This document shows positions 1 through 64,000 of a DNA stretch of 64,000 nucleotides, one piece after another (positions within the stretch are counted from its first letter, which is position 1; every line of letters begins with the position of its first letter). The DNA comes from a virus (lineage: Duplodnaviria; Heunggongvirae; Uroviricota; Caudoviricetes). The notes beneath the pieces are model-generated. The model saw nothing but the letters and a program-made list of their open reading frames with translations. It ran no database searches and was not told the DNA's origin. The stretch lies in IMG/VR virus record IMGVR_UViG_3300028048_000115, positions 18,061-82,060 of that record; one strand, 5' to 3'. The position numbers and the translations under genes are program-made.

Positions 1-9148: not shown

Positions 9149-9370
9149 ATGGTTGATGTAGAGAAAACAATAACACTAACTGATGAAGAATTAAAAGAAC
9201 TAAAAGGATTATTGAACGTAGCAATTTCGGATTGTTTAGATGGTTCAATCATTGCACCCTTTGAGGATCTACGAAAAAAAGAAATTAAGCAAGCCAATGA
9301 ATATAAAAAACTTTACAACAAAATTTTTGACGCTGATAAAGTCATTGAACCTATAGACACGGAGGAATAA
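9149..9370 (+). CDS. hypothetical protein
   Basis: ORF track. Confidence 0.3.
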   Translation: MVDVEKTITLTDEELKELKGLLNVAISDCLDGSIIAPFEDLRKKEIKQANEYKKLYNKIFDADKVIEPIDTEE

Positions 9371-9612
9371 TGAATAGACCAGCACCAAAGCCAGGTGAAG
9401 TTTTTAAACACTTCAAAGGAAATCATTATAAAATTTTGGCGATAGGCCACCATTCAGAAACTAAAGAAAAGATGGTCGTATATTTCGACTTATCAGGAAA
9501 GAATAGTACCATTGATGATCCTTGCATAAGGCCTTTGGATATGTTTATGTCAGAGGTAGATCATAACAAATATCCAAATGTTGAACAGATGTACAGATTT
9601 GAAAGGGTTTAA
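9370..9612 (+). CDS. DUF1653-like small protein
   Basis: FKHFKGNHYKIL...HSETKEKMVVY pattern. Confidence 0.45.
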   Translation: MNRPAPKPGEVFKHFKGNHYKILAIGHHSETKEKMVVYFDLSGKNSTIDDPCIRPLDMFMSEVDHNKYPNVEQMYRFERV

Positions 9613-9774
9613 AAGCATTAACCAGGATAAAGAATGAACAAATTTTTAATATTCCTCTTATACGCTATTCTTTCAGTTTGTATTGCCAGTTTGGTTCTAG
9701 GTTTTACGTTCTGTCTAATATCAGTTCATTAGTGAAATTGTAAAAGCGCTCAAGATTGGGTGTTTTTGACAACT

Positions 9775-9900
9775 GCTGAAGACTTATAAATATTTTAGAC
9801 GTTAGTCCTCTCACTCTCCGAGAAGCGAAGACCTATAAATATTTTCAGACCTCTGCATTAGTCCTCTCACTCTCCGAGAAGAGACGAAGCCGAGGTCTTA
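9775..9900. repeat. local direct repeats (agtcctctcactctccgagaag x2; cttataaatatttt-agac x2) in a non-coding stretch
   Basis: read directly; shares a ctccgagag core with the IS right-end sequence. Confidence 0.5.
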
Positions 9901-10009
9901 TATTTTGGATAAAACTTACCTTAACGAAATCCTACGAAAAACTTGAAAAACTTTTAAAATGGTTTATACTTAATATAACAAATGCACTCAACAATTCAGG
10001 AGATTAAAA

Positions 10010-10303
10010 ATGGTTCCAGAATATAACTTTAATGGTGGGTACATATCTGAAGCCCATACAAAGCAGAAAATAGTAATGATGGATGGATCTGTTTTTGAAA
10101 AAGAAAAATTGATTATTACCCAAGAAGCAATAGATAAAAATAGAAAGGAAAAGTTATTAAAACTTATTCAGTCAAAAATGGCAGAAATAACAAGTATTCC
10201 TGTAAAAGATGGTTTTGAAGTCGAGCAAGCTTTTGAAATTATTGGAAAAGCAAAATCACTTGAGGAGCTCTTAAATATGTATATTCACAATGGTCAAAGA
10301 TGA
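10010..10303 (+). CDS. hypothetical protein
   Basis: ORF track. Confidence 0.35.
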   Translation: MVPEYNFNGGYISEAHTKQKIVMMDGSVFEKEKLIITQEAIDKNRKEKLLKLIQSKMAEITSIPVKDGFEVEQAFEIIGKAKSLEELLNMYIHNGQR

Positions 10304-10389
10304 ATAAATGTGATGTACATCACAAAATATAATTGTTTTTTGTATTATAATAATTATGTAAGTTGATTTGAAATAGAGAGGAATAGAAA

Positions 10390-10902
10390 ATGAAATATTT
10401 AGTTACTGACCCTTGCTATCTGTTACACATGCTAGACTCTGAAGAAGAGCGAGACGATCTTTGGAGTTACGTGTGTGACGCTGACTTAATGCAGTATTCC
10501 GAAGAGAAAAATGCTTCAAAGAGAATGTCTGATGTTTTAGGAGTTAATATCCTGAGAATTTCTGATACAGGCTATGGTGATTGGTCAAATAGAATTAGAT
10601 CATTTTCAAAGCACATTAAAATTTTATCACCAGAGTTCTATGCCGATGCTGGTATGATGTGTGTAGTGGAAATCAACGAGAAGTTAGAAAATTACCTAAA
10701 AGACCATTCTATCGGAGCCATCTTCGAGAGTGACGAGCCAATTGCCGTAGATGTAGATTACAGTAATAGAAGTTGGTATGTATTAAAGATTACAGACGTA
10801 AATGGTTGGCATGATTACGCTACTTCTGAAGAGCCAGAAGAAGATGATTGGTTTGAGGAAGAGGAATACGAGGAGAATGAGGAATTTGATGAAGAGGAAT
10901 AA
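10390..10902 (+). CDS. hypothetical protein with an acidic C-terminal tail
   Basis: ORF track; promoter module upstream. Confidence 0.4.
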   Translation: MKYLVTDPCYLLHMLDSEEERDDLWSYVCDADLMQYSEEKNASKRMSDVLGVNILRISDTGYGDWSNRIRSFSKHIKILSPEFYADAGMMCVVEINEKLENYLKDHSIGAIFESDEPIAVDVDYSNRSWYVLKITDVNGWHDYATSEEPEEDDWFEEEEYEENEEFDEEE

Positions 10903-10916
10903 GATTTAATGCAGAA

Positions 10917-10943
10917 AGCACTCAAGATTGAGTGCTTTTTTAT
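10917..10943 (+). terminator. intrinsic terminator AGCACTCAAGATTGAGTGCT plus a T-tract (conserved terminator family)
   Basis: hairpin plus T6; the same stem is reused at 16493, 17185(-), 30548, 38528, 46243, 49780 and 54735. Confidence 0.7.
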
Positions 10944-10944
10944 A

Positions 10945-11100
10945 TTCATTTTTTGGATCCATTTAAAATTTTTGTATTTCCTATATATATAGAATATATA
11001 AATTTTTGTGTTTACACTTAATTTTTTGGATCCATTTAAAATTTTTTTGGATCCATTTAAAATTTTTTTGGATCCATTAAAAAATTATTGTGTCTGTACA
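10945..11100. repeat. array of the TTTTTTGGATCCATTTAAAATTTTT direct repeat (4 copies) plus an AT palindrome tatatatagaatatata
   Basis: read directly. Confidence 0.8.
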
Positions 11101-11123
11101 ATATAATTATTCAGTCTTTTTGA

Positions 11124-11192
11124 AAAGTCTTTATAAATCAATAACTTAGTAAGAGAACTATTTTTGTTAAGTCTTTGATTTATAAAGACTTT
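11124..11192. repeat. structured element: 18-bp perfect inverted repeat AAAGTCTTTATAAATCAA ... TTGATTTATAAAGACTTT around an approximately 33-nt loop
   Basis: read directly; further copies at about 17213-17285, 31365-31440, 38573-38635 and 54833-54900. Confidence 0.75.
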
Positions 11193-11210
11193 TTAAAAAA
11201 GCATTAAAAA

Positions 11211-11226
11211 TGTGATTTACATCACA
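11211..11226. promoter_or_regulatory. CRP-consensus-like palindrome TGTGATTTACATCACA upstream of a promoter
   Basis: perfect TGTGA-N6-TCACA; similar sites at 10309, 22357, 25555, 34381 and 54921. Confidence 0.5.
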
Positions 11227-11311
11227 AAAATAATTAAAAATTGTTAAAAATGTTTTTAAATGATCTATAATATAAATGTAGTGAAAAGTTGATGTATGAA
11301 GGAATGAAACT

Positions 11312-11650
11312 ATGTTAAATGTACAGATTGACGAATCAGACGCTTTAGAAATGCTTGTTAACCGCGTTTCTTTTTGGACTGATGATAAAGATACCATTAG
11401 ACTGTTCCGAAATATGTATTCTGGTTATCTTGATAACGGGGTATTTAATGGTGGGAATTTTGATGTAAAGGCTATTGTGGACAACGATTACACCAATTGG
11501 TGTGAAGTGATTGATGAAACTGATCCAAACTTCAGAACCATTATGGAGGCCGCTCGTAATGACGAATACGATCTAAGTTGCGAAGATGTTGGGTACTCAA
11601 CTATTGAGGCCTATGACGGAGATAAGGGATTAATTTTAGTAAGATATTAG
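11312..11650 (+). CDS. hypothetical protein
   Basis: ORF track. Confidence 0.35.
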   Translation: MLNVQIDESDALEMLVNRVSFWTDDKDTIRLFRNMYSGYLDNGVFNGGNFDVKAIVDNDYTNWCEVIDETDPNFRTIMEAARNDEYDLSCEDVGYSTIEAYDGDKGLILVRY

Positions 11651-11652
11651 TT

Positions 11653-11952
11653 ATGCTGTTATTGCTTATAGGTTGTATAATTGTTGCTTTGATCTTACCT
11701 TTACTTTCCACTGATTATATTTGGTATGACAAAAAGACAGGATTAAAGTACACTTTAACAGATCGAAGTATTACTACCGAGTGGGATTATAAAAGCCCAC
11801 TCACATTATTAAGACTCTTACATTTAGCCCTTCAATGTGAAAGAAACCCAGAGCAACGAAATAAATTTATTAAGCAATATAACAGATTGAAGAAGTCATT
11901 GGAAAATGATGGATATGATGTTTCAGCATTTAAGGATTATGAAATTAAATGA
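11653..11952 (+). CDS. hypothetical membrane protein
   Basis: ORF track; N-terminal hydrophobic segment. Confidence 0.35.
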   Translation: MLLLLIGCIIVALILPLLSTDYIWYDKKTGLKYTLTDRSITTEWDYKSPLTLLRLLHLALQCERNPEQRNKFIKQYNRLKKSLENDGYDVSAFKDYEIK

Positions 11953-12018
11953 TACCTTTATGACTATTATTTCCTCGTATTATTTAATAATTTGTAGCAT
12001 TTTAAAGAGGAGTAAAAA

Positions 12019-12417
12019 ATGAAAGAATTAGTAGAATACACAACCCATAATTTATATGGTTTATTTAAGCCAGAAGAAGTCTGCTTTGTTGTAGATATAG
12101 ATTATGAATATATAAGTGAACTTTCATATATTACAGACGATATGTTGGACGCTGTGGACGAAGCAAAAGAAAATGATTATAAGATTTTTGTCTTCACAAA
12201 AAAGTTCACAAAAGATTGCATGGATACCGAAAGACTTTTCCAGGATATGATAGAAAATCTTGAAGAAGAAGGATTAGATAGAAATTATGTGCTTTATCAC
12301 ATGGAAGAAAACGGTAAGAAAGAATTTGCCGAAATGATTGAGAAGTGGTTCAGAAAGAACATTGACCAAACTTATTGGTTCATGGATAGACTTCTAGGAA
12401 CTCTAAGATTGAATTAA
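12019..12417 (+). CDS. hypothetical protein, paralog A (related to 12653-13075)
   Basis: paralogous to the downstream gene (ELVEYT..NLYGL..DKIF.YTKKF.KDC...LENLEEEGLD). Confidence 0.45.
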   Translation: MKELVEYTTHNLYGLFKPEEVCFVVDIDYEYISELSYITDDMLDAVDEAKENDYKIFVFTKKFTKDCMDTERLFQDMIENLEEEGLDRNYVLYHMEENGKKEFAEMIEKWFRKNIDQTYWFMDRLLGTLRLN

Positions 12418-12434
12418 AATCAAGAGGAAAAAGA

Positions 12435-12665
12435 ATGAATGAAATAACACTAACTCTTAAACTTGATACTGTACAAGGGATCATTTATATGATTGAAAAT
12501 CGTATTGATAACCTTCAATACAAAAAACTTGAAATGTACAGAGGTCAACCAATAGAAAAAAGAATTAATAACTATATTGAAAGATGGAAAAACCGTCTTA
12601 ACGAATTAGAAGCATTTATGCCTAAAGACAATTGTGAACAAGAGGAAAAAGAATGGAAGAATTAG
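12435..12665 (+). CDS. hypothetical protein
   Basis: ORF track. Confidence 0.3.
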   Translation: MNEITLTLKLDTVQGIIYMIENRIDNLQYKKLEMYRGQPIEKRINNYIERWKNRLNELEAFMPKDNCEQEEKEWKN

Positions 12666-13075
12666 TAGAATACACAATGAATAATTTATATGGCCTAGTT
12701 AAACCCTATGGTAAATTTGAAGCAGAAGAGCTTTGTTATGTTGTAGAAGTAGATTATGACTGTATAGATAATGAGCTTTCATATACTACAGACAATTTAA
12801 GCCAAGCGTTATCCAAAGCAAAAGAAAATGATGATAAGATTTTCATCTACACAAAAAAGTTTGCAAAGGACTGTCTAAATACCCATAAGATTTTTGAAGA
12901 TACGTTAGAAAACCTTGAAGAAGAAGGATTGGACATTGGTTTTGTAATAGGTGGTATCGAAGAATATGCTGAGGAAAAATTTACAGAACTAATCAATATA
13001 TGGTTTAAAAAATATGTCGGAAACGATTATTGGTTCCCAGATAGACTTCTAGGAACACTTAAAACAGGAGATTAG
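12653..13075 (+). CDS. hypothetical protein, paralog B of 12019-12417
   Basis: sequence similarity to 12019-12417. Confidence 0.45.
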   Translation: MEELVEYTMNNLYGLVKPYGKFEAEELCYVVEVDYDCIDNELSYTTDNLSQALSKAKENDDKIFIYTKKFAKDCLNTHKIFEDTLENLEEEGLDIGFVIGGIEEYAEEKFTELINIWFKKYVGNDYWFPDRLLGTLKTGD

Positions 13076-13420
13076 ATGATGGGTGATGTGTTAATTATTT
13101 TGATTGCATTTACGGTTTGTATGACTATCATAATTAACTGTTCAAGATAGAGGTTAAATGATGGGTGTTGTAGCAATTATATTTACAACTTAAACAACCA
13201 GAAAGATATGATCCTAAAGGATCATATATGAATGGTTGTACTATAAATAAGAATAATATAGGTATGGGACGTACCAAATTTAAGCATGTGGAGATTGATA
13301 AAAAGATCTCTGAAGCAATTTAGGGATCTAATCAATCAAAGAAGCATGAAGCATCTACCCTTTAGGGTAGATGTAGTTCACATTTATAGTCTTTATGTCT
13401 GTTCAAGATGAGGATTAAAA

Positions 13421-13624
13421 ATGAAAATATCACAGTATATGCAGTATTTAAAAATACTGCAGGACAGGTACGGAGATATTGATGTTAAGACTAAATTCAC
13501 TTTTGAAACTTTAGGTCTCTATGCTTATGAATACAATACTGAATATGAAAATGCAGGAAAACCTAAATATGATAATAAGGACAAAAGCGTAATTATATAT
13601 AAAGAGATGGTAAATCTTGATTAA
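13421..13624 (+). CDS. hypothetical protein
   Basis: ORF track; RBS. Confidence 0.3.
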   Translation: MKISQYMQYLKILQDRYGDIDVKTKFTFETLGLYAYEYNTEYENAGKPKYDNKDKSVIIYKEMVNLD

Positions 13625-13903
13625 GGAATTTTAAAATGTCTATTATGAGTGTTATAGGAATTAAAATATATGATTGAATTATTTACTTTTACAATGATTA
13701 CCGCACTTTACATACAAAAGTATGGAATCCGTAAATACTTATGTTTATGGGTTATCTGTTTTGTATTAGAGATTTTATTTAAATATATTTAAAAGTTTTG
13801 ATTTTAAATAGGTTGGACTAAAGAAAATAGCATAAGCACCCTGTATGTAGAAGTTAGGCTTTAAGCTCATAGTCATACAGGGTAAGATAGGGAAGAATTA
13901 AAA

Positions 13904-14119
13904 ATGGGTGTTTATACAATTTATGAGTTTTATGGTTTTGTACAAAACATAGCTATTAGTGGTGCCATTGTTTCTGGCGTATTTTTATTATTCTCCACTT
14001 TAACTTTACTCAATTATAGTCCGGAAAAATCAGAAATAATTTTCTGCATTGTTAATACATTGATATTTGCTGTTTGCTTATTTTGTGGTGTTTATATGAA
14101 TTATTTACAGGTAAGGTAA
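13904..14119 (+). CDS. small hydrophobic membrane protein
   Basis: ORF track. Confidence 0.3.
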   Translation: MGVYTIYEFYGFVQNIAISGAIVSGVFLLFSTLTLLNYSPEKSEIIFCIVNTLIFAVCLFCGVYMNYLQVR

Positions 14120-14139
14120 CCTTTTGGAGTGTTAGAATA

Positions 14140-14376
14140 ATGAAATTAAAACATATTATTAGATTTCTTGATATGATGAATTTGGATGCTGACGTTTTCG
14201 TTCGTTTCGGAGAAGGATCCAACGATTATTATGTTCCTTTTGAGGATTTAACACTAAGAGATTTTGCAGATGGCATTTTTGGGTTTAAAAAGGAATATAC
14301 ATTAAACCTTAAAAGGGTGGTTACCGATGAGAGTGAAAATCCTAAATTATTTGTAGAACTGAATGAAGACTATTGA
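14140..14376 (+). CDS. hypothetical protein (internal start with RBS ggagtg chosen)
   Basis: ORF track. Confidence 0.3.
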   Translation: MKLKHIIRFLDMMNLDADVFVRFGEGSNDYYVPFEDLTLRDFADGIFGFKKEYTLNLKRVVTDESENPKLFVELNEDY

Positions 14377-14389
14377 TTTTATATAAACT

Positions 14390-14630
14390 CAATGGATAAA
14401 AATATGAGTCTTTAGGCTCATACAGACATTGACATTCCAATAATTATATTATATAATATTTATATAAAAACAAATTTTAAAATTCGGTGAGTCTGTTGTT
14501 CACAACAAATCTCACCAAACTCTTGGGAAGGACCTCTCGGAGTATAAAGCCTTCAAACATTTGTGTTACACACAGTTTGAACTACTTTCTAAATGGAAGC
14601 ATCAACCCTTTAAGGTTGATGTAGGTCACA
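14390..14630 (+). mobile_element. miniature IS200/IS605-type element (left end plus right end of the TnpB IS at 57511-58966, no tnpB); carries a TnpB omega-RNA-like right-end sequence
   Basis: left end caatggataaaaatatgagtctttaggctcat and right end ...ggaagcatcaaccctttaaggttgatgtaggtcaca both match the full element. Confidence 0.7.
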
Positions 14631-14669
14631 TTATAAAAATATTATAATTAAAAGAGAGGGAATAAGACA

Positions 14670-14867
14670 ATGAGAAAGCTTGAGATTAGAGATTATTATA
14701 CAGGCAAAGCTAAGTACGTTAAGTTAAACAGCAAAGCTTGTGACTGTTCAATAGATTACAGAGTCGAGGACGACAAAATAATCATAAGGGACCACTATTC
14801 ACAAAAAATCCTTCAGAGAGTGAAGGCTCCAGAATATTCATTTCAAATGAATATCGTTGATTTTTAA
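14670..14867 (+). CDS. hypothetical protein
   Basis: ORF track. Confidence 0.3.
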   Translation: MRKLEIRDYYTGKAKYVKLNSKACDCSIDYRVEDDKIIIRDHYSQKILQRVKAPEYSFQMNIVDF

Positions 14868-14887
14868 TTTTTAGAGGTGTTAAGAAG

Positions 14888-16051
14888 ATGAGAAATTTAG
14901 CATACGCCGTAACTGTTTCTAAGGTAGAAGACATCAAGGGTAAAGATAAAATTGGTCTTTTACATTTTAAGGAAAATGCCTATACTGTTATTGGATCCAA
15001 AAATATTAAACCAGGTGATGTTGTTTGTTATTTTGAGGTGGATAGTATTCTTCCAGAAATTCCAGTATTTGAATTTTTAAGAAAGCGCTGTTATAATGAA
15101 CGAGTCCATGGTTTTTTAATCGGAAAAATGAAGCTAGGTAAAGTTTACTCATTCGGATTGGTAATGACATCTGAAGAGTTGCAGACAAAGATTGAAGCTG
15201 GAAAGGTTTACGATAAAGTTTTCAATGTTCGTAAGGACGAGGACCGTTATGACGCTTCACCAAAACAGTTTGACGGTACCAAGTTAGTACGTGTTCGTAG
15301 TTTCCCAGTTGATTTAATTCCAAAGAGTGATGAGGACAATTTATTGAATGATCCATCAAAACTTGATGAGATTAAAGGCAAAAAGGTGTACACTTCAATT
15401 AAACTTGAAGGAAAGTCAATGACTGTATTTTTGGATAAAAGGGAAATTCTATCTGACGTTAAGACATACCTCGGTGAAGTCGGAAAAGAGATTAGTAATA
15501 TTTTTAAACCTATTATCCATAGAAATTTTGCACAGGTTCCTAAAAAGATTTCAAAGTGTTTCAAAAATATTAAGGCGCTAAAGAACCCTATCCATTTCGG
15601 AAAAAAACTTGCAGTATTTGGAAGAAATGTGGAAGGTGACAATGAAATGTATAATTTCTGTCAGCGACTTGTACCTTTCTTTGAGAAGCATCCTGACTTA
15701 ATTTTACAGGGTGAGTACACTTCTCCTAAAGTCCAAAAAGGAATTTACAAAGATGGTGAAAATTTCAATATCTATAGAGTTCGTAATGGCCTAAGAGATT
15801 TAAACCCTGATGAATATTGCGAAATGATTAATAATGCAGGAATTAAAGGTTTAAGGACAGTTCAGTACATTGATGTTGACCTTAACAAGTACGACCTCGA
15901 AAGTTTACAGGAATTTGTTGATAATTTAAAATTTAAAGAAGGTAGCTATCTTTTAGATCATAAGGGTAATAAGAACCACGAAGGCATTGTTATTAGAACT
16001 GATGATATGAAAATTCATTTTAAAGTAAAAAGCAGGGAATACAAATTATAA
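14888..16051 (+). CDS. putative ATP-dependent RNA ligase-like nucleotidyltransferase
   Basis: candidate motif I KLEG, motif IV EGIVIR, motif V KVK; N-terminal OB-like segment. Confidence 0.4.
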   Translation: MRNLAYAVTVSKVEDIKGKDKIGLLHFKENAYTVIGSKNIKPGDVVCYFEVDSILPEIPVFEFLRKRCYNERVHGFLIGKMKLGKVYSFGLVMTSEELQTKIEAGKVYDKVFNVRKDEDRYDASPKQFDGTKLVRVRSFPVDLIPKSDEDNLLNDPSKLDEIKGKKVYTSIKLEGKSMTVFLDKREILSDVKTYLGEVGKEISNIFKPIIHRNFAQVPKKISKCFKNIKALKNPIHFGKKLAVFGRNVEGDNEMYNFCQRLVPFFEKHPDLILQGEYTSPKVQKGIYKDGENFNIYRVRNGLRDLNPDEYCEMINNAGIKGLRTVQYIDVDLNKYDLESLQEFVDNLKFKEGSYLLDHKGNKNHEGIVIRTDDMKIHFKVKSREYKL

Positions 16052-16121
16052 TCTAAAAAAAATTTGAAAATTCTTTTAAATTGTATTATAATAATAATGT
16101 AAAAGAGATGATAGAGAGGAT

Positions 16122-16487
16122 ATGACAATGGAAAAGACATTTAAGGGTAATTTTGAAATCACCTTAGTCAAGAAGACCGGAAAGAGAAGAATTCCACACA
16201 CCAGACAGTGGAGAGAAGTTACAACTACTTCAACCTATGTGAAAGGGTTAGATAATGTTAACTTCTTTATGTACAATGATTTTGGTGATCGATGTGTGTC
16301 TTATTCTCTTGATGTTCTTAATGAAAATGAGGTTGAACTGCTTAAATCTAAGATTTCAGGAGATACCTCAAAGTACGACAAAATGAAATACGGTGAAAGA
16401 GAGGCAAGACTCTTTAACGACAGTACATTATTCGTAGAACTTGCTAAGGCATATACTGAATGGTACGGGGTTGAAGTTAGGGATTAA
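16122..16487 (+). CDS. hypothetical protein
   Basis: ORF track; promoter module upstream. Confidence 0.35.
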   Translation: MTMEKTFKGNFEITLVKKTGKRRIPHTRQWREVTTTSTYVKGLDNVNFFMYNDFGDRCVSYSLDVLNENEVELLKSKISGDTSKYDKMKYGEREARLFNDSTLFVELAKAYTEWYGVEVRD

Positions 16488-16524
16488 GAAAAAAGCACTC
16501 ATTTTTGAGTGCTTTTTTATTTCA

Positions 16525-16690
16525 TTTTAAATTTTTTGGATCCATTTAAATTTTTTGGATCCATTTAAAAATTTTGTGTTTACACAATGCTTTTAAATTT
16601 CTATATATTGAATATATAAATTTTTTTGTGTTTACACTTAAATTTTTTGGATCCATTTAAAATTTTTGTGTTTTCACAATATCTAACATT
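16525..16690. repeat. array of the GGATCCATTTAAAA repeat (3 copies) plus an AT palindrome and tgtgtttacac motifs
   Basis: read directly. Confidence 0.75.
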
Positions 16691-16736
16691 TCCAAACCAA
16701 TTAATAAAATTTATGATAGATTAAAAGGAGAATAAA

Positions 16737-16991
16737 ATGAATTTTGGTGAAGCATTAAATGCAGTTAAGAATGGTAAAAAGGCTAAGCGTTCAGGTTGGA
16801 ATGGTAAAGACCAATTCATTGAACTTGCTACTAATGTATCTTTTGTTAGACCAAACGGTGAAGTTGTAAATGTAAATCATAAAGATATGGGCAACAAAGC
16901 TATTGCATTCCACGGCACAAGTGGTATCCAGTTAGGCTGGTTAGCATCCCAATCTGATATGTTATCTGAAGACTGGATAATTCTTGAATAG
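16737..16991 (+). CDS. DUF2829-family small protein (Tad2-like candidate anti-Thoeris sponge)
   Basis: MNFGEALNAVKNGKKAKRSGWNGK...WLASQSDMLSEDW pattern typical of DUF2829. Confidence 0.45.
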   Translation: MNFGEALNAVKNGKKAKRSGWNGKDQFIELATNVSFVRPNGEVVNVNHKDMGNKAIAFHGTSGIQLGWLASQSDMLSEDWIILE

Positions 16992-17329
16992 GAATTAAAT
17001 AATGCGAACAACAAGAATTTATGATGCGGTTTCACGTTCAATTTATAAAGATAAAATATTTAGATATCCGAATTCACGGTCAGATGCGTTAGTTATTTTT
17101 TATAAAACATTATTTAATACATTGGTTAATCCACAGAAGTCAATAGACCTTAAAATGTATCTGAAGTCTTGATTAAAGCCAATAAAAAAGCACTCAAAAA
17201 TGAGTGCTTAAATAAAAAGTCTTTACAAATCAAAGACTTAACTAAAATAGATCTTTAACTAAGTTATTGATTTATAAAGACTTTTAAAAAACGTTAAAAA
17301 ATACTGAATAATTATTGTGTAAACACAAA

Positions 17330-17425
17330 AATTTTAAATGGATCCAAAAAAAAATTTATATATATTCTATATAGATACATTGTGAAAACACAAAAATTTT
17401 AAATGGATCCAAAAAATTTTAAACA
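17330..17425. repeat. GGATCCATTTAAAA repeat copies in reverse orientation plus an AT palindrome
   Basis: read directly. Confidence 0.7.
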
Positions 17426-17599
17426 CCCAGGAAATTTCATTCTTCCTCGTCGCCCTTTCCGAAATGCTTAAAAAATATAAACAAACTTTCGTCAATCATT
17501 TTTAATCCTTCAAAAGAGGGAAAAACTTTTTGTGGGAGTTTGCGGGATATTCAGAATTTTGTTGTAATTCTGAAAGCTGCTTTAAATTTTCTAATGAAA

Positions 17600-18079
17600 T
17601 CATTTTAAAAACTGTTTTAAAATATAAGATTTTTCTTTAACCCAGAATGAAGCAATATCATCAATTTTTGAAATCAAAGCGTCATTAAAAATGCAAGCTC
17701 TCAACATTTCGAGCGCTTGAAGAATATTTGAAATAACGGTTCTCATACCTTCAAAAATAGATTTTTCAGTTCTTAAATAAGCGTTTGAAATTCCTTCCAT
17801 TCTTGAAGAATTTAAGTTAATAATTTCGCCAGTACTGTACATACCAACCAATTCTAGGATATAATCCAAATCTTCATTTGCTTGTTTATAATATTTATCA
17901 AGCATTTCGTGGGAAGTTTTGAAAGACAAACCCCAAGAATTGACGTGTAAATATAACAAATCATTGCGACATTTTGAAACAATGCTTATGACATTTCCAA
18001 GCTGAGTTAAATCAACATCTGAAAGGTCATAACCCTCGTTAAGCTTTTTAAATTTCATTTTAAAAACCCTTATTGACAT
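17600..18079 (-). CDS. Dps/ferritin-like protein (putative)
   Basis: four-helix pattern L...LHVNSWGLSFKTSHEMLDKYY...DLDYILE resembles Dps. Confidence 0.4.
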   Translation of the reverse strand: MSIRVFKMKFKKLNEGYDLSDVDLTQLGNVISIVSKCRNDLLYLHVNSWGLSFKTSHEMLDKYYKQANEDLDYILELVGMYSTGEIINLNSSRMEGISNAYLRTEKSIFEGMRTVISNILQALEMLRACIFNDALISKIDDIASFWVKEKSYILKQFLK

Positions 18080-18114
18080 TTTATATACATTTATTTATAA
18101 TTTATAAAAGAAAA

Positions 18115-18567
18115 ATGAACTATATTGGATTAAATAAATACGACACCGCAAATGGCCCAGGAATAAGAGTTTCCCTGTTTGTGAGTGGTTGCACATTACA
18201 TTGTAAAGGTTGTTTTAACCAGGAGTCCTGGGATTTTAATGGTGGTAAAGAATTTACATCAGAAACTTTAAACGACATCATTAAAACCCTTAAGGAGCCT
18301 CATATTTCAGGTTTTTCTATTCTTGGTGGTGACCCTTTAGAGCCCGAACACTTTAATGATGTTTACAACATTGTAAAGACTGTTAAGAAAGAGGTTCCAG
18401 ATAAAACAATTTGGTTATGGACTGGAAGACTTTACGAAAAGGTTAAAGAGAATAGGATCCTTGATTACGTTGACGTTTTAATCGATGGACCCTTTAAAAT
18501 TGATTTGAAAGGAAACCTAAAATACAGAGGAAGTTCAAATCAAAGAATTATATTTTTAAAGAGTTGA
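18115..18567 (+). CDS. nrdG: anaerobic ribonucleoside-triphosphate reductase activating protein (radical SAM)
   Basis: NGPGIRVSLFVSGCTLHCKGCFN motif; GGDPL. Confidence 0.8.
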   Translation: MNYIGLNKYDTANGPGIRVSLFVSGCTLHCKGCFNQESWDFNGGKEFTSETLNDIIKTLKEPHISGFSILGGDPLEPEHFNDVYNIVKTVKKEVPDKTIWLWTGRLYEKVKENRILDYVDVLIDGPFKIDLKGNLKYRGSSNQRIIFLKS

Positions 18568-18828
18568 AATTTTTTTAAATTGATCTATAATAGAAATAGA
18601 GAGATTTTTTAATGAGAGGAAACATTCTTTGCTACTTAAAGTGCTGTTCCTAAATCAGCACTTCAGAGGAGAGTGAATACCCATAATTGGAGTTATTATA
18701 CAGTTTGATGTTTTAAGGATAATCATATTTTTGAATGGCAATGTGGTGCTAATGTGAAATAACATTTTTAGATAGCATACCTAATCTATATAAAGTTACA
18801 GTTTTGAAAGTGAATTTGAAATTAAGGA

Positions 18829-19791
18829 ATGATTATAGGAGCAAAAATGAGAAAAATTACAAAAACCCATACCGGAATTATAGTTTCAGATACCGATTTA
18901 GGTATTGAATACTTGTATGTTGGAGACTATGGAAAAGAAAACAACATCAAGGCAGATTTTCTTGGCTATACAAAAAGAATTGAAAAGGTTGAAAATACGC
19001 CTATAGATATTACCGAAAAACTTGTAGTAACTGTAAGCACACAAAAAGGTTGTTGTGAAAAATGTAAATTCTGTGATTGCCATAAATTAAGTTTTAAGGG
19101 CAATTTATCACTTTCAGAACTCGTACACGAAGTTACTTGTGGAGTTGCTTTATCTAAAATTAACAAAGGACAACGCTTAAATGTTCATTTTGCAAGAATG
19201 GGTGAACCAACATACAATTTTGATGTTATAGAATGTGCTAAAATTTGTGGTGAGATTTATAAAAATCAATTTAAAGAATACCACCCCGTTGTTTCTACAA
19301 TGTTACCTAGAGGAAATAAAAGATTAAAAGAATTTCTATTAAGGTGGTGTGAACTTCAGGATAATAATTGGAACGGTGGAATTGGCTTACAATTTTCTAT
19401 CAATACTTTAAATGAGAATGATAGGAATGAGATGTTTAGAAATAGGTCTTTATCTTTGCAAGAAATTTCTGACTTGATAAAGGAATTACCAAAACCAAAA
19501 GAAAGAAAATACACTTTAAATTTTGCCGTAACGTCAAAGTGCGATTTAAGTGTTAAGACAATGAATAGATACTTTGATAAAGAAAAGTGTATTGTAAAGA
19601 TAACACCAATACACGAAACTAAAGAAGCAGTTGAAAATAATTTTGAAATTGTTAAAGATTTTGATGTGTATGAGCAATTTGAAAAACCTTTAGTTTTAGA
19701 CGGTTGGAATGTTATTGTTTTTGTACCTTCTCAAGAAGAAGATAGCGATAGAATTACTTGTGGAAATTCTTTAATCGCTTTTGAAAATTAA
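18829..19791 (+). CDS. radical SAM protein, RlmN/Cfr-like
   Basis: VSTQKGCCEKCKFC (CxxxCxxC) and a downstream MGEP motif resemble RlmN/Cfr. Confidence 0.45.
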   Translation: MIIGAKMRKITKTHTGIIVSDTDLGIEYLYVGDYGKENNIKADFLGYTKRIEKVENTPIDITEKLVVTVSTQKGCCEKCKFCDCHKLSFKGNLSLSELVHEVTCGVALSKINKGQRLNVHFARMGEPTYNFDVIECAKICGEIYKNQFKEYHPVVSTMLPRGNKRLKEFLLRWCELQDNNWNGGIGLQFSINTLNENDRNEMFRNRSLSLQEISDLIKELPKPKERKYTLNFAVTSKCDLSVKTMNRYFDKEKCIVKITPIHETKEAVENNFEIVKDFDVYEQFEKPLVLDGWNVIVFVPSQEEDSDRITCGNSLIAFEN

Positions 19792-19871
19792 TGGGAATAA
19801 AATGTATTTCTATCATAGAATACATATTGACAAAGTTGAAGTCAGTTGTAAATATTTTTCAAGGAGAATAA

Positions 19872-20420
19872 ATGACTGACGATTTATTAGATTATATTCA
19901 CCAATTCGGAATGACTTCCTTGCTAGAAAAAGCAAGAAATTTTAAAAGTTATCCTTTAGCAATTCCAAGTTATAAACTTAAAACAAAAGCAAAGCTGGTA
20001 AGAGAAATTGATACACTAATAGACCACGATATTCCTGTCTTTATTTTTTGCTACAAAGATGATTTTACCGAATCAGGTTATGATAAAATACCTCACGGAG
20101 ACAATGTTACATTTGTTTTAATCGAGGAAAAAGATTTTACCTACAGAGGTCTTTATTACAAGTCAATTCAAGGTAAACGCTCGTTTATTCAAGACTGGAT
20201 GCTTGAGCACAACCATAAAATTTATTTTATTTGTGATGATGACTGCAACGGAAAAGGAAGATTTTTAATTTCCGAAAACCCAAGAAAAATAATCACGACT
20301 GACCTTAGTGTAATGCTTAAACTTGCTTCAGAGATTTCAAATTATCTTCCAAAAGATTGGCCATTATTATCGCTTGGTTGCAATATTGATCATTGCCTGA
20401 TGATGAATGGTAATTTTTAA
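19872..20420 (+). CDS. hypothetical protein
   Basis: ORF track. Confidence 0.35.
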   Translation: MTDDLLDYIHQFGMTSLLEKARNFKSYPLAIPSYKLKTKAKLVREIDTLIDHDIPVFIFCYKDDFTESGYDKIPHGDNVTFVLIEEKDFTYRGLYYKSIQGKRSFIQDWMLEHNHKIYFICDDDCNGKGRFLISENPRKIITTDLSVMLKLASEISNYLPKDWPLLSLGCNIDHCLMMNGNF

Positions 20421-20525
20421 AAATGGAAGATTTTTTCTCCAATTAGTATTGTAATTTTTTTAAATTGATCTATAATAGATATGTAAAAGAGATTTTTTGA
20501 GACTGTATATGAGAGGGAATGAAAA

Positions 20526-20879
20526 ATGAATATTGGTGTTAAGACAGAGAGAGTTTTTAACGAGCTTTACAATGACAATGCTTTTACTTTTGAGGGTTTA
20601 TCACTTACTGATGACCTCCTCGAAATGTTAAACAATGTGTTTGAAGAGAACGATTTACTTGCCAAGCCAATCGAAAATCTTTATGTGCTCAAGGGTGAGT
20701 ACATCAACAATCTTTTAAATCTTACTGGTGATAATCGTTATCCTGATGATTTAACAATTATTTCTATCAAGCTAGATAATTTCAAGAATTTTGGAAAACT
20801 TGCAATTTTTAAGCTGAAGATTGGTGCTCGTTGGTTTAACGACATCGTTGATAACAATTTAAGAAGAGAAGGACGCTAA
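20526..20879 (+). CDS. hypothetical protein
   Basis: ORF track. Confidence 0.35.
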   Translation: MNIGVKTERVFNELYNDNAFTFEGLSLTDDLLEMLNNVFEENDLLAKPIENLYVLKGEYINNLLNLTGDNRYPDDLTIISIKLDNFKNFGKLAIFKLKIGARWFNDIVDNNLRREGR

Positions 20880-22306
20880 TGGAAATTTTAAACGAAAAAG
20901 GTGCTATCGGCTTTAACACCACTTATGACCCAATTTTAGATCTATTCGCAAGCGTTGGGGGACTTGCACCTCAATCAGAGGTATCAGAGAAATTAAAGGA
21001 TACCTTACGTCTTGCAGTAACTTTCAATCCAGTTGAGAGCGCTATTGTTCTGTTCAATTTACGTGACAGATTGGAGGGAATGGGTTATCGCAATATTTTT
21101 AGAACCTTATTTAAGAGCACCCTGGGTTACTGTAATGATTATAAAAAGTTAATTCCTTTAATCCCAGAGTACGGAAGATGGGACGACCTATCAGCACTAA
21201 TAGGTGTAAACAAGGAAATCGATGAACTAATCATTGATATTGTTAAAAAGCAGTTAGCAGAGGATTTAATTTCTGAGGCTCCAAGTCTTTTAGCTAAGTG
21301 GATGCCAAGTATCAATACTTCAAGTTCAGAAGCAAAGAAGTTAGGAAAATTCTTTGCAAAGAACTTAGGCCTGTCTGAAAAGAATTATAGACAGACCTTA
21401 ACCCGCTTACGCTCAAAAATTAAAATTATTGAGAATAATTTAAGAACAAGGGACTATTCCTTTGATTATTCTCACGTGCCTTCACTTGCAATGAGCAAAT
21501 ATAAAAACGCTTTTGAGAGAAACGACTCTGAAAGATATTCTGATTATCTCAATGACGTTAAGACAGGTAAGGCAAAAATTAACACCTCAACTCTTAACAT
21601 TGTGGATATGGCTAAGTCTGTAAGAAAAGGTGGAAGAGACCTCGTTAATATTCAGTACGATAACTTACCTGATTTCGGAGAATGTAATGCCTTAGTATGT
21701 ATGGATGGTTCAGGAAGTATGTATCATAGCCGCAACGGCGTTGAATGTATTGACGTAGCAAAGGCATTAACCGTTTATTGTTCAGACAGAAACAAAACTT
21801 ATAAAAACCAGTTCATCACTTTTGGTTCCTATGTTAATTTTGTTACCTTAAAAGGCAAAACTTTTTCAGAAAAGATTGAGGAATTAGACCAGTACGATGA
21901 CTGTGGAACCACTAATTTTGAAAAGGTATTCTTAGAGATTTTATCCCACGCAAAGATGTATCACTTAACTCCAGAGCAGATGATTGATACCTTAATCGTG
22001 GTTTCCGATATGCAGTTTGACGATCCATGTTGCTTCAAAAATAAGAACAAGTCCGTTTACAGAAAACTCCAGGATATGTTCAAAGAGGAAGGTTTTGAAA
22101 TGCCTAAGTTAGTGTTCTGGAATGTTTCAACTGCTAGGGCACTCCCAATCACAGTTGATGATTACAATGCAACCATTTTAAGTGGTTGGTCACAGAATAT
22201 GGTAAGATACCTCCTAAGTGGTGAAGACATCACTCCAAGAATGGTGTTAGAGGAAGTGACAAAATCACCTAGATACACAAAAATTGCGGAAGTTTTAAAT
22301 GCGTAA
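20879..22306 (+). CDS. vWA-domain protein (MIDAS DGSGSM), possibly TROVE/Ro-like
   Basis: VCMDGSGSM MIDAS motif in the C-terminal half. Confidence 0.45.
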   Translation: MEILNEKGAIGFNTTYDPILDLFASVGGLAPQSEVSEKLKDTLRLAVTFNPVESAIVLFNLRDRLEGMGYRNIFRTLFKSTLGYCNDYKKLIPLIPEYGRWDDLSALIGVNKEIDELIIDIVKKQLAEDLISEAPSLLAKWMPSINTSSSEAKKLGKFFAKNLGLSEKNYRQTLTRLRSKIKIIENNLRTRDYSFDYSHVPSLAMSKYKNAFERNDSERYSDYLNDVKTGKAKINTSTLNIVDMAKSVRKGGRDLVNIQYDNLPDFGECNALVCMDGSGSMYHSRNGVECIDVAKALTVYCSDRNKTYKNQFITFGSYVNFVTLKGKTFSEKIEELDQYDDCGTTNFEKVFLEILSHAKMYHLTPEQMIDTLIVVSDMQFDDPCCFKNKNKSVYRKLQDMFKEEGFEMPKLVFWNVSTARALPITVDDYNATILSGWSQNMVRYLLSGEDITPRMVLEEVTKSPRYTKIAEVLNA

Positions 22307-22444
22307 TATGAAAATGTTATTGGTCTTCAGGCCAATAGCATTTAAACATTTTGAAATGTGATCTAAATCACAATAAAAAATAGTTGTTTTCTTATTATAA
22401 AGATATTATAATTATTATGTAAGTTGATTTTGAGAGGAAATAAA

Positions 22445-22951
22445 ATGTGCGAATTATTTGACAAAAAAGATGTTAAAAGTTGGACTACTTGTTCTGAAGT
22501 AAGAATAAGCGAAGAGGGATATTTTGGTTATAACTTACTAGATTTAGAGTACCGCATTAAAAATGAAAACCCTAAAAAATTGTCTGGAATAAATGAAATT
22601 TCAGCTCATACATTTAAAGCTGAGGGTGCATGGTATCCATTCTTTTTACCATTAGACAGAGTTAAGAAACAAGACTCAAAATATAGACCGTTAAAAACTT
22701 TTGATGAGCTTTTTAATTTCTTAATGCCGGATAGCGATGAGGATGATACCGACAGAAAAGCAGAATTGCTTTTAGGAAAAGTATATCAATTAAGGCATAA
22801 ATCAACAGGTAATGTGAGTTATAGATCTTTTTACTCTATTAACCTAACCGAGAATGGTATTTTAATAAACGGTTTGGATTTAGAATATATTTTTGAAATA
22901 TTTGAAATTAAAAAAGATGGTAAATGGGTTCCATTTGGAATTGCGAATTAA
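22445..22951 (+). CDS. paralog family member 1 (C-terminal W[VI]PFG motif family)
   Basis: shared motifs GYFG, YRP.KT..ELF.F, C-terminal WVPFGI. Confidence 0.5.
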   Translation: MCELFDKKDVKSWTTCSEVRISEEGYFGYNLLDLEYRIKNENPKKLSGINEISAHTFKAEGAWYPFFLPLDRVKKQDSKYRPLKTFDELFNFLMPDSDEDDTDRKAELLLGKVYQLRHKSTGNVSYRSFYSINLTENGILINGLDLEYIFEIFEIKKDGKWVPFGIAN

Positions 22952-22968
22952 AAAGTTAGGATAACAAA

Positions 22969-23517
22969 ATGAAAATTTGTGATGTAAAAACTTGGGCCAA
23001 CAAAGATGATGTTAAGGTAGGCGATGAAGGATATTTTTCCAACGACATTTGTTTTTTAGAAAAAATTATAGAAAGAGATTTTAAACGCAAAATTAAGCAT
23101 ATAGATCCATTTAGAGGTAACTGTTTTGTTGCCGAAATAGATGAAAACGAACCTAGTCGCTGTTCTGCATATTCAGGTTATTCTTTCTTTATGCCTGCGG
23201 ATAAAGTTAGAAAGTCAATGTACAGACCGATAAAAACTTTTGAGGAGCTTTTTAATTTTTTTGTACCAAATTTTGATGAGGAATACTTTGGTTTAGGTGA
23301 CGGTGAATATGATACATATAAAAAGACAGAGCTCCTACTAGGACTTACAATTGCACTCAAACGAAAAGCAGGCAATTTTATTGAGGTGTCATTTATTCAG
23401 AATATTTTATTTCTTGACAAAGATTTATGGCTAAATGGCAGACTTTTAAAAGACCTTTTTATGGACTATGAAATTCAGATGAACGGTAAATGGGTTCCAT
23501 TTGGAATTAAGGATTAA
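22969..23517 (+). CDS. paralog family member 2
   Basis: same motifs. Confidence 0.5.
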   Translation: MKICDVKTWANKDDVKVGDEGYFSNDICFLEKIIERDFKRKIKHIDPFRGNCFVAEIDENEPSRCSAYSGYSFFMPADKVRKSMYRPIKTFEELFNFFVPNFDEEYFGLGDGEYDTYKKTELLLGLTIALKRKAGNFIEVSFIQNILFLDKDLWLNGRLLKDLFMDYEIQMNGKWVPFGIKD

Positions 23518-23519
23518 AG

Positions 23520-24056
23520 ATGAAAATTAACAATGGTGATATTTTTAGTTGGTCCAATTGTAATGATGTAAAAATTGGACAGATGGGATATTTTGCATTT
23601 GACATTGAAGAATTAGACAGTAAAGTTGGAAATACGGAACCAATGGAACTTGTTGATATTGATAGTAAATCAGGGACTCCATTCCAAGCTTTCGAAGATG
23701 AAAAATTAGAATATTATCCATTCTTTTTACCTTTTGAAAAGGTAGAAAATTACAGACCTTTTAAGAATTTATTAGAATTTTACAAGGTTGCTTTAAATCC
23801 TAATTATGAAGAGCCACTTATTGATGATGAAGAGGGTTTAAAAGCAATTATAGAATACCTTATCGTTGGACAAGTAATTAGAATTAAGCGAATTGGTAGT
23901 GATGAATACATTCCAAGATCTCATCTGATTACGTGTGCTAGCTATAAGGATAACAGTATTTACCTTGACGATTATTGCACTCTTAAATATCTACTTGACC
24001 ACTACAAATTATACAAAAATGGTGAGTGGGTTCCATTTGGTGTAGAAAAGGAATAA
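23520..24056 (+). CDS. paralog family member 3
   Basis: same motifs. Confidence 0.5.
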   Translation: MKINNGDIFSWSNCNDVKIGQMGYFAFDIEELDSKVGNTEPMELVDIDSKSGTPFQAFEDEKLEYYPFFLPFEKVENYRPFKNLLEFYKVALNPNYEEPLIDDEEGLKAIIEYLIVGQVIRIKRIGSDEYIPRSHLITCASYKDNSIYLDDYCTLKYLLDHYKLYKNGEWVPFGVEKE

Positions 24057-24057
24057 A

Positions 24058-24576
24058 ATGGATAAGATTTTTAATAAAGAAGATGTGTTCACTAACATAA
24101 CTGCTGAAAACGCTAAAGTAGGCACAGTAGGATTTTTTGGTTATGGTCTGCAAGATTTAATTACTGCTGTGAAAGAGAATGATTTTCACGTATTATCAGA
24201 TGTTGACCAAACAGCACATTGTTTTAAGGCAAGTGACAACTGTTGGTATATCTTATTTTTACCATTATCCAAAGTCCTTAAACAACGTAAATACAGACCT
24301 TTTAAAAGTATTAGTGAACTGTTTGGTTTTCTAATGCCAGAGAATGAAGAAACTGATAACTTAAAAATGGTTGAAAAATTACTAGGCAAAAAAATTATTC
24401 TGAAGAACCCCGAAAATGGTCAATTCAAGGCTATGTTTATTCAAAATATTGAGTTCAATAACGATAGCAGTGATATAAACTTAAATTGCTTGTCTTTGGA
24501 ATATTTATTTAATATATACAAAGTTCTAATAAATGATTACTGGATTCCTTTTGGAGTAGAAATAAAAGATGAGTAA
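24058..24576 (+). CDS. paralog family member 4
   Basis: same motifs. Confidence 0.5.
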   Translation: MDKIFNKEDVFTNITAENAKVGTVGFFGYGLQDLITAVKENDFHVLSDVDQTAHCFKASDNCWYILFLPLSKVLKQRKYRPFKSISELFGFLMPENEETDNLKMVEKLLGKKIILKNPENGQFKAMFIQNIEFNNDSSDINLNCLSLEYLFNIYKVLINDYWIPFGVEIKDE

Positions 24577-24769
24577 AAGTTTATGCCAGCAACTAAAAGA
24601 ACAAGGCTTAAAATTCAATGATGGTATGATTTCAGAACGGTTTGAAGAAATGTTATATACCATTGAAGACTTACATCTATATGGATATATCACGGACGCT
24701 GAACACAAGAGGATTAGACAGAGATTTTTTAAGGATTTAGAAAATTTTACTTCCAAAATTGAGGAATAA
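24569..24769 (+). CDS. small hypothetical protein
   Basis: ORF track. Confidence 0.3.
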   Translation: MSKSLCQQLKEQGLKFNDGMISERFEEMLYTIEDLHLYGYITDAEHKRIRQRFFKDLENFTSKIEE

Positions 24770-25001
24770 AATGCAGTATCCAAACCCAAATCATTATGAT
24801 TGTCCTAATGATTACTATAATGCGGTAGACATATACTTTGAACAGTTAAGCATAGTTATGAAATTGAAGAACCAAAGTATGCCTATGACAAAAATAAAAA
24901 TGATTATTCAGAACGCTTCAAATACGGTAAATACAATAAATTTTTATCCTAGCAAAAAGAAGGCTTATATGTCCTTATTAAGGATAAATAAGAAAAGTTA
25001 A
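24759..25001 (+). CDS. small hypothetical protein
   Basis: ORF track. Confidence 0.3.
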   Translation: MRNKMQYPNPNHYDCPNDYYNAVDIYFEQLSIVMKLKNQSMPMTKIKMIIQNASNTVNTINFYPSKKKAYMSLLRINKKS

Positions 25002-25038
25002 GGAATTAACCTAAATACAAATCAAAAAGGAAATAAAA

Positions 25039-25548
25039 ATGGATTTATTTGATAAAGCAGATGTTCTTACTTGCATAACAGCAGATAAAGCTGTGGTAGG
25101 AACAAAGGGATATTTTGGAGATTGCTTACAGGGGTTAATTACCGCTGTGGAACATAATAATGTTCAAGCATTATCAGCTGTTTATAAAACTGAGGTTTAT
25201 TGTTTTAAGAATGAACACGGACAGAATTATAATTGCTTTTTACCAGCGAATAAAGTTAGAAAGACGACATACAGACCAATCAAGAATATTAAAGAACTCT
25301 TTGCTTTTATGATGGCTGATGGCAATGAATATTCAGAGGAAAAAATGGTAGATATCTTAATGGGTCAGCGTTATGTACTCAAAAGCAAACTCAATAATGT
25401 CATAAAATATCATACTGTAAATTCCTTATATATAGAGTCCGACGGAATGGTAACTCTTGATTACTTAGATTTAGATGATTTATTTGATTATTACGAGTTT
25501 AAGAAGGGTGATAAATTTGTGCCATTTGCTATTGAAGAAAGGAAATAG
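25039..25548 (+). CDS. paralog family member 5
   Basis: same motifs (C-terminal FVPFAI). Confidence 0.5.
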   Translation: MDLFDKADVLTCITADKAVVGTKGYFGDCLQGLITAVEHNNVQALSAVYKTEVYCFKNEHGQNYNCFLPANKVRKTTYRPIKNIKELFAFMMADGNEYSEEKMVDILMGQRYVLKSKLNNVIKYHTVNSLYIESDGMVTLDYLDLDDLFDYYEFKKGDKFVPFAIEERK

Positions 25549-25630
25549 TATTTTTGTGATCTAGGTCACACAATTATTTTTTATTCTGTTTTATAATATA
25601 TTTGTAAGAAAGATGAGGGAGAATAGAAAA

Positions 25631-26173
25631 ATGAAACTATTTAATAAAGAAGATGTTTTAACAGGCATAACTGCTGATAAAGCTGTTGTGGGAATGAAGG
25701 GTTTTGTCGGAGATAGTTTATCTGCGTTAAATGACAAGATAAGGCGAAATGATGTGAGCACCCTAACAGACATTGTTGGGAACTGTGCTTATTGCTTTGA
25801 AGTTGATCATAAAGAACAGCTTTATGCTTTCTTTTTGCCTGGCGAAAGAGTTATGAAACCAACATACCGACCAATAGCAACGGTTGATGAACTCTTTGAT
25901 TTTATACTTCCTGAATTTGAATTAGTAGGCGATGAATACGGAAAGCAGGTTGACTCATATAGAAAGGCTGAAATTCTGTTAGGCAAAAAATTAGTGTTAA
26001 AGGATTTAATCAATAACCGAACAAAAGTTACACTCATTCAAGACGTTGATTTTAGCAATGATGATGCTGATAGCAGTAATATATATTTAAATAACTTGTC
26101 ACTAGAATATTTATTTAACAACTTCAAAATTCAAATTAACGGTGAATTTGTACCATTTGGAATTGATGAATAA
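25631..26173 (+). CDS. paralog family member 6
   Basis: same motifs; own promoter module upstream. Confidence 0.5.
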   Translation: MKLFNKEDVLTGITADKAVVGMKGFVGDSLSALNDKIRRNDVSTLTDIVGNCAYCFEVDHKEQLYAFFLPGERVMKPTYRPIATVDELFDFILPEFELVGDEYGKQVDSYRKAEILLGKKLVLKDLINNRTKVTLIQDVDFSNDDADSSNIYLNNLSLEYLFNNFKIQINGEFVPFGIDE

Positions 26174-26398
26174 ATGAACTGGTTTATTTGGTTATTGGGC
26201 ATTTGTGTCCTATATGTATGTATGATTTTAAACACTCTTACCGAAATTAAACTGAATGAGCGTTTAAATGGATTTGAACAGCGTTTAAATAAAGCTGAAC
26301 AGCGTTTAAACGAAGTTGAAAAAAGTATAGATAATCAGCAGAAAATTTTGGAAATGCTGGAAACTTTTGAAACTGGAGGCATAATTGAAGACTTTTGA
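26174..26398 (+). CDS. small TM plus coiled-coil protein
   Basis: ORF track; N-terminal hydrophobic segment, repeated ERLN.. heptads. Confidence 0.3.
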   Translation: MNWFIWLLGICVLYVCMILNTLTEIKLNERLNGFEQRLNKAEQRLNEVEKSIDNQQKILEMLETFETGGIIEDF

Positions 26399-26966
26399 TT
26401 TAGGTGACATTGTTTATTTTAAGGATAAGCGATTTGTTAAAAATGGTGACTTAGGATATTTTACCGACAATGAATATATGATGTTCTATGAGGTTAATTA
26501 TACCGAAAGACTCATCAATAAGATTGTTGGGTTTAATGAGGAAACGCAGAAATTTAAAACTGAAAGCGGTGAATACAGTCTGTTTTTACCACTTGAAAAA
26601 GTAAGAGTGCATAGTCCTACTTTAAGACCTTGTGAAACCGTACAGGAAGTTTTAAATGTTCTGAATGGTAATTATATTGATAAAACTCTAGACCTGTCAA
26701 TGACCAAAGAAGAAGCAATTTCAAGACTCAATGGAAGGATAATTCATTGGATTATTGACAGCATTGAAGAGGACGTAAGCATTGTTGAAGTTCATACAAA
26801 TGTTGGCGATTTCATTACAGGAGAAAAGAAAAATTACGGAGTTTCAGACCAGGGTTATATTTACCTAACATTTGAAAATTATGCAGATTATACAGAACAA
26901 CTGATAAATGCAAGAATTAAAGTTAATGGGTCTTGGATTCCATTTGGTATTCTTGAAACAAGGTGA
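26385..26966 (+). CDS. paralog family member 7 (most divergent)
   Basis: GYFTDN, LRP, C-terminal WIPFGI. Confidence 0.45.
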   Translation: MKTFDLGDIVYFKDKRFVKNGDLGYFTDNEYMMFYEVNYTERLINKIVGFNEETQKFKTESGEYSLFLPLEKVRVHSPTLRPCETVQEVLNVLNGNYIDKTLDLSMTKEEAISRLNGRIIHWIIDSIEEDVSIVEVHTNVGDFITGEKKNYGVSDQGYIYLTFENYADYTEQLINARIKVNGSWIPFGILETR

Positions 26967-27044
26967 GGTTAAGTATAAATATGTTATCAATATGGGCACC
27001 ACAATTGTGGTGCTCAAGTCAATTATAAATGGTGAAACATAACA

Positions 27045-27479
27045 ATGGCTATTAAATTTAAAAATTGCATAAACGAAAAGGCTTTTGCTGATTGTCCGAT
27101 AACATCTCAATTATTAACTGCACTTCAAAAAAGTTTTGAAAAATATCGCACCAAAGAAAAATACAAGAATGTATTAGGTATGGTAAATACGGATTTTGCC
27201 GGTAGTTTAAATGTGACCGATTTGTTCATTAGGGAAGATAATTACGAGAACACCGTAGGTTTCTATGCTGTCTGTGCCAAATATGAAGCTATGGCTGATT
27301 TCATTAAAGGAAGGATCCACAGTGGTGAATTAAATAGTTCAATTACATCAACTGAAGAAGCATATAATATATTAAAAAACCTGCACAAACATATATATTG
27401 GGATCACGACGGCGAAAAGACCGTAAAGAAGCAAATCCCTATTATATTTCAAGACATTGAGAATGAATTAAAATTATAA
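27045..27479 (+). CDS. hypothetical protein
   Basis: ORF track. Confidence 0.35.
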   Translation: MAIKFKNCINEKAFADCPITSQLLTALQKSFEKYRTKEKYKNVLGMVNTDFAGSLNVTDLFIREDNYENTVGFYAVCAKYEAMADFIKGRIHSGELNSSITSTEEAYNILKNLHKHIYWDHDGEKTVKKQIPIIFQDIENELKL

Positions 27480-27531
27480 GGTTAAATTTCGAAATAGGGT
27501 TTTTAAAAGCATAAATATCTGGGCACCACAT

Positions 27532-28089
27532 TTGTGGTGCTTAAGTCAATTATATGAACTTAAAATGTTAAATCTTAAATCTTCCGATATTCCAAAAATA
27601 AGATCTGAAATTCTAAAAGAGCAGAATTACACTTGTCCTCTTTGCGGAAAACACATTACAGAGCAAGACAGAATTACTTTAGACCATCAGCACAAGCAGA
27701 GAAAATCTGATAACAATGGCGAAAACGGAAACGGTCAGGTTAGAGGTGTTTTGTGTGCTGACTGCAATGTATCTGAAGGAAAAATCTGGAACTCAACGAG
27801 CAGATTTCAAGGTGCTAGAACTCCACAGGACCGTATAAACTGGTTAAGAAAACTGATTGAATATTACTCAAAGGATCCATATCCTTATATACACCCAACA
27901 GAAGTGCAAAAGGAACCAGAACTTTCTAAAAAGAATTTTAACATTTTATTAAAAAGGTTTAAAGAAAAATATCCAAAGAAAAAACCTATTGAATATCCAA
28001 AATCAAAAAAGATGACCGCAACATTAAAACCTTTATATGAAGAATTTGAGATAAATCCTTATAATGGGACTGTTATTGAACGCACCTAA
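27532..28089 (+). CDS. recombination endonuclease VII (Holliday junction resolvase, T4 gp49-like)
   Basis: CPLCGK...LDHQH...GQVRGVLCADCNVSEG matches the Endo VII zinc and catalytic motif. Confidence 0.75.
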   Translation: MWCLSQLYELKMLNLKSSDIPKIRSEILKEQNYTCPLCGKHITEQDRITLDHQHKQRKSDNNGENGNGQVRGVLCADCNVSEGKIWNSTSRFQGARTPQDRINWLRKLIEYYSKDPYPYIHPTEVQKEPELSKKNFNILLKRFKEKYPKKKPIEYPKSKKMTATLKPLYEEFEINPYNGTVIERT

Positions 28090-28391
28090 ATTTCTGTTCT
28101 AATCAAACATAAATGTATATAAATAAAATATAAATATTTAAAAAGAAATATATGAGCTAAAAAGACTCATATTTTTATATAAAAAAGGTTTTAAAATGAT
28201 AACATTATTATTAATAGCATTTATGTTTTTTGGAGTTTTGATAAGTTTATGGTATTCAACAAGAATTGTTATAGATCTTAAAAAGACCAAACTTAAACTT
28301 GCTTGTTGCTCATATAAAGTTTCAACAATTAAAGAGCAGCTTACCGTGTTTAAAGCATCCTTAAAAGAGATCGACCGCAAAATTTCAATAA

Positions 28392-30536
28392 TTGAACAGA
28401 GTGTCCACAATGATAAAATTTAAGCAGATTTTAAACGAAAAAACACGCCTCGCAAAGGAATTGGATAGAGTTGAGAACGAACATGGTTCCGCAAATGCTA
28501 GTGAAGCGAAGAAACGTGTTTTTGGAAAAGCAAAAGGTCAAGCATTAAAAACTTGGTTAAATTCAAGAAAACAATACGACAAAAACGTAACAATGAAGGA
28601 TGCCCCATCCAGTATTAAAGACGCCAAAAACGCTGATGAACTTAGACAAGCCATTTCAAGGTGGAAAAACGACAAAAATTCAATTCTTAAAAACGGTTAT
28701 ATGACCGTTGCCTCATTACTTAGAGCAAATGACACCTCAGGCAAAGAAGGTGCAGAGTTAGAAAAACAGCACCGTGAAGAAAAAACTGGATCCGAAACCC
28801 CACAAGAAGAAACTTCACCAGATGGTAGTGATGAAACTCAATCAACTGAAATCACATCACAAGAGCAACCAACTGAAACTTCATCAGATGGTAGTGATGG
28901 AACTCAATCAACTGAAATCACATCACAAGAAGGTAGTGCTGAAACATCATCAGAAGGTAGTGCTGAAACAACATCAGCCGGTAGTAATGAAGAACTTTTA
29001 AAAAAGTTAAAAAATGGTGATGACCTTTCAAAAGAAGAACTTGAAAAACTTATAGAAATCGGAAAGGACGACCCAAATATTTCTGCTGAGGAATATTCCG
29101 CTTTAATGAAACAAAAAGATAAAGTGGAAGATGACCTGAACGCCCGAGACTTAGAAATGCAGAAACGACATAAGAGAGAAAAAAGCGTAGCAGATGCCAA
29201 CGAAGCATTCGCAAAAGCACTTGATGAATTTTTACAATCGTTTGGCTTTGATAGCAGATTTAAAGAAAAGGCAACAAGCAATAAAGAAGAAATTGAAAGA
29301 CAGCACGAACGTGACAGAAAATTAATTGAGCAGGAACGAAGTTTACAAGAAAAAACAAAATTAATCAAAGAAATGAATAAATCAGATTTTAGTTCATTAA
29401 GAAAAGCACAAAAAGAAAAAGAAACCGCGGAAATGGAAAAGATTGAAAAAGCTGGAAAACAGGAATTAGAAAATACTTTATCTGATCAACTCAATACAAA
29501 AATTGAAGAATTTAAAAATGGCCTTGAGGGAAATAATAAAACTCTTTTGGACACCATTAATGCTAATGAAAATGCTTTAAAGGACGCCGAAGAAAAATAT
29601 TCTAGTGCATTGTCAGAACTTGGAGACAATTTTAAGGATATAGACTTAAACAAAGCATTAGAGGCAGATGATAGTGTTCCTGATGAGGAAATAGTTGAAA
29701 TTTTTGGTGAATACTCAGCAGATGACGAAGAAGAGGAAATCAAACTCCCAGTTATGTATTTAAAGATGAGTATTGAGAAACTTAAAGAAACACAACCTAC
29801 CGTTGATGTAAAATATAAACCGCTAATTCAGCGACTTATTGTAACAAAGGAAAAGATTAAAACATTACAGGACGCTCAAAATAATGTTAGCACTTCAAAA
29901 TCAAATTTGGAATTATCAAAAAATAGTAATCCCGAACTTGTTAAACAACGTGATGAACTTTTAAGAGCATATAGTCCTGGTGGTGAAAAATATTTAGAAA
30001 CAGAAAAAAATATTAAAGAAAAAATAGAGAAAAGGAAAAAACAGAAGCAAGAAGAATTAGAACAGGAAAAATTGATCGCAGAAAAAAATTTAAAGGAAAA
30101 GGTTGTAGATGTTCGTTCCGAAATTAATGATATTCAAAAAGGTCTTTTAAAAACTTTAAGAGAATTGAGTAAGGTTGATTATGGCGAAAACCCTATATTA
30201 TTTATGGCTTTACAAAACGAAATTGAAAGCAAGACAGAGAATTTGAAAGCAAAAAACGAGCAATATAATAGTACCCTTGCCTCACTTGGTATAGATGTGA
30301 AATCACAATCTGAAGAAGACAAACTTTTTGGAAAAGAAAAATCTTTTGGAAGTAGTAAACCTTTTGGAAAAGAAAAATCTTTTGGAAGTAGTAAACCTTT
30401 TGGAAAAGATAAACACGCTAAAAATGAAAGTTTAAAGATTAATAAGTACGAAAATAAGAAAGCATTATGTGAATACTTGAAATTACGAAAAACAGATACT
30501 TTTAAATACAGAAAAGAATTTTTTGAAAGACTTTAG
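28392..30536 (+). CDS. large coiled-coil protein with acidic Ser/Thr-rich tandem repeats and a C-terminal KSFGSSKPFGKEK repeats
   Basis: ORF track; internal nucleotide tandem repeats at about 28800-28980 and 30330-30420. Confidence 0.5.
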   Translation: MNRVSTMIKFKQILNEKTRLAKELDRVENEHGSANASEAKKRVFGKAKGQALKTWLNSRKQYDKNVTMKDAPSSIKDAKNADELRQAISRWKNDKNSILKNGYMTVASLLRANDTSGKEGAELEKQHREEKTGSETPQEETSPDGSDETQSTEITSQEQPTETSSDGSDGTQSTEITSQEGSAETSSEGSAETTSAGSNEELLKKLKNGDDLSKEELEKLIEIGKDDPNISAEEYSALMKQKDKVEDDLNARDLEMQKRHKREKSVADANEAFAKALDEFLQSFGFDSRFKEKATSNKEEIERQHERDRKLIEQERSLQEKTKLIKEMNKSDFSSLRKAQKEKETAEMEKIEKAGKQELENTLSDQLNTKIEEFKNGLEGNNKTLLDTINANENALKDAEEKYSSALSELGDNFKDIDLNKALEADDSVPDEEIVEIFGEYSADDEEEEIKLPVMYLKMSIEKLKETQPTVDVKYKPLIQRLIVTKEKIKTLQDAQNNVSTSKSNLELSKNSNPELVKQRDELLRAYSPGGEKYLETEKNIKEKIEKRKKQKQEELEQEKLIAEKNLKEKVVDVRSEINDIQKGLLKTLRELSKVDYGENPILFMALQNEIESKTENLKAKNEQYNSTLASLGIDVKSQSEEDKLFGKEKSFGSSKPFGKEKSFGSSKPFGKDKHAKNESLKINKYENKKALCEYLKLRKTDTFKYRKEFFERL

Positions 30537-30545
30537 AATATAGAA

Positions 30546-30575
30546 AGAAAGCACTCAAGATTGAGTGCTTTTTTG
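30546..30575 (+). terminator. intrinsic terminator AGCACTCAAGATTGAGTGCT plus T-tract
   Basis: hairpin plus T6. Confidence 0.7.
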
Positions 30576-30589
30576 TGTTCACACAAATG

Positions 30590-30900
30590 TAATATTATTT
30601 TAAATTTCTATATATATAGAATATATAAATTTTTTGTGTTTACACAATTATTTTTTGGATCCATTTAAAATTTTTTGGTTCACACAATTATTTTTTGGAT
30701 CCATTTAAAATTTTTGTGTTCACACAATTATTTTTTTGGATCCATTTAAAATTCTTTTAAATTTCTATATATAGAATATATAAATTTTTTGTGTTTACAC
30801 AATTATTTTTTGGATCCATTTAAAATTTTTGTGTTCACACAATTATTTTTTTTGGATCCATTTAAAATTTTTTGGTTCCATTTAAAATTTTTTGGAGTCT
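30590..30900. repeat. largest array of the roughly 40-bp direct repeat unit (gtgtt[ct]acacaattattttttggatccatttaaaattttt), at least 6 copies, plus AT palindromes
   Basis: read directly. Confidence 0.85.
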
Positions 30901-30977
30901 AAATTTAATTAAAAATGTTTTTTTTTTAAAATATAAATAAATTAAAAATGTTTTTATAAAATATAAATAAATCAAAA

Positions 30978-31313
30978 ATGTTTAAAATGGGAAAACTTAT
31001 GAGAAAATTTTCAAAATTGATTTTAGAAGATTCATTTAATAGTAAGAGGATTGAAAAATTTTTAGTAGCAATTGCTAAAGATTCGAAGGACTTTAAGTGG
31101 GAGATGAGTGACCTTGATTTTGATGAGGTTTTTGAAAAAGGCGAAGGTGATTTCTTAACTTGTTTAACAAGTTTGAAGAAAGCAGCTGATTCAAGAAAAC
31201 TTGATACAATTGGAATTGTATTTCTTAAAACTGCCCGACCTGGCGATGACATCATTCTTAAATATGAACCAAAGAAGAAAAAGTGGTCATTATTTACATT
31301 AGCTGATATTTAA
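30978..31313 (+). CDS. hypothetical protein
   Basis: ORF track. Confidence 0.35.
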   Translation: MFKMGKLMRKFSKLILEDSFNSKRIEKFLVAIAKDSKDFKWEMSDLDFDEVFEKGEGDFLTCLTSLKKAADSRKLDTIGIVFLKTARPGDDIILKYEPKKKKWSLFTLADI

Positions 31314-31553
31314 TTTTAAAGCTCCTTAATTAAGGAGCTATTTTTGTCTATAAATTATTCAGTCTTTTTAAAAAGTCTTTATAAATCAATAACTTAGTAA
31401 GAGATATATTTTTGTTAAGTCTTTGATTTATAAAGACTTTTTTATTTTGTGAAAAAATTGTTAAAAAATATTTGCTTTTCTTATATACACATATTATAAT
31501 TATTGACATATTAATTTTATGGTGCTTGAGAAATATTTTAAAGGAGCGTTTAA

Positions 31554-32450
31554 ATGGATAAGCAAGACGTTGAATTAATCAAACCAGCTTTAATTTGGAT
31601 TTTTTTATTTTTATTTGGTGTTTTGTCCTTTTTCAACATTTATTTCATTGACGAAGGAGAAAGGTGTGTAAAAACAACCTTTGGTGAGGTGTCTGGAACT
31701 TGGGAACCAGGTTTACACTTTAAATTCCCATTGTTTCAGAGTGTTGAAGTTTATAATGTTAGGGTGCAAAAAACTGTTTTTGGTGATACTGAAAATATTT
31801 TAACGGCATATACAAATGACCAGCAGATTATCAAATCATACGTAATTTCGATAACCTGGAAGTATGACGCCAATAGAATTGCCGAAGTTTATAAAAATTT
31901 TGGAAGTTCAAGGTCTGATAATTCTGTGTTTTATACTGTTGTTTCACCATTGGTTCAGCAGACATCGAAGACTATTCTTGGTCAATACACAGCAAGTACA
32001 ATTGTTCAGGAAAGAGCAAAGTTAGAGAGTGCTTTAGACATTAAACTTAAAGAACAGTTAGCAAATTATCCTATTTCCGTAATTGGTGTTCAGTTAGAAG
32101 ATGTTAATTTTTCTGAAACCTATGAACAGGTAATTGAGCAGACCGCTCAGAAGAAAATGGAAATTGATAAAGCAAAAAACGAATTGCAGAAAATTGAGAT
32201 TGAAAGTAAGCAGGCTGTTGCAAAAGCAGACGCTGAAAATAAGGCAATTAAATTGCGAGCTGACGCTGACGCTTATCAGATTGAAATTAAAGCAAAGGCA
32301 GAAGCAAACGCAATTAAGTTAAAAGCAGAAGCACTTAAAGCAAATAAAGAACTTATTGATTTAACAATTGCAGAAAAATGGAATGGTAATGTTCCACAAA
32401 CTGTAATCGGAGATAAAGGTTCGTTAGTTCCATTGCTTAAGGTTCAATAA
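31554..32450 (+). CDS. SPFH/band-7 (prohibitin/HflC-like) membrane protein with C-terminal coiled coil
   Basis: N-terminal TM, then FIDEGERCVKTTFGEV...HFKFP..Q.V, then an Ala/Lys/Glu-rich coiled coil. Confidence 0.6.
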   Translation: MDKQDVELIKPALIWIFLFLFGVLSFFNIYFIDEGERCVKTTFGEVSGTWEPGLHFKFPLFQSVEVYNVRVQKTVFGDTENILTAYTNDQQIIKSYVISITWKYDANRIAEVYKNFGSSRSDNSVFYTVVSPLVQQTSKTILGQYTASTIVQERAKLESALDIKLKEQLANYPISVIGVQLEDVNFSETYEQVIEQTAQKKMEIDKAKNELQKIEIESKQAVAKADAENKAIKLRADADAYQIEIKAKAEANAIKLKAEALKANKELIDLTIAEKWNGNVPQTVIGDKGSLVPLLKVQ

Positions 32451-32486
32451 TCATTTAAGGGGACTTTTAAAAAGTCCCTTTTTTAT

Positions 32487-32580
32487 GAACTCTCGGAGTG
32501 TGACCTACATCTACCTAAAGGATAGATGCTTCCATTTAGAACTAATTCCAGTTCAAACATTTAGGACTTGTGTTACACTA
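32487..32580 (-). mobile_element. partial copy of the IS right end (hairpin plus variable segment) in minus orientation
   Basis: tgtgacctacatctacctaaaggatagatgcttccatttagaac... matches the right end at 57511. Confidence 0.55.
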
Positions 32581-32686
32581 AGCGCCATAAAAATTTTTTT
32601 TAAAAAAATATTTGCTTTTCTTATATAACATATTATAATTAATATGTAAGAAATTTTAAAATCTTATAAGTAAGAGGAAAGAGAGA

Positions 32687-33028
32687 ATGTTTAATTTTGA
32701 AGAAATTACCGAAAGAACAATGGAAATCACCAAGAACATTGAAAAGGCAAAGATTAGAGAACTTTTAGAAAAGGGTCATGGATTTGCTGTTATTCGTGAC
32801 AACGGTACTCTTGACATTTTTGGTGTTTGTGGATTTGCTGTTATCAAGTTTCGTGATTACAGAAAGGCATTTGCAAGAGCTTGGTTAAAGGAAAGTGGTT
32901 CAAGATCTTACTTTAGCAGTTGTTCAACCCAGGAACTTTCTATTCAACGTGAATGTGCTAACAAGGTTTGTGAATATCTTAACAAAACCTATAATGCTGA
33001 CGCCTACGTTTATTCTTGGGTTGATTAA
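32687..33028 (+). CDS. hypothetical protein
   Basis: ORF track; promoter module upstream. Confidence 0.35.
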   Translation: MFNFEEITERTMEITKNIEKAKIRELLEKGHGFAVIRDNGTLDIFGVCGFAVIKFRDYRKAFARAWLKESGSRSYFSSCSTQELSIQRECANKVCEYLNKTYNADAYVYSWVD

Positions 33029-33091
33029 AGAGTCACACTTTATAAATGTTTTATATATTATAGTAAAAAGTTAAATGTGAGGAATGTTATT

Positions 33092-33430
33092 ATGTGTATC
33101 AAAATTATTGGTGATACCAATTCAAAAATGCTTTTAAATAATGTTTGCCCATCAATTATCTCCAAAATCAACAGCGTTCTAAAAAAGTTAGATGTTTATG
33201 ACGCCATTCAACTTTGTTCAAAAATTGAGAATGAGTTGGGTTCTGGAATTGTGATTGGTAATGTTTGTCCTTTCTGCGGAAAACTTTCAACTGTTAAACT
33301 TAATAAAAAGCAGATGGATGCCTATGCAGAGTTTTTAAATGGAAATATCAGAGTTCAGGAAATTCCAAATTTAACCCCTGACGAAAGAGAGGTTTTACTT
33401 ACTGGAATTTGTGATGACTGTTGGATTTAA
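33092..33430 (+). CDS. zinc-ribbon protein (CPFCGK...CDDCW)
   Basis: two CxxC pairs. Confidence 0.35.
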   Translation: MCIKIIGDTNSKMLLNNVCPSIISKINSVLKKLDVYDAIQLCSKIENELGSGIVIGNVCPFCGKLSTVKLNKKQMDAYAEFLNGNIRVQEIPNLTPDEREVLLTGICDDCWI

Positions 33431-33521
33431 GGTTATAATCTATGCTTGTTAAAATTATAATTGTTTTGTACGTTTTATTTTTAATGCTCGCATTTTTTAG
33501 TCCTATGTTTTAGAGGTAAGC

Positions 33522-34001
33522 ATGAGGTACGTCTGTTCTGATTTGCATTTAGGAAGTGAGTATTGGAGTAAGGAAAGAGGATTTGCAACTCCAGACGAAA
33601 TGGATTTATACATTATCTCTAAGTTAAAGGAAAAAGTAAAAGAAGGAGATAAACTGTACATTTTAGGTGATGTTGCAAATTCCAAAAAGTCGTTGAAATT
33701 GCTTTCAGAGGTTCCTGGAAAGAAAGTTCTTGTCAAGGGAAACCACGATGTTTTTGAACTCAAGCACTATCTTCCTTATTTTTACGATATTCGTGCTTGT
33801 ATTGCAACGTATGACAAAAACAAAAATACGGTTTTATTGTCACATTTTCCAATACACCCAGATCAGTTTTCAAGGTATATCAAAAACGTTCACGGACATA
33901 TTCATAGAGTTTCTGATTTACCACAGGATAAAAGATATTTTGCGGTATGCTATGACATAAGAAAAGATTTTTTGTATTCTTTTGATGAGGTTGTAAACTA
34001 A
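33522..34001 (+). CDS. calcineurin-like metallophosphoesterase
   Basis: SDLHLG, GDV, GNHD motifs. Confidence 0.65.
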   Translation: MRYVCSDLHLGSEYWSKERGFATPDEMDLYIISKLKEKVKEGDKLYILGDVANSKKSLKLLSEVPGKKVLVKGNHDVFELKHYLPYFYDIRACIATYDKNKNTVLLSHFPIHPDQFSRYIKNVHGHIHRVSDLPQDKRYFAVCYDIRKDFLYSFDEVVN

Positions 34002-34120
34002 AAGGTACCTTTTAGAGCCAAAGGGACCTTTTAAAATATTGAAAAAGGGACTCTAAAAGTCCCTTTTAAATTTCAATTTAACAAAGGGTCGCAAATGCGA
34101 CCCTCTATTTTAAAATACTT

Positions 34121-34321
34121 TTAGTTCTGTTCAATTTTTAAAACATCATCTCTAACTACCCAATAAAACTCAACATAATCCCCTTCTGGATCAATGTCTT
34201 TTAACCACTCTTCAACAGGCCCGTCAAATAGAACAATATCAAGTTTATTGTCGTACATAAAAACCCTTTTAACGTTTTTCTCTTTAACTTCTTTTAAAAC
34301 TTCTTTGATGTTCATTTTCAA
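34121..34321 (-). CDS. small hypothetical protein
   Basis: ORF track. Confidence 0.3.
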   Translation of the reverse strand: MKMNIKEVLKEVKEKNVKRVFMYDNKLDIVLFDGPVEEWLKDIDPEGDYVEFYWVVRDDVLKIEQN

Positions 34322-34432
34322 TTCTCCTCTCTTAAAAATCTCTCTTACACTTATATTATATAATATTTTACAATAAAGAATGTGATCTAAATCACATTTT
34401 GATTATATAAATATACTAGAGGTAAAAATAAA

Positions 34433-35695
34433 ATGTTATTTAAATATTTAATGGAAGCAGGTCTTAACATCAATGGCAAAACATATCCAAAATTTGGAAA
34501 TGCTTTAATTTGTGCGGGTGGTGCTGGTTGTTTTGACGAAAACACACTCGTGAAAACTAATGAAGGGTACAAACGAATAAAAGACATTAAGACTGGCGAT
34601 CTTGTGGAAACGCTTAACGAAAATACAAACGTTTCCGAATTTAAGGAAGTTGAAGAATTAAAGGCATTTGAAAGCACAAAACCTATGATTAAGTTAACTT
34701 TTGACAATGGCGAAGAAGTAATCTGTACTGAAGACCACGAATTTTTAGTTGATGGCAAATGGGTAATGGCAAAAGATTTAAAAATTAAAAAAGAATATAT
34801 CAAAAATTATTCAAAAACAGTTTATGACCTTAAAATCAAAGACAACCATAATTACAAAATTACAGAGTCTGATTTAATAGTTCATAATTCAGGTAAGGGT
34901 TTTGTTCTCAATAATGTGTGTTTATTCCAGGGAAGAACTTTTGACGTTGATAACATCAAAAAGAACCTAATCAAAATGAAAGATACCACCGTAATTTATA
35001 AGAAGTATCTTGAATGGAGAAAACAAAATCCTTCAGCACCAGAAACCATCAATGACCTTAAACTTGAGGAGCCTGAGCACGTTTCTTTACTTCACAAATT
35101 CTCATCTGAAATGGGTTATGGTGACGCTGTAATTAAAACTTTTATCACAAATGCTTCATTATTACCTGCTGATAGAAAACCAAATGTAATTTTTGACTGC
35201 ACTCTAAAATCATTTTCAGATTTGACGGATTTTAAGAAAATGCTTGACTTAGGTGGTTATGACCCTAAAAATATTCATTTAGTTTGGGTGCTAAACAAAT
35301 TTGAAGTTGCTTTGAAACAAAATGATGAAAGAGAACGAAAGGTTTCCATAAATGTTATGTTCAAGACTCACGAGGGTGTTTCCGAAAATCTTAGCAATAT
35401 CCTTAAAGATTTAAACTCTATTCGAAACATTGTTGATGGCGATATTTGGATTGTTCCAAATCAAACTAAAGTTGATAATGACTCGGTTGTTTCATTAAGA
35501 AAAACCTTTAGTGGTAAAGAAGTAAAAAGCGTAAGGTACGTAAAAGAATATTCCGCTTATCAAGTAAAGAAATCTGGTAAAGCACCAAAATCTTACGATG
35601 AAATCTGTTCCGATGTGATTGATAATCTCCATAAGTCTAAGATTATTGATAAAATCAAGGATTACGTTCCAGTTTCAACAAAAGATAATTGGTAA
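34433..35695 (+). CDS. P-loop NTPase or nucleotide-kinase-like protein interrupted by a mini-intein in the Walker A motif
   Basis: extein junction ICAGGAG|CFDEN...IVHN|SGKGF reconstitutes GGAGSGKG; Hint domain blocks present. Confidence 0.6.
   Translation: MLFKYLMEAGLNINGKTYPKFGNALICAGGAGCFDENTLVKTNEGYKRIKDIKTGDLVETLNENTNVSEFKEVEELKAFESTKPMIKLTFDNGEEVICTEDHEFLVDGKWVMAKDLKIKKEYIKNYSKTVYDLKIKDNHNYKITESDLIVHNSGKGFVLNNVCLFQGRTFDVDNIKKNLIKMKDTTVIYKKYLEWRKQNPSAPETINDLKLEEPEHVSLLHKFSSEMGYGDAVIKTFITNASLLPADRKPNVIFDCTLKSFSDLTDFKKMLDLGGYDPKNIHLVWVLNKFEVALKQNDERERKVSINVMFKTHEGVSENLSNILKDLNSIRNIVDGDIWIVPNQTKVDNDSVVSLRKTFSGKEVKSVRYVKEYSAYQVKKSGKAPKSYDEICSDVIDNLHKSKIIDKIKDYVPVSTKDNW
34529..34888 (+). other. 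mini-intein (about 120 aa, no endonuclease domain)
   Basis: begins with Cys, ends in HN, next residue Ser; TGD.V, EDHEF and VHNS blocks. Confidence 0.6.
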
Positions 35696-35742
35696 GACTG
35701 GATAAATTTTTAAACATTATAAATACAATAAAGGAATAATTA

Positions 35743-36315
35743 ATGGATATTGTTGAAACTGCCGATAAGTTAGCAGAAAAGATCAATAAAATTTCTGCTT
35801 CTTTTTCCGAGCAACTTGAAAACGCAAATGCCTTAATCGTTCAGGGAGATGAACTTGACAGCCAGGCTGCCGAAGTTATCAAAGACGTGAAAGAACTGCC
35901 GGCACAGGAATATCGTTTCAATCTGGATTTATTACCTCAAATTTTAAATCTTGAGAATATGATGTCAGATGTAAAATATATCCGTGAAACCTTGCAGGAA
36001 AATTCAACTCTAGGAAGAAGACTTTTAAAGGTAATTTCTCAAGAAATTGAGTTTGAGCCAAATGCTGAACTGCTTGCTTCGTATTCTCAACTTTCAGCAA
36101 CTATAACTGACAATATGAGATTATATCTTTCCTGTTATAGAGATATATCACATATTTTAATAAACATTGCAAAATTGACTAGGGAAGCACAAAAAGAAAT
36201 CAACACCCAAAACAATATTCAAGTTAATATCCAAACACCAAGTTCAGAGGTTTTGAGCACCGCTGACTTAATCAAACAATTATCAAATCTTAAAGGAGAA
36301 AATAATGATAACTAA
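35743..36315 (+). CDS. hypothetical protein
   Basis: ORF track; TATAAATA-like box upstream. Confidence 0.35.
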   Translation: MDIVETADKLAEKINKISASFSEQLENANALIVQGDELDSQAAEVIKDVKELPAQEYRFNLDLLPQILNLENMMSDVKYIRETLQENSTLGRRLLKVISQEIEFEPNAELLASYSQLSATITDNMRLYLSCYRDISHILINIAKLTREAQKEINTQNNIQVNIQTPSSEVLSTADLIKQLSNLKGENNDN

Positions 36316-36703
36316 AAAACCTTGCATTTGTGGATGCCCAACAAATTGCACTTGTAATCAAAATTCAGAGGGTTCATATATCGTTGTTGAACCATTTTGG
36401 TTACAGCACGTTATGCTTAAAAAAGACCAAGTAATTCACGGACCAGTATCACCAAGATGGATACAATTAGGACTGATTAAACAGTATTCAGTTAAGACTG
36501 CAGCTGCTAAAAAAGCAGCCGAAACTGCTGTTAAGACTGCAAAAGTAGATGAAAGCACCAAGAAAGTTGAAACTAAAGTATCTAAACCTGAAAAGGTAAT
36601 TGAAACCCCTAAATGCGATACCGTAATTGAGGTTCCACAGCCATCAGAGGTTGTTCTTAACGAAGTTGCAAAAACTGAATTAAAGGATTTAACAAGGAAG
36701 TAA
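36305..36703 (+). CDS. hypothetical Cys-rich N-terminus, Lys/Ala-rich protein
   Basis: ORF track; ATGA overlap coupling with the upstream gene. Confidence 0.35.
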   Translation: MITKKPCICGCPTNCTCNQNSEGSYIVVEPFWLQHVMLKKDQVIHGPVSPRWIQLGLIKQYSVKTAAAKKAAETAVKTAKVDESTKKVETKVSKPEKVIETPKCDTVIEVPQPSEVVLNEVAKTELKDLTRK

Positions 36704-36737
36704 AACTCTTTATGGTGGATGCTTCTTAGAACAAAAA

Positions 36738-37469
36738 TCACCACCCAAATGGGTCTTTTTCTTCTGTATTAACAACTGACTTAAATTCCCTCTTATCAAG
36801 ATTTGGCTCTTCATAAACCTTAACGGAATTTAAGTCTTTTACCTCTGCTTCGTATTGGAGTTCTTCCTTTTCCTTGAGCAGAGTTTCAAAATAACCGTCG
36901 AGCACGTCATAATTTTCGTACTGAATTTCGGTGTCCTCTTTACTTTCAGTTTCTAAAGTATTGATCAAATCGGAATTATTCATATTACCCTCAAAATCGT
37001 GGAGCTTAAATTCATAAGCACGTAAAGTAAGTTTATAAGCACTCTTAGCATCCGAATATGCCCAAAGATTGTTGATACCTGGCACTTGCCATTCAACGTT
37101 TGTAATTTCCATAACCTTGTTTGAAGGGAAAATCACCAAAGATGAAAGCATTGTGTGCATATCAAGATTATATTTTGAGACCTCTTTAGCACTTATAAAA
37201 ACTTCACAGCTGTCTTGAATGTTTAGACCAAAATCGGAAAACATATAATTTCCTCTATCAAGGTCATCGGCATTTGATGGCAATAAATGAACATCAAAAA
37301 TGTTTTTATTGTCTGTTTTGACAGAACTCCAATCACCAAAAACCTCAATATCTACATTGTTTTTGTCGGTGACCAAAATTTTAGCGTCAATACCGTAAAG
37401 TCTGATTGCTTCGTCAATTAAATTAACGTTTAAAACGTATTCGTTTTTATGAGTAAAATTAAAATTCAT
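36738..37469 (-). CDS. hypothetical protein
   Basis: ORF track. Confidence 0.4.
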   Translation of the reverse strand: MNFNFTHKNEYVLNVNLIDEAIRLYGIDAKILVTDKNNVDIEVFGDWSSVKTDNKNIFDVHLLPSNADDLDRGNYMFSDFGLNIQDSCEVFISAKEVSKYNLDMHTMLSSLVIFPSNKVMEITNVEWQVPGINNLWAYSDAKSAYKLTLRAYEFKLHDFEGNMNNSDLINTLETESKEDTEIQYENYDVLDGYFETLLKEKEELQYEAEVKDLNSVKVYEEPNLDKREFKSVVNTEEKDPFGW

Positions 37470-37485
37470 GGTTTATATATAAAAT

Positions 37486-37728
37486 CAATGGATAAAAATA
37501 TGAGCCTAAAGAGTCAATATATAGATATTGAATTTCTATTAAATATATTATATAATATTTATATAAAAACAAATTTTAAAATTCGGTGAGACTGTTGTTT
37601 ACAACAAATCTCACCAAACTCTTGGGAAGGACCTCTCGGAGTATAAAGCCTTCAAACATTTGTGTTACACACAGTTTGAACTACTTTCTAAATGGAAGTA
37701 TCTACCCTTTAGGTTGATGTAGGTCATA
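37486..37728 (+). mobile_element. miniature IS200/IS605-type element (left end plus right end, no tnpB), copy 2
   Basis: near-identical to 14390-14630. Confidence 0.7.
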
Positions 37729-37798
37729 TATAATAAAAAGTTTTAAATATTTATTATTTGTTTAAAATGTTTTATAATAAAAATGAAATTTTTGAGAA

Positions 37799-37996
37799 TT
37801 GGAGAGAAATGTGTTAAAGTTCCTTGGTATTTTAGTAATAGGTTTAATGTGCTACAAAATCTGTACATTTGGAGTTAAACCCTATTTTGAGTGTTCATTA
37901 AATACATACACTTTGGAAGAGTGCAAAACTATGACCAATGGAAATTTGATTGGATTTGTAAAATCAGCAAACATTGCTGTGTTTAAGGAAGATTAA
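37799..37996 (+). CDS. small membrane protein
   Basis: ORF track. Confidence 0.3.
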   Translation: MERNVLKFLGILVIGLMCYKICTFGVKPYFECSLNTYTLEECKTMTNGNLIGFVKSANIAVFKED

Positions 37997-38010
37997 AGAG
38001 GAATATCAAA

Positions 38011-38274
38011 ATGACAGAAGAGCAATTTGATACTTTAATGGCTTGCAAGCCGTTAGTTTCTAAGATATTTAAAGATATATCAAAAATTGAGCTTGATTTA
38101 TATTTTCAATATGTATATTTTCAATTAAGCCAAACACCAGAAGAAGAAAGGATAAATGGTAAGGTAAAACAACTAAATACATTTATTTCACATTTAAGTA
38201 ATATTGTATTGTCTCTTGACTATATAATAAGCGAAATAAACATTATAGAGGAATTTCAAAATGACAGAACATAA
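38011..38274 (+). CDS. hypothetical protein
   Basis: ORF track. Confidence 0.3.
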   Translation: MTEEQFDTLMACKPLVSKIFKDISKIELDLYFQYVYFQLSQTPEEERINGKVKQLNTFISHLSNIVLSLDYIISEINIIEEFQNDRT

Positions 38275-38521
38275 AAAAGTAATGAAGTTTTTAAAAAGAT
38301 TTAAAAAGAATTGGACAAATCAGGAAATTCCTGATTTTATGATCAATAATAATACTTTACTTGCAGAGCATAAAAGGTTTCTTTATGAAATTAGAATCTT
38401 AAATGAATATGTAGCAGTTTATCAATGTTTTGAAGACGAGACACAAGAAAAAATTTGCTCATCAAAGGTTTCAAGAAAATATCTTGATGATCTTATTTTC
38501 TGGTTAAATAAAAACGCTTAA
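38261..38521 (+). CDS. hypothetical protein
   Basis: ORF track. Confidence 0.3.
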   Translation: MTEHKKVMKFLKRFKKNWTNQEIPDFMINNNTLLAEHKRFLYEIRILNEYVAVYQCFEDETQEKICSSKVSRKYLDDLIFWLNKNA

Positions 38522-38851
38522 TTTTGAAATTTGAGCACTCATTTTTGGGTGCTTTTATGTGAATTTTTTAAAAGTCTTTATAAATCAATAACTTAGTTTT
38601 TAGTTAAGTCTTTGATTTGTAAAGACTTTTTTATTTAAGTACCAAAAATAGTTGTTTTTTTTTAATATAAAGATTTATAATTAATATGTGAGGAGAAAGA
38701 AAATGAAAGTTTTACGTTTTAACATACTTGGTACTCAACTGTGAAGGTCGCCCAAATGGTACAAATTGCCAACAAAGAATTAAATAGAATAAAATGGTTT
38801 TTAAGAAACTTGAAAATCCAAATAATGCTAATTTAAGCGAGGTTCGATAAA

Positions 38852-39289
38852 ATGTCAATGTGGACAAACGTATATGGTGCAATTAAGGTTTATTGCACGG
38901 AACCAAATTTCGAAGAATTGCAGATAAAAACCGTAATTGAAAGTCTTCCAGAAATTACGGGTTCTGAAGAAAACGCAGAAGTTAAATACATCAGACTTGA
39001 CCAGATTGGTGGTTGTCATTACATTGACGATAATCAAATTAAGGAATATCCTTATTATATGGTAGTCATTTCTGGTGCATTACGAGATAAATATGCCGAG
39101 GAAACAATAACTGAAGTCAAAGATTTTTTAACCATTTTGGGTCAGCGAATTAGTATCATCGGTGGTACGGTTAAGATTTCTGATTACAGCGAAAAAGTCA
39201 TTTTGGATGCCGAAGATTTTTCTGCTAAGAATTTTTGGTGTGGTTCTTGGTTTAGGGATAAGTTAAAAAGTTTAGGAACCAGTTTCTGA
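38852..39289 (+). CDS. hypothetical protein
   Basis: ORF track. Confidence 0.35.
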   Translation: MSMWTNVYGAIKVYCTEPNFEELQIKTVIESLPEITGSEENAEVKYIRLDQIGGCHYIDDNQIKEYPYYMVVISGALRDKYAEETITEVKDFLTILGQRISIIGGTVKISDYSEKVILDAEDFSAKNFWCGSWFRDKLKSLGTSF

Positions 39290-39595
39290 TAATGTTCTAT
39301 GGACACCTTAAAATGTCTGTACAGACAAAATATTTGCGAGGAACTTTATAAGTACAAAAGAAAAGGAGGTTTAAATGAGTGATTTTTACGACCAAAAGCA
39401 ATTAGTGGATTCCGAATTAATCACAATTAAAGATGTTAATTCATTCATTAATAGACGTTTCAAAACTGAAGATGGTGCTCACTATTTTTTTTATGAAAAT
39501 CATTGAAATGCTTGTAAACGACAACGAAAAATTGCATTTGGAAATTGAAAATCTTAAAAAAGCATTGACAAATAATTATAATGTTATATAATATA

Positions 39596-39700
39596 AATGT
39601 AATTTCTGTTATACAGAAAATAATTGATAGAGGTCTTTTGTACAGACCAAACAGAGTTAAACAAAAGTGTTAAAATTTTTTTAATACATTTGAGTACATT
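39596..39700 (+). mobile_element. solo right-end copy of the first TnpB element (matches 3100-3225)
   Basis: ttctgttatacagaaaataattgatagaggtcttttgta(c/t)agacca... is shared with the tnpB 3' end. Confidence 0.65.
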
Positions 39701-39743
39701 GTTATATAATATAAATGATGTTGATTTGATATAGAGGCGAGAA

Positions 39744-40094
39744 ATGAGATACGAACTTAAAAACCCTGAAAAATTTAACTTCGGTGTTTGTGCAAACTCA
39801 AAGTACGAGTTAACAGAAGTGCTTAAAGAAGTTCTTACCGATAATTCTGCTGAGGAACTTTCAGATTTAGTTGAGAATTGCGAGGGTAGGGAATTCGTTG
39901 ATGAAATGAGCTACGCCGATTGCAAAGAATATTTAACCGAAAATTTTGATGAGTCCGAAGACAAAGAAGATATGCTTGACTCTTTAGAGGACTCTATCAA
40001 TGCTCTTGAGGGTTATAAAAACCCAAAGTTATTAAAAATCGCACGAGATTTAAAACGTGTTAAGGAGTTATTAAACCTATCACTTGTTTATTAA
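39744..40094 (+). CDS. hypothetical acidic protein
   Basis: ORF track. Confidence 0.35.
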   Translation: MRYELKNPEKFNFGVCANSKYELTEVLKEVLTDNSAEELSDLVENCEGREFVDEMSYADCKEYLTENFDESEDKEDMLDSLEDSINALEGYKNPKLLKIARDLKRVKELLNLSLVY

Positions 40095-40104
40095 AGGAGA
40101 AATA

Positions 40105-40527
40105 ATGTTATCATACTTATCTTTGATGTACGCATTAATGACCGTACACCCGTCTGAAATATCGTTTATTGAGGACTTTCAAAACTACACTAAATTGAGG
40201 TCCACTTCTTACATTGCTACTGCGTACCACATCAATTCCTGTGGTAAATCTAAATCCCATCCTAGTTATGGAATAACTGCAAACGGCACCAATGTAAGAG
40301 GAATTGAAGATTGGACTAAAAGATACATAGCAGTAGATCCTAACCTTATCAAATTAGGTTCAAAAGTGTTTATTGAATTTCCTGACGATTATGCTTATAT
40401 GTCAGGTGTTTATACTGCTGTTGATACTGGTGGAAAAATTAAGAACAGACACATTGATGTGTTTTTTGGAACCAAACACGAAGACTCTATGAAATTTGGC
40501 GTTCAGAATGTAAAAATTTATATGTGA
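40105..40527 (+). CDS. 3D-domain (MltA-like) peptidoglycan-hydrolase-like protein
   Basis: YTAVDTGGKIKNRHIDVFFG motif. Confidence 0.5.
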   Translation: MLSYLSLMYALMTVHPSEISFIEDFQNYTKLRSTSYIATAYHINSCGKSKSHPSYGITANGTNVRGIEDWTKRYIAVDPNLIKLGSKVFIEFPDDYAYMSGVYTAVDTGGKIKNRHIDVFFGTKHEDSMKFGVQNVKIYM

Positions 40528-40528
40528 A

Positions 40529-40668
40529 ATATGAACCTTTAGGCTCATATACAGAAACTCTTGGGAAGGACCTCTCGGAGTATAAAGCCTTCAAACATTT
40601 GTGTTACACACAGTTTGAACTACTTTCTAAATGGAAGTATCTACCCTTTAGGGTTGATGTAGGTCACT
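40529..40668 (+). mobile_element. truncated miniature element (left-end hairpin fused to the right end), copy 3
   Basis: atatgaacctttaggctcatatac is followed directly by the right-end sequence. Confidence 0.6.
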
Positions 40669-40733
40669 TGTAATTATGATATATTATGATATAATATAAT
40701 TATGAATAACGACTTTTTTGGAGATGAAATAAA

Positions 40734-41135
40734 TTGTATTCAAAGGTAATTGGAATCCCTGATTTTGTTCCTCGTGAGGACAATGTAGAATTAGAAAACT
40801 GTATTAATACTGAAAAATACGTTAAGTTAATTCAGGAAATAAATGCTTCTAAAGTATCAGAAGCAGAAAAGAAATTTTTAAGACTTGCGGCAACCCGTTG
40901 GATCCAGTTCAGATATGACAACGTTGCTCAATATTTTTGTACTAAGTCTAGTCCAGAAATGCAGAAAATGTTACAACGGTTAGCTATGGTATTAATTGAT
41001 TTTGATGACGCCTTGGAAAACGGTTTAACAAATGCCCAGAAGTTTGTTTATGATCTTGCAAAAGAGCAATATGCTAAACTTGATAGATGGGACTTTGAAG
41101 AAGACCAACCAGAACTCTCAAATGGAGATAACTAA
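40734..41135 (+). CDS. hypothetical protein (TTG start)
   Basis: ORF track. Confidence 0.3.
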   Translation: MYSKVIGIPDFVPREDNVELENCINTEKYVKLIQEINASKVSEAEKKFLRLAATRWIQFRYDNVAQYFCTKSSPEMQKMLQRLAMVLIDFDDALENGLTNAQKFVYDLAKEQYAKLDRWDFEEDQPELSNGDN

Positions 41136-42223
41136 TGTATCAGTGGTATAAAAATCTCAAAGAATGTATGACAGGTTATGAAAGACCTGTTGTAAAACCT
41201 AGGGATTTTCTTGTTTTGATTGCTTCGTATGGTAGACCAGAGGGTTTACAAAATATGACAATGAAAACATTTAAACCTTTCTTAGATAAAGTAGATTACC
41301 GAATTATGGTTTCTGATGATGATAAAACATTGCCTAAGTATCTTGAGATGTACGGTGATAAGGTTTATGTTTTCAACAAAGACCAAGTTCTGAAAGAAAG
41401 CAATGCTGATACTGCCGATGTACTCAACATCAAAGGAGTTATTTTCTTTGAGAGAAATGTTGAATTTAAGGTAGCCAAGGAACTCGGTTATCGTTATTTT
41501 ATGCACTTGGAAGATGACTACCTTTCAATGTCATACCGTCTTGTAAGAAATAACGGTGCCGTTCCTAATTGTAAAATGAACCTAGAAAAATTTGACGAAA
41601 TTTGCGAGATGTATTTTAGGGTTTTAGATACTTCTCCATTTTTAAATGCAGTCTGTATGGCACAGGGTGGAGACTATGTAGGTGTTGCAGATAATACATT
41701 TATGAAGCAGGGTTATCTTTTCAAAGGAATGAATATTTATTGCTTTGACACAGAAAAAGAGTTTAAATTAACTGGAAGAATTAATGAGGATGCTAGTGCA
41801 TATTACATTAATGGTAAAATCGGAAAGTTAATGCTAACTCCTTTTATGATACAATTAACGCAGTTGCCAACACAGAATAACAAAGGTGGTGTTTCTGATA
41901 TTTATAAACGTTTTGGTACCTATCTGAAGTCAATCTATACGATTATTCAGAGACCTGATAATATGAAAATTGGTATCTTTACAACAAATAGTGGAACAGG
42001 AAAAGATAAATATGATACCAGAAGATTGCACCATCAATGTGATAAAAAGATGTGCTTTACTAAAATCATTTCATCAAAATATGCAAAGGGAACTATTCCG
42101 TATTCTGATGTTGAACAACCAGATTTGGATCCTGATTTCTATAATCAGAAAAACTTTTTAGAATTACCTGAACCAAATGTTGATGATGTTTACATTGAAG
42201 CACGTTTAACAGATGAATGGTAA
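41135..42223 (+). CDS. hypothetical protein
   Basis: ORF track. Confidence 0.4.
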   Translation: MYQWYKNLKECMTGYERPVVKPRDFLVLIASYGRPEGLQNMTMKTFKPFLDKVDYRIMVSDDDKTLPKYLEMYGDKVYVFNKDQVLKESNADTADVLNIKGVIFFERNVEFKVAKELGYRYFMHLEDDYLSMSYRLVRNNGAVPNCKMNLEKFDEICEMYFRVLDTSPFLNAVCMAQGGDYVGVADNTFMKQGYLFKGMNIYCFDTEKEFKLTGRINEDASAYYINGKIGKLMLTPFMIQLTQLPTQNNKGGVSDIYKRFGTYLKSIYTIIQRPDNMKIGIFTTNSGTGKDKYDTRRLHHQCDKKMCFTKIISSKYAKGTIPYSDVEQPDLDPDFYNQKNFLELPEPNVDDVYIEARLTDEW

Positions 42224-42303
42224 ATTTTAAAAAAATTGTGTTGACATTGTTTTGAATTTTTGATATATTAAACATAATGAATTTTTAGTGAATTGGAGAA
42301 ATT

Positions 42304-43287
42304 ATGAAAATTCTTGGAATTGATATTGGATATGGTGACAACAAAGTCATCTTTTGTACAGAAAACGGTGAACCAATTAAGAAGTTTAAATTTCCTTCTG
42401 TGATTGGTATCACAAAGAAAAATGAATACATCAAGGACCCAAAGGTCTATGATTTCAAAGACAACTCTTATTATGTAGGTGAGGATGCTCTTGCACTTCC
42501 ATCAGAAAACATCATTGATATTACAGAGTACAAGAACCTTGAGTTTTACGCTCCACTATTTCTTGCTCACGCAATCAAGATGATTGGTGATACTCCTGAT
42601 GTTATTGTTTCAGGTCTTTCAAAAGCACAAATTCAGAATAGTGGTTATTTCAAAGACGCTTTATCTGAATTTATTGTTAATAATGTTCGCTACAAGTTTA
42701 GTAACATTTTCATTATTCCACAGGGTGCTGGTTCAAAACTTTGTATTGACAAGTACGGCACAGACTTCCCTAATATTGAAACCCAGTTTAGTGGTAAAAC
42801 TTCATACGTTGGTGTTGATATTGGTTTTTCAACTTTAGATTTGTTTAGAGTCATTGACGGAAAGACAAGTGCTTCTGTTTTTGAGGGTATTGAAAACGAA
42901 GGTATTACTAAGATTGCTTCAAAGATTGCTTCCCTAATTTTTGAGAAGCACCAGAGGAAAATTTCACTTCACGAAGCAAAGGACATTTTAGGTTCCAACT
43001 CTTATAAGTTAAGAGGTCAGATTTTTGATTACTCAAAGGAAATTCTTGAAATTAAGAAAGGTTACATCAAGGGTTTACTTGAATTAGTCGAGGAAAAGTA
43101 CGGCAATATTTTAGATAAGTGTGATTATATTTTCTTATCAGGTGGTGGTTCCGCTTTCTTCGTTTCAGGTAACTATATGAATATGCAGATTTTGGTACCA
43201 AAGAGTAATTACGAATTTTATAATGCTATTGGTCAAGCAATGTTTGGTCAAGAACAGGTTAGAAAAAATAAGTTGACAATTAATTAA
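42304..43287 (+). CDS. actin-like ATPase (ParM/StbA-like)
   Basis: N-terminal ILGIDIGYGDNKV phosphate-1 motif; second motif GVDIGFST. Confidence 0.5.
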   Translation: MKILGIDIGYGDNKVIFCTENGEPIKKFKFPSVIGITKKNEYIKDPKVYDFKDNSYYVGEDALALPSENIIDITEYKNLEFYAPLFLAHAIKMIGDTPDVIVSGLSKAQIQNSGYFKDALSEFIVNNVRYKFSNIFIIPQGAGSKLCIDKYGTDFPNIETQFSGKTSYVGVDIGFSTLDLFRVIDGKTSASVFEGIENEGITKIASKIASLIFEKHQRKISLHEAKDILGSNSYKLRGQIFDYSKEILEIKKGYIKGLLELVEEKYGNILDKCDYIFLSGGGSAFFVSGNYMNMQILVPKSNYEFYNAIGQAMFGQEQVRKNKLTIN

Positions 43288-43330
43288 ATTGTGTTATTAT
43301 ATATAAACAAATTAATGATTTGGAGATAAA

Positions 43331-44032
43331 ATGTTTAATAAAGAAAGTATTGATTTTTTAAAGACAATGAGCCACATTTCAAACTCAATGGTTTTAAACT
43401 ATCCTGTTACTTCAGGTAAGACCGAGAGTGCTGATGTTGCTTATAAGTTTGACTTATCAAAGTTTGACACAGACGGATTTGAGGGACAGATTGGTATTTT
43501 CAATCTATCTGCCTTCTTAAATATCTTTAGTTTATGTTCAGATGACCGAACAGTATCAATCAATGATAACATTATTACTGTTTCTGATGATACTACTTCC
43601 GTGAATTATTTAACCTCTGCTACTTCAATTTTAAGTCAGTATGAGTACGGAAAAGAGCAGTTTGAGAAGTTATTAACATTCCCAAGTGTCCTTGAAATGG
43701 AATTAACTTCTGAAGACCTAAGAAAACTCAAGAGCGCCTCAAGTGCATTAGGTGAGTTAGATACCGCAGTTATTTCCTCAAGTGACGAAGGTGTTGAGTT
43801 ATCTTTAACACAGATTGGTAAGTTTAAACAGTCATCAAATTCCTTTAAGATTAAGAAGAACGCAAGTGCTTCAAAGATGTTCAGTATCGGAATTATGCTT
43901 GAAACTCTATCAAAAATTCCTCAGGCAAATTACAAGATGGTTGTAAAGTATAACGAGTCTAAGGATGCTTATAGAGTGATTTTATCTACTGAAACTCTTT
44001 CAATTATGGTTTCAACAAAAGCAATTGTGTAG
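43331..44032 (+). CDS. sliding clamp (T4 gp45-like)
   Basis: length about 230 aa; FLK...INSxxVL and NLSAFLNIFSL resemble gp45 as recalled; sits in the clamp/SSB/RNase H cluster. Confidence 0.6.
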   Translation: MFNKESIDFLKTMSHISNSMVLNYPVTSGKTESADVAYKFDLSKFDTDGFEGQIGIFNLSAFLNIFSLCSDDRTVSINDNIITVSDDTTSVNYLTSATSILSQYEYGKEQFEKLLTFPSVLEMELTSEDLRKLKSASSALGELDTAVISSSDEGVELSLTQIGKFKQSSNSFKIKKNASASKMFSIGIMLETLSKIPQANYKMVVKYNESKDAYRVILSTETLSIMVSTKAIV

Positions 44033-44132
44033 ATTTTAGGTTTGCAGATTTTCCTTAAAAATCTGTGGTTTGCAGATTTTCCTTAAAATTTGTGTTGAAT
44101 TTATTTTGATTTTTATTGGAGATTTTTTGAAA

Positions 44133-45068
44133 ATGTCAGATTCATTTGATTTTAGTTCAATCGTGGCCAACTTAGGTGCAAATCCTTTTGAGAACAAGGA
44201 AAAGTCATACGTTGATGAGCGCTTCTATACTTTACCTAAAAATTCAGACGGTTCAGGTTCCGCAATTATTGCATTACTTCCTGACTCTAATATGATCCCT
44301 ATTATCAAGATGTTAAAACTTGATACTACTATTGAACGCAACGGACAGCGTAGATGGGTAAATATGTACTCACCTAAGACTATTGGTTTACCTTGCCCAT
44401 TTGCAGAAACTTATTATAATCATTATAATGAGGATCCAGAGAGTGCAAAGAGATTTAAGCCAAAGGAAAAGTACATCTGTAACATTAAGGTAATTAAGGA
44501 TCCTGCAAAGCCAGAGAATGAAGGCAAGATCTTCCTTTATGAGATGTCAAAGACAATTGCAGAGAAGATTTCCTCAATGGTATCTGTTTCAGAAGAGCAG
44601 AAGGCAATGGGTATTTCTCCAAAGGAAGTGTTTAATCCTTTATCAGGTTGGGTATTCAACTTAAAGTGTTATAAGAAGAAGGAAAACGGTATTACCTCTT
44701 ATGACAATTCAGAGTTTATTCAGTTACCTAATGGTAGAAATATCTATTCAGATAAGGGTGACCCTGTTGCTTTAAGAGCTGCCGATGTGCAGAAGACATA
44801 TTCATTAAAGGATATGCAGAAACCAGAGGCATTCAAGTCATACGAGGAACTTACTGAAGAACTGAAAAAGGTTTGTCGAGGACTGTTTGGAATTGGTGGT
44901 AATTCATCAACACCAGTAAACACAGCGCCAACAACAAGTACTCCAACTTCTGATGTTGCAAATGCTCCAAGTGTGAATGTATCAACTCCTGCTCAGGCAG
45001 AACAGGCTCCTCAGCCTGCTCAGACACCTCAGTCAGGAAGTCTTGACGCTTTATTAAACAGTCTCTAA
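44133..45068 (+). CDS. ssDNA-binding protein (T4 gp32-like) with a low-complexity C-terminal tail
   Basis: gp32-like N-terminal pattern plus Pro/Thr/Ala/Gln-rich tail; internal start with RBS ggagat. Confidence 0.55.
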   Translation: MSDSFDFSSIVANLGANPFENKEKSYVDERFYTLPKNSDGSGSAIIALLPDSNMIPIIKMLKLDTTIERNGQRRWVNMYSPKTIGLPCPFAETYYNHYNEDPESAKRFKPKEKYICNIKVIKDPAKPENEGKIFLYEMSKTIAEKISSMVSVSEEQKAMGISPKEVFNPLSGWVFNLKCYKKKENGITSYDNSEFIQLPNGRNIYSDKGDPVALRAADVQKTYSLKDMQKPEAFKSYEELTEELKKVCRGLFGIGGNSSTPVNTAPTTSTPTSDVANAPSVNVSTPAQAEQAPQPAQTPQSGSLDALLNSL

Positions 45069-45158
45069 AATAATATCTTAATTTTTTGAGGACACTTTAA
45101 GTGTCCTCTTTTTTCATAATAAATATGATGTTATATAATAATTAGGATATTATAAAAT

Positions 45159-46235
45159 ATGATTTTAGTTGATTTTTCTGGGTTTTTATTCCAGAATATT
45201 TTTGGTGCTATTAATGCAGTAAACCCTAAGGTAAACGAGGAAACGGGTAAATATAACGCAAAAGACTTTATGCCTGTTGCAAGAGCATTTATTCTTTCTG
45301 CAATTATTAAAGCACAGGAAGAATACTCGGTACTTAAAGGTGATGTGTGTATTTGTCTTGATAATACAAGAAACGGAAATTGGAGAAAAGAGTTTTTAAG
45401 CTCTTACAAAGGTTCACGTAAAGAAGGAAGAGAACAGTCTGAAATTCCATTTGACGAGGTATTTGAGGACATCAATGAATTTGTGGAGCAACTAAGAGAG
45501 AACACTCCTTGGCGAGTTGTTGATGTTCCTAGAGCAGAAGCAGATGACGTTATTCTTTGTATAGCAAAGCATTTTGCTAAGAAGGAACCTGTGATGATTT
45601 TAAGTTCCGATAAAGATATGATTCAAGCACAAAAACACGGCGATGTTGTTCAATTTTCCCCTTTAACAAAAAAGTGGTTAACTCCCGAAAGTAAAGGTGG
45701 TGATATGAACTTTTGGTTAACCGAACACGTAATCTTAGGTGATGACGCTGATGAGGTTCCAAGAATTACATTTCATACAGAGTTTTCGCACAATTTTGCC
45801 AAATATCTTAAAGAAAATAATTTAAATTATACACCTAAAACTTTTAATAATTTAATTCCTGAAGAACAGTTATTGATTATTGATAATTATAATGTTTTAG
45901 ATAAAAGGGGTAATAAAGACGTTTGGAAAAATCCACGATTGGGTCCTACAACAATTCAAAAAATGATTGAAAATGGAACCATTGAAGAGTGGTTGGACAG
46001 CAACGAATTATATCGTGAAAATTACGAAAGAAATAAACGTTTGGTACTTGATGATTATATTCCAGAGGATATTTACAATTCTGCGGTTGCTAATTATTTA
46101 AACTCAAAGAAAAGTATAAACAAAGATAACACCATTCAGTTTAAGGAATATCTTAAAACCCACGGGTTAGAAAGATTTTCATTGAATTTGCCACTCAACT
46201 TTATTGCAAGTGGATTAGATTGGGACGATTTATAA
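45159..46235 (+). CDS. rnh: RNase H / 5'-3' flap endonuclease (T4 rnh-like)
   Basis: ILVDFSGF, CLDNTRNGNWRKEFLSSYKGSR, EADDVI. Confidence 0.8.
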   Translation: MILVDFSGFLFQNIFGAINAVNPKVNEETGKYNAKDFMPVARAFILSAIIKAQEEYSVLKGDVCICLDNTRNGNWRKEFLSSYKGSRKEGREQSEIPFDEVFEDINEFVEQLRENTPWRVVDVPRAEADDVILCIAKHFAKKEPVMILSSDKDMIQAQKHGDVVQFSPLTKKWLTPESKGGDMNFWLTEHVILGDDADEVPRITFHTEFSHNFAKYLKENNLNYTPKTFNNLIPEEQLLIIDNYNVLDKRGNKDVWKNPRLGPTTIQKMIENGTIEEWLDSNELYRENYERNKRLVLDDYIPEDIYNSAVANYLNSKKSINKDNTIQFKEYLKTHGLERFSLNLPLNFIASGLDWDDL

Positions 46236-46303
46236 TTTTTAGAGCACTCTTTTGAGTGCTCTTTTTATAAATATTATAAATTATTTTATACAGGAGTTTT
46301 TAA

Positions 46304-46495
46304 ATGTTAGGTTTAGATATATTAAAAAAGTACGATCAAAAACTTAAATCATTTGTAAATAGCAAAGTTATACCACCAGAAGCAACCGAAACAGAAGTAA
46401 CTAATATTTTTGGTTCATCTGGTTCAAATAATCAAAAACCACAAGATAAGCCATCTTTAATTGATAATACCGAAAGCGGTGTAAGTGAATATTAA
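46304..46495 (+). CDS. small hypothetical protein
   Basis: ORF track; TATAAATA box upstream. Confidence 0.3.
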   Translation: MLGLDILKKYDQKLKSFVNSKVIPPEATETEVTNIFGSSGSNNQKPQDKPSLIDNTESGVSEY

Positions 46496-46507
46496 AGGAG
46501 TTTAATA

Positions 46508-47773
46508 ATGTCTATTTTTTCATCAAAAATTTTTACCTTTGTTAATTCATTTCAGGAAGTTCCAAATGTAAATCTGTATTTTTATAATAATGCAGGTGAA
46601 TTATTAAATGACGTTTCCGTGACTCCAGTTGTTACTGAAGAAGGTTTATCAATTCCTCAGTTTTCATACGATGGCGAAATTAAATCAGTTTCATGGGTTG
46701 CTACAGGAAAGTTTAACAGTTCATTAGAAACAGACGATGTTCAAGACGAATTAAAAGGTCAGATTGACGCTAACGAAAACTTTAATGACATTACAGTCAA
46801 TGGTTTCTGTTATACTACCGGTCTTGCTAATGTGGATGCCTACAAAAAAGACGGAACTTATGCTTGGCAGTTTTCAAGAAATCAAACTGGATCCGTAGAT
46901 TTATTTATTGGTCAGAAAATCGTTGTTCCTAAGTCCACAATTTTCAATAACTCTGGTGTACTTTTAAGAAAAGACAGTACAAAAGGTACAAAGACAACCT
47001 ATATTGTTTCAGCACTTAGTTCACGTTTTAAACTTAGAGCAAACATAGCTGATGGTGCAGAAGACGTAAAGAATGGTGTAATTTCAGCTGGCCTTGATGG
47101 CAACTTTGGTGTTATGAGAAATGACAGTATTGTTGAACAGAAATGGAACAAATCTGATTTGAACATTGGTGTTGCCGTTGGAGATTATATCTTTATTAAG
47201 GAATACTCTGGCAAATTCTGTAAGTTCATTTCTGAAGGAATTACTTTACAAGACGCCAACGGTCAAGTCGTGGATAGTACATACGAATGTTATTGCCAAC
47301 AGGAAAACGGTGGTGTTGAATTTTTAGTAAGTGCTGTTTCTGAAAATTGGACTTTCTCATTTGTTGAGGCTATTGCTCCTAATACAATTACCAAAGATGA
47401 CAACTGCCGTGTAAATCTTTGGAAATTCAACGAAGAGAGTGGAACACAGCAGAATTTCAACGGATTAAATGGTAGTGCTTGCACAACTGTTACAACCGAC
47501 TTTTTGACTGATGAAGTAAGTATTGAAATTTGTCCTAAGAACCCAAATGCTGGTTCAGACGTTGTTTATGGTGATTTATCCTGGGTCAAATTGAACGGTA
47601 CATTCATCAGTTTAGATGGTTCAGAAATGATAGATACTGTTAATCACGCTGAAATCACAGCAACCGATATTACACTCACATATAATCCTGAAACAGGAAG
47701 ATTTAATGTGTCCAATATCTTTACTGGATATAAGATTGTAATTACTGCAAGTTCACCAGTTTATAGTGAATAA
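46508..47773 (+). CDS. hypothetical protein, probably a virion structural protein (late)
   Basis: ORF track; late-promoter-like box upstream. Confidence 0.35.
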   Translation: MSIFSSKIFTFVNSFQEVPNVNLYFYNNAGELLNDVSVTPVVTEEGLSIPQFSYDGEIKSVSWVATGKFNSSLETDDVQDELKGQIDANENFNDITVNGFCYTTGLANVDAYKKDGTYAWQFSRNQTGSVDLFIGQKIVVPKSTIFNNSGVLLRKDSTKGTKTTYIVSALSSRFKLRANIADGAEDVKNGVISAGLDGNFGVMRNDSIVEQKWNKSDLNIGVAVGDYIFIKEYSGKFCKFISEGITLQDANGQVVDSTYECYCQQENGGVEFLVSAVSENWTFSFVEAIAPNTITKDDNCRVNLWKFNEESGTQQNFNGLNGSACTTVTTDFLTDEVSIEICPKNPNAGSDVVYGDLSWVKLNGTFISLDGSEMIDTVNHAEITATDITLTYNPETGRFNVSNIFTGYKIVITASSPVYSE

Positions 47774-47851
47774 TTAGAAAGTGCCTAGAAAATAGGCACT
47801 TTATTCAAAATGTTTTAACCAGAAAAAGGCACTTTATTCAAAATGATTTGA

Positions 47852-48328
47852 CTAAACTTTATTCAAGCGGAATTGCAACAAAAGTCTGGTCATAATTATT
47901 ATTATATTTTCCGTTGCAATTGTAGCCGTATATTTTAAATTTAGTTCCTTTCTTAACCCAAAAATCCAAAACAATAGGAGCAACGGCACCACGGCGTTGT
48001 TGTTCGTTCCAATAGACAGTCTTATCATTTTCATCTAATATATTAACACTAATTGCTGAACCAGGTTCAGTCGCACGAGCAGTAATATGAATTAAACAAT
48101 CAAATTCGGTAGTGTATGTGTAAGTTATATTTCCACTTGTTTCAAAAATAATATTTTTCCGTTATTAACAATAGGTGCTAAATTTTTTGCTTTACTGTAA
48201 TTTGGTAACATATTTCCTATCTCTAAAATTTTAAAAATATCTGTGTTGTCAGCAACGCCTAAAATATTTTCGGTAGTGTGTTGCTGTGTTAACTCTGTAA
48301 ATTTAGATAATGTTTCTAAGCTTATCAT
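47852..48328 (-). pseudogene. frameshifted gene whose N-terminus is homologous to the DGR target protein (divergently oriented)
   Basis: MISLETLSKFTELTQQ... versus MITLENLKDYFDLQEQ...; two ORF fragments 48125-48328 and 47852-48034 in different frames. Confidence 0.45.
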
Positions 48329-48451
48329 TGTAAAATACTTTCTTTAACTTGCTCTTGTTGTAACTCTGTAAACTGTTTAAGTGAATTTAAATCAATCATA
48401 ATTTTTTTAAATGTTTTTATAAATATATTTATATAACATTGAGGACAAATA

Positions 48452-49768
48452 ATGATAACTTTAGAAAACTTAAAAGATTATTTTGACTTGCAAGAACAAA
48501 ATAATCCTATTGTTATTGCCAGCTTAACAGATTTATTGGGGGTTATTCAGATGGCAGGAGATACATATACTAAGGCTGAAATTGACGCTAAAATTCAAGA
48601 AATCAAGGACACCATTAGTTCAGGTATAAAATTAAAAGATGTAGTTTACGGTTTCCGTATTCGTGTAGAGCAAGACAGCTCTTGTAGTGTTTCTTACTTA
48701 GAGGATGCCATTGGTGCCACACCAGCATTTATGAATTTCTCAAACGGCTGCTTTAATTACGGTTCTTGGAAAAAGGCATTCTTTATGCCTAGACCTTGTA
48801 TGTTGAAGTTTGATGGTACCGTCGATTATTACTTGGATCCTGACGATTTTGAATATCGTTCAGACGGAGTAACTCCTTCAGACGTTGCAAATGAGAATTA
48901 CGAAGGAAATGCGATGATAGAGTGGAATAAAATTTATTATAAGATTGTTCCACTTGAAGGTCGTGATGGTTGTGCTGATATTTTCATTTCAGACCACAAA
49001 GCAGACAACGACTATGTGTGCTATTCATTTATTGATAACAATGGAAATGAGAAAGACCATTTCTACACTCCAATTTACAATGGTACCGTTATCAACGGAA
49101 AATTAAGAAGTTTAAGTGCTAAAACTCATACTGTTAATGTAGCTGAAAATGTTTTGTGCAATTATGCAGAGGCTAACGGTGACGGTTGGAGTGCAGAAAC
49201 ATACGTGGATAGAGTTCTGATTAATTGCTTATTAGTTTTAATGGGTAAGTCTCTAAATTCACAGAAAATCTACGGTTACGGACATTACACAGGTGGTTCA
49301 AGTGCTTCAAGTAATTACAAGACAGGTCTGTTAAACCGCAGAGGTATGTTCTGGGGTAGCACAGGCAACACTGGTGTCAAAGTCTTTGGTATGGAAAATT
49401 ACTATGGTGAAGTTTGGAGACCAAATCTTGGTGTTATGAACCTCAAGGGTAAGTATTACATCAAGTTACACGGTCCTTATAATACCACAGGTGAAGGATA
49501 CACAGAAGCAGGCAATGTTCCTAATGCGAGCGCCAGTTACATCACTAAGATGAATTTTGATAACAACCTTATGTTACCTATTGCCGTTGGCGGGTCAGAG
49601 AACACATACTATGCTGACGGTATGTGGTCTAATAACTCCCAGGACGATATGCTCTTCAGTGGCGGTAGCTCCGGCGTTGGTTTGGTTGTTGGTGCCTTTA
49701 CGTTTACCGTAGCCGATGTGGCATCGATTTCCATCTGGGCCTACGGCGCCTCTTGCTCCTACAGGTAG
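48452..49768 (+). CDS. DGR target protein (variable protein; probably a tail fiber or receptor-binding protein) with the VR at its C-terminus
   Basis: 3' end matches the TR with A-specific mismatches; TATAAATA late box upstream. Confidence 0.75.
   Translation: MITLENLKDYFDLQEQNNPIVIASLTDLLGVIQMAGDTYTKAEIDAKIQEIKDTISSGIKLKDVVYGFRIRVEQDSSCSVSYLEDAIGATPAFMNFSNGCFNYGSWKKAFFMPRPCMLKFDGTVDYYLDPDDFEYRSDGVTPSDVANENYEGNAMIEWNKIYYKIVPLEGRDGCADIFISDHKADNDYVCYSFIDNNGNEKDHFYTPIYNGTVINGKLRSLSAKTHTVNVAENVLCNYAEANGDGWSAETYVDRVLINCLLVLMGKSLNSQKIYGYGHYTGGSSASSNYKTGLLNRRGMFWGSTGNTGVKVFGMENYYGEVWRPNLGVMNLKGKYYIKLHGPYNTTGEGYTEAGNVPNASASYITKMNFDNNLMLPIAVGGSENTYYADGMWSNNSQDDMLFSGGSSGVGLVVGAFTFTVADVASISIWAYGASCSYR
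49661..49760 (+). repeat. DGR variable repeat (VR)
   Basis: about 100 bp matching the reverse complement of 51009-51108; all about 15 mismatches fall at TR adenines. Confidence 0.8.
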
Positions 49769-49866
49769 TTCATTTCTGCTTAAAGAGCACTCAAAAGAGT
49801 GCTCTTTTTTGAAAATGTTTCCCCGATGAAAACGTAATTTTCGGAAATTTAAAGGTTCCAATTTTT

Positions 49867-50895
49867 TCAGGTTCCAAATCTCACTACTGTATTTAATAAA
49901 ATTTGTTCCTTTTTCTTTGAATTTTTTGCTTTATCGTGGTTAGAAATAATTTTTCGGCACTTATTAAAATTGAAATTCAAGTGCTCCTTGGAATATTCAT
50001 AAGTGTCTGTGATTTTTAAAAATCCCCAATATGGAAGTGTTTGACGAGCATCAAAAACCGTCATTCGCTTTTTCTTTTTGACCTTTCTGACCTTTCTCCT
50101 GATTTTGCTTAATAATCTCTTTCTAAGAGTTGTCCTATTGTCATAAAATCTGAAACCAAGGTAATCGGCAAAATCACCATTACCGAAACAACCAATTTTG
50201 AAATTTGGTTTTATTTCTAGTTTGAGATCTGCTAAATACATTTTAATAAGTTCAAATTTTACAAGCAAATCTTCCTTTGTTTTTTCAATGAAAAGCATAT
50301 CGTCCATGTATCTACAATAAAAAGGTATCCTCAATACCTCTTTTACCCAGTGGTCGAATTTGCTTAGATAAAAATTTGCGTACCACGGACTCGTATAAAA
50401 TCCAATAGGCAAACCTGGACTGTATGAGTCTATAATTTTAAATAATTCCTGTTTAAATTCAAAGTCAGCAATTATTTTTAATTTTTCTTTTAATATATTA
50501 TGATCGATATTTTCAAAAAAGTGTTTAATGTCAATCTGCAAGAAGTAATAATCGCCGTGTTTCCTGATAAATCCCTCAACCGCACTTTTAGCAGAATGTA
50601 AACCTCTACCAGATATTGACGAACAAATCAACCTATAAAAACTTTTTCTAAAAATAGGTTTAAGAATATTCATTTGAGCGTGCTGAACTACCAAGTCGGT
50701 GGGACTAGGTACCACAATAGTACGTTTCTTGTGAGACGTGTGGTCAAAGAAAGTCACAGGTTTAGCAACTGATGGAACATAGTTCCTAAGCATTTCTGTT
50801 GTGAAAATTTTTGGAGCTCTTTTAGCAGTATTAACTGCAATAGCAATGTTATCTTCGGAAAGATACATTCCCATAAGATGTTTATAAGATTTCAT
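49867..50895 (-). CDS. DGR reverse transcriptase
   Basis: GLPIGFYTSPWYANFYL (DGR-type motif 4) and YMDD box. Confidence 0.85.
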   Translation of the reverse strand: MKSYKHLMGMYLSEDNIAIAVNTAKRAPKIFTTEMLRNYVPSVAKPVTFFDHTSHKKRTIVVPSPTDLVVQHAQMNILKPIFRKSFYRLICSSISGRGLHSAKSAVEGFIRKHGDYYFLQIDIKHFFENIDHNILKEKLKIIADFEFKQELFKIIDSYSPGLPIGFYTSPWYANFYLSKFDHWVKEVLRIPFYCRYMDDMLFIEKTKEDLLVKFELIKMYLADLKLEIKPNFKIGCFGNGDFADYLGFRFYDNRTTLRKRLLSKIRRKVRKVKKKKRMTVFDARQTLPYWGFLKITDTYEYSKEHLNFNFNKCRKIISNHDKAKNSKKKEQILLNTVVRFGT

Positions 50896-51008
50896 TTTCT
50901 CCCTTTGTAAGGTTCTAATTAAATACTACTGACAGCTCAAGGTTCTTACGCTTGATGCGGGAAAATTTCGGGTCCAAAAAACCACAAGTAATCTTAGAAT
51001 ATTATTTC

Positions 51009-51108
51009 GGAGAAATGAGGAGCAAGAGGCGCCGTAGTTCCAGTTGGAAATCGATGCCACATTGTTTACGTTAAACGTAAAGGCACCAACAATCAAACCA
51101 TTGTTGGA
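51009..51108 (-). repeat. DGR template repeat (TR), AAC/AAT-rich
   Basis: encodes ..NNGLIVGAFTFNVNNVASISNWNYGASCS..; Asn codons sit at the positions that vary in the VR. Confidence 0.8.
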
Positions 51109-51264
51109 GTTACCGCCGGGGACCGGCAAAGGTACCAATATATTCACTCTAAGATTCAAAACTATTTATTACTTATGGAATTTAAATACAAATTTTTAAA
51201 ATATGTTGACTATTTTATAAAAAGTTCTATAATGTAAATGTAACAACGAAATGAGAGAAAAAAA

Positions 51265-51780
51265 ATGAAAGTATTTGAAGAAATGATTACCGCCCTAAAG
51301 ACTCTGAATATTCCTGTTGCAGATAACATTGAATTTAAGGTTGTTGATAAATTTCCAAAAAGGTCAACTCTCGGAAATTGCTCTCAAAGAGAAACCAAGT
51401 TTATTATTAGAGTGCGTTCCGATTTAAGTGATTCAATATTTCGTTCCACGATTGCTCACGAGCTTATTCACACCTGTCCAGGTTGTTTCAATCATAGATC
51501 AAAATTTAAAAGGTACGCTTCAAAAGTTAATAAGGCTCTTGGTTTAAAATGTGGTTACCACGAAGTTGGACCACAAAACTTAGAAAAATACAAGTACGTT
51601 ATCCGTTGCAAGTGTTGTGGAACTCTTGGTGCTTATAACAGATTAAACAATAAACTCAAAATGATTGCTCTCGGTTTACCAGGTATTAAATGTGCAAAAT
51701 GTTATGGAAATCAATTTGAGTTTGTGAATGGCAGTGGCAATGCCAAGAAGTTAAAAGAGGACTTTGAAGAAGAACTTTAA
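51265..51780 (+). CDS. SprT-like zinc metalloprotease domain protein
   Basis: HELIH (HExxH) and multiple CxxC. Confidence 0.45.
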   Translation: MKVFEEMITALKTLNIPVADNIEFKVVDKFPKRSTLGNCSQRETKFIIRVRSDLSDSIFRSTIAHELIHTCPGCFNHRSKFKRYASKVNKALGLKCGYHEVGPQNLEKYKYVIRCKCCGTLGAYNRLNNKLKMIALGLPGIKCAKCYGNQFEFVNGSGNAKKLKEDFEEEL

Positions 51781-52310
51781 GAATACACATCAAAAACATT
51801 TTTATTTTCTGGCACCGATTTTGCTTTAACAATGTCGTGCCAGTCGTATTTAATGGTTACACTCATATCTTGAGTGGTTCCATTGTCTGTTGTATCTAAT
51901 GACAAATCCCCGATGTTTTCAATTAAGCAGTTGTGGAAATTTTCAGTAAATAAAATATTTCCTTTATTATTATAAACATTTATATACAAGTCAAAAAATC
52001 TTGGTGCGTATGTAGCACTTGTGGAATGCTTTGATTTTAACATATCATTGTAAAATAAATCATACACCTTAAAATCTTCATCAATTAAAACATTGAAAGT
52101 TAAATCCCCGTGGGAATACGTAGAAGAAGGAAGATTGTGCTTCATTCCTTGTGATGAAGTTTCAACTAATGAGAAAGATAAACCAGGTAACGAAACGGAC
52201 TTAATGTAAAATTCCATTCCCTGAAATTGAGGGCTACCTGCAATAAAGTTAGTTTTTTGAGCAAAATTTAAAGTATTATTTTCCATTTTTTGGTATTTAA
52301 GTATTGACAA
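51777..52310 (-). CDS. hypothetical protein, possibly a gp19-like tail-tube-fold structural protein
   Basis: weak pattern similarity only. Confidence 0.3.
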   Translation of the reverse strand: MSILKYQKMENNTLNFAQKTNFIAGSPQFQGMEFYIKSVSLPGLSFSLVETSSQGMKHNLPSSTYSHGDLTFNVLIDEDFKVYDLFYNDMLKSKHSTSATYAPRFFDLYINVYNNKGNILFTENFHNCLIENIGDLSLDTTDNGTTQDMSVTIKYDWHDIVKAKSVPENKNVFDVYS

Positions 52311-52360
52311 TTTATAATATTTATTTTATTATATAATTAAAATATTTTAAAGGATAAAAA

Positions 52361-53182
52361 ATGCGACACGATTATACAAACGAATTAGAATTAAAATCAA
52401 TTCTAATCCGAATTAAAAATGCCCGAATTGAGCACAATACGGTCAAGACTGCTAAGACAATTCCTAATAACGAAAAGGCGTCTTTAATCAGGAACCGAAG
52501 AATTGCAAAGTATATTCTTTGGAATTCAAGACTTCAGCACACAAAAAAGACCAGCAATCCAAAGAAGGCAAAGGAAGTCCAAGAATTTTTAAAAACAAGA
52601 ATTATTGAACTCTCGGAATCCACTTCAATTGACACAAAAAATTATGAGAAGTTTGGAAACATTGTTATGACAATGGTAAGACATATTCTCACTAAGGCCC
52701 AGTTCAGAGGATATTCTTACTACGATGACTTTATGAGCGACTCCGTTTATAAGGTTTTAAAATATCTTGATAATTTTGACCACACAAAAAAGTCTAAGAT
52801 TTCTGGTCAATCTGTAAATGCGTTTGCTTATCTTTCAACAATTATTCATAATGCTATTATATATATTATCAAGAAGAAAAAGAAGGAACAGCAATTTATT
52901 CAGGAACAGGTAAACTATAAGCGTATTGAAATGGGGTTACCAATTATTAACTTTGATGTTAAAGACGATACCGAGCAAAGGTTCGTTAAGGTAAGTCCTA
53001 AAAACACAGTTAAAAAGATTTCGGATGCTATTGAAAATAACAAAGAATTTATTAAATCAAAAAATAACACTCTCAATATTGAGTACATCACAGATGAACC
53101 TTTGGATATTGATGAGTTGATTGCTATTCAGGAATACAAAAAAATGTACAAAAACGTTAAAATTACGGAAGGTATTGAGTAA
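52361..53182 (+). CDS. late sigma factor (T4 gp55-like) with an N-terminal extension
   Basis: GYSYYDDFMSDSVYKVLKYLDNFDHTK...NAFAYLSTIIHNAIIYIIKKKKKEQ parallels the gp55 core. Confidence 0.6.
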   Translation: MRHDYTNELELKSILIRIKNARIEHNTVKTAKTIPNNEKASLIRNRRIAKYILWNSRLQHTKKTSNPKKAKEVQEFLKTRIIELSESTSIDTKNYEKFGNIVMTMVRHILTKAQFRGYSYYDDFMSDSVYKVLKYLDNFDHTKKSKISGQSVNAFAYLSTIIHNAIIYIIKKKKKEQQFIQEQVNYKRIEMGLPIINFDVKDDTEQRFVKVSPKNTVKKISDAIENNKEFIKSKNNTLNIEYITDEPLDIDELIAIQEYKKMYKNVKITEGIE

Positions 53183-53445
53183 TGGAAGAGCAAATGGATA
53201 GACTTTATGCAGAGTTGACAAAACAGCTGCTAGAATACATTATGGAAATACGTTCAGAAACCCCTGATACACCTTTGGTTGAGATCATAACAGATTATTG
53301 TTTCAAAAATGATATTGAACCAGAAATGGCAGGTGACGCTATTTCACAGGATTTTTATTTCAAGCAGTTCATTGAAACAGACTGTAAAGCATTTTCAGAA
53401 TTTAACAACAAACCTTTAGCAACCGTTAAACTTGAGGAGTGGTAA
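53182..53445 (+). CDS. hypothetical protein
   Basis: ORF track. Confidence 0.3.
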   Translation: MEEQMDRLYAELTKQLLEYIMEIRSETPDTPLVEIITDYCFKNDIEPEMAGDAISQDFYFKQFIETDCKAFSEFNNKPLATVKLEEW

Positions 53446-53690
53446 TGACAAGAGAGGAAATTGACGCTTATGCTGACGCTAATGAGGTACCTATTATTCT
53501 TTTTGATGGTCTTGATGAAGCAGTTATTGGTATTTCAACTGATGACAGAGCTGTTTACTCATACGAAAGAATAATTAAGGTGCTGTCAAAAGATATGAGT
53601 TACGAAGAAGCAATGGAATACGCTGATTTTAACATTGTTGGGTCTTACATTGAAAATGGTCCTATTGTAATTTATGAGGAAGTTATATGA
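53439..53690 (+). CDS. hypothetical protein
   Basis: ORF track. Confidence 0.3.
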   Translation: MVMTREEIDAYADANEVPIILFDGLDEAVIGISTDDRAVYSYERIIKVLSKDMSYEEAMEYADFNIVGSYIENGPIVIYEEVI

Positions 53691-53920
53691 AATATGCAGA
53701 TTTAAAAAATTTTTTAAGAACTTTTAAGAACGCTAAAATTAATATTTTTGAAATTCCATCAGGTGCTAAAATTTTGACACACGGCAAAACAAATGTAAGA
53801 GTTTCCTTTTTTGAGGGTTCTTATTTCATTGTTTGTACCGATAGCAAAAATTTGTACGTAACAAAAGCAAATGTTGGTACCAAGAAATTTAGGTTAATTC
53901 AGGAGTTTCTCAATGTCTAA
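53687..53920 (+). CDS. hypothetical protein
   Basis: ORF track. Confidence 0.3.
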   Translation: MKYADLKNFLRTFKNAKINIFEIPSGAKILTHGKTNVRVSFFEGSYFIVCTDSKNLYVTKANVGTKKFRLIQEFLNV

Positions 53921-54104
53921 AAAATTTTTGCTTTATTTTGGAAGATGGCAATTATCAACTTTTGTGCTTGCGGGTCCAATTTTTTTACTTGAACAGTTTG
54001 GTCTTTCTGCTGTACCAAATTTGATAATTGCACAATGTATTGGCTGTTTAATTTTCTATCCTATTGATAAATATATTTTTAAATCTCGGAGTGAAAATTC
54101 TTGA
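53913..54104 (+). CDS. small membrane protein (holin candidate)
   Basis: two hydrophobic segments; precedes the spanin-like pair. Confidence 0.3.
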   Translation: MSKKFLLYFGRWQLSTFVLAGPIFLLEQFGLSAVPNLIIAQCIGCLIFYPIDKYIFKSRSENS

Positions 54105-54454
54105 TGTATTTAAAAGGAATTGCAACGTTAATAATATGTTTTGTTATATCTTATTATATAATAGATTATAATAAAATTAAAACTCAAAATACCGTTTTAA
54201 CGTCACAAGTTAATGTTTTGGAACTTGAAATTAAAAATTCAAATGATAATTTTAAGTTCATTCTTGCTAATTCTAACAGACTTGCAGAAGAAAAAATAAA
54301 GCTAGAAAAGGAAAATACAAAACTTTCAGAAAAACTTTCTCAGCTTGAGGGAGTAATTGAAAAGGGTGCTGAAAAACACCCTAAATTGATTTCAAAAATT
54401 CTTACCAATTCCGTTAAGAATTTGAACACAGAAATAAAGGAAGCGACAAAATGA
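54101..54454 (+). CDS. i-spanin candidate (N-terminal TM plus coiled coil)
   Basis: TM at the N-terminus, heptad-rich remainder; overlaps the lipoprotein gene. Confidence 0.45.
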   Translation: MMYLKGIATLIICFVISYYIIDYNKIKTQNTVLTSQVNVLELEIKNSNDNFKFILANSNRLAEEKIKLEKENTKLSEKLSQLEGVIEKGAEKHPKLISKILTNSVKNLNTEIKEATK

Positions 54455-54717
54455 AATATTTACTTTTGTGCTTATTTTTGGTTGGTTGCACAACAATTAA
54501 AGAGGTTCCAGTTGAAATTAAAAAGGAACCACTAAGACTTGAAGATCCCAAAATGCTTGACCTTAAAGATTTTGATATTTTCTTGAAGGAAAAGGACATT
54601 TGTATTACACCAGCAAGTTATAAAATTCTTGCTCAAAATATGCAAAATATTAAAAGTTATATAATACAGCTACGTTCTGAAATAAAAATGTATAAGGAAT
54701 ATTACGAAAGCAATTAA
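54451..54717 (+). CDS. o-spanin candidate (lipoprotein, lipobox LVGC)
   Basis: signal peptide MKYLLLCLFLVGC. Confidence 0.45.
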   Translation: MKYLLLCLFLVGCTTIKEVPVEIKKEPLRLEDPKMLDLKDFDIFLKEKDICITPASYKILAQNMQNIKSYIIQLRSEIKMYKEYYESN

Positions 54718-54920
54718 AGGAATCCTTTTAAAAATAAAGCACTCAATTTTTGGGTGCTTTTTATTTTTTATTCACTTAAAAATTTTTGTGTTTTCATACT
54801 ATAATTATTCAGTATTTTTTACGTTTTTTAAAAAGTCTTTATAAATCAATAACTTAGTTGAAGATCTATTTTTGTTAAGTCTTTGATTTATAAAGACTTT
54901 TTATTTAAGGGAATAAAAAA

Positions 54921-54936
54921 TGTGATTTTTATCACA
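54921..54936. promoter_or_regulatory. CRP-consensus-like palindrome TGTGATTTTTATCACA followed by a MotA-box-like promoter
   Basis: read directly. Confidence 0.45.
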
Positions 54937-55022
54937 AAAAACAATTAAAAATGTTGTTTTCTTATAATAAAGATGTATAATTAAAATGTAATTTGAATTG
55001 AGATTTATTTGAGGACTTAAAA

Positions 55023-55361
55023 ATGTATCACGTTCCACGTTATATGCCAAATGGCGAAGAATACGTCACTCCATTCCAGATGGACTTTGACATTGCAGAT
55101 CACTTTGGAATTAAAGCAGTTAAAGATACTTTTGAACGTGCTTTCAAGTCTTGGAGAAGTGATATTGAGTACGTTACCGAACTTGCAATTACTTTAAATC
55201 TTAGAAGTTGGTTCTGGTGTGAGTGTCCAAAGAGACCAGATAATATGGAACTTTCAAAACTTTATGCAGACCTTTACTACAAGGTTCGTGATTGGGTTTA
55301 CTCAAAGAAGGCAAGTTTCACCCAGGAAGATTTAGATTACTATTTCAGAATGACAGATTAA
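55023..55361 (+). CDS. hypothetical protein
   Basis: ORF track. Confidence 0.35.
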   Translation: MYHVPRYMPNGEEYVTPFQMDFDIADHFGIKAVKDTFERAFKSWRSDIEYVTELAITLNLRSWFWCECPKRPDNMELSKLYADLYYKVRDWVYSKKASFTQEDLDYYFRMTD

Positions 55362-55370
55362 GGAAATTAA

Positions 55371-56660
55371 ATGGAAACCATTATTAAAATTTTAGATGAA
55401 ATTAGAAGCAACTCATCAACAAAAGCAAAAGCAGAGTTATTAACCCAGAACAAAGATAATGAGTTGCTTAAAAAGATTTTAAAGTATTGTTATGATAGCA
55501 TTTCTTATGTTTATGGAGTTTCAACCTATACCATTGAAAAATTCAAGGAAGATGGAACCTCTGAATTAGATATGTTTACTCTCTTAGATAAGCTAAATGC
55601 TAGAGAGTTTACAGGAAACAAAGCACTTTCAGAGTGCAAAAAGTTTGTTAATTCAAATGCTTATTGGGACGTCTTTTACAGAATTATTGACCGAGACTTT
55701 AAGCTAGGTGTTTCGTCAAAAACATTAAACAAGATTTGGAAGAATTTAATTCCAACTCCAAATTATTGTAGGTGCTCAACATTTTCAAAGGGTGTAAAGA
55801 TAGAATATCCTGCAATAGTTCAGTTGAAGTGCGATGGCACCTATCGTGAAGCACAGGTAATGAACGGTATGTGTAAGTTTAGAACCCGTTCAGGTGAAGA
55901 ATACGAAAACCCTGTGCTTTCAGAAATTATGAAAGATTACCCTGAGGGCGTTTACACAGGTGAGTTCACTATCGGAAGAGCAGATGAACCAGATACAGAT
56001 AGACTAATTGGAAATGGTTTAATCAATTCTAATAACCCACCTTTTGAAAAAATTCATTTTACAGTTTGGGATTACCTAAGCATTGATGAATATAACCTCA
56101 AAACAAAGTCAAAATATATAACTCGTTTTGAAAGACTTGTAAACATTCTCGGTAAAGATGAGCTTGTCAATATTGTTCCAAGTGTAGTTGTTTCTGATGA
56201 AAATAGTGCTTTAAAAGTTGTTGCTAATTGGATGGCAAAAGGTTTAGAGGGCGGTGTTCTTAAAGACCCCAATATGACTTTTAAGAATGGAACCTCTAGG
56301 GAACAGTTCAAAATCAAGTTAAAGGTTGATGTTGAAATGCGTTGTACAGGTTTCAAGTTAGGAACAGAAGGAACCAAGTACGAAGGAAAAAACAAAGTCA
56401 TCTTATTTGAGAATGACGAAAAGACCATTATCGGACAATGCTCTGGAATGACCGATGCAATGATTGAAGAAGTTACAAAGCACCCAGAAAAGTACATTGG
56501 AAAGATTGTGAGTGTTCAGTTTAATGACCTGATAAAAGCAACTGGTTCAAAAACATATTCATTAAGTCACCCAAGATTTGCTGAGTGGAGAGATGATAAG
56601 GATAGCTCCGACACTCTCGAAAAGGCATTTGAATTAAGAGATATGGCAAAAAATTTATAA
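55371..56660 (+). CDS. ATP-dependent DNA ligase
   Basis: motif I KCDGTY, motif IV EGGVLK, motif V KIKLK. Confidence 0.7.
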   Translation: METIIKILDEIRSNSSTKAKAELLTQNKDNELLKKILKYCYDSISYVYGVSTYTIEKFKEDGTSELDMFTLLDKLNAREFTGNKALSECKKFVNSNAYWDVFYRIIDRDFKLGVSSKTLNKIWKNLIPTPNYCRCSTFSKGVKIEYPAIVQLKCDGTYREAQVMNGMCKFRTRSGEEYENPVLSEIMKDYPEGVYTGEFTIGRADEPDTDRLIGNGLINSNNPPFEKIHFTVWDYLSIDEYNLKTKSKYITRFERLVNILGKDELVNIVPSVVVSDENSALKVVANWMAKGLEGGVLKDPNMTFKNGTSREQFKIKLKVDVEMRCTGFKLGTEGTKYEGKNKVILFENDEKTIIGQCSGMTDAMIEEVTKHPEKYIGKIVSVQFNDLIKATGSKTYSLSHPRFAEWRDDKDSSDTLEKAFELRDMAKNL

Positions 56661-56760
56661 AAAAAGTATTGACTTTTTTATAAGATTGTTATATTATAAT
56701 ATTACATTGTGCAATGTCGCACAATGTTTTTAAAAAGACGCTAAGTCTGAGGAGAAAAAA

Positions 56761-56982
56761 ATGACTGATTATGACGTGTTTGTTAGTGACGCAGACTTAT
56801 GCGTTGGTAAAATTCGTGATCGTATTTCACGTTTGGAGGGCATTAGAAATACCGTAAAGGAAGACCCAAAGTATGCCAAGGATATTTCAGATGAAAGTTT
56901 TTTACTTTTACTTGAAATGTACGACTGTATTTCTAATATTGTGGATGCTTTAGTAGAAATGAAGGATAAGAAGAATGACTGA
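56761..56982 (+). CDS. small hypothetical protein, paralog A
   Basis: similar to 56975-57211 (MTD..DAD..V...RD.I.RL). Confidence 0.35.
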   Translation: MTDYDVFVSDADLCVGKIRDRISRLEGIRNTVKEDPKYAKDISDESFLLLLEMYDCISNIVDALVEMKDKKND

Positions 56983-57211
56983 TTTTATGGAAGAAAAGTT
57001 AGATGACGCCGATGTCGCTGTTGCAAATATGCGTGACGGCATTGACAGATTGTTAAATGCTTATGAACTTGTTGGTAATGATCCAGACTATAATGACCAA
57101 TTAAGAGAAATGACATTTGACATTCTAGGCGATATGATGTGTGCTCTTGAGGAAGTGTACTCTGTTTTAAGAGCAGCTATGAAGGAGAAGGATAATGCTT
57201 CAGGAAATTAA
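56975..57211 (+). CDS. small hypothetical protein, paralog B
   Basis: similarity to the upstream gene. Confidence 0.35.
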   Translation: MTDFMEEKLDDADVAVANMRDGIDRLLNAYELVGNDPDYNDQLREMTFDILGDMMCALEEVYSVLRAAMKEKDNASGN

Positions 57212-57212
57212 G

Positions 57213-57515
57213 ATGAAATCTTCGGAGTTTAAACCTCTTGATGATTTTCTTTTAATTAAGCCGGACATTGCAAAGAATGAGGAAGTCACAAATGGTGGTA
57301 TCATTCTTAACTATCAGAAATCTGTTTTAATGAGACCTTGCTCTGGAACTGTTCTGGCAGCCGGCGAAAATTGTGAGAATATCGTTGCGGGGGATTATAT
57401 TGTATTCCCTGATACCGATGGAATTGAGGTTAAATTTGAAGACTCTGATAGGTCTGTTGATTATCCGCAGTTTATGCTTTTAAGGTATAAATCTGTGATT
57501 GGAAAGAAATTGTGA
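57213..57515 (+). CDS. GroES-like co-chaperonin (T4 gp31-like)
   Basis: FKPLDDFLLIKP...TNGGIIL...GTVLAAGEN...GDYIVF GroES-fold pattern. Confidence 0.55.
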   Translation: MKSSEFKPLDDFLLIKPDIAKNEEVTNGGIILNYQKSVLMRPCSGTVLAAGENCENIVAGDYIVFPDTDGIEVKFEDSDRSVDYPQFMLLRYKSVIGKKL

Positions 57516-58966
57516 CCTACATCTACCCTAAAGGGTAGATGCTTCCATTTAGAACTACAGAAGTTGTAATTCTAGTTCAGACATCTGGGACTTGTGCGTA
57601 GCACAGAAATCCAGATGTTTGAAGGCTTTATACTCCGAGAGGTCCTTCCCAAGAGTTTGGTGAGATTTGTTGTAAACAACAGTCTCACCGAATTTTAAAA
57701 TATTAATTGCTGAATTATAATCTCTATCAATAATATTACCACAGTTACACTTTAGTGTACGGTTGGTAACATCTTTCATTTCTGGATGCCTTTCTCCACA
57801 TTTAGAACAGACCTGAGAACTTGGATAATATTTGTCTGTATAGACAATTATGTCTCCAAACTTCTCAGCATTTTCTTCTAACTTTTTGAGAAAATAACTC
57901 CATTGTAGCAAACTTATAGACTTTCCATGATTTCCACCTTTAGTGGAAGTTTTGGAATCCTTATAAGAAGTATGTTCAGCCATTTCTTTAAGGTCTAAGT
58001 TCTCAATAACTATCAGCTCATTGTGTTTACACAAATTTCTTGATAACTTGTTGATATAATCAACTTGGATATTATGAGCTCTTTCAAATAATTTGTTACG
58101 CTTCATCGTGATACGATGGACTTTAACGGAGACCTTACGCTTTTTCTTAGATTTGTTTCTCATCTTTGAAATAGCAGTATTTAAAAAATCAATTTTATTT
58201 TGGAGTAATTCCATCTTAGATCTCTTTGTTAAGAACTCTGGTGCATTTGCACCAAAACTATCAACGAAGAAATCTTTTAAAGAAAAATCTAAACCAATAT
58301 GACCATTTTCTACACGGTCTTCGTAAACCTTGTCGACCTCGACAAGTAACGATACTTTGTAAACTCCAGTTTTGGTTCTTTTAATAGTTCCTGACTTAAT
58401 TTTGCCGTTTAAAATTCAGGTTTAATATTTTTACAGTTGAAATGAACATTTCCTACCTTTGGAATTTTCACGTATGACTTTGACTTACAGTCAGGATTAT
58501 ACGAAAGTTTTAAATTATTACTATAAAAATAATCTGAATGAGCCTTTTTAGATCTGAAACTAACTAATCCAACTTTTTTGCCTTTTGCTCTTTTTGACCT
58601 ATTGATTTTATTGGTCTGTTTAAATTTATAAAGAACTTGTTGGATAGACCAAGAATAAGAACCTAAAAGAAATTCGTACTCCGTACGCAATTCTTTATAA
58701 TCCTTATAATTTGGTGCTCTATTTTCTTTAAGTGCTTTTAAATATTCTTCTACATATTTGTTATAGATAAATCTACAATCATTTAAATGTTTATCTTAAA
58801 GCAGTTTTTGAGCACTATCAGGCTTTAGTTCAAGAACTAAACCTCTGATAATCTTGGTCATTCAAATTCCTCTATTTAAAATTTGTTTTATATAAATATT
58901 ATATAATATAATTATTAGAATGTCAATGTCTGTATATAGTCTAAAGGTTCATATTTTTATTCATTG
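57511..58966 (-). mobile_element. IS200/IS605-family TnpB-only element (left end at 58966, right end at 57511), with tnpB disrupted
   Basis: ends match the miniature copies; the right end overlaps the TGA of the upstream gene. Confidence 0.7.
57555..58860 (-). pseudogene. tnpB: tnpB (RuvC-I IGLDFS, zinc finger CSKCG...CNCG, RuvC-III RDYNSAINI) split over at least 3 frames
   Basis: ORF fragments 58409-58690 and 57555-58214 plus an out-of-frame RuvC-I segment. Confidence 0.6.
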
Positions 58967-59153
58967 GGTTATATAATTTATATTTAATAAAAAATCAAGA
59001 ATTTTGATTGCACATCAAACATAAAAACCCTCAATGAAGAGGGTTGTTATTTGTACCATTTTAGTGAGTTCTTTTAGATTGAACTCTTTATTCCTCTATT
59101 AAGAGTTTTTATAATGAATTTAAAAGAGCGATACAAAGTATCGCTCAATTTAG

Positions 59154-62100
59154 TTACATACTTACACGGTCTTTTATTTCTGACATTTTAGCGTCATTCA
59201 TTCTTGTGGATCCATTAACATTAGAATAGCCTAGATAACCACAGACTCTTGAAATTGTTGTGGTATTAGAACTTCCACAATGAGGACATTTGTTTCCGCC
59301 ATTTTGATAATCAAACCCACACTCATTGCAATGTGAACTATCAAAGTTTACACCTTGATAAAAACCTTTCTGCATACCTCTAACAATAATTGTTTTAAGT
59401 GCTTCAAGATTTTCTGGATTATCAATTCTTACGTACTGAATGTGGCCACCATTTACTTTATGGAAACACTCAAACTCAGCATCCTGCTTATCAACTGGTG
59501 TAATATTCGCACCCACGTGACAATGGAATGAGTTTGTGAAATAATCACCAAAACGGGTGTCGCCTGTTAACTCAGCGTACTGAACTGCTTGTTTTCCACA
59601 AAGACTTTCTGCTGGGGTACCATAAAGTGCGTATAAATGATTATCTTCCTTTTTAAATTTTTCTATCTTTTCTAATATAAAATCAATAACTTTTGAAGCA
59701 AATTGAGATTTGTCTTCATAAATTGTCTTGCCGTTCCAAAGAACCGTACTTTCATTTAACGCAGTAATTCCAAAACTTGATGTCATATAACGGGTTAAAT
59801 TGCCTATGCAGTCGTCTGGATTTAAAGTACCACCGTAAAAACCACCTTGAGTGAACGCAAGTGGATTTGTGGATGCCTTGATACTTGCGATAAAGTCATA
59901 ACGCTTGCACAAAAATTGTCTAATTGTCTGTAAGCGACTTTCTAAAAGTGACCAAAACTTTGATTTCCATTCGGAACCAAATTCTTGTTTTGCCACTGCC
60001 ATAATTACAGGAATATTCAATGATACAGCACCAATGTTACATCTTCCAACAGTAATACTTTCTTTAGTTTCTGGATCCTCCCAATGAGATAGGTAAGCTC
60101 TACAATTATGTGAAGCAACTCCAGAAAATACAAATGTTTCGGACTCCGTTTGGACATCATAAGAATAACCAACTTCATTATCAGTCTCAATATTTGTAAT
60201 CTTAATAGGTTCCTCATTTTCATTCATTAAAAATGAATTGGTCTCTAATTCATTCGCAAGAATTTGACCGTTGTCCGTAACAAATGGGTGGTCTTCGGTA
60301 ACCCTGATTGTTGCACCGTTTTCAAATGTTATCTTTAGCCAATTAGTAACATTCTTATTCCTGATAATTCTCTTTAGTTTTGTGTATGTGCCATCAATAT
60401 CTTGAATACTAATATTAAAGCTTTCTAAATCAAGAACATCAGAAACTTCATTGCTAAAGGTATCAAATGTATTTTTAACTTCTTTATGAGTTACTGATAA
60501 TTTCAAATCAGCGTAATCGTTGCTTCTAATCTTATCTTCCCATAAATCAACAATTTCAATTCCTAATTGTTTTGCGTATTCACGTTTTTCCTCGTGATAT
60601 TTTGGTCCTCTCTTGTGATATCCTTTCTCTGAATATTCGGTATCAGAATTTTTTGAATGAGTAGCAAAATCCTGAACTTCAATTCCATAATTTAACTTAG
60701 GGAAAAATACATCAATTTCATAAGTTTTACCGTTGAAGGTAAATTTAGAATTGCGGACAAAGTCCTTTTCAGTTAAGCATTCCTCTTTATACATCTTTTC
60801 TGTATAACCAGAATATTTTAAGTCATCTACAAGTTTAAGCTCCAAATATGAATCCCAAATGTTAAACAGCGATACGTCATAACCTCGTTCAACTCGTACA
60901 TTTCTCCTTGGGAATTGGATTCCAAAATGTTCTTCAAAATCAATTCTGCAAGGTTTTCTTCCAATAGTTTCCTTGAATTTTCTTGCCCAAAGATTTACTA
61001 GATCACCATCAAATGAGGCATAACCGTTTTCTGAAAAATTATGCTCATTTAATATCTTTTTTGAACCCTTTGAGTGCTCAAACTTGGTTTCTAACCAATT
61101 TGCAGGTCTTCCATTTTTTTGGTAATAATGATTAAACAGGTCACCAATTTTTACATTGCTAAAATACTTTGAGCGCTTGATATTCACTCTTTCGTTGTAA
61201 TCAATACAACCCATTGGTGAAACAATAGTGCCGTAATTTTTAAATTCTTGAGCAACTTTGTTATGATCAATATCTCCACTTAAAGAGAGGTAATCAGGGT
61301 ACATACATTTTGCAGATGTTTTGATACAGTCGTCAAATAATTCTGAACTGTATTGATCATTAGCGATTTGGTTTTCATCATATAGATAAACCAATTTTGG
61401 AAACACTACTGAAACACCGTTGTGTCCTTTCTTACGTGTTTTTAAAATACTCTTTCCAATCTCTTTCAACCAAAACTTATCATTTTCAGAAATGTTGGTA
61501 TCCCATTGACCAAAGGTTAATGTTGTAAATGCAAAATCGCCTCTTGAGCAAGGTACTGTATTGAGTTTTAATTCTAATGATTGGAAACCTTGTTTTAACT
61601 CTGTAATAGTATCTTCAATAGCGTATCGTTCAGCGTCTAACTTATTGATACCTCTGTGAATATGAATATCAATGCTTCTGTTAAAAGACTTTTTAACATA
61701 AGGTAATAAAACCTTATCAATTTCAGCAAGAGTAAAACCACCAAATTGCTGAGCAGTGGCAACAAGAGTAATATCTCCAATAACCTGTAATGCAGACAAC
61801 ACGCTTTTAGGTTCATTATAATGAATGTTTGACATTGTGAAACCGTCTTTTAAAACGTTACCAATATCAAAAAGACAGCAGTTGATGGAACCAAAAATCA
61901 TATCACGCATATCGTGGATATAAATGTCACCTCGTTTTGTTAGGAACTTTTCTGTCTTGTTTAATTCAAATTCTTGATATAATCTTTTGGTTGTTGAACC
62001 TCTTATTAATGAACCCTTTGTACTGATTAAACTTGAGTCAAAATTTGCGTTCTCACGGTCACCTAAGTGAATAATGTCATCTGCTTCTTCCTTGAGTTTT

Positions 62101-62387
62101 CTCCAAGTAGCGTAATCGGTTGCTTTGTAATTTCGGTATCCGTAATATGCTTCTGCAATATCGTTATAGTTAAAATGTTTTAAAGCATTAACAACAATGC
62201 TGTGAATTTTAATTGTGCTAATACTTTCGGCATTTACCATTGTTTGACAATACTCCGCAATTTGAGTGAGAATATTGTTAGGAATGCTTTCACCTATGTG
62301 GTCTGCGGCCTTGATGATTGCATTGATGATTTTAGAATTATTCCAAAATTCTGTTTCATCATTTTTCTTAATAACTCTAATTGGCAT
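59154..62387 (-). CDS. nrdD: anaerobic ribonucleoside-triphosphate reductase with an inserted intein
   Basis: ATP-cone at the N-terminus; glycyl-radical RVCGY and Zn CPHCGS at the C-terminus; extein junction VSPMG|C...HN|CRAYLSHW. Confidence 0.85.
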   Translation of the reverse strand: MPIRVIKKNDETEFWNNSKIINAIIKAADHIGESIPNNILTQIAEYCQTMVNAESISTIKIHSIVVNALKHFNYNDIAEAYYGYRNYKATDYATWRKLKEEADDIIHLGDRENANFDSSLISTKGSLIRGSTTKRLYQEFELNKTEKFLTKRGDIYIHDMRDMIFGSINCCLFDIGNVLKDGFTMSNIHYNEPKSVLSALQVIGDITLVATAQQFGGFTLAEIDKVLLPYVKKSFNRSIDIHIHRGINKLDAERYAIEDTITELKQGFQSLELKLNTVPCSRGDFAFTTLTFGQWDTNISENDKFWLKEIGKSILKTRKKGHNGVSVVFPKLVYLYDENQIANDQYSSELFDDCIKTSAKCMYPDYLSLSGDIDHNKVAQEFKNYGTIVSPMGCIDYNERVNIKRSKYFSNVKIGDLFNHYYQKNGRPANWLETKFEHSKGSKKILNEHNFSENGYASFDGDLVNLWARKFKETIGRKPCRIDFEEHFGIQFPRRNVRVERGYDVSLFNIWDSYLELKLVDDLKYSGYTEKMYKEECLTEKDFVRNSKFTFNGKTYEIDVFFPKLNYGIEVQDFATHSKNSDTEYSEKGYHKRGPKYHEEKREYAKQLGIEIVDLWEDKIRSNDYADLKLSVTHKEVKNTFDTFSNEVSDVLDLESFNISIQDIDGTYTKLKRIIRNKNVTNWLKITFENGATIRVTEDHPFVTDNGQILANELETNSFLMNENEEPIKITNIETDNEVGYSYDVQTESETFVFSGVASHNCRAYLSHWEDPETKESITVGRCNIGAVSLNIPVIMAVAKQEFGSEWKSKFWSLLESRLQTIRQFLCKRYDFIASIKASTNPLAFTQGGFYGGTLNPDDCIGNLTRYMTSSFGITALNESTVLWNGKTIYEDKSQFASKVIDFILEKIEKFKKEDNHLYALYGTPAESLCGKQAVQYAELTGDTRFGDYFTNSFHCHVGANITPVDKQDAEFECFHKVNGGHIQYVRIDNPENLEALKTIIVRGMQKGFYQGVNFDSSHCNECGFDYQNGGNKCPHCGSSNTTTISRVCGYLGYSNVNGSTRMNDAKMSEIKDRVSM
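60105..61208 (-). other. intein (about 368 aa) in NrdD carrying a Vsr/PD-(D/E)xK-like endonuclease domain
   Basis: starts CIDYNERV, ends VASHN before Cys; internal IDVFFPKLNYGIEVQDFATH resembles the Vsr fold. Confidence 0.6.
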
Positions 62388-62997
62388 TATTGGTGTCCTT
62401 CTTTGGTTTTTCAAAAATTGCTTTTTTAATTGCGTTTAAATGTGCTTTACGGGAGTCTAAACCATTTAGGCCACCGTTAATTCTTTTTGTAGTAACCGCA
62501 AGATCACGTTCACGACTTAACATATTGATTTTCCAAAACCAAATTGCACTCTTAACAGCACCCTCAACGGTACTGAAATAGTCAGGATCGGTAACGTCAA
62601 GTGCTTGCATTGCAAGAGTATAATTTCGTTTTCCTGTTAACTGAATTAAACCTCTTCCTCTGTATTTCCAACCATCACCAGAGTATTCATCACCATTTCC
62701 CATTCTGTTAGCATAAACAACATTTGCGATTTTTTCTGGTCGTCTTACATAGTCTAATGGGTTTCTTGGAACATAGGTATATACAAAGTATTTTGGAAAC
62801 ACTCTCTTTAAGCCTTCTAAAGAATAGTTTAAATTTTCAACAACAAATCTAAACCCTCCAGACTCGTGGGCACATTGTGCTAAGAAAATAAGTTTGTTTT
62901 CATCTTCCCAAGGTTCCTTATCTAACTCTTCTGCAAGTTTTTCGATAATGCCAGGAATAGCATTGGGATACGCTTTCTTAATTTTAAGAATATCCAT
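62377..62997 (-). CDS. endolysin, glycoside hydrolase family 19-like
   Basis: AQCAHESGGF...GRGLIQLTG..NY motifs. Confidence 0.6.
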   Translation of the reverse strand: MDILKIKKAYPNAIPGIIEKLAEELDKEPWEDENKLIFLAQCAHESGGFRFVVENLNYSLEGLKRVFPKYFVYTYVPRNPLDYVRRPEKIANVVYANRMGNGDEYSGDGWKYRGRGLIQLTGKRNYTLAMQALDVTDPDYFSTVEGAVKSAIWFWKINMLSRERDLAVTTKRINGGLNGLDSRKAHLNAIKKAIFEKPKKDTNNAN

Positions 62998-63200
62998 TTT
63001 TCCATCTCCAATTACGATCTGTTTAACGTGTCTAATTATCCTTAAACACGTTATTAAAAAATATCTTTTTATTGTCATTTATTTATTTTAACACAGTTTT
63101 ATTAAAAGGTCTAATGTATTTATTGTTTTTTGAGTCCTTTTAAAATATAAATATTTCTTAAAACTAAAAATTTATAAATATTTAAAAAAGGAGTTTTTTA

Positions 63201-64000
63201 ATGTTATCAGATCTAAGAAAGATTTTTACAGATGAAATCATAGAGCATTATAAAAACAATAAAGATTTAATAACACACGAGCTGCTCGTAAAACTAAGAT
63301 CATACGGTAACGAAGGAAAGCAGTTAGCACTTGATATTCTTGATACAGAGAAAACACCAGATAATTATTATCTTGACGCTTATGGCGGAAAAATTGCTTT
63401 CTTAGGGGACAGAGAAATTAAGCGTCCTTTCACAAAAATGAAGTTAGCACAAATTCATATTGAGGAACTCAAAAAGTGTGCTGATGACCTTAACTATTTC
63501 CGTGAAAATTATATCAAAATAAGAACTAAAGACGGAATTAATTTTCCAGAAATGAGACCTTATCAACAAGGGTTTTTGGATGCCTTAACTTCAGAATACG
63601 AAACCATTGTTTCGTTGCAGCCAAGACAGTCAGGTAAGTCGGTAACCACTGCCATTTATATGACTTGGTTATTCAACTTTGACCACGACAAAAATATGGG
63701 AATTTGTGCTAACAATATAAAACTTGCAAAAGAATTTTTAAATAATGTCCGAAATATGTTTTACGGGTTGCCGATGTGGATGAGGGTCGGTGTGAGTGTT
63801 TGGAACAAAGGTTCGATTGAGTCCGAAAACAAAATGAGAGTTCTCACAGACAGTCCTTCCGAAAATTCATTTCGTGGTTATACTATCAATTTCTTAGTTA
63901 CAGACGAAACCGCATTTATTAAGCAATCAGTATTTTCTGCTTTTTCAGACTCTGTTATGCCTTCACAATCCGCATTATCCTGGAAGAAAAATCTTTTTAT
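63201..64000 (+). CDS. terminase large subunit (gp17-like), 5' partial (continues beyond the window)
   Basis: Walker A QPRQSGKS, VWNKGSIE, Walker B FLVTDE; TATAAATA box at about 63173. Confidence 0.8.
   Translation, partial: MLSDLRKIFTDEIIEHYKNNKDLITHELLVKLRSYGNEGKQLALDILDTEKTPDNYYLDAYGGKIAFLGDREIKRPFTKMKLAQIHIEELKKCADDLNYFRENYIKIRTKDGINFPEMRPYQQGFLDALTSEYETIVSLQPRQSGKSVTTAIYMTWLFNFDHDKNMGICANNIKLAKEFLNNVRNMFYGLPMWMRVGVSVWNKGSIESENKMRVLTDSPSENSFRGYTINFLVTDETAFIKQSVFSAFSDSVMPSQSALSWKKNLF

What the first reader, a model, noticed from the sequence alone, without database searches (positions are those of the whole stretch)
14390..14630. Miniature end-only derivatives of the TnpB IS scattered through the phage genome
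Seen directly: 14390-14630 and 37486-37728 are near-identical roughly 240-bp elements made of the IS left end fused to its right end, with no tnpB. They include the identical internal segment catttgtgttacacacagtttgaactactttctaaatggaag. 40529-40668 is a shorter version, a left-end hairpin joined directly to the right end. Partial right-end pieces sit at 32487-32580 (opposite strand, different variable segment) and 13348-13385 (hairpin catctaccctttagggtagatgtagttcac). These behave like PATE/MITE or REP-like elements derived from IS200/IS605 ends. If transcribed, the full copies carry a guide-less or re-targetable omega-RNA-like scaffold. All sit in intergenic spots just after stop codons.
Basis: seen in the sequence. 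Interest (0 to 1): 0.7.

Follow-up and report, generated by a model that had tools for sequence, protein, structure and literature searches.

The report
Gene-less mini transposons in a phage
A T4-like phage carries three ~140-240 bp gene-less copies of a TnpB insertion sequence, each keeping only the two ends (a promoter plus the guide-RNA scaffold); this is a known type of non-autonomous element (PATE), here in a less usual, viral setting.

Summary
Window 14389-14629, 37485-37727 and 40527-40667 are internal-deletion derivatives of a tnpB-only IS200/IS605-type element. The resident full copy lies on the minus strand at 57512-58967, and its tnpB is a pseudogene (one nonsense codon, one frameshift).

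The two ~240-bp copies join the left end (hairpin plus a consensus sigma-70 promoter) to the last ~155 nt of the right end. That right-end segment is a multi-stem structure supported by compensatory changes, and it lies where TnpB guide (omega) RNAs are encoded.

Three results support mobility:
- The minis share one deletion junction and other derived characters, yet sit at different sites.
- A second phage contig has minis with a different junction, so minis arose at least twice.
- Three metagenome contigs carry a full IS at window ~63087, where the window has the empty site.

No TnpA transposase was found in the window or in 258 kb of related loci, so mobilisation must be in trans.

Best reading: these are PATE-like non-autonomous IS200/IS605 elements that double as stand-alone promoter-plus-omegaRNA genes. 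Each is presumably used by a TnpB supplied in trans to home or retain its own site. Expression and activity are untested.

PATEs that encode omegaRNAs, and tnpB-only IS copies in T4-like phages, are both already described. I rate this a new member of a known kind, of moderate interest.

The parts
14389..14629 (+). mini1: 241-bp gene-less element, made of the IS left end (14389-14473) fused to the right end (14474-14629) across the microhomology ATTTTAAA
   Evidence: The left-end hairpin TATGAGTCTTTAGGCTCATA is intact, and so is the right-end hairpin CATCAACCCTTTAAGGTTGATG. The element ends in GGTCAC.
14429..14457 (+). Consensus sigma-70-type promoter inside the left end of mini1 (TTGACA-17-TATAAT, 12/12). 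In the full IS it precedes tnpB; in the mini it sits ~17 nt upstream of the retained right-end (omegaRNA) segment at 14474, ~28 nt upstream of its first stem
   Evidence: The same promoter is in the full IS. mini2 has TTGAAT-17-TATAAT.
14474..14629 (+). omegaRNA-like scaffold of mini1: stem H1, an invariant 43-nt core containing stem H2, a variable stem, and the terminal hairpin
   Evidence: RNA fold of 14474-14650 (scaffold plus 21 nt of flank): -47.2 kcal/mol, z=-4.5. Covariation in 11 of 25 pairs.
14630..14649 (+). Putative guide of mini1, the flank immediately 3' of the right end (ATTATAAAAATATTATAATT). Inferred, not shown.
   Evidence: Position follows from the known TnpB/omegaRNA architecture. 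The only perfect match in the window is to itself.
37485..37727 (+). mini2: 243-bp element with the same junction as mini1. The tip of its left-end hairpin is inverted (CCTAAAGAG), the right-end hairpin has one mismatch, and the element ends in GGTCAT.
40527..40667 (+). mini3: ~140-bp element in which the left-end hairpin is fused directly to the omegaRNA core. It has no promoter, no stem H1, and the 5'-most ~15 nt of the left end are missing.
   Evidence: A 98%-identical relative, L004, also carries it, with a decaying right-end hairpin.
57512..58967 (-). Full-length tnpB-only IS, the nearest resident parent. Its tnpB is a pseudogene (TAA at codon 22; -1 frameshift near 58410). Its right end supplies the TGA stop codon of the Cpn10-like gene 57195-57515.
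   Evidence: The intact orthologue in L034 is 450 aa and 96% identical.
32499..32572 (-). 5'-truncated right-end remnant: the variable stem, terminal hairpin and GGTCAC
13348..13385 (+). Right-end terminal hairpin remnant ending in GTTCAC, the end motif seen in the more distant copies of the 155-kb phages
9116..9149 (+). Micro-remnant: the 5' part of the left end runs into a sequence resembling the 3' arm of the right-end hairpin (…CTTTATGGTTGATGTAG, extending a few nt beyond the BLAST match to ~9160). The ATG of ORF 9149-9370 lies inside it.
   Evidence: (family D19)
63087..63091 (+). Empty site. Contigs L021, L011 and L023 from other samples carry a full IS of this family exactly here.

Best explanation
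The elements are PATE-like, non-autonomous derivatives of a phage-resident, tnpB-only IS200/IS605-family insertion sequence.

Shown:
- A microhomology-mediated internal deletion (ATTTTAAA) removed the ribosome-binding site and ~1.17 kb of tnpB.
- What remains is the left end (TnpA-type subterminal hairpin plus a consensus sigma-70 promoter) joined to the last ~155 nt of the right end (a structured omegaRNA scaffold plus the right subterminal hairpin).
- This 240-bp product then spread to at least two further sites. mini3 is a secondary deletion.

Inferred:
- Transposition used a Y1 TnpA supplied in trans, with insertion 3' of a TAAA[C/A/T] motif.
- Each mini is transcribed from its own left-end promoter (mini3 by read-through) into an omegaRNA whose guide is the 16-20 nt flank after GGTCAC.
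- A TnpB made elsewhere loads this RNA. The source would be an intact IS copy in the same phage, as co-occurs in contig IMGVR_UViG_3300028048_000136, or a co-infecting phage.
- That TnpB cuts the TAM-plus-flank 'empty' allele, and recombinational repair copies the mini back. This amounts to RNA-guided homing or retention at about one sixth of the DNA cost of a full IS.

Several copies (mini2, mini3 and the remnants) show decay of the hairpins and are probably no longer mobile.
For: - End-to-end alignment with the IS termini.
- Parent is a TnpB: Pfam HTH_OrfB_IS605, OrfB_IS605 and Cas12f1-like_TNB. The intact 96% orthologue aligns to ISDra2 TnpB over residues 7-390 at E~4e-33, with GLDFS, IENL, DRD and the zinc finger conserved.
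- IS200/IS605 anatomy: an asymmetric pair of subterminal hairpins with the same CTTTAGG loop, the left one 14 nt inside the left boundary and the right one 8 nt inside the right boundary. There are no terminal inverted repeats. TAAA[C/A/T] precedes the left end at 9 of 10 distinct left-end junctions (the resident full IS has ATAAC), and 18 of 20 distinct right ends stop in G[G/T]TCA[C/T].
- Mobility of the family: L021 is window 63054-63091, then a 1430-bp IS, then window 63087-63229. L011 and L023 confirm each junction, and the window is the empty allele.
- Minis spread as minis: mini1 and mini2 share the junction and an extra A in the left end, and all three minis share the 6-nt right-end deletion GAACTA^CTTTC, yet their flanks differ.
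- Independent origin: minis L003/L029, L025a and L025b in a second phage use a different junction (AATATTT).
- omegaRNA: fold z=-4.5. In the alignment 97.8% of cells are paired, against 29-49% in the slid controls; 44 cells have changes on both sides, against 13 in shuffles.
- A 43-nt core is identical in all 14 right-end variants that share the GGACCTCTC core.
- mini1 versus mini2 differ at 2 of 90 positions in the 5' part of the scaffold, against 12 of 85 in the left end.
- Promoter scores 12/12.
- An intact TnpB and minis co-occur in one contig.
Against: - No transcription or cleavage data exist.
- The only tnpB of this family in the window is a pseudogene. Several copies elsewhere are also broken (L021, L033, L035, L047), so the family may simply be decaying.
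- No TnpA was found in any window ORF of 95 aa or more, by tblastn in the window, or in 258 kb of related loci.
- No empty site was recovered for any mini. All 5 near-identical contigs carry mini1.
- The window minis lack a small stem (AGAA..TTCT) that covaries strongly in relatives. mini2's left-end hairpin is disrupted, and mini3 lacks both the promoter and stem H1.
- Both deletion junctions lie in AT-rich microhomology. Recurrence of the 'promoter+omegaRNA' layout can therefore be mechanistic rather than selected.
- The covariation rests on few independent lineages. For the terminal hairpin it is equally explained by a DNA hairpin recognised by TnpA.
Confidence: 0.7

Rival explanations
1. 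Inert relics. The minis are IS-derived but are now dead DNA: not transcribed into a used RNA, no longer mobile, and kept only because small intergenic insertions are nearly neutral in a ~155-kb phage.
For: tnpB is a pseudogene in the window and in several relatives. mini2's left-end hairpin tip is inverted, mini3 is truncated, and L004's right-end hairpin is decaying. Further solo-end remnants lie at 9116, 13348 and 32499. No TnpA was found.
Against: The 43-nt core is invariant across 14 variants. The 5' part of the scaffold is six-fold less diverged than the left end between mini1 and mini2, although the minis carry no coding constraint. The promoter is retained at consensus. An intact TnpB co-occurs with minis in a sister phage.
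Confidence: 0.3
2. Independent in-situ decay. Each mini arose where it sits, from a full-length IS, by the same microhomology deletion. No mini ever transposed.
For: The junction lies in microhomology that could recur. Contig L017 appears to join a tnpB 3' end to mini1's right end and flank.
Against: mini1 and mini2 share an extra A in the left end, and all three minis share a 6-nt right-end deletion; neither is in the resident full IS. L017 starts at the same k-mer as L020 from the same sample and then shares ~100 identical nt with it, so it is most likely assembly-graph sharing and not a real full copy.
Confidence: 0.1
3. Exapted mobile promoters or regulatory modules. The phage keeps the minis because the left-end promoter (and the right-end hairpin) drives or modulates the downstream genes 14670-16051 and 37799 onward, not because of any RNA-guided function.
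For: mini1 and mini2 point at downstream plus-strand genes and carry a consensus or near-consensus promoter. The insertion sites lie within or next to the phage's own repeated promoter-like motifs.
Against: Native promoter-like -10/-35 motifs remain downstream of each mini. mini3 has no promoter. This reading does not explain conservation of the scaffold.
Confidence: 0.1
4. Assembly artefact: repeats wrongly placed by a metagenome assembler.
For: Many short contigs break inside the minis. One ENA contig (L012) leaves the window's gene order right after mini2.
Against: mini1 with both flanks is in an independent ENA contig (L015). mini2 with its left flank is in L012 (and the first ~20 nt of its left end in L013/L014), and mini3 with both flanks in L004. 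These come from different samples and assemblers.
Confidence: 0.02

Closest known systems
PATEs (palindrome-associated transposable elements), the gene-less derivatives of IS200/IS605. First named in Haloquadratum (PMC3119063); PATE-like elements encoding omegaRNAs were noted in Geobacillus stearothermophilus (Meers et al. 2023, PMC10055086).
   Same: They consist of the left end plus the right end only, with subterminal hairpins, no gene, multiple dispersed copies, dependence on trans factors, and a right end that carries the omegaRNA.
   Different: Here they sit in a T4-like phage rather than a bacterial or archaeal chromosome. A consensus promoter is fused directly to the scaffold. They arose twice, by different junctions, in two phages. 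No TnpA was detected nearby, and the resident tnpB is dead.
tnpB-only IS200/IS605 elements in T4-like phages: ISCaje1-3 of Campylobacter phages CP220/CPt10 (the same phages also carry the tnpA+tnpB element ISCaje4) (PMC2853527)
   Same: Several tnpB-only copies per virulent, T4-like phage genome, sitting at different sites in sister phages.
   Different: Gene-less minis were not reported for ISCaje. The TnpB here has no relative above 60% identity in 50,697 phage records; the best listed hits are ~30%.
ISDra2 / IS608 TnpB-omegaRNA (OMEGA) systems
   Same: TnpB fold and catalytic residues. The guide-RNA scaffold overlaps the tnpB 3' end and the right end. The TAM lies 5' of the left end. The architecture fits homing and retention logic.
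   Different: ~25-30% protein identity. No Rfam family matches the scaffold. The TAM, guide length and activity have not been measured.
Classical MITEs and REP/BIME elements
   Same: Short, non-coding, repeated and intergenic.
   Different: The ends are not inverted repeats of each other, there is no target-site duplication, and there is no RAYT gene. The ends are asymmetric hairpins of the IS200/IS605 type.

Membership tests
IS200/IS605 family (tnpB-only, IS1341-like group) | Subterminal imperfect hairpins at both ends, and no terminal inverted repeats | tested here: met
   Left-end hairpin TATGAGYCTTTAGGCTCATA and right-end hairpin CATCTACCCTTTAGGGTAGATG. The right-end hairpin keeps pairing through 7 pairs with changes on both sides.
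IS200/IS605 family (tnpB-only, IS1341-like group) | Insertion 3' of a short conserved motif, without target-site duplication | tested here: inconclusive
   TAAA[C/A/T] precedes the left end at 9 of 10 distinct junctions; the resident full IS has ATAAC. The filled-versus-empty comparison at 63087 shows no duplication, but the empty allele differs by a 6-nt indel and 4 substitutions right at the site, so the exact target cannot be read off.
IS200/IS605 family (tnpB-only, IS1341-like group) | Y1 (HUH) TnpA transposase available, in cis or in trans | tested here: not met
   No Y1_Tnp or recombinase domain in any window ORF of 95 aa or more. tblastn with three TnpA sequences found nothing in the window, in 258 kb of related loci, or in L046-48.
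IS200/IS605 family (tnpB-only, IS1341-like group) | Presence/absence polymorphism with precise ends, as evidence of transposition | tested here: met
   Shown for the full-length IS at window 63087-63091 (L021, L011, L023). Not shown for the minis.
PATE (gene-less IS200/IS605 derivative) | Left end plus right end of a cognate IS, no protein-coding gene, several dispersed copies | tested here: met
   The only ORFs inside the minis are 45-49-aa leftovers of the TnpB C-terminal frame.
TnpB / omegaRNA (OMEGA) system | TnpB with RuvC D-E-D and a zinc finger | tested here: met
   Met in the intact 96% orthologue L034 and in the reconstructed window protein. The window gene itself is disrupted.
TnpB / omegaRNA (OMEGA) system | Structured guide-RNA scaffold encoded across the tnpB 3' end and the right end | tested here: met
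   Fold z=-4.5. Covariation in H2, in the base of the variable stem and in the terminal hairpin. That it functions as RNA is inferred.
TnpB / omegaRNA (OMEGA) system | Guide taken from the 3' flank; TAM-dependent DNA cleavage | not testable with these tools
   Needs RNA-seq and a cleavage or interference assay. Computationally, each putative guide matches only its own flank in the window.
Classical MITE | Terminal inverted repeats and a target-site duplication | tested here: not met
   The left and right ends are not reverse complements of each other, and no duplicated flank is seen at any of the copies.
IStron (group I intron fused to an IS200/IS605 or IS607 element) | Group I intron ribozyme at the 5' end | tested here: not met
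   No Rfam family reaches its threshold anywhere in the window. Only chance-level hits appear in the right end.

The most novel reading that the evidence does not exclude
The minis are not junk. They form a distributed set of stand-alone guide-RNA genes: a single phage-encoded TnpB, loaded with omegaRNAs from several promoter-bearing minis, cuts the corresponding mini-less alleles of co-infecting relatives at several loci at once. This would be RNA-guided marker exclusion, the counterpart of the many protein homing endonucleases of T-even phages. It would also be a natural example of guide genes physically uncoupled from their nuclease, a step on the path from TnpB to CRISPR-Cas12.

Two observations fit this reading without proving it: the empty allele at 63087 has lost the TAAAT motif and carries 4 mismatches in the 16-nt target, and sequence divergence is concentrated next to that site.
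Probability: 0.2. Interest if true: 0.75.

Novelty: new member of a known kind. Interest (0 to 1): 0.42.

Why it matters
If the minis are expressed and used, they show that a virus can keep the cheap part of an RNA-guided homing system (a ~240-bp promoter plus guide scaffold) at several loci while sharing one nuclease gene. That bears on how TnpB elements persist without a transposase, on competition between related phages, and on how guide genes became separated from nucleases on the way to CRISPR.

Practically, these dispersed ~91-98% identical repeats break metagenome assemblies (many contigs end inside them) and may drive rearrangements.

If they are only decaying relics, the finding is routine annotation: 'IS200/IS605 PATE-like remnants'.

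Tried and rejected
- Rfam at gathering threshold on the whole window, and at E-value threshold on the right end: no omegaRNA, IS605-orfB or group I intron family.
- Megablast of 8 kb against 50,697 phage records: no match.
- Empty sites for the minis:
  - Exact-protein look-ups of flanking genes gave only contigs that carry the mini or break inside it.
  - Protein-based scans of IMG/VR gave only distant relatives with different neighbours (L006, L045) or the filled relative L004/L044.
- L017, which looks like 'tnpB 3' end + mini1': rejected as evidence for a full IS at the mini1 site. It starts at the same k-mer as L020 from the same sample and shares ~100 identical nt with it.
- L012, whose flank after mini2 differs from the window: I cannot tell recombination from misassembly.
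- Host identification:
  - The exact omegaRNA core is absent from 185,579 species-representative genomes.
  - The only close TnpB hits there (a 'Bacilli bacterium' fecal MAG) sit on short, 27%-GC contigs. The one whose flank I checked (L047) encodes a family-B DNA polymerase with an intein, i.e. looks like mis-binned phage DNA.
- The second TnpB-like gene of the window (1939-3171): unrelated to the minis (22% identity over 130 aa, E=0.05).
- Guide self-targeting: each putative guide matches only its own flank. The single 1-mismatch hit (22394) has no TAM-like motif and is a repeated promoter motif.
- A predicted long-range helix GCCU/AGGU closing the scaffold is invariant in the close family and is not kept in the distant copies, so I do not claim it.

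Full report
**1. What is in the sequence**

The window is 31.9% G+C. It encodes a T4-like replication and nucleotide-metabolism module:
- family-B DNA polymerase
- gp44-like clamp loader
- gp32
- endonuclease VII
- dUTPase
- RNA and DNA ligases
- NrdD with an intein
- a Cpn10/gp31-like protein

Relatives lie on 154-158-kb viral contigs.

A repeat scan and a BLAST of the candidate IS against the window confirm every coordinate in the finding. The alignment of the four main copies shows that 14389-14629 and 37485-37727 consist of two parts. The first ~85-100 nt is the left end (LE) of an element that lies on the minus strand at 57512-58967. It is joined to the last ~155 nt of that element's right end (RE). 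The third copy, 40527-40667, has only the LE hairpin, fused to the RE core. E-values of 1e-22 to 1e-42 exclude chance.

Remnants lie at 32499-32572 (minus strand), at 13348-13385 and, additionally, at 9116-9149.

**2. The parent element**

The 1.46-kb element encodes a TnpB. Pfam finds HTH_OrfB_IS605, OrfB_IS605 and Cas12f1-like_TNB. The gene is broken in the window by a TAA at codon 22 and a -1 frameshift near 58410.

An intact 450-aa orthologue (96% identity) exists in IMG/VR contig 3300028048_000136 (L034). It aligns to the ISDra2 TnpB structures over residues 7-390 (E~4e-33), with the RuvC Asp/Glu/Asp motifs and the zinc finger conserved.

The ends have IS200/IS605 anatomy:
- Two subterminal hairpins share the same CTTTAGG loop and are placed asymmetrically, 14 nt inside the LE boundary and 8 nt inside the RE boundary.
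- There are no terminal inverted repeats.
- TAAA[C/A/T] precedes the LE at 9 of 10 distinct LE junctions; the resident full IS has ATAAC.
- 18 of 20 distinct RE variants stop in G[G/T]TCA[C/T].

The LE contains a 12/12 sigma-70 consensus promoter, TTGACA-17-TATAAT.

**3. Origin of the minis**

In the window minis the LE sequence …ATATAAAA(A)CAAATTTTAAA runs straight into ATTCGGTGAG… of the RE. This is a deletion between two copies of ATTTTAAA. It removes the ribosome-binding site and ~1.17 kb of tnpB.

mini1 and mini2 share this junction and an extra A in the LE. All three minis share a 6-nt deletion in the RE (GAACTA^CTTTC). Their flanks, however, are unrelated. They therefore descend from one deleted copy that then moved, rather than from three separate decays. 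mini3 is a further deletion.

In the second phage contig, three minis (L003/L029, L025a, L025b) share a different junction (TATAAT|ATTTTAAAATTCGG, microhomology AATATTT). That contig also carries an intact TnpB. Gene-less promoter-plus-RE derivatives thus arose at least twice and multiplied each time.

Both junctions lie in AT-rich microhomology, so recurrence of this layout may be mechanistic rather than selected.

**4. Mobility of the family**

- Contig L021 consists of window 63054-63091, then a 1430-bp IS (90% identical to the resident one), then window 63087-63229. L011 and L023, from two other samples, confirm the LE and RE junctions. The window therefore holds the empty allele.
- The filled allele reads …TTTATTTAAAT|TCAATGG…GGTCAC|TTTATCACACTTAGATT…. 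The window reads …TTTATTT TAACACAGTTTTATT….
- So the TAAAT motif is missing from the window, and 4 of the first 16 flank positions differ.
- Flank identity is 92% over the first 145 nt, against 98.6% over 915 nt. This pattern fits a cleavage-resistant allele or co-conversion, but it is equally ordinary intergenic divergence.
- I found no empty site for any mini. All near-identical contigs carry them or break inside them.

**5. The retained right end as an omegaRNA**

- The RNA fold of 14474-14650 has z=-4.5.
- Across 15 RE variants from close and 75-80%-distant copies, 97.8% of cells pair, against 29-49% when partners are slid. Eleven of 25 pairs show changes on both sides. Covariation occurs in stem H2, in the base of the variable stem and in the terminal hairpin.
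- A further stem (AGAATTAA/TTAATTCT, AGAATCAG/CTGATTCT, ACAGTCAG/CTGATTGT) covaries by eye. It is the stem shortened by the 6-nt deletion in the window minis.
- A 43-nt core is identical in all 14 close variants.
- Between mini1 and mini2 the 5' part of the scaffold differs at 2 of 90 positions, whereas the LE differs at 12 of 85, although no coding constraint remains.
- No Rfam family matches.
- By the established architecture of TnpB systems, the guide is the 16-20 nt after the RE end. The minis are therefore not guide-less. Each carries a guide for its own insertion site, and in the window each such guide matches only itself.

**6. What is missing**

- No TnpA was found:
  - No Y1 or serine-recombinase domain in any window ORF of 95 aa or more.
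  - No tblastn hit in the window, in 258 kb of related loci, or in L046-48.
- The omegaRNA core is absent from 185,579 representative bacterial genomes.
- The only close TnpB hits there sit on short, low-GC contigs of a fecal MAG, and the one flank I checked looks phage-derived.
- Many tnpB copies are pseudogenes.
- mini2's LE hairpin tip is inverted. mini3 lacks the promoter and stem H1.

**7. Interpretation**

- Identity as PATE-like, non-autonomous IS200/IS605 derivatives is secure.
- Function is inference:
  - The LE promoter would transcribe the scaffold plus flank.
  - A TnpB supplied in trans would use it to cut the mini-less allele.
  - Recombination would then restore or spread the mini.
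  - New sites would require a TnpA in trans.
- The main rival is that the minis are now inert relics.
- Meers et al. already noted PATE-like elements and that PATEs often encode omegaRNAs needing TnpB in trans (PMC10055086).
- T4-like Campylobacter phages with several tnpB-only ISs are on record (PMC2853527), and TnpB homologues occur in 377 of 50,697 phage records.
- What is new here is the setting and the detail: a phage-restricted lineage, a promoter-scaffold fusion that arose twice, and a polymorphic site. The kind of element is not new.

**8. Verdict**

- This is a new member of a known kind, of moderate interest (0.42).
- The most novel reading not excluded is a multi-locus, trans-acting guide set for RNA-guided marker exclusion between phages. 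I give it a probability of about 0.2.

Noticed in passing
window 1939-3171 (+) and 4082-4987 (-): A second, unrelated TnpB-like gene (410 aa). The RuvC-II glutamate appears to be replaced (…TIVIGRNKEW…) and there is no CxxC zinc finger. Its best solved-structure match is a 'nuclease-deactivated Cas12f'. A flagellin gene (Flagellin_N/C) lies two genes away. This looks like a TldR/fliC-type RNA-guided repressor module, here in a low-GC T4-like phage.
   Followed up: partly
window 48452-51159 (RT 49867-50895 minus strand; repeats 49661-49760 and 51018-51117): Diversity-generating retroelement. A reverse transcriptase sits next to a 100-nt repeat pair in which all 13 mismatches are adenines in the copy near the RT (the template repeat). 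The variable copy forms the 3' end of gene 48452-49768.
   Followed up: partly
window 16521-17209, compared with L016: In metagenome contig L016 the segment 16660-17209, which carries a Tad2-like (anti-Thoeris-like) gene at 16737-16991, is inverted relative to the window. The segment lies between palindromic terminator-like repeats (AAAAAGCACTC…GAGTGCTTTTTT).
   Followed up: no
window 10948-11096, 16511-16696, 17313-17422, 30611-30921; also 11106-11209, 17198-17301, 31354-31457, 38543-38646, 54814-54917: Intergenic arrays of ~20-nt motifs (TTTTTTGGATCCATTTAAAA and TTTTGTGTTTACACAA) and a ~104-nt repeat present five times in both orientations. The ~104-nt repeat is also present in the sister phage contigs. 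Function unknown; possibly regulatory sites or another small mobile element.
   Followed up: no
L012 (ENA contig k141_365980), compared with window 37727 onward: This 55.7-kb contig is collinear with window 14332-37726. Immediately after mini2 it continues into different genes (205-aa, 327-aa, 247-aa, gp15-like) and has a different, longer variable stem in the right end. This is either recombination between IS copies or misassembly at the repeat.
   Followed up: partly
window 57513-57515: The TGA stop codon of the Cpn10/gp31-like gene (57195-57515) is supplied by the last bases of the IS right end (GGTCAC read on the other strand). The insertion therefore defines the present C-terminus of this protein.
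   Followed up: no
window 22424-26173: A tandem array of about seven paralogous ~170-185-aa genes with no Pfam match (direct-repeat families D5, D9, D10, D12, D14).
   Followed up: no
window 59154-62414 (-), 34433-35695 (+), 6015-7625 (+): NrdD interrupted by an intein with an extra inserted region; a free-standing Hint/intein-like 420-aa protein; and a family-B DNA polymerase ORF that stops after the exonuclease and early polymerase motifs, so it may be split. Together with the IS copies, the genome is dense in selfish elements.
   Followed up: no

What the first reader, a model, noticed from the sequence alone, without database searches (positions are those of the whole stretch)
22424..26966. 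Tandem array of seven diverged paralogs with a conserved C-terminal W[VI]PFG motif
Seven consecutive + strand genes of 169-193 aa share a clear scaffold: an N-terminal Dv..w.....vG..GYFg block, a central YRP[IL]KT..ELF.F[LF].P followed by an acidic patch, and a terminal NG[KE]W[VI]PFG[IV]. Overall they are highly diverged. Members 4, 5 and 6 are the most similar. Two tiny ORFs and a TM-coiled-coil ORF interrupt the array, and a second promoter module at 25555-25610 restarts transcription. Such rapidly diversifying tandem families in phages are typical of host-interaction or anti-defence arms-race proteins. I recognise no characterised family.
Basis: seen in the sequence. Interest (0 to 1): 0.75.

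Follow-up and report, generated by a model that had tools for sequence, protein, structure and literature searches.

The report
Seven-copy array of unannotated phage protein
A large T4-like phage from gut or rumen metagenomes carries seven old, diverged copies of a small two-domain protein that no database describes; it is probably an early host-interaction protein, but its function is untested.

Summary
Seven intact + strand genes (168-193 aa, 24-47% pairwise identity) at 22445-26966 are homologous. An HMM built only from non-window relatives finds exactly these seven (E 3e-17 to 3.5e-49).

They belong to a large family seen only in metagenomes: 952 clusters at 50% identity. Pfam, PHROGs, NCBIfam, PADLOC and PDB sequence searches give no significant match, and four tblastn queries found nothing in 50,697 GenBank phage records.

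The copies are old rather than a recent burst. Most have closer relatives in other phages than in the array. Copy number is 1, 2, 3 or 7 in different phages. N- and C-domains have been reshuffled between members.

Recent dN/dS is 0.15-0.5, against 0.08-0.25 for flanking genes, so selection is purifying.

The array forms two operons. Each is driven by a recurrent phage promoter (TATAAT-N5-TGTA) with a CRP-box-like palindrome. A promoter of the same class stands upstream of a Tad2-like anti-defence gene.

My best guess, at about 0.4, is a panel of non-enzymatic early binder proteins for host takeover or anti-defence. This is a new, unannotated family of a familiar kind.

The parts
22357..22423 (+). 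Promoter module 1: palindrome TGTGATCTAAATCACA (22357-22372), -10 TATAAT (22407-22412), conserved TGTAAG (22418-22423)
   Evidence: The motif recurs 6 times (palindrome) and 14 times (TATAAT-N5-TGTA) in the window, against 0.67 and 0.36 expected.
22445..22951 (+). W1, family member, 168 aa (the ORF could also start at TTG 22424)
   Evidence: independent HMM E 3.5e-49. Orthologues at 95% (L029), 84% (L014, mosaic) and 63% (L012a).
22969..23517 (+). W2, family member, 182 aa
   Evidence: E 5.7e-41.
23520..24056 (+). W3, family member, 178 aa. It belongs to a different major clade of the family from the other six.
   Evidence: E 1.3e-37.
24058..24576 (+). W4, family member, 172 aa. This is the protein that was modelled.
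   Evidence: pLDDT 91.7; E 9.1e-45.
24569..24769 (+). Small conserved gene, 66 aa, overlapping the W4 stop by 8 nt. Not a family member.
   Evidence: Homologues in L001 (78% identity) and L012 (49%), both near family genes.
24771..25001 (+). Small conserved gene, 76 aa, basic (pI 9.6). Not a family member.
   Evidence: Homologues in L001 and L012.
25039..25548 (+). W5, family member, 169 aa. The terminal motif is degenerate (KFVPFA).
   Evidence: E 5.9e-44.
25555..25608 (+). Promoter module 2: palindrome TGTGATCTAGGTCACA (25555-25570), TATAAT (25592-25597), TGTAAG (25603-25608). The palindrome centre lies at -41.5 from the assumed +1.
25631..26173 (+). W6, family member, 180 aa
   Evidence: E 7.4e-47. 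Start chosen from the GGAG position and the family N-terminus.
26174..26398 (+). 74-aa ORF with an N-terminal hydrophobic helix and a heptad/coiled-coil region encoded by three 21-nt repeats (26259-26334). Not a family member.
   Evidence: repeat family D9. One search gave only weak, sub-threshold XhlA and Sugarporin_N matches.
26385..26966 (+). W7, the most divergent member, 193 aa, TTG start, with about a 20-aa insertion in the C-domain
   Evidence: E 3e-17.

Best explanation
What it is (shown). The array holds seven intact, anciently diverged paralogs of an unannotated phage accessory protein family known only from metagenomes. Each protein is about 170 aa, soluble and mildly acidic (pI 4.6-5.4), with no conserved catalytic-type residues.

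Each has two modules. The N-domain (about 80 aa) is conserved and is a small beta-barrel of the SH3/Tudor/KOW type; it also exists on its own or duplicated in other proteins. The C-domain (about 90 aa) is more variable, starts at the invariant YRP, ends in W-V-P-F-G, and has no structural match.

The host genome is a T4-like phage with gp43-type polymerase, gp32, endonuclease VII, NrdD and DNA and RNA ligases. The array sits in a plastic region between a DUF2828/vWA gene and endonuclease VII. It is organised as two operons, W1-W5 plus two small genes, and W6-TM-W7. Each operon lies behind the phage's own recurrent promoter (TATAAT-N5-TGTAAG) carrying a CRP-box-like palindrome.

How it most likely works (inferred). 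These are non-enzymatic early proteins that bind host macromolecules or those of competing elements, that is, host-takeover or anti-defence binders. The conserved N-barrel would supply a common function, such as docking to a shared partner or oligomerisation. The C-domain 'types' would supply target specificity. On this reading the array is a panel of specificities, built by old duplications, exchange between phages and reshuffling of N- and C-domains, and kept by purifying selection.
For: Family and paralogy: (952 clusters at E<=1e-3).

No known family.

Structure:
- Full-length model pLDDT 91.7, pTM 0.58.
- N-domain alone pLDDT 90, pTM 0.78.

Modularity:
- N-domain-only and N-N proteins exist: P0255, P0262, P0033.
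- N- and C-domain identities are incongruent. L018b has a W4/5/6-type N-domain (46-47%) with a W1-type C-domain (62%). L012b has a W1-type N-domain (58%) with a W6/L018c-type C-domain (55% and 71%).
- L014a is a mosaic with a breakpoint near the domain border. Its N-domain is 94% identical to W1. Its C-domain is 76% identical to W1 but 81% to L012a.

Accessory status:
- Copy number is 7, at least 3, 3, 2, 2 and 1 in different phages.
- The genes lie at a different locus in relative L012.
- Single copies occur in a prophage (L004/L005) and on a DNA polA phage contig (L001), within early or replication-side blocks of small ORFs.

Functional constraint:
- dN/dS is 0.15-0.51, against 0.08-0.25 for flanks.
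- The array is 100% identical in four independent samples.

Regulation:
- A promoter of this class precedes both operons, and another (16087) stands upstream of the Tad2-like gene at 16737-16991 (Pfam E 7.7e-22).

No invariant His, Cys, Ser or Lys. The invariant or near-invariant positions are Gly, Pro, aromatic and aliphatic residues plus D9 and R80.
Against: - No direct evidence of any target or phenotype.
- dN/dS is well below 1, so there is no positive-selection signature, and the counts are small.
- The timing of expression is inferred from promoter motifs only. The promoter class has not been shown to be 'early'.
- The host is unknown.
- No conserved partner gene was found across the family.
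- Proximity to Tad2 (5.5 kb, with several genes between) is weak guilt by association.
Confidence: 0.4

Rival explanations
1. The proteins serve a phage-internal accessory function. They might regulate or chaperone the phage's own transcription, replication, DNA modification or assembly. Paralogs would be specialised for different phage partners rather than for host targets.
For: - Single copies lie beside replication-module genes (DNA polymerase A, dUTPase, PDDEXK, ssDNA-binding) in other phages. A dUTPase lies within a few kb in 7 of 11 phage types.
- Purifying selection and perfect conservation across samples.
Against: - Copy number varies from 1 to 7.
- Four family queries found no tblastn match in 50,697 GenBank phage records.
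- The family occurs in unrelated phage types: a T4-like phage, a prophage, and a phage contig with a family A DNA polymerase. This argues against a role tied to one machinery.
- No conserved neighbour or partner gene.
Confidence: 0.2
2. The N-barrel binds nucleic acid in the manner of a PAZ, Tudor, KOW or L2/L24 domain. The proteins would then act on RNA or DNA ends or on modified phage DNA, for example protecting or marking nucleic acids, rather than acting as protein-protein inhibitors.
For: - R80 is invariant in the family.
- The phage has a glucosyltransferase-like gene, which hints at modified DNA.
Against: - The proteins are acidic (pI 4.6-5.4; family median 5.1) with acidic loops, which is atypical for nucleic-acid binders.
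- No conserved basic patch is evident in the alignment.
Confidence: 0.15
3. The proteins act in defence or competition, for example superinfection exclusion or an abortive-infection-like role against other phages or mobile elements. In prophages they would be expressed for the benefit of the lysogen.
For: In a prophage (L004/L005) the gene lies near the end of the element, beside Bro-N genes and next to host genes. Such positions are typical of morons (the generalisation is from general knowledge).
Against: - No PADLOC match.
- No enzymatic or membrane effector domain.
- Seven copies in a lytic T4-like phage behind phage promoters fit offence better than defence.
Confidence: 0.12
4. The array is evolutionary debris: decaying duplicates or chance ORFs without function.
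For: W7 is very divergent and W5 has a degenerate C-terminal motif.
Against: - All seven ORFs are intact, with Shine-Dalgarno-like sequences seen upstream of the starts examined (W1, W5, W6).
- dN/dS is below 1.
- The sequence is identical in four other samples.
- Folds are predicted with confidence.
- HMM E-values are as low as 3.5e-49.
Confidence: 0.02

Closest known systems
Small beta-barrel (SH3-like / Tudor / KOW / PsaE / PAZ) domains, e.g. LBR Tudor 2l8d, PsaE 6ijo_E, NusG/Spt5 KOW, and A. aeolicus Argonaute 1yvu (presumed PAZ region)
   Same: The N-domain model (about 70 ordered residues: strands 24-28, 44-49, 56-58 and 66-69, plus an inserted helix 31-39) superposes on these barrels over 42-62 residues at 1.8-3.3 A. 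The hit list consists almost only of such barrels.
   Different: - No sequence-profile relationship to any of them.
- An inserted helix is present.
- Neither an aromatic-cage nor a KOW motif was checked against these families.

This is a fold-class resemblance only.
YorP (Bacillus subtilis SPbeta prophage protein, PDB 2heq) and Pfam DUF5348
   Different: The matches are below every significance threshold. Those proteins are single-domain and lack the YRP...WVPFG C-domain.
Small early phage anti-defence proteins (Tad2, anti-CRISPRs such as AcrVA4)
   Same: - They are small, soluble, non-enzymatic-looking and acidic.
- They are accessory genes and patchily distributed.
- A promoter of the same class stands upstream of the window's own Tad2-like gene.
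   Different: - No homology to the Pfam Tad2-like domain; only the gene at 16737-16991 matches it.
- The AcrVA4 similarity is generic barrel similarity.
- No inhibitory activity has been shown.
- Known anti-defence genes are rarely present as seven-copy arrays (general knowledge).
Paralogous small-gene families in the plastic regions between core genes of T4-like phages (general knowledge)
   Same: The array lies between conserved T4-type genes in a region that differs between close strains. For example, the two genes at 18829-20420 are absent from L014 and L029. Copy number and location vary among relatives.
   Different: This particular family is not found in any of 50,697 GenBank phage records. 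It is also shared with a prophage and other phage contigs in metagenomes.

Membership tests
Any curated protein family (Pfam-A, PHROGs v4, NCBIfam, PADLOC) | Profile-HMM match at or above the family's threshold | tested here: not met
   No match above any cut-off for the seven proteins. Scanning 73 family members one by one gives only scattered sub-threshold hits: DUF5348 in 3 of 73 (best E 0.0043), and phrog_4288 and phrog_1223 in 6 of 73 each (best E 0.0055 and 0.015).
SH3-like / Tudor-like small beta-barrel fold (N-domain) | Five-stranded, highly bent antiparallel barrel that superposes on known members with a significant score | tested here: inconclusive
   [not shown]
Thoeris anti-defence Tad2 | Match to the Tad2-like domain PF11195 | tested here: not met
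   None of the seven match. The separate gene at 16737-16991 does, at E 7.7e-22.
Anti-CRISPR AcrVA4 | Structural and sequence similarity over the Cas12a-binding domain, and inhibition of Cas12a | tested here: not met
   [not shown]
Known anti-phage defence proteins | Match to a PADLOC-DB model | tested here: not met
   No match at E<=0.1 for the seven proteins or the three interspersed small ORFs.
CRP-dependent (class II-like) promoter, for the two promoter modules | TGTGA-N6-TCACA palindrome centred near -41.5 (class II) or -61.5 (class I) from the transcription start, and binding by CRP | tested here: inconclusive
   - The half-sites match the E. coli CRP core TGTGA (PMC1635313 abstract) at 6 sites.
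- With +1 assumed 7 nt after the -10, the centres fall at -41.5 (10309, 25555), -54.5 (22357) and -59.5 (11211, 54921) (and manual reading).
- The transcription start, the host and the binding protein are unknown.
Virion or structural or other core phage genes | Conserved single-copy presence and position across related phages, with a match to structural families | tested here: not met
   Copy number is 1 to 7 and the locus varies. No PHROG structural match. Absent from GenBank phages.

The most novel reading that the evidence does not exclude
The family is a previously unrecognised, widespread class of modular phage counter-defence or host-takeover proteins in gut and rumen phages (about 950 clusters at 50% identity). 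A conserved small-barrel N-domain would act as a common handle. A limited set of interchangeable C-domain 'types' would each neutralise a different host factor or host factor variant. The seven-gene array would then be a combinatorial inhibitor panel, assembled by domain shuffling and driven by promoters that read a CRP-like host signal.
Probability: 0.25. Interest if true: 0.7.

Novelty: new member of a known kind. Interest (0 to 1): 0.45.

Why it matters
If these proteins are host-interaction or anti-defence binders, the family would add a large, wholly unannotated class to the anti-defence repertoire of gut and rumen phages.

It would also offer a natural experiment in specificity. Seven paralogs sit in one genome. 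Their C-domain types are recognisable and shared across phages, and the conserved N-domain also exists alone.

Even without a known function, the family deserves a database entry (DUF level). It has about 950 clusters at 50% identity, a confident two-domain fold with no solved relative, and no annotation.

The promoter family with CRP-box-like palindromes gives a direct handle on the phage's transcription programme and a clue to its host.

Tried and rejected
1. A conserved partner gene. Small ORFs follow or overlap many family genes, but they are not homologous across the family. A 62-67 aa downstream ORF is shared only within one prophage-type clade. The window's 66- and 76-aa genes are shared only with L001 and L012.
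2. Internal duplication, with the C-domain as a diverged copy of the N-domain. hhalign finds only the overlapping YRP residues.
3. Informative domain fusions. Longer family members carry only extra N-domains or unannotated extensions, and no Pfam domain passes threshold.
4. Cultured-phage relatives. Megablast of the 10-kb region and tblastn with W4, P0069, P0121 and P0018 found nothing in 50,697 phage records.
5. Host assignment through prophages in GTDB representative genomes. Two motif scans found no confirmed relative. The only names available are 'Succinivibrio sp.' for one full-length member (P0381) and a 'Eubacterium sp.' MAG for one N-domain-only protein (P0335).
6. IMG/VR. The window phage itself was not found. 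P0069 gave 8 single- or double-copy loci.
7. dN/dS between paralogs was not attempted, because at 24-47% amino-acid identity synonymous sites are saturated. Orthologue-based dN/dS was used instead.
9. A recent in-situ burst of duplication is rejected by the tree and by nearest-neighbour identities.
10. Antisense ORFs across the array, such as 22609-22785(-) and 23181-23396(-), resemble each other only because they mirror the conserved + strand coding sequence. They are not treated as genes.
11. tRNA and Rfam scans of the window found nothing.
Full report
**1. The observation**

The region 22424-26966 holds seven + strand ORFs of 168-193 aa, with three small non-family ORFs among them.

- A MAFFT alignment of the seven has 12 invariant columns.
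- Two members deviate. W7 has LRP instead of YRP. W5 ends in KFVPFA.
- Pairwise BLASTP E-values run from 4e-43 to 1e-5, except W4-W7 at 0.006.
- An HMM built only from 62 non-window homologues (<55% identical to any paralog) recovers exactly these seven ORFs from all six frames of the 64-kb window. E-values are 3e-17 to 3.5e-49, and nothing else scores. N-domain and C-domain HMMs give the same seven.
- Trimmed-alignment identities are 24-47%. W4, W5 and W6 are the closest trio at 41-47%.

The likely start codons are ATG 22445 for W1 and ATG 25631 for W6. Both are set by the positions of the promoter and of the Shine-Dalgarno-like sequence.

**2. The genome**

This is a large T4-like phage.

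- It has a gp43-type family B DNA polymerase, 48% identical to those of Vibrio phages.
- It also has gp32, a 5'-3' exonuclease, endonuclease VII, DNA and RNA ligases and an NrdD.
- GC content is about 31%.
- The 10-kb region around the array (20000-30000) has no nucleotide match in 50,697 GenBank phage records.
- Contigs 100% identical over the array occur in four other metagenome or SRA samples. Strains with flanks 97.9-99.2% identical at nucleotide level (97-99% at protein level) also exist.
- The host is unknown.

Clues to the host are weak and point in different directions:

- Shine-Dalgarno-like sequences and TATAAT -10 elements are present.
- The anaerobic NrdD is present.
- A tail protein is 38% identical to those of Butyrivibrio phages.
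- One full-length family member is named 'Succinivibrio sp.', and one N-domain-only protein comes from a 'Eubacterium sp.' MAG.

**3. The family**

- A profile of the seven proteins found 168 proteins at 90% clustering. All were 'hypothetical' with no Pfam domain.
- A 73-sequence profile found 952 clusters at 50% identity at E<=1e-3, 344 at <=1e-10 and 50 at <=1e-30, among 1.84 billion representatives.
- Nothing matches in Pfam, PHROGs, NCBIfam, PADLOC or PDB sequences. Scanning 73 members individually yields only scattered sub-threshold hits.
- tblastn with four different members finds nothing in GenBank phages.
- Two motif scans of GTDB representative genomes found nothing confirmed.
- BFVD contains three uncharacterised metagenomic relatives.

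**4. Structure**

- AlphaFold2 on W4 with the 73-sequence alignment gives pLDDT 91.7 but pTM 0.58, which suggests two domains with an uncertain mutual orientation.
- The N-domain (residues 1-82) alone gives pLDDT 90 and pTM 0.78.
- So the N-domain is a small beta-barrel with an inserted helix. The C-domain is two helices flanking the acidic loop, then a beta-rich part ending in the WVPFG strand. No hit beyond those of the N-domain appeared, so the C-domain has no attributable match in the PDB set.
- N- and C-domains are not related to each other (hhalign).
- Invariant or near-invariant positions are Gly, Pro, aromatic and aliphatic residues plus D9 and R80. No typical catalytic constellation is present.
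- The proteins are soluble and mildly acidic, with pI 4.6-5.4 and a family median of 5.1.

**5. Modularity and evolution**

- The N-domain occurs alone (75-150 aa proteins), duplicated (P0255, P0262), or ahead of a full-length unit (P0033).
- The C-domain was seen only together with an N-domain.
- Copy number by HMM is 7 in the window phage, at least 3 on a truncated contig of a related strain (L014), 3 in L018, 2 in L012 and L020, and 1 in L001, L004 and L021-L027.
- L012 is a relative of the window phage. There the two copies lie next to homologues of window genes at 12-14 kb, which is a different locus.
- In an NJ tree of 189 sequences, W1, W2, W4, W5 and W6 (with W7 as sister) sit in a 33-34-leaf subclade interleaved with copies from other phages. 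W3 falls in the other large clade.
- Most paralogs have a nearest relative outside the array. W5 is 53% identical to L018a, W4 51% to P0130, W6 52% to P0153 and W1 63% to L012a. The duplications are therefore old.
- N- and C-domain similarities are incongruent. L018b has a W4/5/6-type N-domain (46-47%) and a W1-type C-domain (62%).
- L012b has a W1-type N-domain (58%) and a W6/L018c-type C-domain (55% and 71%). W2's best N-domain match (P0133: 74% N, 42% C) differs from its best C-domain match (P0153: 29% N, 55% C).
- The W1 orthologue in strain L014 is a mosaic. Its N-domain is 94% identical to W1. Its C-domain is only 76% identical to W1 but 81% to L012a.
- Recognisable C-domain types are shared across related phages. 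These are the W1 type, the W4/W6 type and the W5 type.

Between strains, dN/dS compares as follows:

| Gene | dN/dS |
|---|---|
| W1 | 0.35-0.51 |
| W2 | 0.36-0.37 |
| W3 (partial) | 0.15-0.31 |
| three flanking genes | 0.08-0.25 |

Array genes are somewhat less constrained than their flanks, but they are clearly under purifying selection. The counts are small, at 5-18 differences per gene.

**6. Transcription signals**

- Generic sigma-70 and terminator scans are at background level.
- A specific module recurs. TATAAT-N5-TGTA(A/G) occurs 14 times in the window against 0.36 expected, 12 of them on the + strand just upstream of + strand ORFs.
- Six places also carry the palindrome TGTGAT-N4-ATCACA, giving 12 strand matches against 0.67 expected. 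Five of these stand upstream of such a promoter; at the sixth (34381) no TATAAT-N5-TGTA anchor was found downstream on the + strand.
- Both elements precede W1 (22357-22423) and W6 (25555-25608) and are absent in between.
- Gene spacing within each block is 0-37 nt or overlapping. The array therefore reads as two operons.
- The half-site equals the E. coli CRP core TGTGA (PMC1635313). With +1 assumed 7 nt after the -10, the palindrome centre lies at -41.5 for the W6 promoter and at -54.5 for the W1 promoter. Whether host CRP or a phage dimer binds there is unknown.
- A promoter of the same class at 16087 stands upstream of the operon containing a Tad2-like gene (16737-16991, Pfam E 7.7e-22).

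**7. Interpretation**

What is shown: an old, maintained, modular accessory family that is expanded in this phage.

What is inferred: the proteins are non-enzymatic binders made from the phage's own recurrent promoters. A common N-barrel function is combined with C-domain types that set specificity, most plausibly against host factors or defences. I put this at about 0.4.

The rivals are:

- a phage-internal accessory role (0.2)
- nucleic-acid binding by the barrel (0.15)
- a defence or exclusion role (0.12)
- non-functional debris (0.02)

'Rapidly diversifying arms-race' is only weakly supported, because diversification occurs by old duplication, exchange and domain shuffling under purifying selection.

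**8. Novelty and score**

The family is unannotated and structurally unmatched. The phenomenon, an expanded accessory gene family in a plastic region of a large phage, is familiar. I rate it a new member of a known kind, with interest 0.45.

The most novel reading is a modular, combinatorial inhibitor family. That reading has probability of about 0.25 and would merit about 0.7.

Noticed in passing
window + strand 10346, 11266, 16087, 20471, 22407, 25592, 32634, 33456, 39587, 51228, 54963, 54976; - strand 530-544, 34346-34360: A phage-specific promoter-like motif, TATAAT-N5-TGTA(A/G), occurs 14 times against 0.36 expected. Nearly all copies lie just upstream of ORFs on the same strand. It probably defines one temporal class of transcription units.
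   Followed up: partly
window 10309-10324, 11211-11226, 22357-22372, 25555-25570, 34381-34396, 54921-54936: The 16-bp palindrome TGTGAT-N4-ATCACA is identical in its half-sites to the E. coli CRP consensus core. Five of the six copies stand upstream of such a promoter. Centres fall at about -41.5, -54.5 or -59.5 from the assumed start. This suggests control by a host CRP-like protein or a phage dimeric regulator, and may hint at a gammaproteobacterial host.
   Followed up: partly
window 16737-16991 (+): An 84-aa gene matches the Thoeris anti-defence Tad2-like domain (PF11195, E 7.7e-22, above cut-off). It lies 5.5 kb upstream of the array and downstream of a promoter of the same class (16087).
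   Followed up: yes
window 1939-3171 (+), 57555-58214 (-); fragments at 14468-14644, 37567-37719, 40458-40670: A full-length TnpB (IS605 OrfB / Cas12f-like, 410 aa) and a truncated 219-aa copy are present. Short similar ORF fragments occur at three other places, suggesting an IS200/IS605-type element active in or decaying within the phage genome.
   Followed up: partly
window 42304-43287 (+): An actin-like protein (ALP_N plus MreB-like_C domains) is encoded about 0.8 kb upstream of the gp32 gene (44070-45068), with one ORF (43331-44032) between. This is unusual for a T4-like phage.
   Followed up: no
window 59154-62414 (-) and 34433-35695 (+): The NrdD gene (1086 aa) has a homing-endonuclease-like insertion around residues 563-630. 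The 420-aa ORF at 34433 combines helicase-like fragments with Hint/intein domains (PT-HINT, Intein_splicing). This points to inteins or mobile insertions in core genes.
   Followed up: no
window 18829-20420 (+): Two genes, a 320-aa protein with a weak radical-SAM match and a 182-aa protein, are present in the window. They are absent from otherwise about 98% identical strains (L014, L029, L030). This indel shows that the region upstream of the array is plastic.
   Followed up: partly
window 28392-30536 (+): A 714-aa protein of low complexity, rich in coiled-coil-like sequence, has internal repeats such as SSDGSD.TQSTEITSQE and KEKSFGSSKPFG. No family match; function unknown.
   Followed up: no
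window 12019-12417 and 12653-13075 (+): A second, two-member paralog pair (132 and 140 aa, no Pfam match). In relative L012 its homologues lie directly downstream of that phage's two family copies.
   Followed up: partly
window 26174-26398 (+), repeats 26259-26334: The 74-aa membrane-anchored ORF inside the array has three 21-nt tandem repeats encoding (E/N)QRLN(K/E) heptads. It has weak, sub-threshold similarity to XhlA (E 0.0019). In L010 the corresponding called gene is only 58 aa.
   Followed up: no
L004/L005 10001-10501; L020-L027: Single-copy family members sit in a prophage (L004/L005; LexA-like repressor, dUTPase, Bro-N, next to host gal and dap genes) and in IMG/VR viral contigs of 31-50 kb (L020-L027). 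In the IMG/VR clade a conserved 62-67 aa ORF overlaps the stop codon of the family gene.
   Followed up: partly

What the first reader, a model, noticed from the sequence alone, without database searches (positions are those of the whole stretch)
30590..30900. Arrays of a roughly 40-bp direct repeat containing GGATCCATTTAAAA at five intergenic sites
The unit gtgtt[ct]acacaattattttttggatccatttaaaattttt occurs at least 6 times in 30590-30900. Shorter arrays occur at 10945-11100, 16525-16690, 17330-17425 (inverted) and 54770-54800, always together with the AT palindrome tatatatagaatatata. Spacing is irregular, about 18-45 bp, there is no cas gene, and copies are nearly identical. They look like iterons (replication origin or partition sites) or multimerised binding sites for a phage regulator. 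Each copy carries GATC.
Basis: seen in the sequence. Interest (0 to 1): 0.6.

Follow-up and report, generated by a model that had tools for sequence, protein, structure and literature searches.

The report
Repeat arrays in phage intergenic cassettes
An uncultured T4-like phage carries real arrays of three short palindromic ~20-bp motifs as an optional part of a movable terminator-to-promoter spacer between genes; they resemble repeat regions already known in related phages, and their function is still unproven.

Summary
The repeats are real. GGATCCATTTAAAA occurs 15 times against 0.12 expected, and independent assemblies carry the arrays base for base. The "40-bp unit" is two alternating ~20-bp units: A (TGGATCCATTTAAAA) and B (TTGTGTT[C/T]ACACAA). 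A third unit, C (TATATAGAATATATA), is interspersed. Four sites are true arrays; 54770-54800 is only a decayed remnant.

The arrays are an optional module of a repeated intergenic cassette: GC-hairpin terminator, array, long AT hairpin, a perfect CRP-type palindrome at about -41 or -60, then a sigma-70 promoter. The window is a T4-like myovirus, probably infecting Succinivibrionaceae.

A close relative has the same cassettes with different unit counts and orientation, between unrelated genes. Other relatives keep the flanking genes at 90-97% identity but lack the arrays. So the arrays are dispensable and turn over fast.

My best reading is that they are multimerised palindromic protein-binding sites inside mobile PeSL-like cassettes that also serve as recombination patches. 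The closest known elements are T4-type PeSLs and the repeat regions of Campylobacter CP220-like phages. Nothing supports a replication origin. A partition role is only a remote possibility, raised by an actin-like (ParM-type) gene in the window. I rate it a new variant of a known kind, of moderate interest.

The parts
10913..10940 (+). T: GC-hairpin intrinsic terminator (AGAAAGCACTCAAGATTGAGTGCTTTTT), start of cassette 1
   Evidence: Terminator scan; repeat family D17; motif map.
10949..11103 (+). Array 1: A, C, B, A, A, A' and a degenerate B
11123..11193 (.). E: long AT-rich hairpin with 19-bp perfect arms (AAAAGTCTTTATAAATCAA / TTGATTTATAAAGACTTTT). Each arm contains a match to the IHF core WATCAANNNNTTR.
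11211..11226 (.). F: perfect CRP-type palindrome TGTGATTTACATCACA, centred about 60 bp upstream of the inferred start of the promoter whose -10 is at 11266-11271
16489..16518 (+). T terminator of cassette 2
16523..16680 (+). Array 2: A', A, B, C, B, A, B. It directly precedes the Tad2-like gene 16737-16991.
17188..17209 (.). T terminator, the reverse complement of the site-2 terminator. It is the junction of the inversion variant seen in L025.
17215..17285 (.). E hairpin of cassette 3
17314..17416 (-). Array 3, inverted relative to array 2. Read on the minus strand it is A, B, C, A, B.
30548..30571 (+). T terminator of cassette 4
   Evidence: -16.5 kcal/mol.
30572..30893 (+). Array 4, the reported locus: B, C, B, A, B', A, B, A, C, B, A, B, A, A'. 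It forms a 155-bp higher-order repeat.
   Evidence: identical in the independent assembly L031.
30907..30983 (+). 30-bp tandem repeat carrying two T4-type late promoter boxes (TATAAATA at 30932 and 30962), upstream of ORF 30978-31313
31371..31441 (.). E hairpin of cassette 4, separated from its array by ORF 30978-31313 and followed by a promoter at about 31462-31504
38532..38630 (+). Cassette without an array: T (38535-38552) plus E (38570-38630), then a promoter. The same arrangement occurs in relative L012.
54736..54762 (+). T terminator of cassette 5
54765..54800 (+). Decayed single A-B remnant (TTCACTTAAAAATTTTTGTGTTTTCATAC). This is not an array.
54831..54936 (.). E hairpin (54831-54901) and F CRP-type palindrome (54921-54936) upstream of the promoter whose -10 is at 54976-54981

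Best explanation
The arrays are the iterated, optional module of a family of mobile intergenic regulatory cassettes in a T4-like phage. A full cassette reads: GC-hairpin terminator (T), array, long AT hairpin (E, with matches to the IHF core), CRP-type palindrome (F) at class I or class II distance, then a sigma-70 early promoter.

Each ~20-bp array unit is a short palindromic core flanked by T-tracts: A = TGGATCCA+TTTAAAA, B = TTGTGT-NN-ACACAA, C = TATATA-GAA-TATATA.

**Inferred mechanism.** The cores are operator-like sites for dimeric sequence-specific DNA-binding proteins, phage-encoded or host. Strung about two helical turns apart, they build a multi-protein complex on double-stranded DNA at the boundary between one transcription unit's terminator and the next promoter. 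This complex would act as a boundary or roadblock, or as an upstream regulatory platform.

**Shown by comparison.** The arrays grow and shrink by slippage and unequal crossing-over. Together with T and E they supply homology patches at which gene modules are exchanged, inserted or inverted between related phages.
For: **Cassette anatomy.** The order of parts is constant in the window and in the relative IMGVR_UViG_3300028048_000136.

**Cores conserved, spacers not.**
- 21 of the 24 A cores compared, from both phages, are exact and the other three have one mismatch.
- Information content is 2.0 bits across TTTTGGATCCATTTAAAA.
- Flanking T-tracts vary from 5 to 9 T and outer flanks fall below 1 bit.

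**Geometry.** Centre-to-centre spacing clusters at 19-21 bp in the window and 21-25 bp in the relative.

**DNA-level rather than RNA-level.**
- A single B-A unit has no structure of its own (z = 0.27).
- Arrays lie downstream of strong terminators.
- One array (L003) is inverted relative to both flanking genes and to E.

**Regulatory context.**
- F occurs 7 times against 0.10 expected.
- F is centred at about -41.5 (10309, 25555) or about -60 (11211, 54921) from inferred starts.
- The likely host is gammaproteobacterial: the phage flagellin is closest to Succinivibrio flagellins.

**Mobility and recombination.**
- The same cassette sits between non-homologous genes in the relative.
- Arrays are absent upstream of the Tad2-like gene and of the SPFH (Band 7 family) gene in relatives with 90-97% identical flanks.
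- The Tad2-like module is bracketed by inverted arrays.
- An inversion variant joins exactly in the inverted T hairpins (L025).
- A/B hybrid units and a 155-bp higher-order repeat are present.

**Precedents in related phages.** PeSLs (PMC4122927) and CP220/CP21 repeat regions (PMC4546147).
Against: - No binding protein is identified. Pfam and PHROG scans of 66 further ORFs listed no HTH or RHH regulator among the top 25 families shown. The genes flanking the arrays are unrelated to one another.
- Core invariance could reflect recent spread or gene conversion rather than selection, because the only array-bearing comparator is a close relative (93-95% in shared genes).
- Spacing is not strictly helically phased (vector strength about 0.47).
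- The arrays are dispensable in relatives, so any function is accessory.
- Array position relative to promoters is inconsistent: site 3 is at a convergent junction, and at site 4 a gene separates the array from E.
Confidence: 0.42

Rival explanations
1. The arrays are functionless minisatellites. They are by-products of slippage and unequal crossing-over inside PeSL-like cassettes, tolerated because the terminator-to-promoter gap is the only neutral space in a compact phage genome. Their only effect is to add homology for recombination.
For: - Presence or absence differs between close relatives.
- Unit number and order vary, T-tract lengths vary, A/B hybrid units occur, and there is a higher-order duplication.
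- A decayed remnant sits at 54765-54800.
- The PeSL paper describes slipped, degraded copies of cassette parts.
- The CP220 repeat regions have no assigned function.
- More distant relatives L046 and L048 carry unrelated tandem arrays of differing copy number at one intergenic site.
Against: - Three different palindromic cores are kept almost invariant while their spacers drift.
- The A core is better conserved between the two phages (about 99%) than the surrounding cassette (74-93%).
- Pure slippage would not be expected to keep three interleaved core types at roughly two-turn spacing.
Confidence: 0.3
2. The arrays are iteron-type replication origins. An initiator binds the A/B iterons, the AT palindrome C melts as the unwinding element, and GATC methylation times firing.
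For: - The form resembles iteron origins: ~20-bp iterons, an AT-rich palindrome, GATC in each A unit.
- T4 has several origins, one of which (oriE) contains iterons (my own knowledge, not checked here).
Against: - No Rep or initiator gene lies next to any array; the flanking ORFs are unrelated and have no family hits.
- Cumulative GC skew shows no inflection at any array.
- Arrays are absent from relatives with conserved flanks.
- Arrays are always embedded in the terminator-promoter cassette.
- T4-type origins normally work through R-loops from promoters (my own knowledge).
Confidence: 0.07
3. The arrays are dispersed centromere-like sites. An unidentified adaptor binds them and couples phage DNA to filaments of the phage's actin-like ParM/Alp protein (ORF 42304-43287).
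For: - The window encodes an ALP: Pfam ALP_N 7.6e-12 and MreB-like_C 1e-9, PHROG 'partition protein' 6.4e-37.
- The ALP is conserved in Va1-like, CP220-like and Rhizobium T4-like phages.
- Known type II centromeres are arrays of 10-20-bp direct repeats. sopC is 12 x 43 bp, each unit with a short palindrome. N15 has dispersed centromeres. (All three from my own knowledge.)
- CP220-like phages with the same ALP also have dispersed repeat regions.
Against: - No array lies within 10 kb of the ALP gene.
- The gene just downstream of the ALP is the sliding clamp, not a ParR.
- Va1 has the ALP but no comparable arrays; its one 12-bp repeat near the gene is coding.
- No repeat units lie next to the CP21 ALP gene.
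- Arrays are dispensable in relatives.
Confidence: 0.07
4. The arrays act through DNA shape alone, or through host nucleoid proteins. They would be phased A/T tracts giving curved DNA that boosts nearby promoters or recruits H-NS, Fis or IHF.
For: - T5-9 and A4 tracts recur every ~20 bp.
- Site 1 and part of site 4 fall in the most curved 1-6% of 120-bp windows under a wedge model.
Against: - Curvature is not consistent: site 2 is at the 15th percentile and site 3 at the median.
- AA/TT periodicity is unremarkable at sites 2 and 3.
- Shape alone would not need invariant GGATCC or GTGT..ACAC cores.
- Site 3 has no downstream promoter.
Confidence: 0.05

Closest known systems
PeSLs (promoter-early stem-loops), the mobile regulatory cassettes of T4-type phages (Arbiol et al. 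2010, PMC2839356; Comeau et al. 2014, PMC4122927)
   Same: - Composite stem-loop terminator plus sigma-70-like early promoter.
- Many near-identical copies between small genes of variable regions.
- Located at insertion, deletion and replacement boundaries between close relatives.
- Slipped or degraded copies occur.
   Different: - PeSLs as described have no array of iterated ~20-bp palindromic units, no second long AT hairpin and no CRP-type site.
- The sequences are unrelated.
- Minicircle formation was not tested here.
Repeat regions RR1-RR4 of Campylobacter group II (CP220/CPt10/CP21, Firehammervirus) T4-like phages (PMC4546147)
   Same: - Same broad phage clade: shared ALP at about 50% and DNA polymerase at about 34% amino-acid identity.
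- Several closely related extragenic repeat regions dispersed in the genome.
- Arms in direct or inverted orientation that can enclose genes.
- Unit numbers differ between close relatives.
- Implicated in module inversion and shuffling; function unknown.
   Different: - CP220 units are 72-86 bp with core AAACTTAAAGCAA. That core is absent from the arrays here.
- CP220 regions are 1-2.9 kb with up to 18 units per arm. Here the arrays are 100-320 bp of ~20-bp units of three types.
- Here the arrays are embedded in a terminator-promoter cassette.
BIMEs / REP elements of enterobacterial chromosomes
   Same: From my own knowledge: mosaic arrays of short palindromic units with characteristic linkers, placed in extragenic DNA just after the 3' ends of transcription units. 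Some carry IHF sites (RIB/RIP) and bind gyrase.
   Different: - REP units are ~35-bp imperfect palindromes that act partly as RNA stem-loops and alternate in orientation.
- The units here are 8-15-bp cores with no RNA structure, in a phage, and unrelated in sequence.
Plasmid/phage centromeres and iteron arrays (R1 parC, pSK41 parC, F sopC, N15 dispersed centromeres)
   Same: From my own knowledge: tandem 10-43-bp direct repeats, each carrying a short palindrome, bound cooperatively by an adaptor. A ParM-like gene is present in the window.
   Different: - No adaptor gene and no linkage to the ALP gene.
- Multiple dispensable copies.
- The context is a lytic T4-like phage.

Membership tests
PeSL-type mobile regulatory cassette (T4-like phages) | A stem-loop terminator placed just upstream of a sigma-70-like early promoter, Shine-Dalgarno sequence and start codon | tested here: met
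   T and/or E hairpins are followed by promoters with a TATAAT -10 box at 11266, 54976, about 31495 and about 38680.
PeSL-type mobile regulatory cassette (T4-like phages) | Many near-identical copies in variable regions rich in small ORFs | tested here: met
   Six cassettes lie in 64 kb among small unannotated ORFs.
PeSL-type mobile regulatory cassette (T4-like phages) | Cassettes coincide with indel or replacement boundaries between close relatives | tested here: met
   The same cassette sits between unrelated genes in IMGVR_UViG_3300028048_000136. The Tad2-like and SPFH genes appear in other contexts without the cassette. L025 is an inversion through the T hairpins.
PeSL-type mobile regulatory cassette (T4-like phages) | The element consists only of stem-loop plus promoter, with no iterated-site array | tested here: not met
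   Arrays of 5-14 A/B/C units are inserted between T and E. This is the feature that makes it a variant.
PeSL-type mobile regulatory cassette (T4-like phages) | Excision of minicircles by recombination between neighbouring cassettes | not testable with these tools
   This needs PCR or long reads from infected cells.
CP220-type repeat regions | Several closely related extragenic repeat regions dispersed in a T4-like genome, with unit number varying between relatives | tested here: met
   description of the family.
CP220-type repeat regions | 72-86-bp units containing the core AAACTTAAAGCAA | tested here: not met
   The core is absent from the arrays. Three one-mismatch hits lie elsewhere, far from every array. 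Units here are ~20 bp.
CP220-type repeat regions | Bipartite arms, direct or inverted, enclosing unique sequence or genes | tested here: met
   Arrays 2 (+) and 3 (-) bracket the Tad2-like gene and ORF 17002-17172. At site 4 the array and E are separated by ORF 30978-31313.
Iteron-type replication origin | An adjacent or cognate initiator (Rep) gene | tested here: not met
   Flanking ORFs are unrelated to one another and have no family hits. No Rep family appears in the scans (only the top 25 families are listed).
Iteron-type replication origin | Iterons plus an AT-rich unwinding element | tested here: inconclusive
   The form is compatible (A/B units plus the AT palindrome C), but this is also true of many non-origin arrays.
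Iteron-type replication origin | Replication actually initiates there | not testable with these tools
   GC skew shows no inflection, but skew is uninformative for T4-like phages.
Type II (ParM/ParR/parC) partition locus | An actin-like ATPase gene | tested here: met
   ORF 42304-43287: ALP_N plus MreB-like_C, and phrog_691.
Type II (ParM/ParR/parC) partition locus | A small DNA-binding adaptor (ParR) encoded next to the ATPase | tested here: not met
   The upstream neighbour is a TAGT glycosyltransferase and the downstream neighbour is the sliding clamp.
Type II (ParM/ParR/parC) partition locus | A repeat-array centromere adjacent to the par operon | tested here: not met
   The nearest array is more than 11 kb from the ALP gene. 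Va1 and CP21 show no array at their ALP genes.
CRISPR array | Identical repeats separated by unique spacers of similar length | tested here: not met
   There are no unique spacers; units abut through T-tracts. The only Cas12f-like domain hits are IS605 TnpB proteins.
CRP-dependent promoter (for motif F only) | A TGTGA-N6-TCACA palindrome centred near -41.5 or -61.5 | tested here: met
   Seven perfect sites against 0.10 expected. Centres fall at 41.5, 41.5, 59.5 and 59.5 from inferred starts. Start sites are inferred, not mapped.

The most novel reading that the evidence does not exclude
The arrays are dispersed centromere-like loading sites. An unidentified adaptor would bind the A/B/C palindromes and tether replicating phage genomes to filaments of the conserved phage actin-like protein (ORF 42304-43287). 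That would make these the first cis-acting sites defined for the ALP system shared by Va1-like, CP220-like and Rhizobium T4-like phages. It would also offer a function for the unexplained CP220 repeat regions.
Probability: 0.06. Interest if true: 0.8.

Novelty: new variant of a known kind. Interest (0 to 1): 0.38.

Why it matters
Large lytic phages shuffle accessory and anti-defence genes at repeated intergenic cassettes, but what those cassettes contain beyond a terminator and a promoter is poorly described.

This lineage adds two features. The first is an iterated module of three palindromic sites. The second is apparent wiring to host CRP-type and possibly IHF-type factors. It also brackets an anti-Thoeris-like (Tad2-like) gene with inverted arrays.

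If the units are real binding sites, they would reveal a phage or host factor that marks boundaries between transcription units. They would also give a testable handle on the unexplained repeat regions of Campylobacter therapy phages, whose genome instability is a safety concern. If the units are only slippage products, they are still useful markers of recombination hot spots, and they break assemblies of such phages.

Tried and rejected
- **Nucleotide searches of known phages.** A megablast of the region around the main array (28000-34000) and a sensitive blastn of cassette 1 against 50,697 phage records found nothing.
- **Motif-pair scans of public collections.** IMG/VR, JGI metagenomes and GTDB genomes gave only one related phage contig plus chance or unrelated hits: L004, L008, L011, and L007/L009.
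- **Searches for orthologous loci.** The 714-aa and SPFH flanking proteins and the DNA polymerase found no relatives in IMG/VR.
- **Rfam.** No hit at gathering threshold, and only sub-threshold noise at the arrays, the E hairpin and the second repeat family.
- **RNA-level function.** Rejected: a unit has no structure, the arrays lie behind terminators, and orientation is not fixed.
- **Arrays as promoters.** B carries TTTACA and A carries TAAAAT, but they are 21 bp apart. Only weak 9-of-12 matches arise between adjacent A units.
- **C as a late promoter.** C contains TATAAATT, whereas the phage's late box is TATAAATA (19 of 21 copies intergenic).
- **Intrinsic curvature.** Inconsistent across sites.
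- **SeqA/Dam clustering.** GATC is not globally unusual, and the spacing is too wide in the main array.
- **Paralogous flanking genes.** None.
- **Known operator consensus sequences** (DnaA, LexA, Fis, IHF, LacI-family, parS, SlmA). Compared by eye from memory; no convincing match for A, B or C.
- **A centromere upstream of the Va1 ALP gene.** The 12-bp repeat there is coding, SESV repeats.
- **Repeat units next to the CP21 ALP gene.** Absent in the record examined.
- **Host inference from TnpB.** The hits were small contigs binned into Bacillota MAGs. One of them also carries phage NrdD, so they are probably phage DNA.

Full report
**1. Observation**

Reading 30400-31100 shows the repeats directly.
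- GGATCCATTTAAAA (up to 1 mismatch) occurs 15 times in the window, against 0.12 expected from 100 dinucleotide-preserving shuffles.
- Tandem Repeats Finder reports, for the main locus, a 20-bp period (12.5 copies), a 40-bp period (6.2 copies, 78% matches) and a 155-bp higher-order repeat.
- A motif map resolves the "40-bp unit" into two alternating ~20-bp units: A (TGGATCCATTTAAAA, preceded by T5-9) and B (TTGTGTT[C/T]ACACAA). A third unit, C (TATATAGAATATATA), is interspersed.
- True arrays lie at 10949-11103, 16523-16680, 17314-17416 (minus strand) and 30572-30893.
It is one decayed A-B remnant.
- The arrays are not assembly artefacts. An ENA contig (ERZ27252073 k141_365980) matches all four arrays base for base, and its only difference across 27518-36450 is a 36-bp indel in a coding repeat. 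JGI 3300026525 and Logan SRR8442993 contigs cover sites 1 to 3 or break off inside the cassettes; one contig end differs in a T-run.

**2. What the genome is**

- The window encodes a split B-family DNA polymerase, clamp and clamp loader, gp32, RNase H, DNA and RNA ligases, NrdD (with an intein) and NrdG, endonuclease VII, gp55-like sigma factors, tail and neck proteins, and glucosyl/TET-associated glycosyltransferases.
- TATAAATA, the T4 late-promoter box, occurs 21 times. Nineteen copies are intergenic and most lie 9-40 nt upstream of a start codon.
- The closest cultured relatives are Vibrio phages of the Va1/phiKT1024 group (polymerase 48%, actin-like protein 60% identity), with the same gene order: ALP, clamp, gp32, RNase H. 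Campylobacter CP220-like phages come next.
- GC content is about 31%.
- A phage-borne flagellin gene (4082-4987, minus strand) is most similar, among named proteins, to Succinivibrio flagellins at about 51%. This points to a Succinivibrionaceae (gammaproteobacterial) host in gut or rumen samples. That is an inference.

**3. Anatomy of the surroundings**

Every array sits in a repeated intergenic cassette. The parts, in order, are:
- **T.** A GC-hairpin intrinsic terminator (GCACTCA-N4-TGAGTGC plus T6; -16.5 kcal/mol).
- **The array.**
- **A conserved junction** (ATAATTATTCAGT).
- **E.** A long hairpin with 19-bp perfect arms (-31.7 kcal/mol, z = -7.2). Each arm contains a match to the IHF core WATCAANNNNTTR (weak evidence in AT-rich DNA).
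- **F.** A perfect TGTGA-N6-TCACA palindrome.
- **A sigma-70-type promoter.**

F occurs 7 times against 0.10 expected. It is centred 41.5 bp (10309, 25555) or 59.5 bp (11211, 54921) upstream of inferred transcription starts. That is the geometry of class II and class I CRP-dependent promoters (established knowledge). F-type sites at the same distance from TTGACA-17-TATAAT promoters also occur in more distant relatives (L046/L048).

The array is optional and its placement varies:
- Cassettes at 38532-38700 and in L012 are T-E-promoter only.
- Site 2 lacks E.
- Site 3 lies at a convergent junction.
- At site 4 a late-promoter-driven ORF (30978-31313) with its own terminator separates the array from E.

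**4. Properties of the units**

- Of the 24 A copies compared across both phages, 21 are exact and three have one mismatch. The block TTTTGGATCCATTTAAAA scores 2.0 bits at almost every position. T-tract lengths (5-9) and outer flanks vary.
- B and C cores are similarly conserved. B has a C/T polymorphism and a few degenerate copies.
- Adjacent motif centres are 18-23 bp apart in the window and 21-25 bp in the relative. This is roughly two helical turns but not strictly phased.
- Hybrid units (TTGGTTCACACAA, GGTTCCATTTAAAA) and the 155-bp higher-order duplication show unequal exchange in register.
- A single B-A unit has no secondary structure beyond shuffles (z = 0.27). The whole-array fold is only diffuse pairing between palindromes; the centroid is nearly unstructured.
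- Predicted curvature is high at site 1, moderate at site 4, ordinary at site 2 and median at site 3.
- GATC is not otherwise unusual (observed/expected 0.70), whereas CATG is strongly avoided (0.12).

**5. Comparative evidence**

- IMGVR_UViG_3300028048_000136 (same as Ga0256405_10001293; loci L001-L003, L010) is a close relative, 93-95% identical in the few shared segments. It carries the same cassettes with different unit numbers and order, including one array inverted relative to both flanking genes and to E. It also has an extra unit type (TTGTGACCTCACAAAGATGTGTTCATACAAAAA, three copies).
- The genes flanking its cassettes have no homologues in the window.
- Relatives from SRR28408242, SRR28408176, SRR21150810 and others keep the Tad2-like gene and its neighbour at about 90% identity but have no A, B, C, E or T. 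The sequence that lies beyond the inverted array 3 in the window abuts the gene directly in these relatives.
- Relatives with the SPFH gene at 96-97% identity have a mini-IS element and a promoter upstream instead of the cassette.
- In JGI 3300037691, contig L025 joins 16660-17209 to the reverse complement of 14491-16521 exactly within the two T hairpins, which are inverted copies of each other. This is the product expected from inversion of the Tad2-like module. It rests on one short-read contig and needs long-read confirmation.
- Va1 has no comparable arrays.
- More distant flagellin-bearing relatives have unrelated 59- and 125-bp tandem units after the flagellin terminator, and their copy number differs between contigs.

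**6. Interpretation**

*Shown.* The arrays are a real, lineage-specific, optional and fast-evolving module of mobile terminator-promoter cassettes. Those cassettes mark the junctions of gene-module exchange.

*Inferred.* The units are operator-like binding sites on double-stranded DNA. The reasons are:
- three distinct palindromic cores of the size bound by dimeric proteins;
- core invariance against drifting spacers;
- roughly two-turn spacing;
- no RNA structure;
- independence of orientation;
- a position among other apparent factor sites (F, and possibly E).

My best guess is a multi-protein boundary or regulatory complex between transcription units (confidence about 0.4). The main rival is functionless slippage DNA that matters only as recombination homology (about 0.3).

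The origin and partition readings are weak. No initiator or adaptor gene was found, the arrays are not linked to the ALP gene (42304-43287), they are dispensable in relatives, and Va1 has the ALP without arrays.

**7. Comparison with known elements**

The cassette meets the descriptive criteria of PeSLs: terminator plus early promoter, many copies in variable regions, and location at indel boundaries (PMC4122927). It adds the iterated module, a second long hairpin and CRP-type sites.

The arrays behave like the repeat regions of Campylobacter group II phages: dispersed, extragenic, with direct or inverted arms enclosing genes, variable unit numbers and module inversion (PMC4546147). They differ in unit size (20 versus 72-86 bp), total size and sequence. 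The CP220 core AAACTTAAAGCAA is absent from the arrays.

Resemblances to BIME/REP mosaics and to parC/sopC centromeres are formal only. No known phage record shares the sequence, and Rfam has nothing.

**8. Verdict**

This is a new variant of a known kind of element: intergenic repeat and regulatory cassettes of T4-like phages. It is of moderate interest. Its main value is as a tractable case for asking what such repeat regions bind, and as a marker of module shuffling around anti-defence genes.

Noticed in passing
window 14372-14612, 37468-37711, 40458-40650, 57511-58976 (minus strand); L003 16-198: A second dispersed repeat family (D19 plus D3), highly conserved over about 115-240 nt, with hairpin-extending insertions in one copy. 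In the minus-strand copy a frameshifted TnpB (ORFs 58409-58690 and 57555-58214) sits between the D19 and D3 parts. The compact copies therefore look like miniature IS200/605-type elements that keep the left end and the omega-RNA/right end. There is no Rfam match.
   Followed up: partly
window 1939-3171: An intact IS605-family TnpB (OrfB_IS605 plus Cas12f1-like TNB). It is an insertion polymorphism, absent from otherwise collinear contigs L051 and L052. Homologues at about 70% identity lie on small contigs binned into Bacillota/Bacilli MAGs; one of these also carries phage NrdD, so they are probably phage DNA.
   Followed up: partly
window 4082-4987 (minus strand): A complete flagellin gene (Flagellin_N 4e-36, Flagellin_C 2e-20) in a T4-like phage. 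It is closest to Succinivibrio flagellins (about 51%). Homologues at 58-59% occur in other T4-like phage contigs (L046, L048, L049).
   Followed up: partly
window 42304-43287: An actin-like ParM/Alp-type protein between a TAGT glycosyltransferase and the sliding clamp. It is conserved in Va1-like Vibrio, CP220-like Campylobacter and Rhizobium T4-like phages. No ParR-like partner was found.
   Followed up: partly
window 16737-16991: A Tad2-like (PF11195, anti-Thoeris family) gene bracketed by inverted repeat arrays. In relatives it sits in a different context without arrays. Contig L025 shows the module inverted through the T hairpins.
   Followed up: partly
window 10309, 11211, 22357, 25555, 34381, 42399, 54921: Seven perfect TGTGA-N6-TCACA (CRP-type) palindromes against 0.1 expected. 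Six are intergenic, and four are at class I or class II distance from -10 boxes. This suggests that phage early promoters depend on a host CRP/FNR-family activator.
   Followed up: partly
window 49867-50895 (minus strand): A 342-aa reverse transcriptase (RVT_1 2.8e-17; PHROG reverse transcriptase). About 110 nt next to its 3' end (49743-49853) recurs at 83% identity upstream of the Tad2-like gene in relatives L024, L026 and L030. It may be a retron or a diversity-generating element; this was not examined.
   Followed up: no
window 22424-26173: Six ORFs of about 170-186 aa, in tandem apart from one short intervening ORF, appear from nucleotide repeat families D5, D9, D10, D12 and D14 to be paralogues. 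Function unknown.
   Followed up: no
window 59154-62414 (minus strand) and 34433-35695: The NrdD gene is interrupted by an intein with a homing-endonuclease-like segment. A separate 420-aa ORF carries a Hint/intein-splicing domain.
   Followed up: no
window 30326-30361: A 36-bp indel polymorphism between assemblies, inside the 18/36-bp coding tandem repeat of the 714-aa acidic repeat protein (28392-30536), just upstream of the main array.
   Followed up: yes
whole window: CATG is strongly avoided (19 observed, 155 expected). CCGG, CGCG, TCGA and AGCT are also depleted. This suggests restriction pressure. The phage also encodes several glycosyltransferases (TAGT, glucosyl-HMC type) and a UDP-galactopyranose mutase, which implies hypermodified DNA.
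   Followed up: no
L007 2950-3650 and L009 (Ga0154020_10004185): An unrelated 17-kb metagenome contig with very few ORFs and more than 30 tandem 19-20-bp iterons of several subtypes (for example AATGTATCCATTAAAAACT and ATGGATCCATTTAAAAAT), present as an inverted duplication.
   Followed up: no
L046 10838-11384; L048 10838-11268: Distant flagellin-bearing T4-like relatives have a long intergenic region after the flagellin terminator, filled with 59-bp and 125-bp tandem units containing CTAAGA-N-TCTTAG palindromes. Copy number differs between the two contigs.
   Followed up: partly

What the first reader, a model, noticed from the sequence alone, without database searches (positions are those of the whole stretch)
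48452..51160. Diversity-generating retroelement diversifying the C-terminus of a late structural gene
Seen directly: the last roughly 100 bp of the + strand gene (49661-49760, encoding ...GVGLVVGAFTFTVADVASISIWAYGASCSY) match the reverse complement of 51009-51108 upstream of the minus-strand RT gene. All roughly 15 mismatches fall at adenines of the 51-kb copy, for example aacaat versus ggcgtt and aactggaac versus atctgggcc. The template encodes a run of Asn (AAY) codons. The RT has the DGR-specific GLPIGxxTSxxxANxYL block and YMDD. Homology ends abruptly after ggcgcctcttgctcct, which resembles an IMH boundary. The TR-RT cassette is inverted relative to the target and no Avd-like gene is obvious (the neighbour is SprT-like). 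The target has a TATAAATA late box and lies among structural genes, so it probably tropism-switches a receptor-binding protein.
Basis: seen in the sequence. Interest (0 to 1): 0.9.

Follow-up and report, generated by a model that had tools for sequence, protein, structure and literature searches.

The report
Avd-less DGR in T4-type phage
This is a genuine diversity-generating retroelement, a reverse-transcriptase system that rewrites the tip of a phage tail-type receptor-binding protein; it is a well-known kind of system, here in a less usual setting: a large T4-type phage, with the template cassette inverted and no Avd helper gene.

Summary
VR 49661-49760 (+) matches the reverse complement of 51018-51117 (TR) over 100 ungapped bases. 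There are 13 mismatches, not about 15. All 13 fall on TR adenines (22 A in the TR; P=7e-11) and on codon positions 1 or 2.

The RT (49867-50895, minus strand) is closest to the Bordetella phage DGR RT among solved structures. About 45 homologous RTs sit next to their own A-biased TR/VR pairs.

Sibling phages from other samples carry different VRs that differ almost only at TR-adenine columns. So mutagenic retrohoming has acted in this lineage.

The TR is bracketed by a covarying RNA duplex plus hairpin, like the "cPRT Stop" of the BPP-1 DGR RNA.

There is no Avd, and the TR-RT cassette is convergent with the target. Both fall within published DGR architectural variation.

The backbone has T4-type replication and late-transcription genes. 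The neighbours are replication genes, not a structural module.

Every sibling contig recovered lacks an intact cassette at this site. Three keep remnants of the RT 3' end, which points to repeated loss.

Verdict: real, and a new member of a known kind. Interest is moderate.

The parts
48418..48425 (+). TATAAATA box (T4-type late-promoter consensus), 27 nt upstream of the target start codon
   Evidence: 21 exact copies in the window against 9.7 expected. A gp55-like late sigma factor is encoded at 52361-53182. Function is inferred, not shown.
48452..49768 (+). DGR target gene (438 aa): helical N-terminus, then a TaqVP/Mtd-like body ending in a C-type-lectin-fold domain
49661..49760 (+). Variable repeat (VR), codons 404-436 of the target
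   Evidence: 13 of 13 mismatches to the TR are at TR adenines; sibling phages differ here at TR-A columns.
49744..49760 (+). IMH-like 3' end of the VR (CGGCGCCTCTTGCTCCT): adenine-free, G+C-rich, identical in the TR; homology stops here
   Evidence: Assigned by analogy with the BPP-1 IMH; not tested functionally.
49782..49807 (.). Palindrome AAAGAGCACTC-AAAA-GAGTGCTCTTT between the convergent target and RT genes. It is likely a bidirectional terminator and possibly also the post-IMH hairpin.
   Evidence: The same palindrome follows the RNase H gene at 46241-46264, so it is not DGR-specific. It is absent in L085 and L086 and present in L088.
49867..50895 (-). DGR reverse transcriptase (342 aa), YMDD catalytic motif, motif GLPIGFYTSPWYANFYL
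   Evidence: Pfam RVT_1 2.8e-17, phrog_1423 5.7e-76. The best solved-structure match is 8ub7 (328 aa, motif GIPIGSLTSQLFANVY) at 7e-18, against 2e-11 for a group II intron RT. I take 8ub7 to be the BPP-1 bRT from my own knowledge. Homologous RTs lie beside A-biased TR/VR pairs in about 45 loci.
50896..51017 (-). Spacer RNA between TR and RT. It holds the 3' arm of the TR-bracketing duplex (51010-50990), a hairpin (50987-50968), then adenosines.
   Evidence: MFE z=-2.45. Relatives show 14 of 17 pairs with compensatory changes and cognate duplexes more stable than non-cognate ones.
51018..51117 (-). Template repeat (TR), co-oriented with and upstream of the RT. It has 22 adenines and 8 AAY codons.
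   Evidence: 6.6e11 possible peptide variants and no stop codons reachable.
51135..51156 (-). 5' arm of the TR-bracketing duplex (cPRT-Stop-like)
   Evidence: For the BPP-1 precedent.
51163..51170 (-). AATAAATA (one mismatch from the T4 late box), ending 6 nt before the duplex arm. This is a candidate promoter for the TR-RT transcript.
   Evidence: sequence read directly. Inference only.
49876..51171 (.). Approximate extent of the TR-RT cassette that is present here and absent in the 98%-identical sibling contig L085
   Evidence: L085 keeps the RT stop codon and its last two codons. L086 keeps about 16 bp and L090 about 400 bp of the RT 3' end.

Best explanation
This is a bona fide three-part DGR (target with VR, TR, RT) without an Avd gene. 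It is carried by a large phage with T4-type replication and late-transcription genes.

Proposed mechanism:
1. The minus-strand cassette is transcribed as one RNA. In order it contains the 5' duplex arm, the TR, the spacer and the RT open reading frame. Transcription possibly starts from a late-type promoter at 51170-51163.
2. The flanks of the TR pair with each other (51156-51135 with 51010-50990). With the adjacent hairpin they form a 'cPRT Stop'-like scaffold that positions the RT.
3. The RT copies the TR into cDNA and misincorporates opposite adenines.
4. The cDNA replaces the VR (49661-49760) of the convergently oriented target gene. The adenine-free, G+C-rich 3' end acts as the IMH-like boundary.
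5. This recodes up to 12 residues (8 Asn codons and 4 others) on the ligand-binding face of a C-type-lectin-fold tail protein, so it changes receptor specificity.

Shown: the A-specific TR/VR pattern, the RT affinity, the fold, the covarying RNA structure in relatives, VR variation at TR-A columns among sibling phages, and the presence/absence polymorphism of the cassette.

Inferred: promoter use, priming chemistry, independence from Avd, virion location, and receptor binding.
For: - TR/VR pattern: 13 of 13 mismatches at TR adenines, P=7e-11, all at codon positions 1 or 2.
- TR and RT are co-oriented, with the TR 122 nt upstream of the RT start.
- The RT is nearest to 8ub7 among PDB chains (7e-18, against 2e-11 for a group II intron RT and weaker for retrons and Drt). 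I take 8ub7 to be the BPP-1 bRT.
- All NCBIfam group II, retron and Drt models score far below their cut-offs.
- The listed phage relatives of the RT are overwhelmingly phages known to carry DGRs: BPP-1, VHML, hankyphage-type Bacteroides phages, crAss-like phages and Faecalibacterium phages (that they carry DGRs is my own knowledge).
- About 45 viral contigs encode homologous target and RT with their own A-only TR/VR pairs and no room for avd.
- Natural variants: six proteins in the 90% cluster differ mainly at residues 402-431. L085 VR has 12 of 12 mismatches to the TR at A, L088 13 of 14, L086 14 of 19.
- Window versus L085: all 15 VR differences are at TR-A columns, Fisher P=7e-13.
- RNA: a TR-bracketing duplex in the window. 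Relatives show 14 of 17 pairs with compensatory changes, matching the cPRT Stop described for BPP-1.
- No Avd match among 69 small ORFs in the window. Architecture A (TR-RT only) makes up 29% of catalogued DGRs, and components on different strands are known.
Against: - There is no direct evidence of current activity in this genome. The only other contigs with the intact cassette (L084, L087) are 100% identical to the window and may come from the same sample.
- All five sibling contigs that cover the site lack an intact cassette there, so the element is evidently dispensable and often lost.
- The RT has SP where canonical DGR RTs have SQ.
- The promoter assignments are consensus matches only.
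- The 421-aa neighbour gave no information, so attachment of the target to the virion is unsupported by local context.
- The duplex arms used for the covariation test were extracted by hand, with the TR replaced by a linker.
Confidence: 0.9

Rival explanations
1. A relic DGR. The cassette is intact in sequence but no longer retrohomes, for example because a required accessory factor such as Avd is missing. Under this reading the VR differences date from an ancestral, active element.
For: No Avd in the window. Siblings repeatedly lost or truncated the cassette. The motif reads SP instead of SQ. There is no independent second VR haplotype linked to an intact cassette.
Against: The RT ORF is full-length with YMDD. 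The TR keeps all 8 AAY codons and its flanking duplex. The whole clade of about 45 relatives lacks avd between VR and TR, yet each shows A-only mismatches. Relatives with SV or SQ at the same position show the same pattern, so the Q is not essential in this clade. Wu et al. describe a whole avd-less lineage.
Confidence: 0.2
2. The RT belongs to a different retroelement (retron, group II intron, Abi/DRT defence RT), and the 100-bp repeat is an ordinary diverged duplication.
For: NCBIfam's best, sub-threshold, hits are group II intron, Drt2, Drt3a and retron models. That library returned no DGR RT family, whether because it holds none or because none matched.
Against: All those scores are far below the family cut-offs (87.7 against 300, and so on). 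The best solved structure is 8ub7, which I take to be the DGR bRT. Mismatches fall only at A (P=7e-11). No intron or retron RNA was found by Rfam. The target has the DGR variable-protein fold.
Confidence: 0.01
3. Assembly artefact: the inverted orientation, or the presence of the cassette at all, results from mis-assembly across the VR/TR repeat.
For: VR and TR are 87% identical inverted repeats 1.26 kb apart. Repeats like this can in principle confuse assemblers or drive real inversions.
Against: The same arrangement appears in three assemblies from different pipelines (JGI 87.7 kb, ENA k141 20 kb, Logan 14 kb). They are identical over 9-13 kb. Sibling contigs L085, L086 and L090 retain RT 3'-end remnants in the same orientation directly downstream of the target. 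The repeat is only 100 bp with 13 mismatches.
Confidence: 0.02

Closest known systems
Bordetella phage BPP-1 DGR (mtd-avd-TR-brt)
   Same: Adenine-specific TR-to-VR information transfer. The VR lies at the 3' end of a tail receptor-binding gene with a C-type-lectin fold. AAY-rich TR and a G+C-rich IMH-like boundary. The RT is the closest solved relative. The TR is bracketed by a duplex between upstream sequence and spacer, followed by a short hairpin and adenosines ('cPRT Stop').
   Different: No avd gene. The TR-RT cassette is on the opposite strand, convergent with the target. RT motif is TSP rather than TSQ. Only 7 nt lie between the TR end and the duplex arm, whereas in BPP-1 the Sp strand of the duplex begins at Sp59. 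The carrier is a large phage with T4-type replication genes rather than a 42-kb phage (BPP-1 being temperate is my own knowledge).
Architecture A (TR-RT core, no accessory gene) DGRs of Wu et al. 2018, including the avd-less lineage
   Same: Three-component element with no Avd, HRDC, MSL or CH1 gene. Wu et al. record components on different strands and 48 architectural variants.
   Different: I did not place this RT in their tree, so lineage membership is inferred from architecture only.
Target-TR-RT cassettes of Butyrivibrio phages Arawn/Idris, Lactobacillus phage LBR48, Faecalibacterium phage FP_Epona, and about 45 uncultured viral contigs
   Same: Homologous target (38-53% identity) and RT (30-46%). 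No avd between VR and TR. The same spacer design.
   Different: In all of them VR, TR and RT are co-directional, with the TR 100-250 bp after the VR, inside small (about 30-66 kb) genomes at the end of a tail module. Here the TR-RT is inverted and the pair sits in the replication region of a T4-type genome. The first roughly 45-64 residues of the target are not shared.
TaqVP (Thermus aquaticus DGR variable protein, PDB 5vf4)
   Different: 16% sequence identity. TaqVP is encoded by a bacterial genome, according to the entry name. The protein here carries an extra helical N-terminus of low model confidence.

Membership tests
Diversity-generating retroelement (DGR) | Near-identical template/variable repeat pair whose differences fall at template adenines | tested here: met
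   100 bp, 13 of 13 mismatches at TR-A, P=7e-11.
Diversity-generating retroelement (DGR) | VR inside the 3' end of an ORF, with TR adenines at codon positions 1 and 2 (AAY codons) | tested here: met
   The VR covers codons 404-436 of 438. There are 8 AAY codons, and every observed change is at position 1 or 2.
Diversity-generating retroelement (DGR) | RT of the DGR clade adjacent to the TR | tested here: met
   The TR is 122 nt upstream on the same strand. The best PDB match is 8ub7, which I take to be the BPP-1 bRT, at 7e-18. RT homologues sit beside A-biased repeats in about 45 loci. No formal phylogeny against a reference RT set was run.
Diversity-generating retroelement (DGR) | Canonical RT motif-4 signature [I/L/V]GxxxSQ | tested here: not met
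   The window has IGFYTSP. Relatives have TSQ (13), TSV (31) or TSP (2, both copies of the window sequence), all next to A-only TR/VR pairs, so Q is not invariant in this clade. That this signature is canonical comes from my own knowledge and from the 8ub7 alignment.
Diversity-generating retroelement (DGR) | IMH / IMH* at the 3' end of VR and TR, which sets directionality | tested here: inconclusive
   There is an adenine-free, G+C-rich 17-mer identical in VR and TR, followed by an abrupt loss of homology. The downstream palindrome is a repeated terminator-like element and is not specific to the VR.
Diversity-generating retroelement (DGR) | Accessory variability determinant (Avd) or another accessory gene | tested here: not met
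   No Avd-family Pfam match among 69 small ORFs of the window. Nothing besides target and RT is shared with relatives. This feature is not defining for Architecture A, which lacks accessory genes and makes up 29% of DGRs.
Diversity-generating retroelement (DGR) | Target protein with a C-type-lectin (or Ig) fold that displays the VR | tested here: met
Diversity-generating retroelement (DGR) | TR-flanking RNA duplex with adjacent hairpin and adenosines (cPRT Stop of the BPP-1 DGR RNA) | tested here: met
   Window duplex 51156-51135 with 51010-50990, plus a hairpin. In 13 relatives, 14 of 17 pairs have compensatory changes. The cognate duplex is the most stable pairing for 12 of 13 elements. The arms were chosen by hand, so the counts lean towards the structure.
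Diversity-generating retroelement (DGR) | Actual mutagenic retrohoming (VR turnover) | tested here: met
   The evidence is indirect. Sibling phages carry different VRs that differ at TR-A columns: 15 of 15 differences for L085, and 12 of 12, 13 of 14 and 14 of 19 mismatches to the TR. Activity in this particular genome was not tested.
Phage with T4-type replication and late transcription | gp43-type DNA polymerase, gp32 SSB, RNase H, gp55 late sigma factor, gp33-type co-activator, TATAAATA boxes | tested here: met
   The closest cultured relatives are roughly 190-kb Vibrio phages (44-48% identity) and Campylobacter CP220-type phages. Capsid and tail genes are outside the window, so morphology was not tested.
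Group II intron / retron / defence RTs | Score above the family cut-off; associated intron or msr-msd RNA | tested here: not met
   TIGR04416 scores 87.7 against a cut-off of 300, and the Drt and retron models are also far below their cut-offs. No Rfam match in 47500-52500 at E<=1.

The most novel reading that the evidence does not exclude
An Avd-independent target+TR+RT module of the kind found at the tail tips of small gut and rumen phages has been captured by a large virulent T4-type phage. It sits there as a self-contained late-promoter island inside the replication region. The TR RNA starts at a T4-type late promoter placed exactly at the 5' arm of a cPRT-Stop-like duplex. This would show that this RNA scaffold works without Avd. 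The 1.3-kb TR-RT unit is a dispensable plug-in that sibling phages repeatedly delete, which freezes whichever VR they last made.
Probability: 0.3. Interest if true: 0.5.

Novelty: new member of a known kind. Interest (0 to 1): 0.4.

Why it matters
DGRs are best documented in temperate phages and bacterial chromosomes, and reports in lytic phages are recent. I found none in a T4-type genome, either in the literature searched or among the 85 listed rows of the 140 sequenced phage records with a related RT.

A working DGR on a large virulent phage would be a compact natural example of programmable host-range variation: about 6.6e11 receptor-binding variants from 100 bp.

The clade also gives a set of minimal, Avd-less DGRs that keep the cPRT-Stop RNA design. 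That is useful for asking what Avd actually contributes, and for engineering small DGR cassettes.

The presence/absence polymorphism among near-identical siblings offers a natural experiment on the cost and benefit of carrying the cassette.

Tried and rejected
- **Metagenome scan.** I scanned for GGCGCCTCTTGCTCCT to collect more VR and TR copies. 
- **Viral-contig scan.** A 29-mer spanning the VR end found nothing in the viral contigs.
- **L084 and L087 as independent copies.** Both are 100% identical to the window, so they add no VR haplotype.
- **T4 synteny.** In T4, rnh is followed by tail-fibre genes 34-38 (my own knowledge), so I asked whether the target occupies a tail-fibre locus. I dropped the idea because in the closest cultured relative, Vibrio phage pv27, rnh is followed by primase.
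- **The 421-aa upstream neighbour as a structural partner.** It has no homologues beyond its own 90% cluster, and the single-sequence AF2 model has pLDDT 34. No conclusion was possible, and the last fold search was not spent on it.
- **The SprT-like gene as an Avd substitute.** It is present next to the target in L085, which lacks the cassette. It is absent from all relatives' cassettes.
- **The post-VR hairpin travelling with the cassette.** It is missing in L085 and L086 but present in cassette-less L088. The same palindrome also follows rnh.
- **The small ORF after the RT in relatives (phrog_20201) as an Avd-like accessory.** It has no Avd match in Pfam and is absent from the window.
- **Rfam.** No known RNA family in 47500-52500.
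- **Sample accessions.** A literature search for them to learn the habitat found nothing.
Full report
**1. Observation**

The best ungapped register between the end of the + strand ORF and the region upstream of the minus-strand RT aligns 49661-49760 with the reverse complement of 51018-51117. Over these 100 bases there are 13 mismatches. Every one has an adenine in the 51-kb copy (8 A>G, 3 A>C, 2 A>T).

With 22 adenines among 100 template bases, the probability that all 13 fall on A is 7e-11. All 13 are at codon position 1 or 2 of ORF 48452-49768. The template reads AAC or AAT at eight codons, and none of the possible A-to-N changes creates a stop codon. The repertoire is 6.6e11 peptides.

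Homology stops exactly after CGGCGCCTCTTGCTCCT, a 17-mer without adenines. A degenerate scan with the TR, ignoring A positions, found no second VR in the 64 kb.

**2. The parts**

*Reverse transcriptase.* The RT ORF (49867-50895, minus strand, 342 aa) matches Pfam RVT_1 (2.8e-17) and PHROG 1423 'reverse transcriptase' (5.7e-76).
- Among all solved structures its best match is 8ub7 at 7e-18, a 328-aa RT carrying GIPIGSLTSQLFANVY. I take this to be the Bordetella phage bRT. It scores ahead of a group II intron RT (2e-11), Drt2 and retron RTs.
- NCBIfam models for group II, retron and Drt RTs all score far below their cut-offs.
- Phage genomes with a related RT are largely the phages known to carry DGRs: BPP-1, VHML, hankyphage-type Bacteroides phages, crAss-like phages, Faecalibacterium phages and Butyrivibrio phages Arawn/Idris (that they carry DGRs is my own knowledge).
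- The catalytic YMDD is present.
In relatives the same position is Q (13 loci) or V (31 loci). All of these sit next to A-only TR/VR pairs, so the Q is not essential in this clade.

*Target protein.* The target has no Pfam or NCBIfam match. It hits PHROG 5302 'tail protein' (2.9e-81) and belongs to a very large unannotated family of 2363 proteins at E<=1e-10.
- An AlphaFold2 model built on 36 homologues is confident (pLDDT 87.5, pTM 0.85).
- Foldseek agrees (TaqVP 1.4e-12, then Mtd).
- The VR encodes residues 404-436 of 438, the C-terminal end of that fold.
- In Butyrivibrio phage Idris the homologue is the last gene of the tail module. It follows the tape-measure protein, a tail protein and an endopeptidase tail protein, and is followed by the RT.
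- The first roughly 45-64 residues are not shared with relatives. They are helical and of low confidence in the model. This is what one expects of a lineage-specific virion-attachment segment, though that is an inference.

*No Avd.* No Avd-family match appears among the window's 69 small ORFs. Only the target and the RT are shared between the window and relatives' cassettes.

**3. Relatives and architecture**

Seventy-nine viral contigs encode a target homologue. In about 45 of them I found an A-only TR/VR pair and an RT.
- The arrangement is always VR, then TR 100-250 bp downstream, then RT, all on one strand, with no room for avd.
- The window is the only case where TR-RT is inverted, so that the RT converges on the target.

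According to Wu et al. 2018, 29% of catalogued DGRs have a bare TR-RT core (Architecture A), a whole lineage lacks avd, and components on different strands occur. Neither feature takes this element outside known variation.

**4. RNA anatomy**

Folding the minus strand from 51160 to 50890 gives a long-range duplex that brackets the TR. Positions 51156-51145 pair with 51001-50990, extended by 51142-51135 with 51010-51003. An 8-bp hairpin (50987-50968) follows, then adenosines (z=-2.45).

Relatives have the same design:
- a duplex between the sequence just upstream of the TR and the spacer,
- a 4-bp hairpin with a tetraloop,
- then AAAA and a conserved AAAATTAACTCG-like stretch.

On 13 hand-extracted constructs, with the TR replaced by a GAAA linker, RNAalifold predicts 17 pairs, and 14 of them show compensatory double changes. 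Cognate arm pairs are much more stable than non-cognate ones: -16 to -24 kcal/mol against means of -5 to -14, and the cognate pair is best in 12 of 13.

This matches the 'cPRT Stop' seen by cryo-EM in the BPP-1 DGR RNA, which is an upstream:spacer duplex, a short stem-loop and A-minor adenosines. The authors surveyed it only in DGRs that have Avd. Its conservation in an Avd-less clade is a small extension of that work.

On the minus strand an AATAAATA box (51170-51163) ends 6 nt before the duplex arm. That is the spacing expected between a T4 late box and its start site (my own knowledge). The target has an exact TATAAATA 27 nt before its ATG. The window holds 21 such boxes against 9.7 expected, and it encodes a gp55-like sigma factor. 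Late co-expression of the target and the TR-RT RNA is therefore plausible but only inferred.

**5. Evidence of activity in nature**

The 90%-identity cluster of the target holds six sequences. They are 86-96% identical, with differences concentrated at residues 402-431.

I recovered the DNA for four siblings from other sequencing runs. Compared with the window's TR:
- L085 VR has 12 of 12 mismatches at adenines.
- L088 has 13 of 14.
- L086 has 14 of 19.
- The more divergent L089 has 11 of 28.

Between the window and L085, which is 98% identical in its flanks, 15 of 59 differences in the gene lie in the 100-bp VR. All 15 are at TR-adenine columns (P=7e-13). Twenty-one of the 22 TR adenines vary in at least one VR. 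So retrohoming has acted repeatedly in this lineage.

L084 and L087, the only other contigs with an intact cassette, are 100% identical to the window and add nothing.

**6. Cassette polymorphism**

- L085 matches the window at 98% on both sides but lacks about 49876-51171. It retains only the RT stop codon and its last two codons.
- L086 keeps about 16 bp of the RT 3' end.
- L090 keeps about 400 bp.
- In L086, L088, L089 and L090 the sequence then continues into homologues of window genes from about 38.2-39.3 kb.

The remnants are in the same orientation as here. The inverted cassette was therefore ancestral to this group and has been lost or truncated several times. Alternatively, it may have been moved elsewhere in genomes I cannot see.

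**7. Genomic context**

The window encodes the following:
- a gp43-type DNA polymerase and a gp32-type SSB,
- RNase H, and DNA and RNA ligases,
- NrdD and NrdG,
- a glucosyltransferase,
- a gp55-like late sigma factor and a gp33-like co-activator.

The closest cultured relatives are roughly 190-kb Vibrio phages (44-48% identity) and Campylobacter CP220-type phages.

The immediate neighbours of the DGR are RNase H, a 63-aa ORF, a 421-aa ORFan, an SprT-like gene, a gp19-like tube paralogue and the sigma factor. The claim that the target 'lies among structural genes' is not supported. In Vibrio phage pv27, rnh is followed by primase, so the target/TR-RT pair looks like an island inserted into a replication region.

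None of the 85 listed rows of the 140 phage records with a related RT is a T4-type genome. Two literature searches gave no report of a DGR in such a phage. DGRs on lytic phages in general have been reported.

**8. Verdict**

It is a new member of a known kind. Its architecture (no Avd, inverted cassette) is already catalogued. Its RT motif variant, its T4-type carrier, the conserved cPRT-Stop-like RNA without Avd, and the repeated loss of the cassette among siblings are modestly interesting details rather than a new principle.

Whether it is active in this genome today is not shown. I put the probability that it is a bona fide DGR at about 0.9, and the relic reading at about 0.2.

Noticed in passing
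window 11095-11220, 17200-17320, 31360-31450, 38560-38645, 54795-54925: A dispersed intergenic repeat family with a conserved core of about 75 nt. The core is itself an imperfect palindrome (AAAAGTCTTTATAAATCAA ... TTGATTTATAAAGACTTTT). It is reminiscent of the repeated promoter/stem-loop elements of T4-type phages (my own knowledge). One copy (38560-38645) lies just beyond the edge of the block (about 38246-38563) that is rearranged next to the target gene in sibling contigs L086, L088, L089 and L090.
   Followed up: partly
window 49782-49807 and 46241-46264: The same 26-nt palindrome (AAGAGCACTC AAAA GAGTGCTCTT) follows both the DGR target and the RNase H gene. It is a reused terminator-like element. 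It is deleted in L085 and L086 and present in L088.
   Followed up: yes
window 59154-62414 (-): The NrdD-like anaerobic ribonucleotide reductase is 1086 aa and matches in two blocks (residues 12-409 and 766-1086). The interruption in between matches a homing endonuclease at residues 563-630. This suggests an intein or an inserted endonuclease.
   Followed up: no
window 1939-3171 (+): A 410-aa transposase-like ORF (phrog_506, 6e-45) inside a phage replication region.
   Followed up: no
window, one of the 69 small ORFs listed (not located): One small ORF matches Pfam Tad2-like (Thoeris anti-defence 2) at 7.7e-22. Others match DUF1653, the 3D domain, endonuclease VII and Cpn10.
   Followed up: no
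L012 7695-8000, L029 7798-8055, L062 5866-6219, L080 7536-7973: In co-directional relatives a small ORF of PHROG 20201 (unknown function) directly follows the RT in several clades. It has no Avd match and is absent from the window. It could be an unrecognised accessory gene or simply a neighbouring phage gene.
   Followed up: partly
window 46508-47773 (+): A 421-aa ORF sits just upstream of the target. A TATAAATA box at 46266 precedes the 63-aa ORF (46304-46495) that lies immediately before it. It has no homologue outside its own 90% cluster among 5.8 billion proteins, and single-sequence AF2 gives pLDDT 34.
   Followed up: yes
window 49761-49777 vs 51017-51011: After the end of VR/TR homology, the VR has ACAGGTAGTT followed by CATTTCT, and the TR continues directly with CATTTCT. 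So the TR looks like the VR region minus the 10 nt that hold the stop codon. This may be a trace of how the TR arose, or it may be chance (sequence read directly).
   Followed up: no
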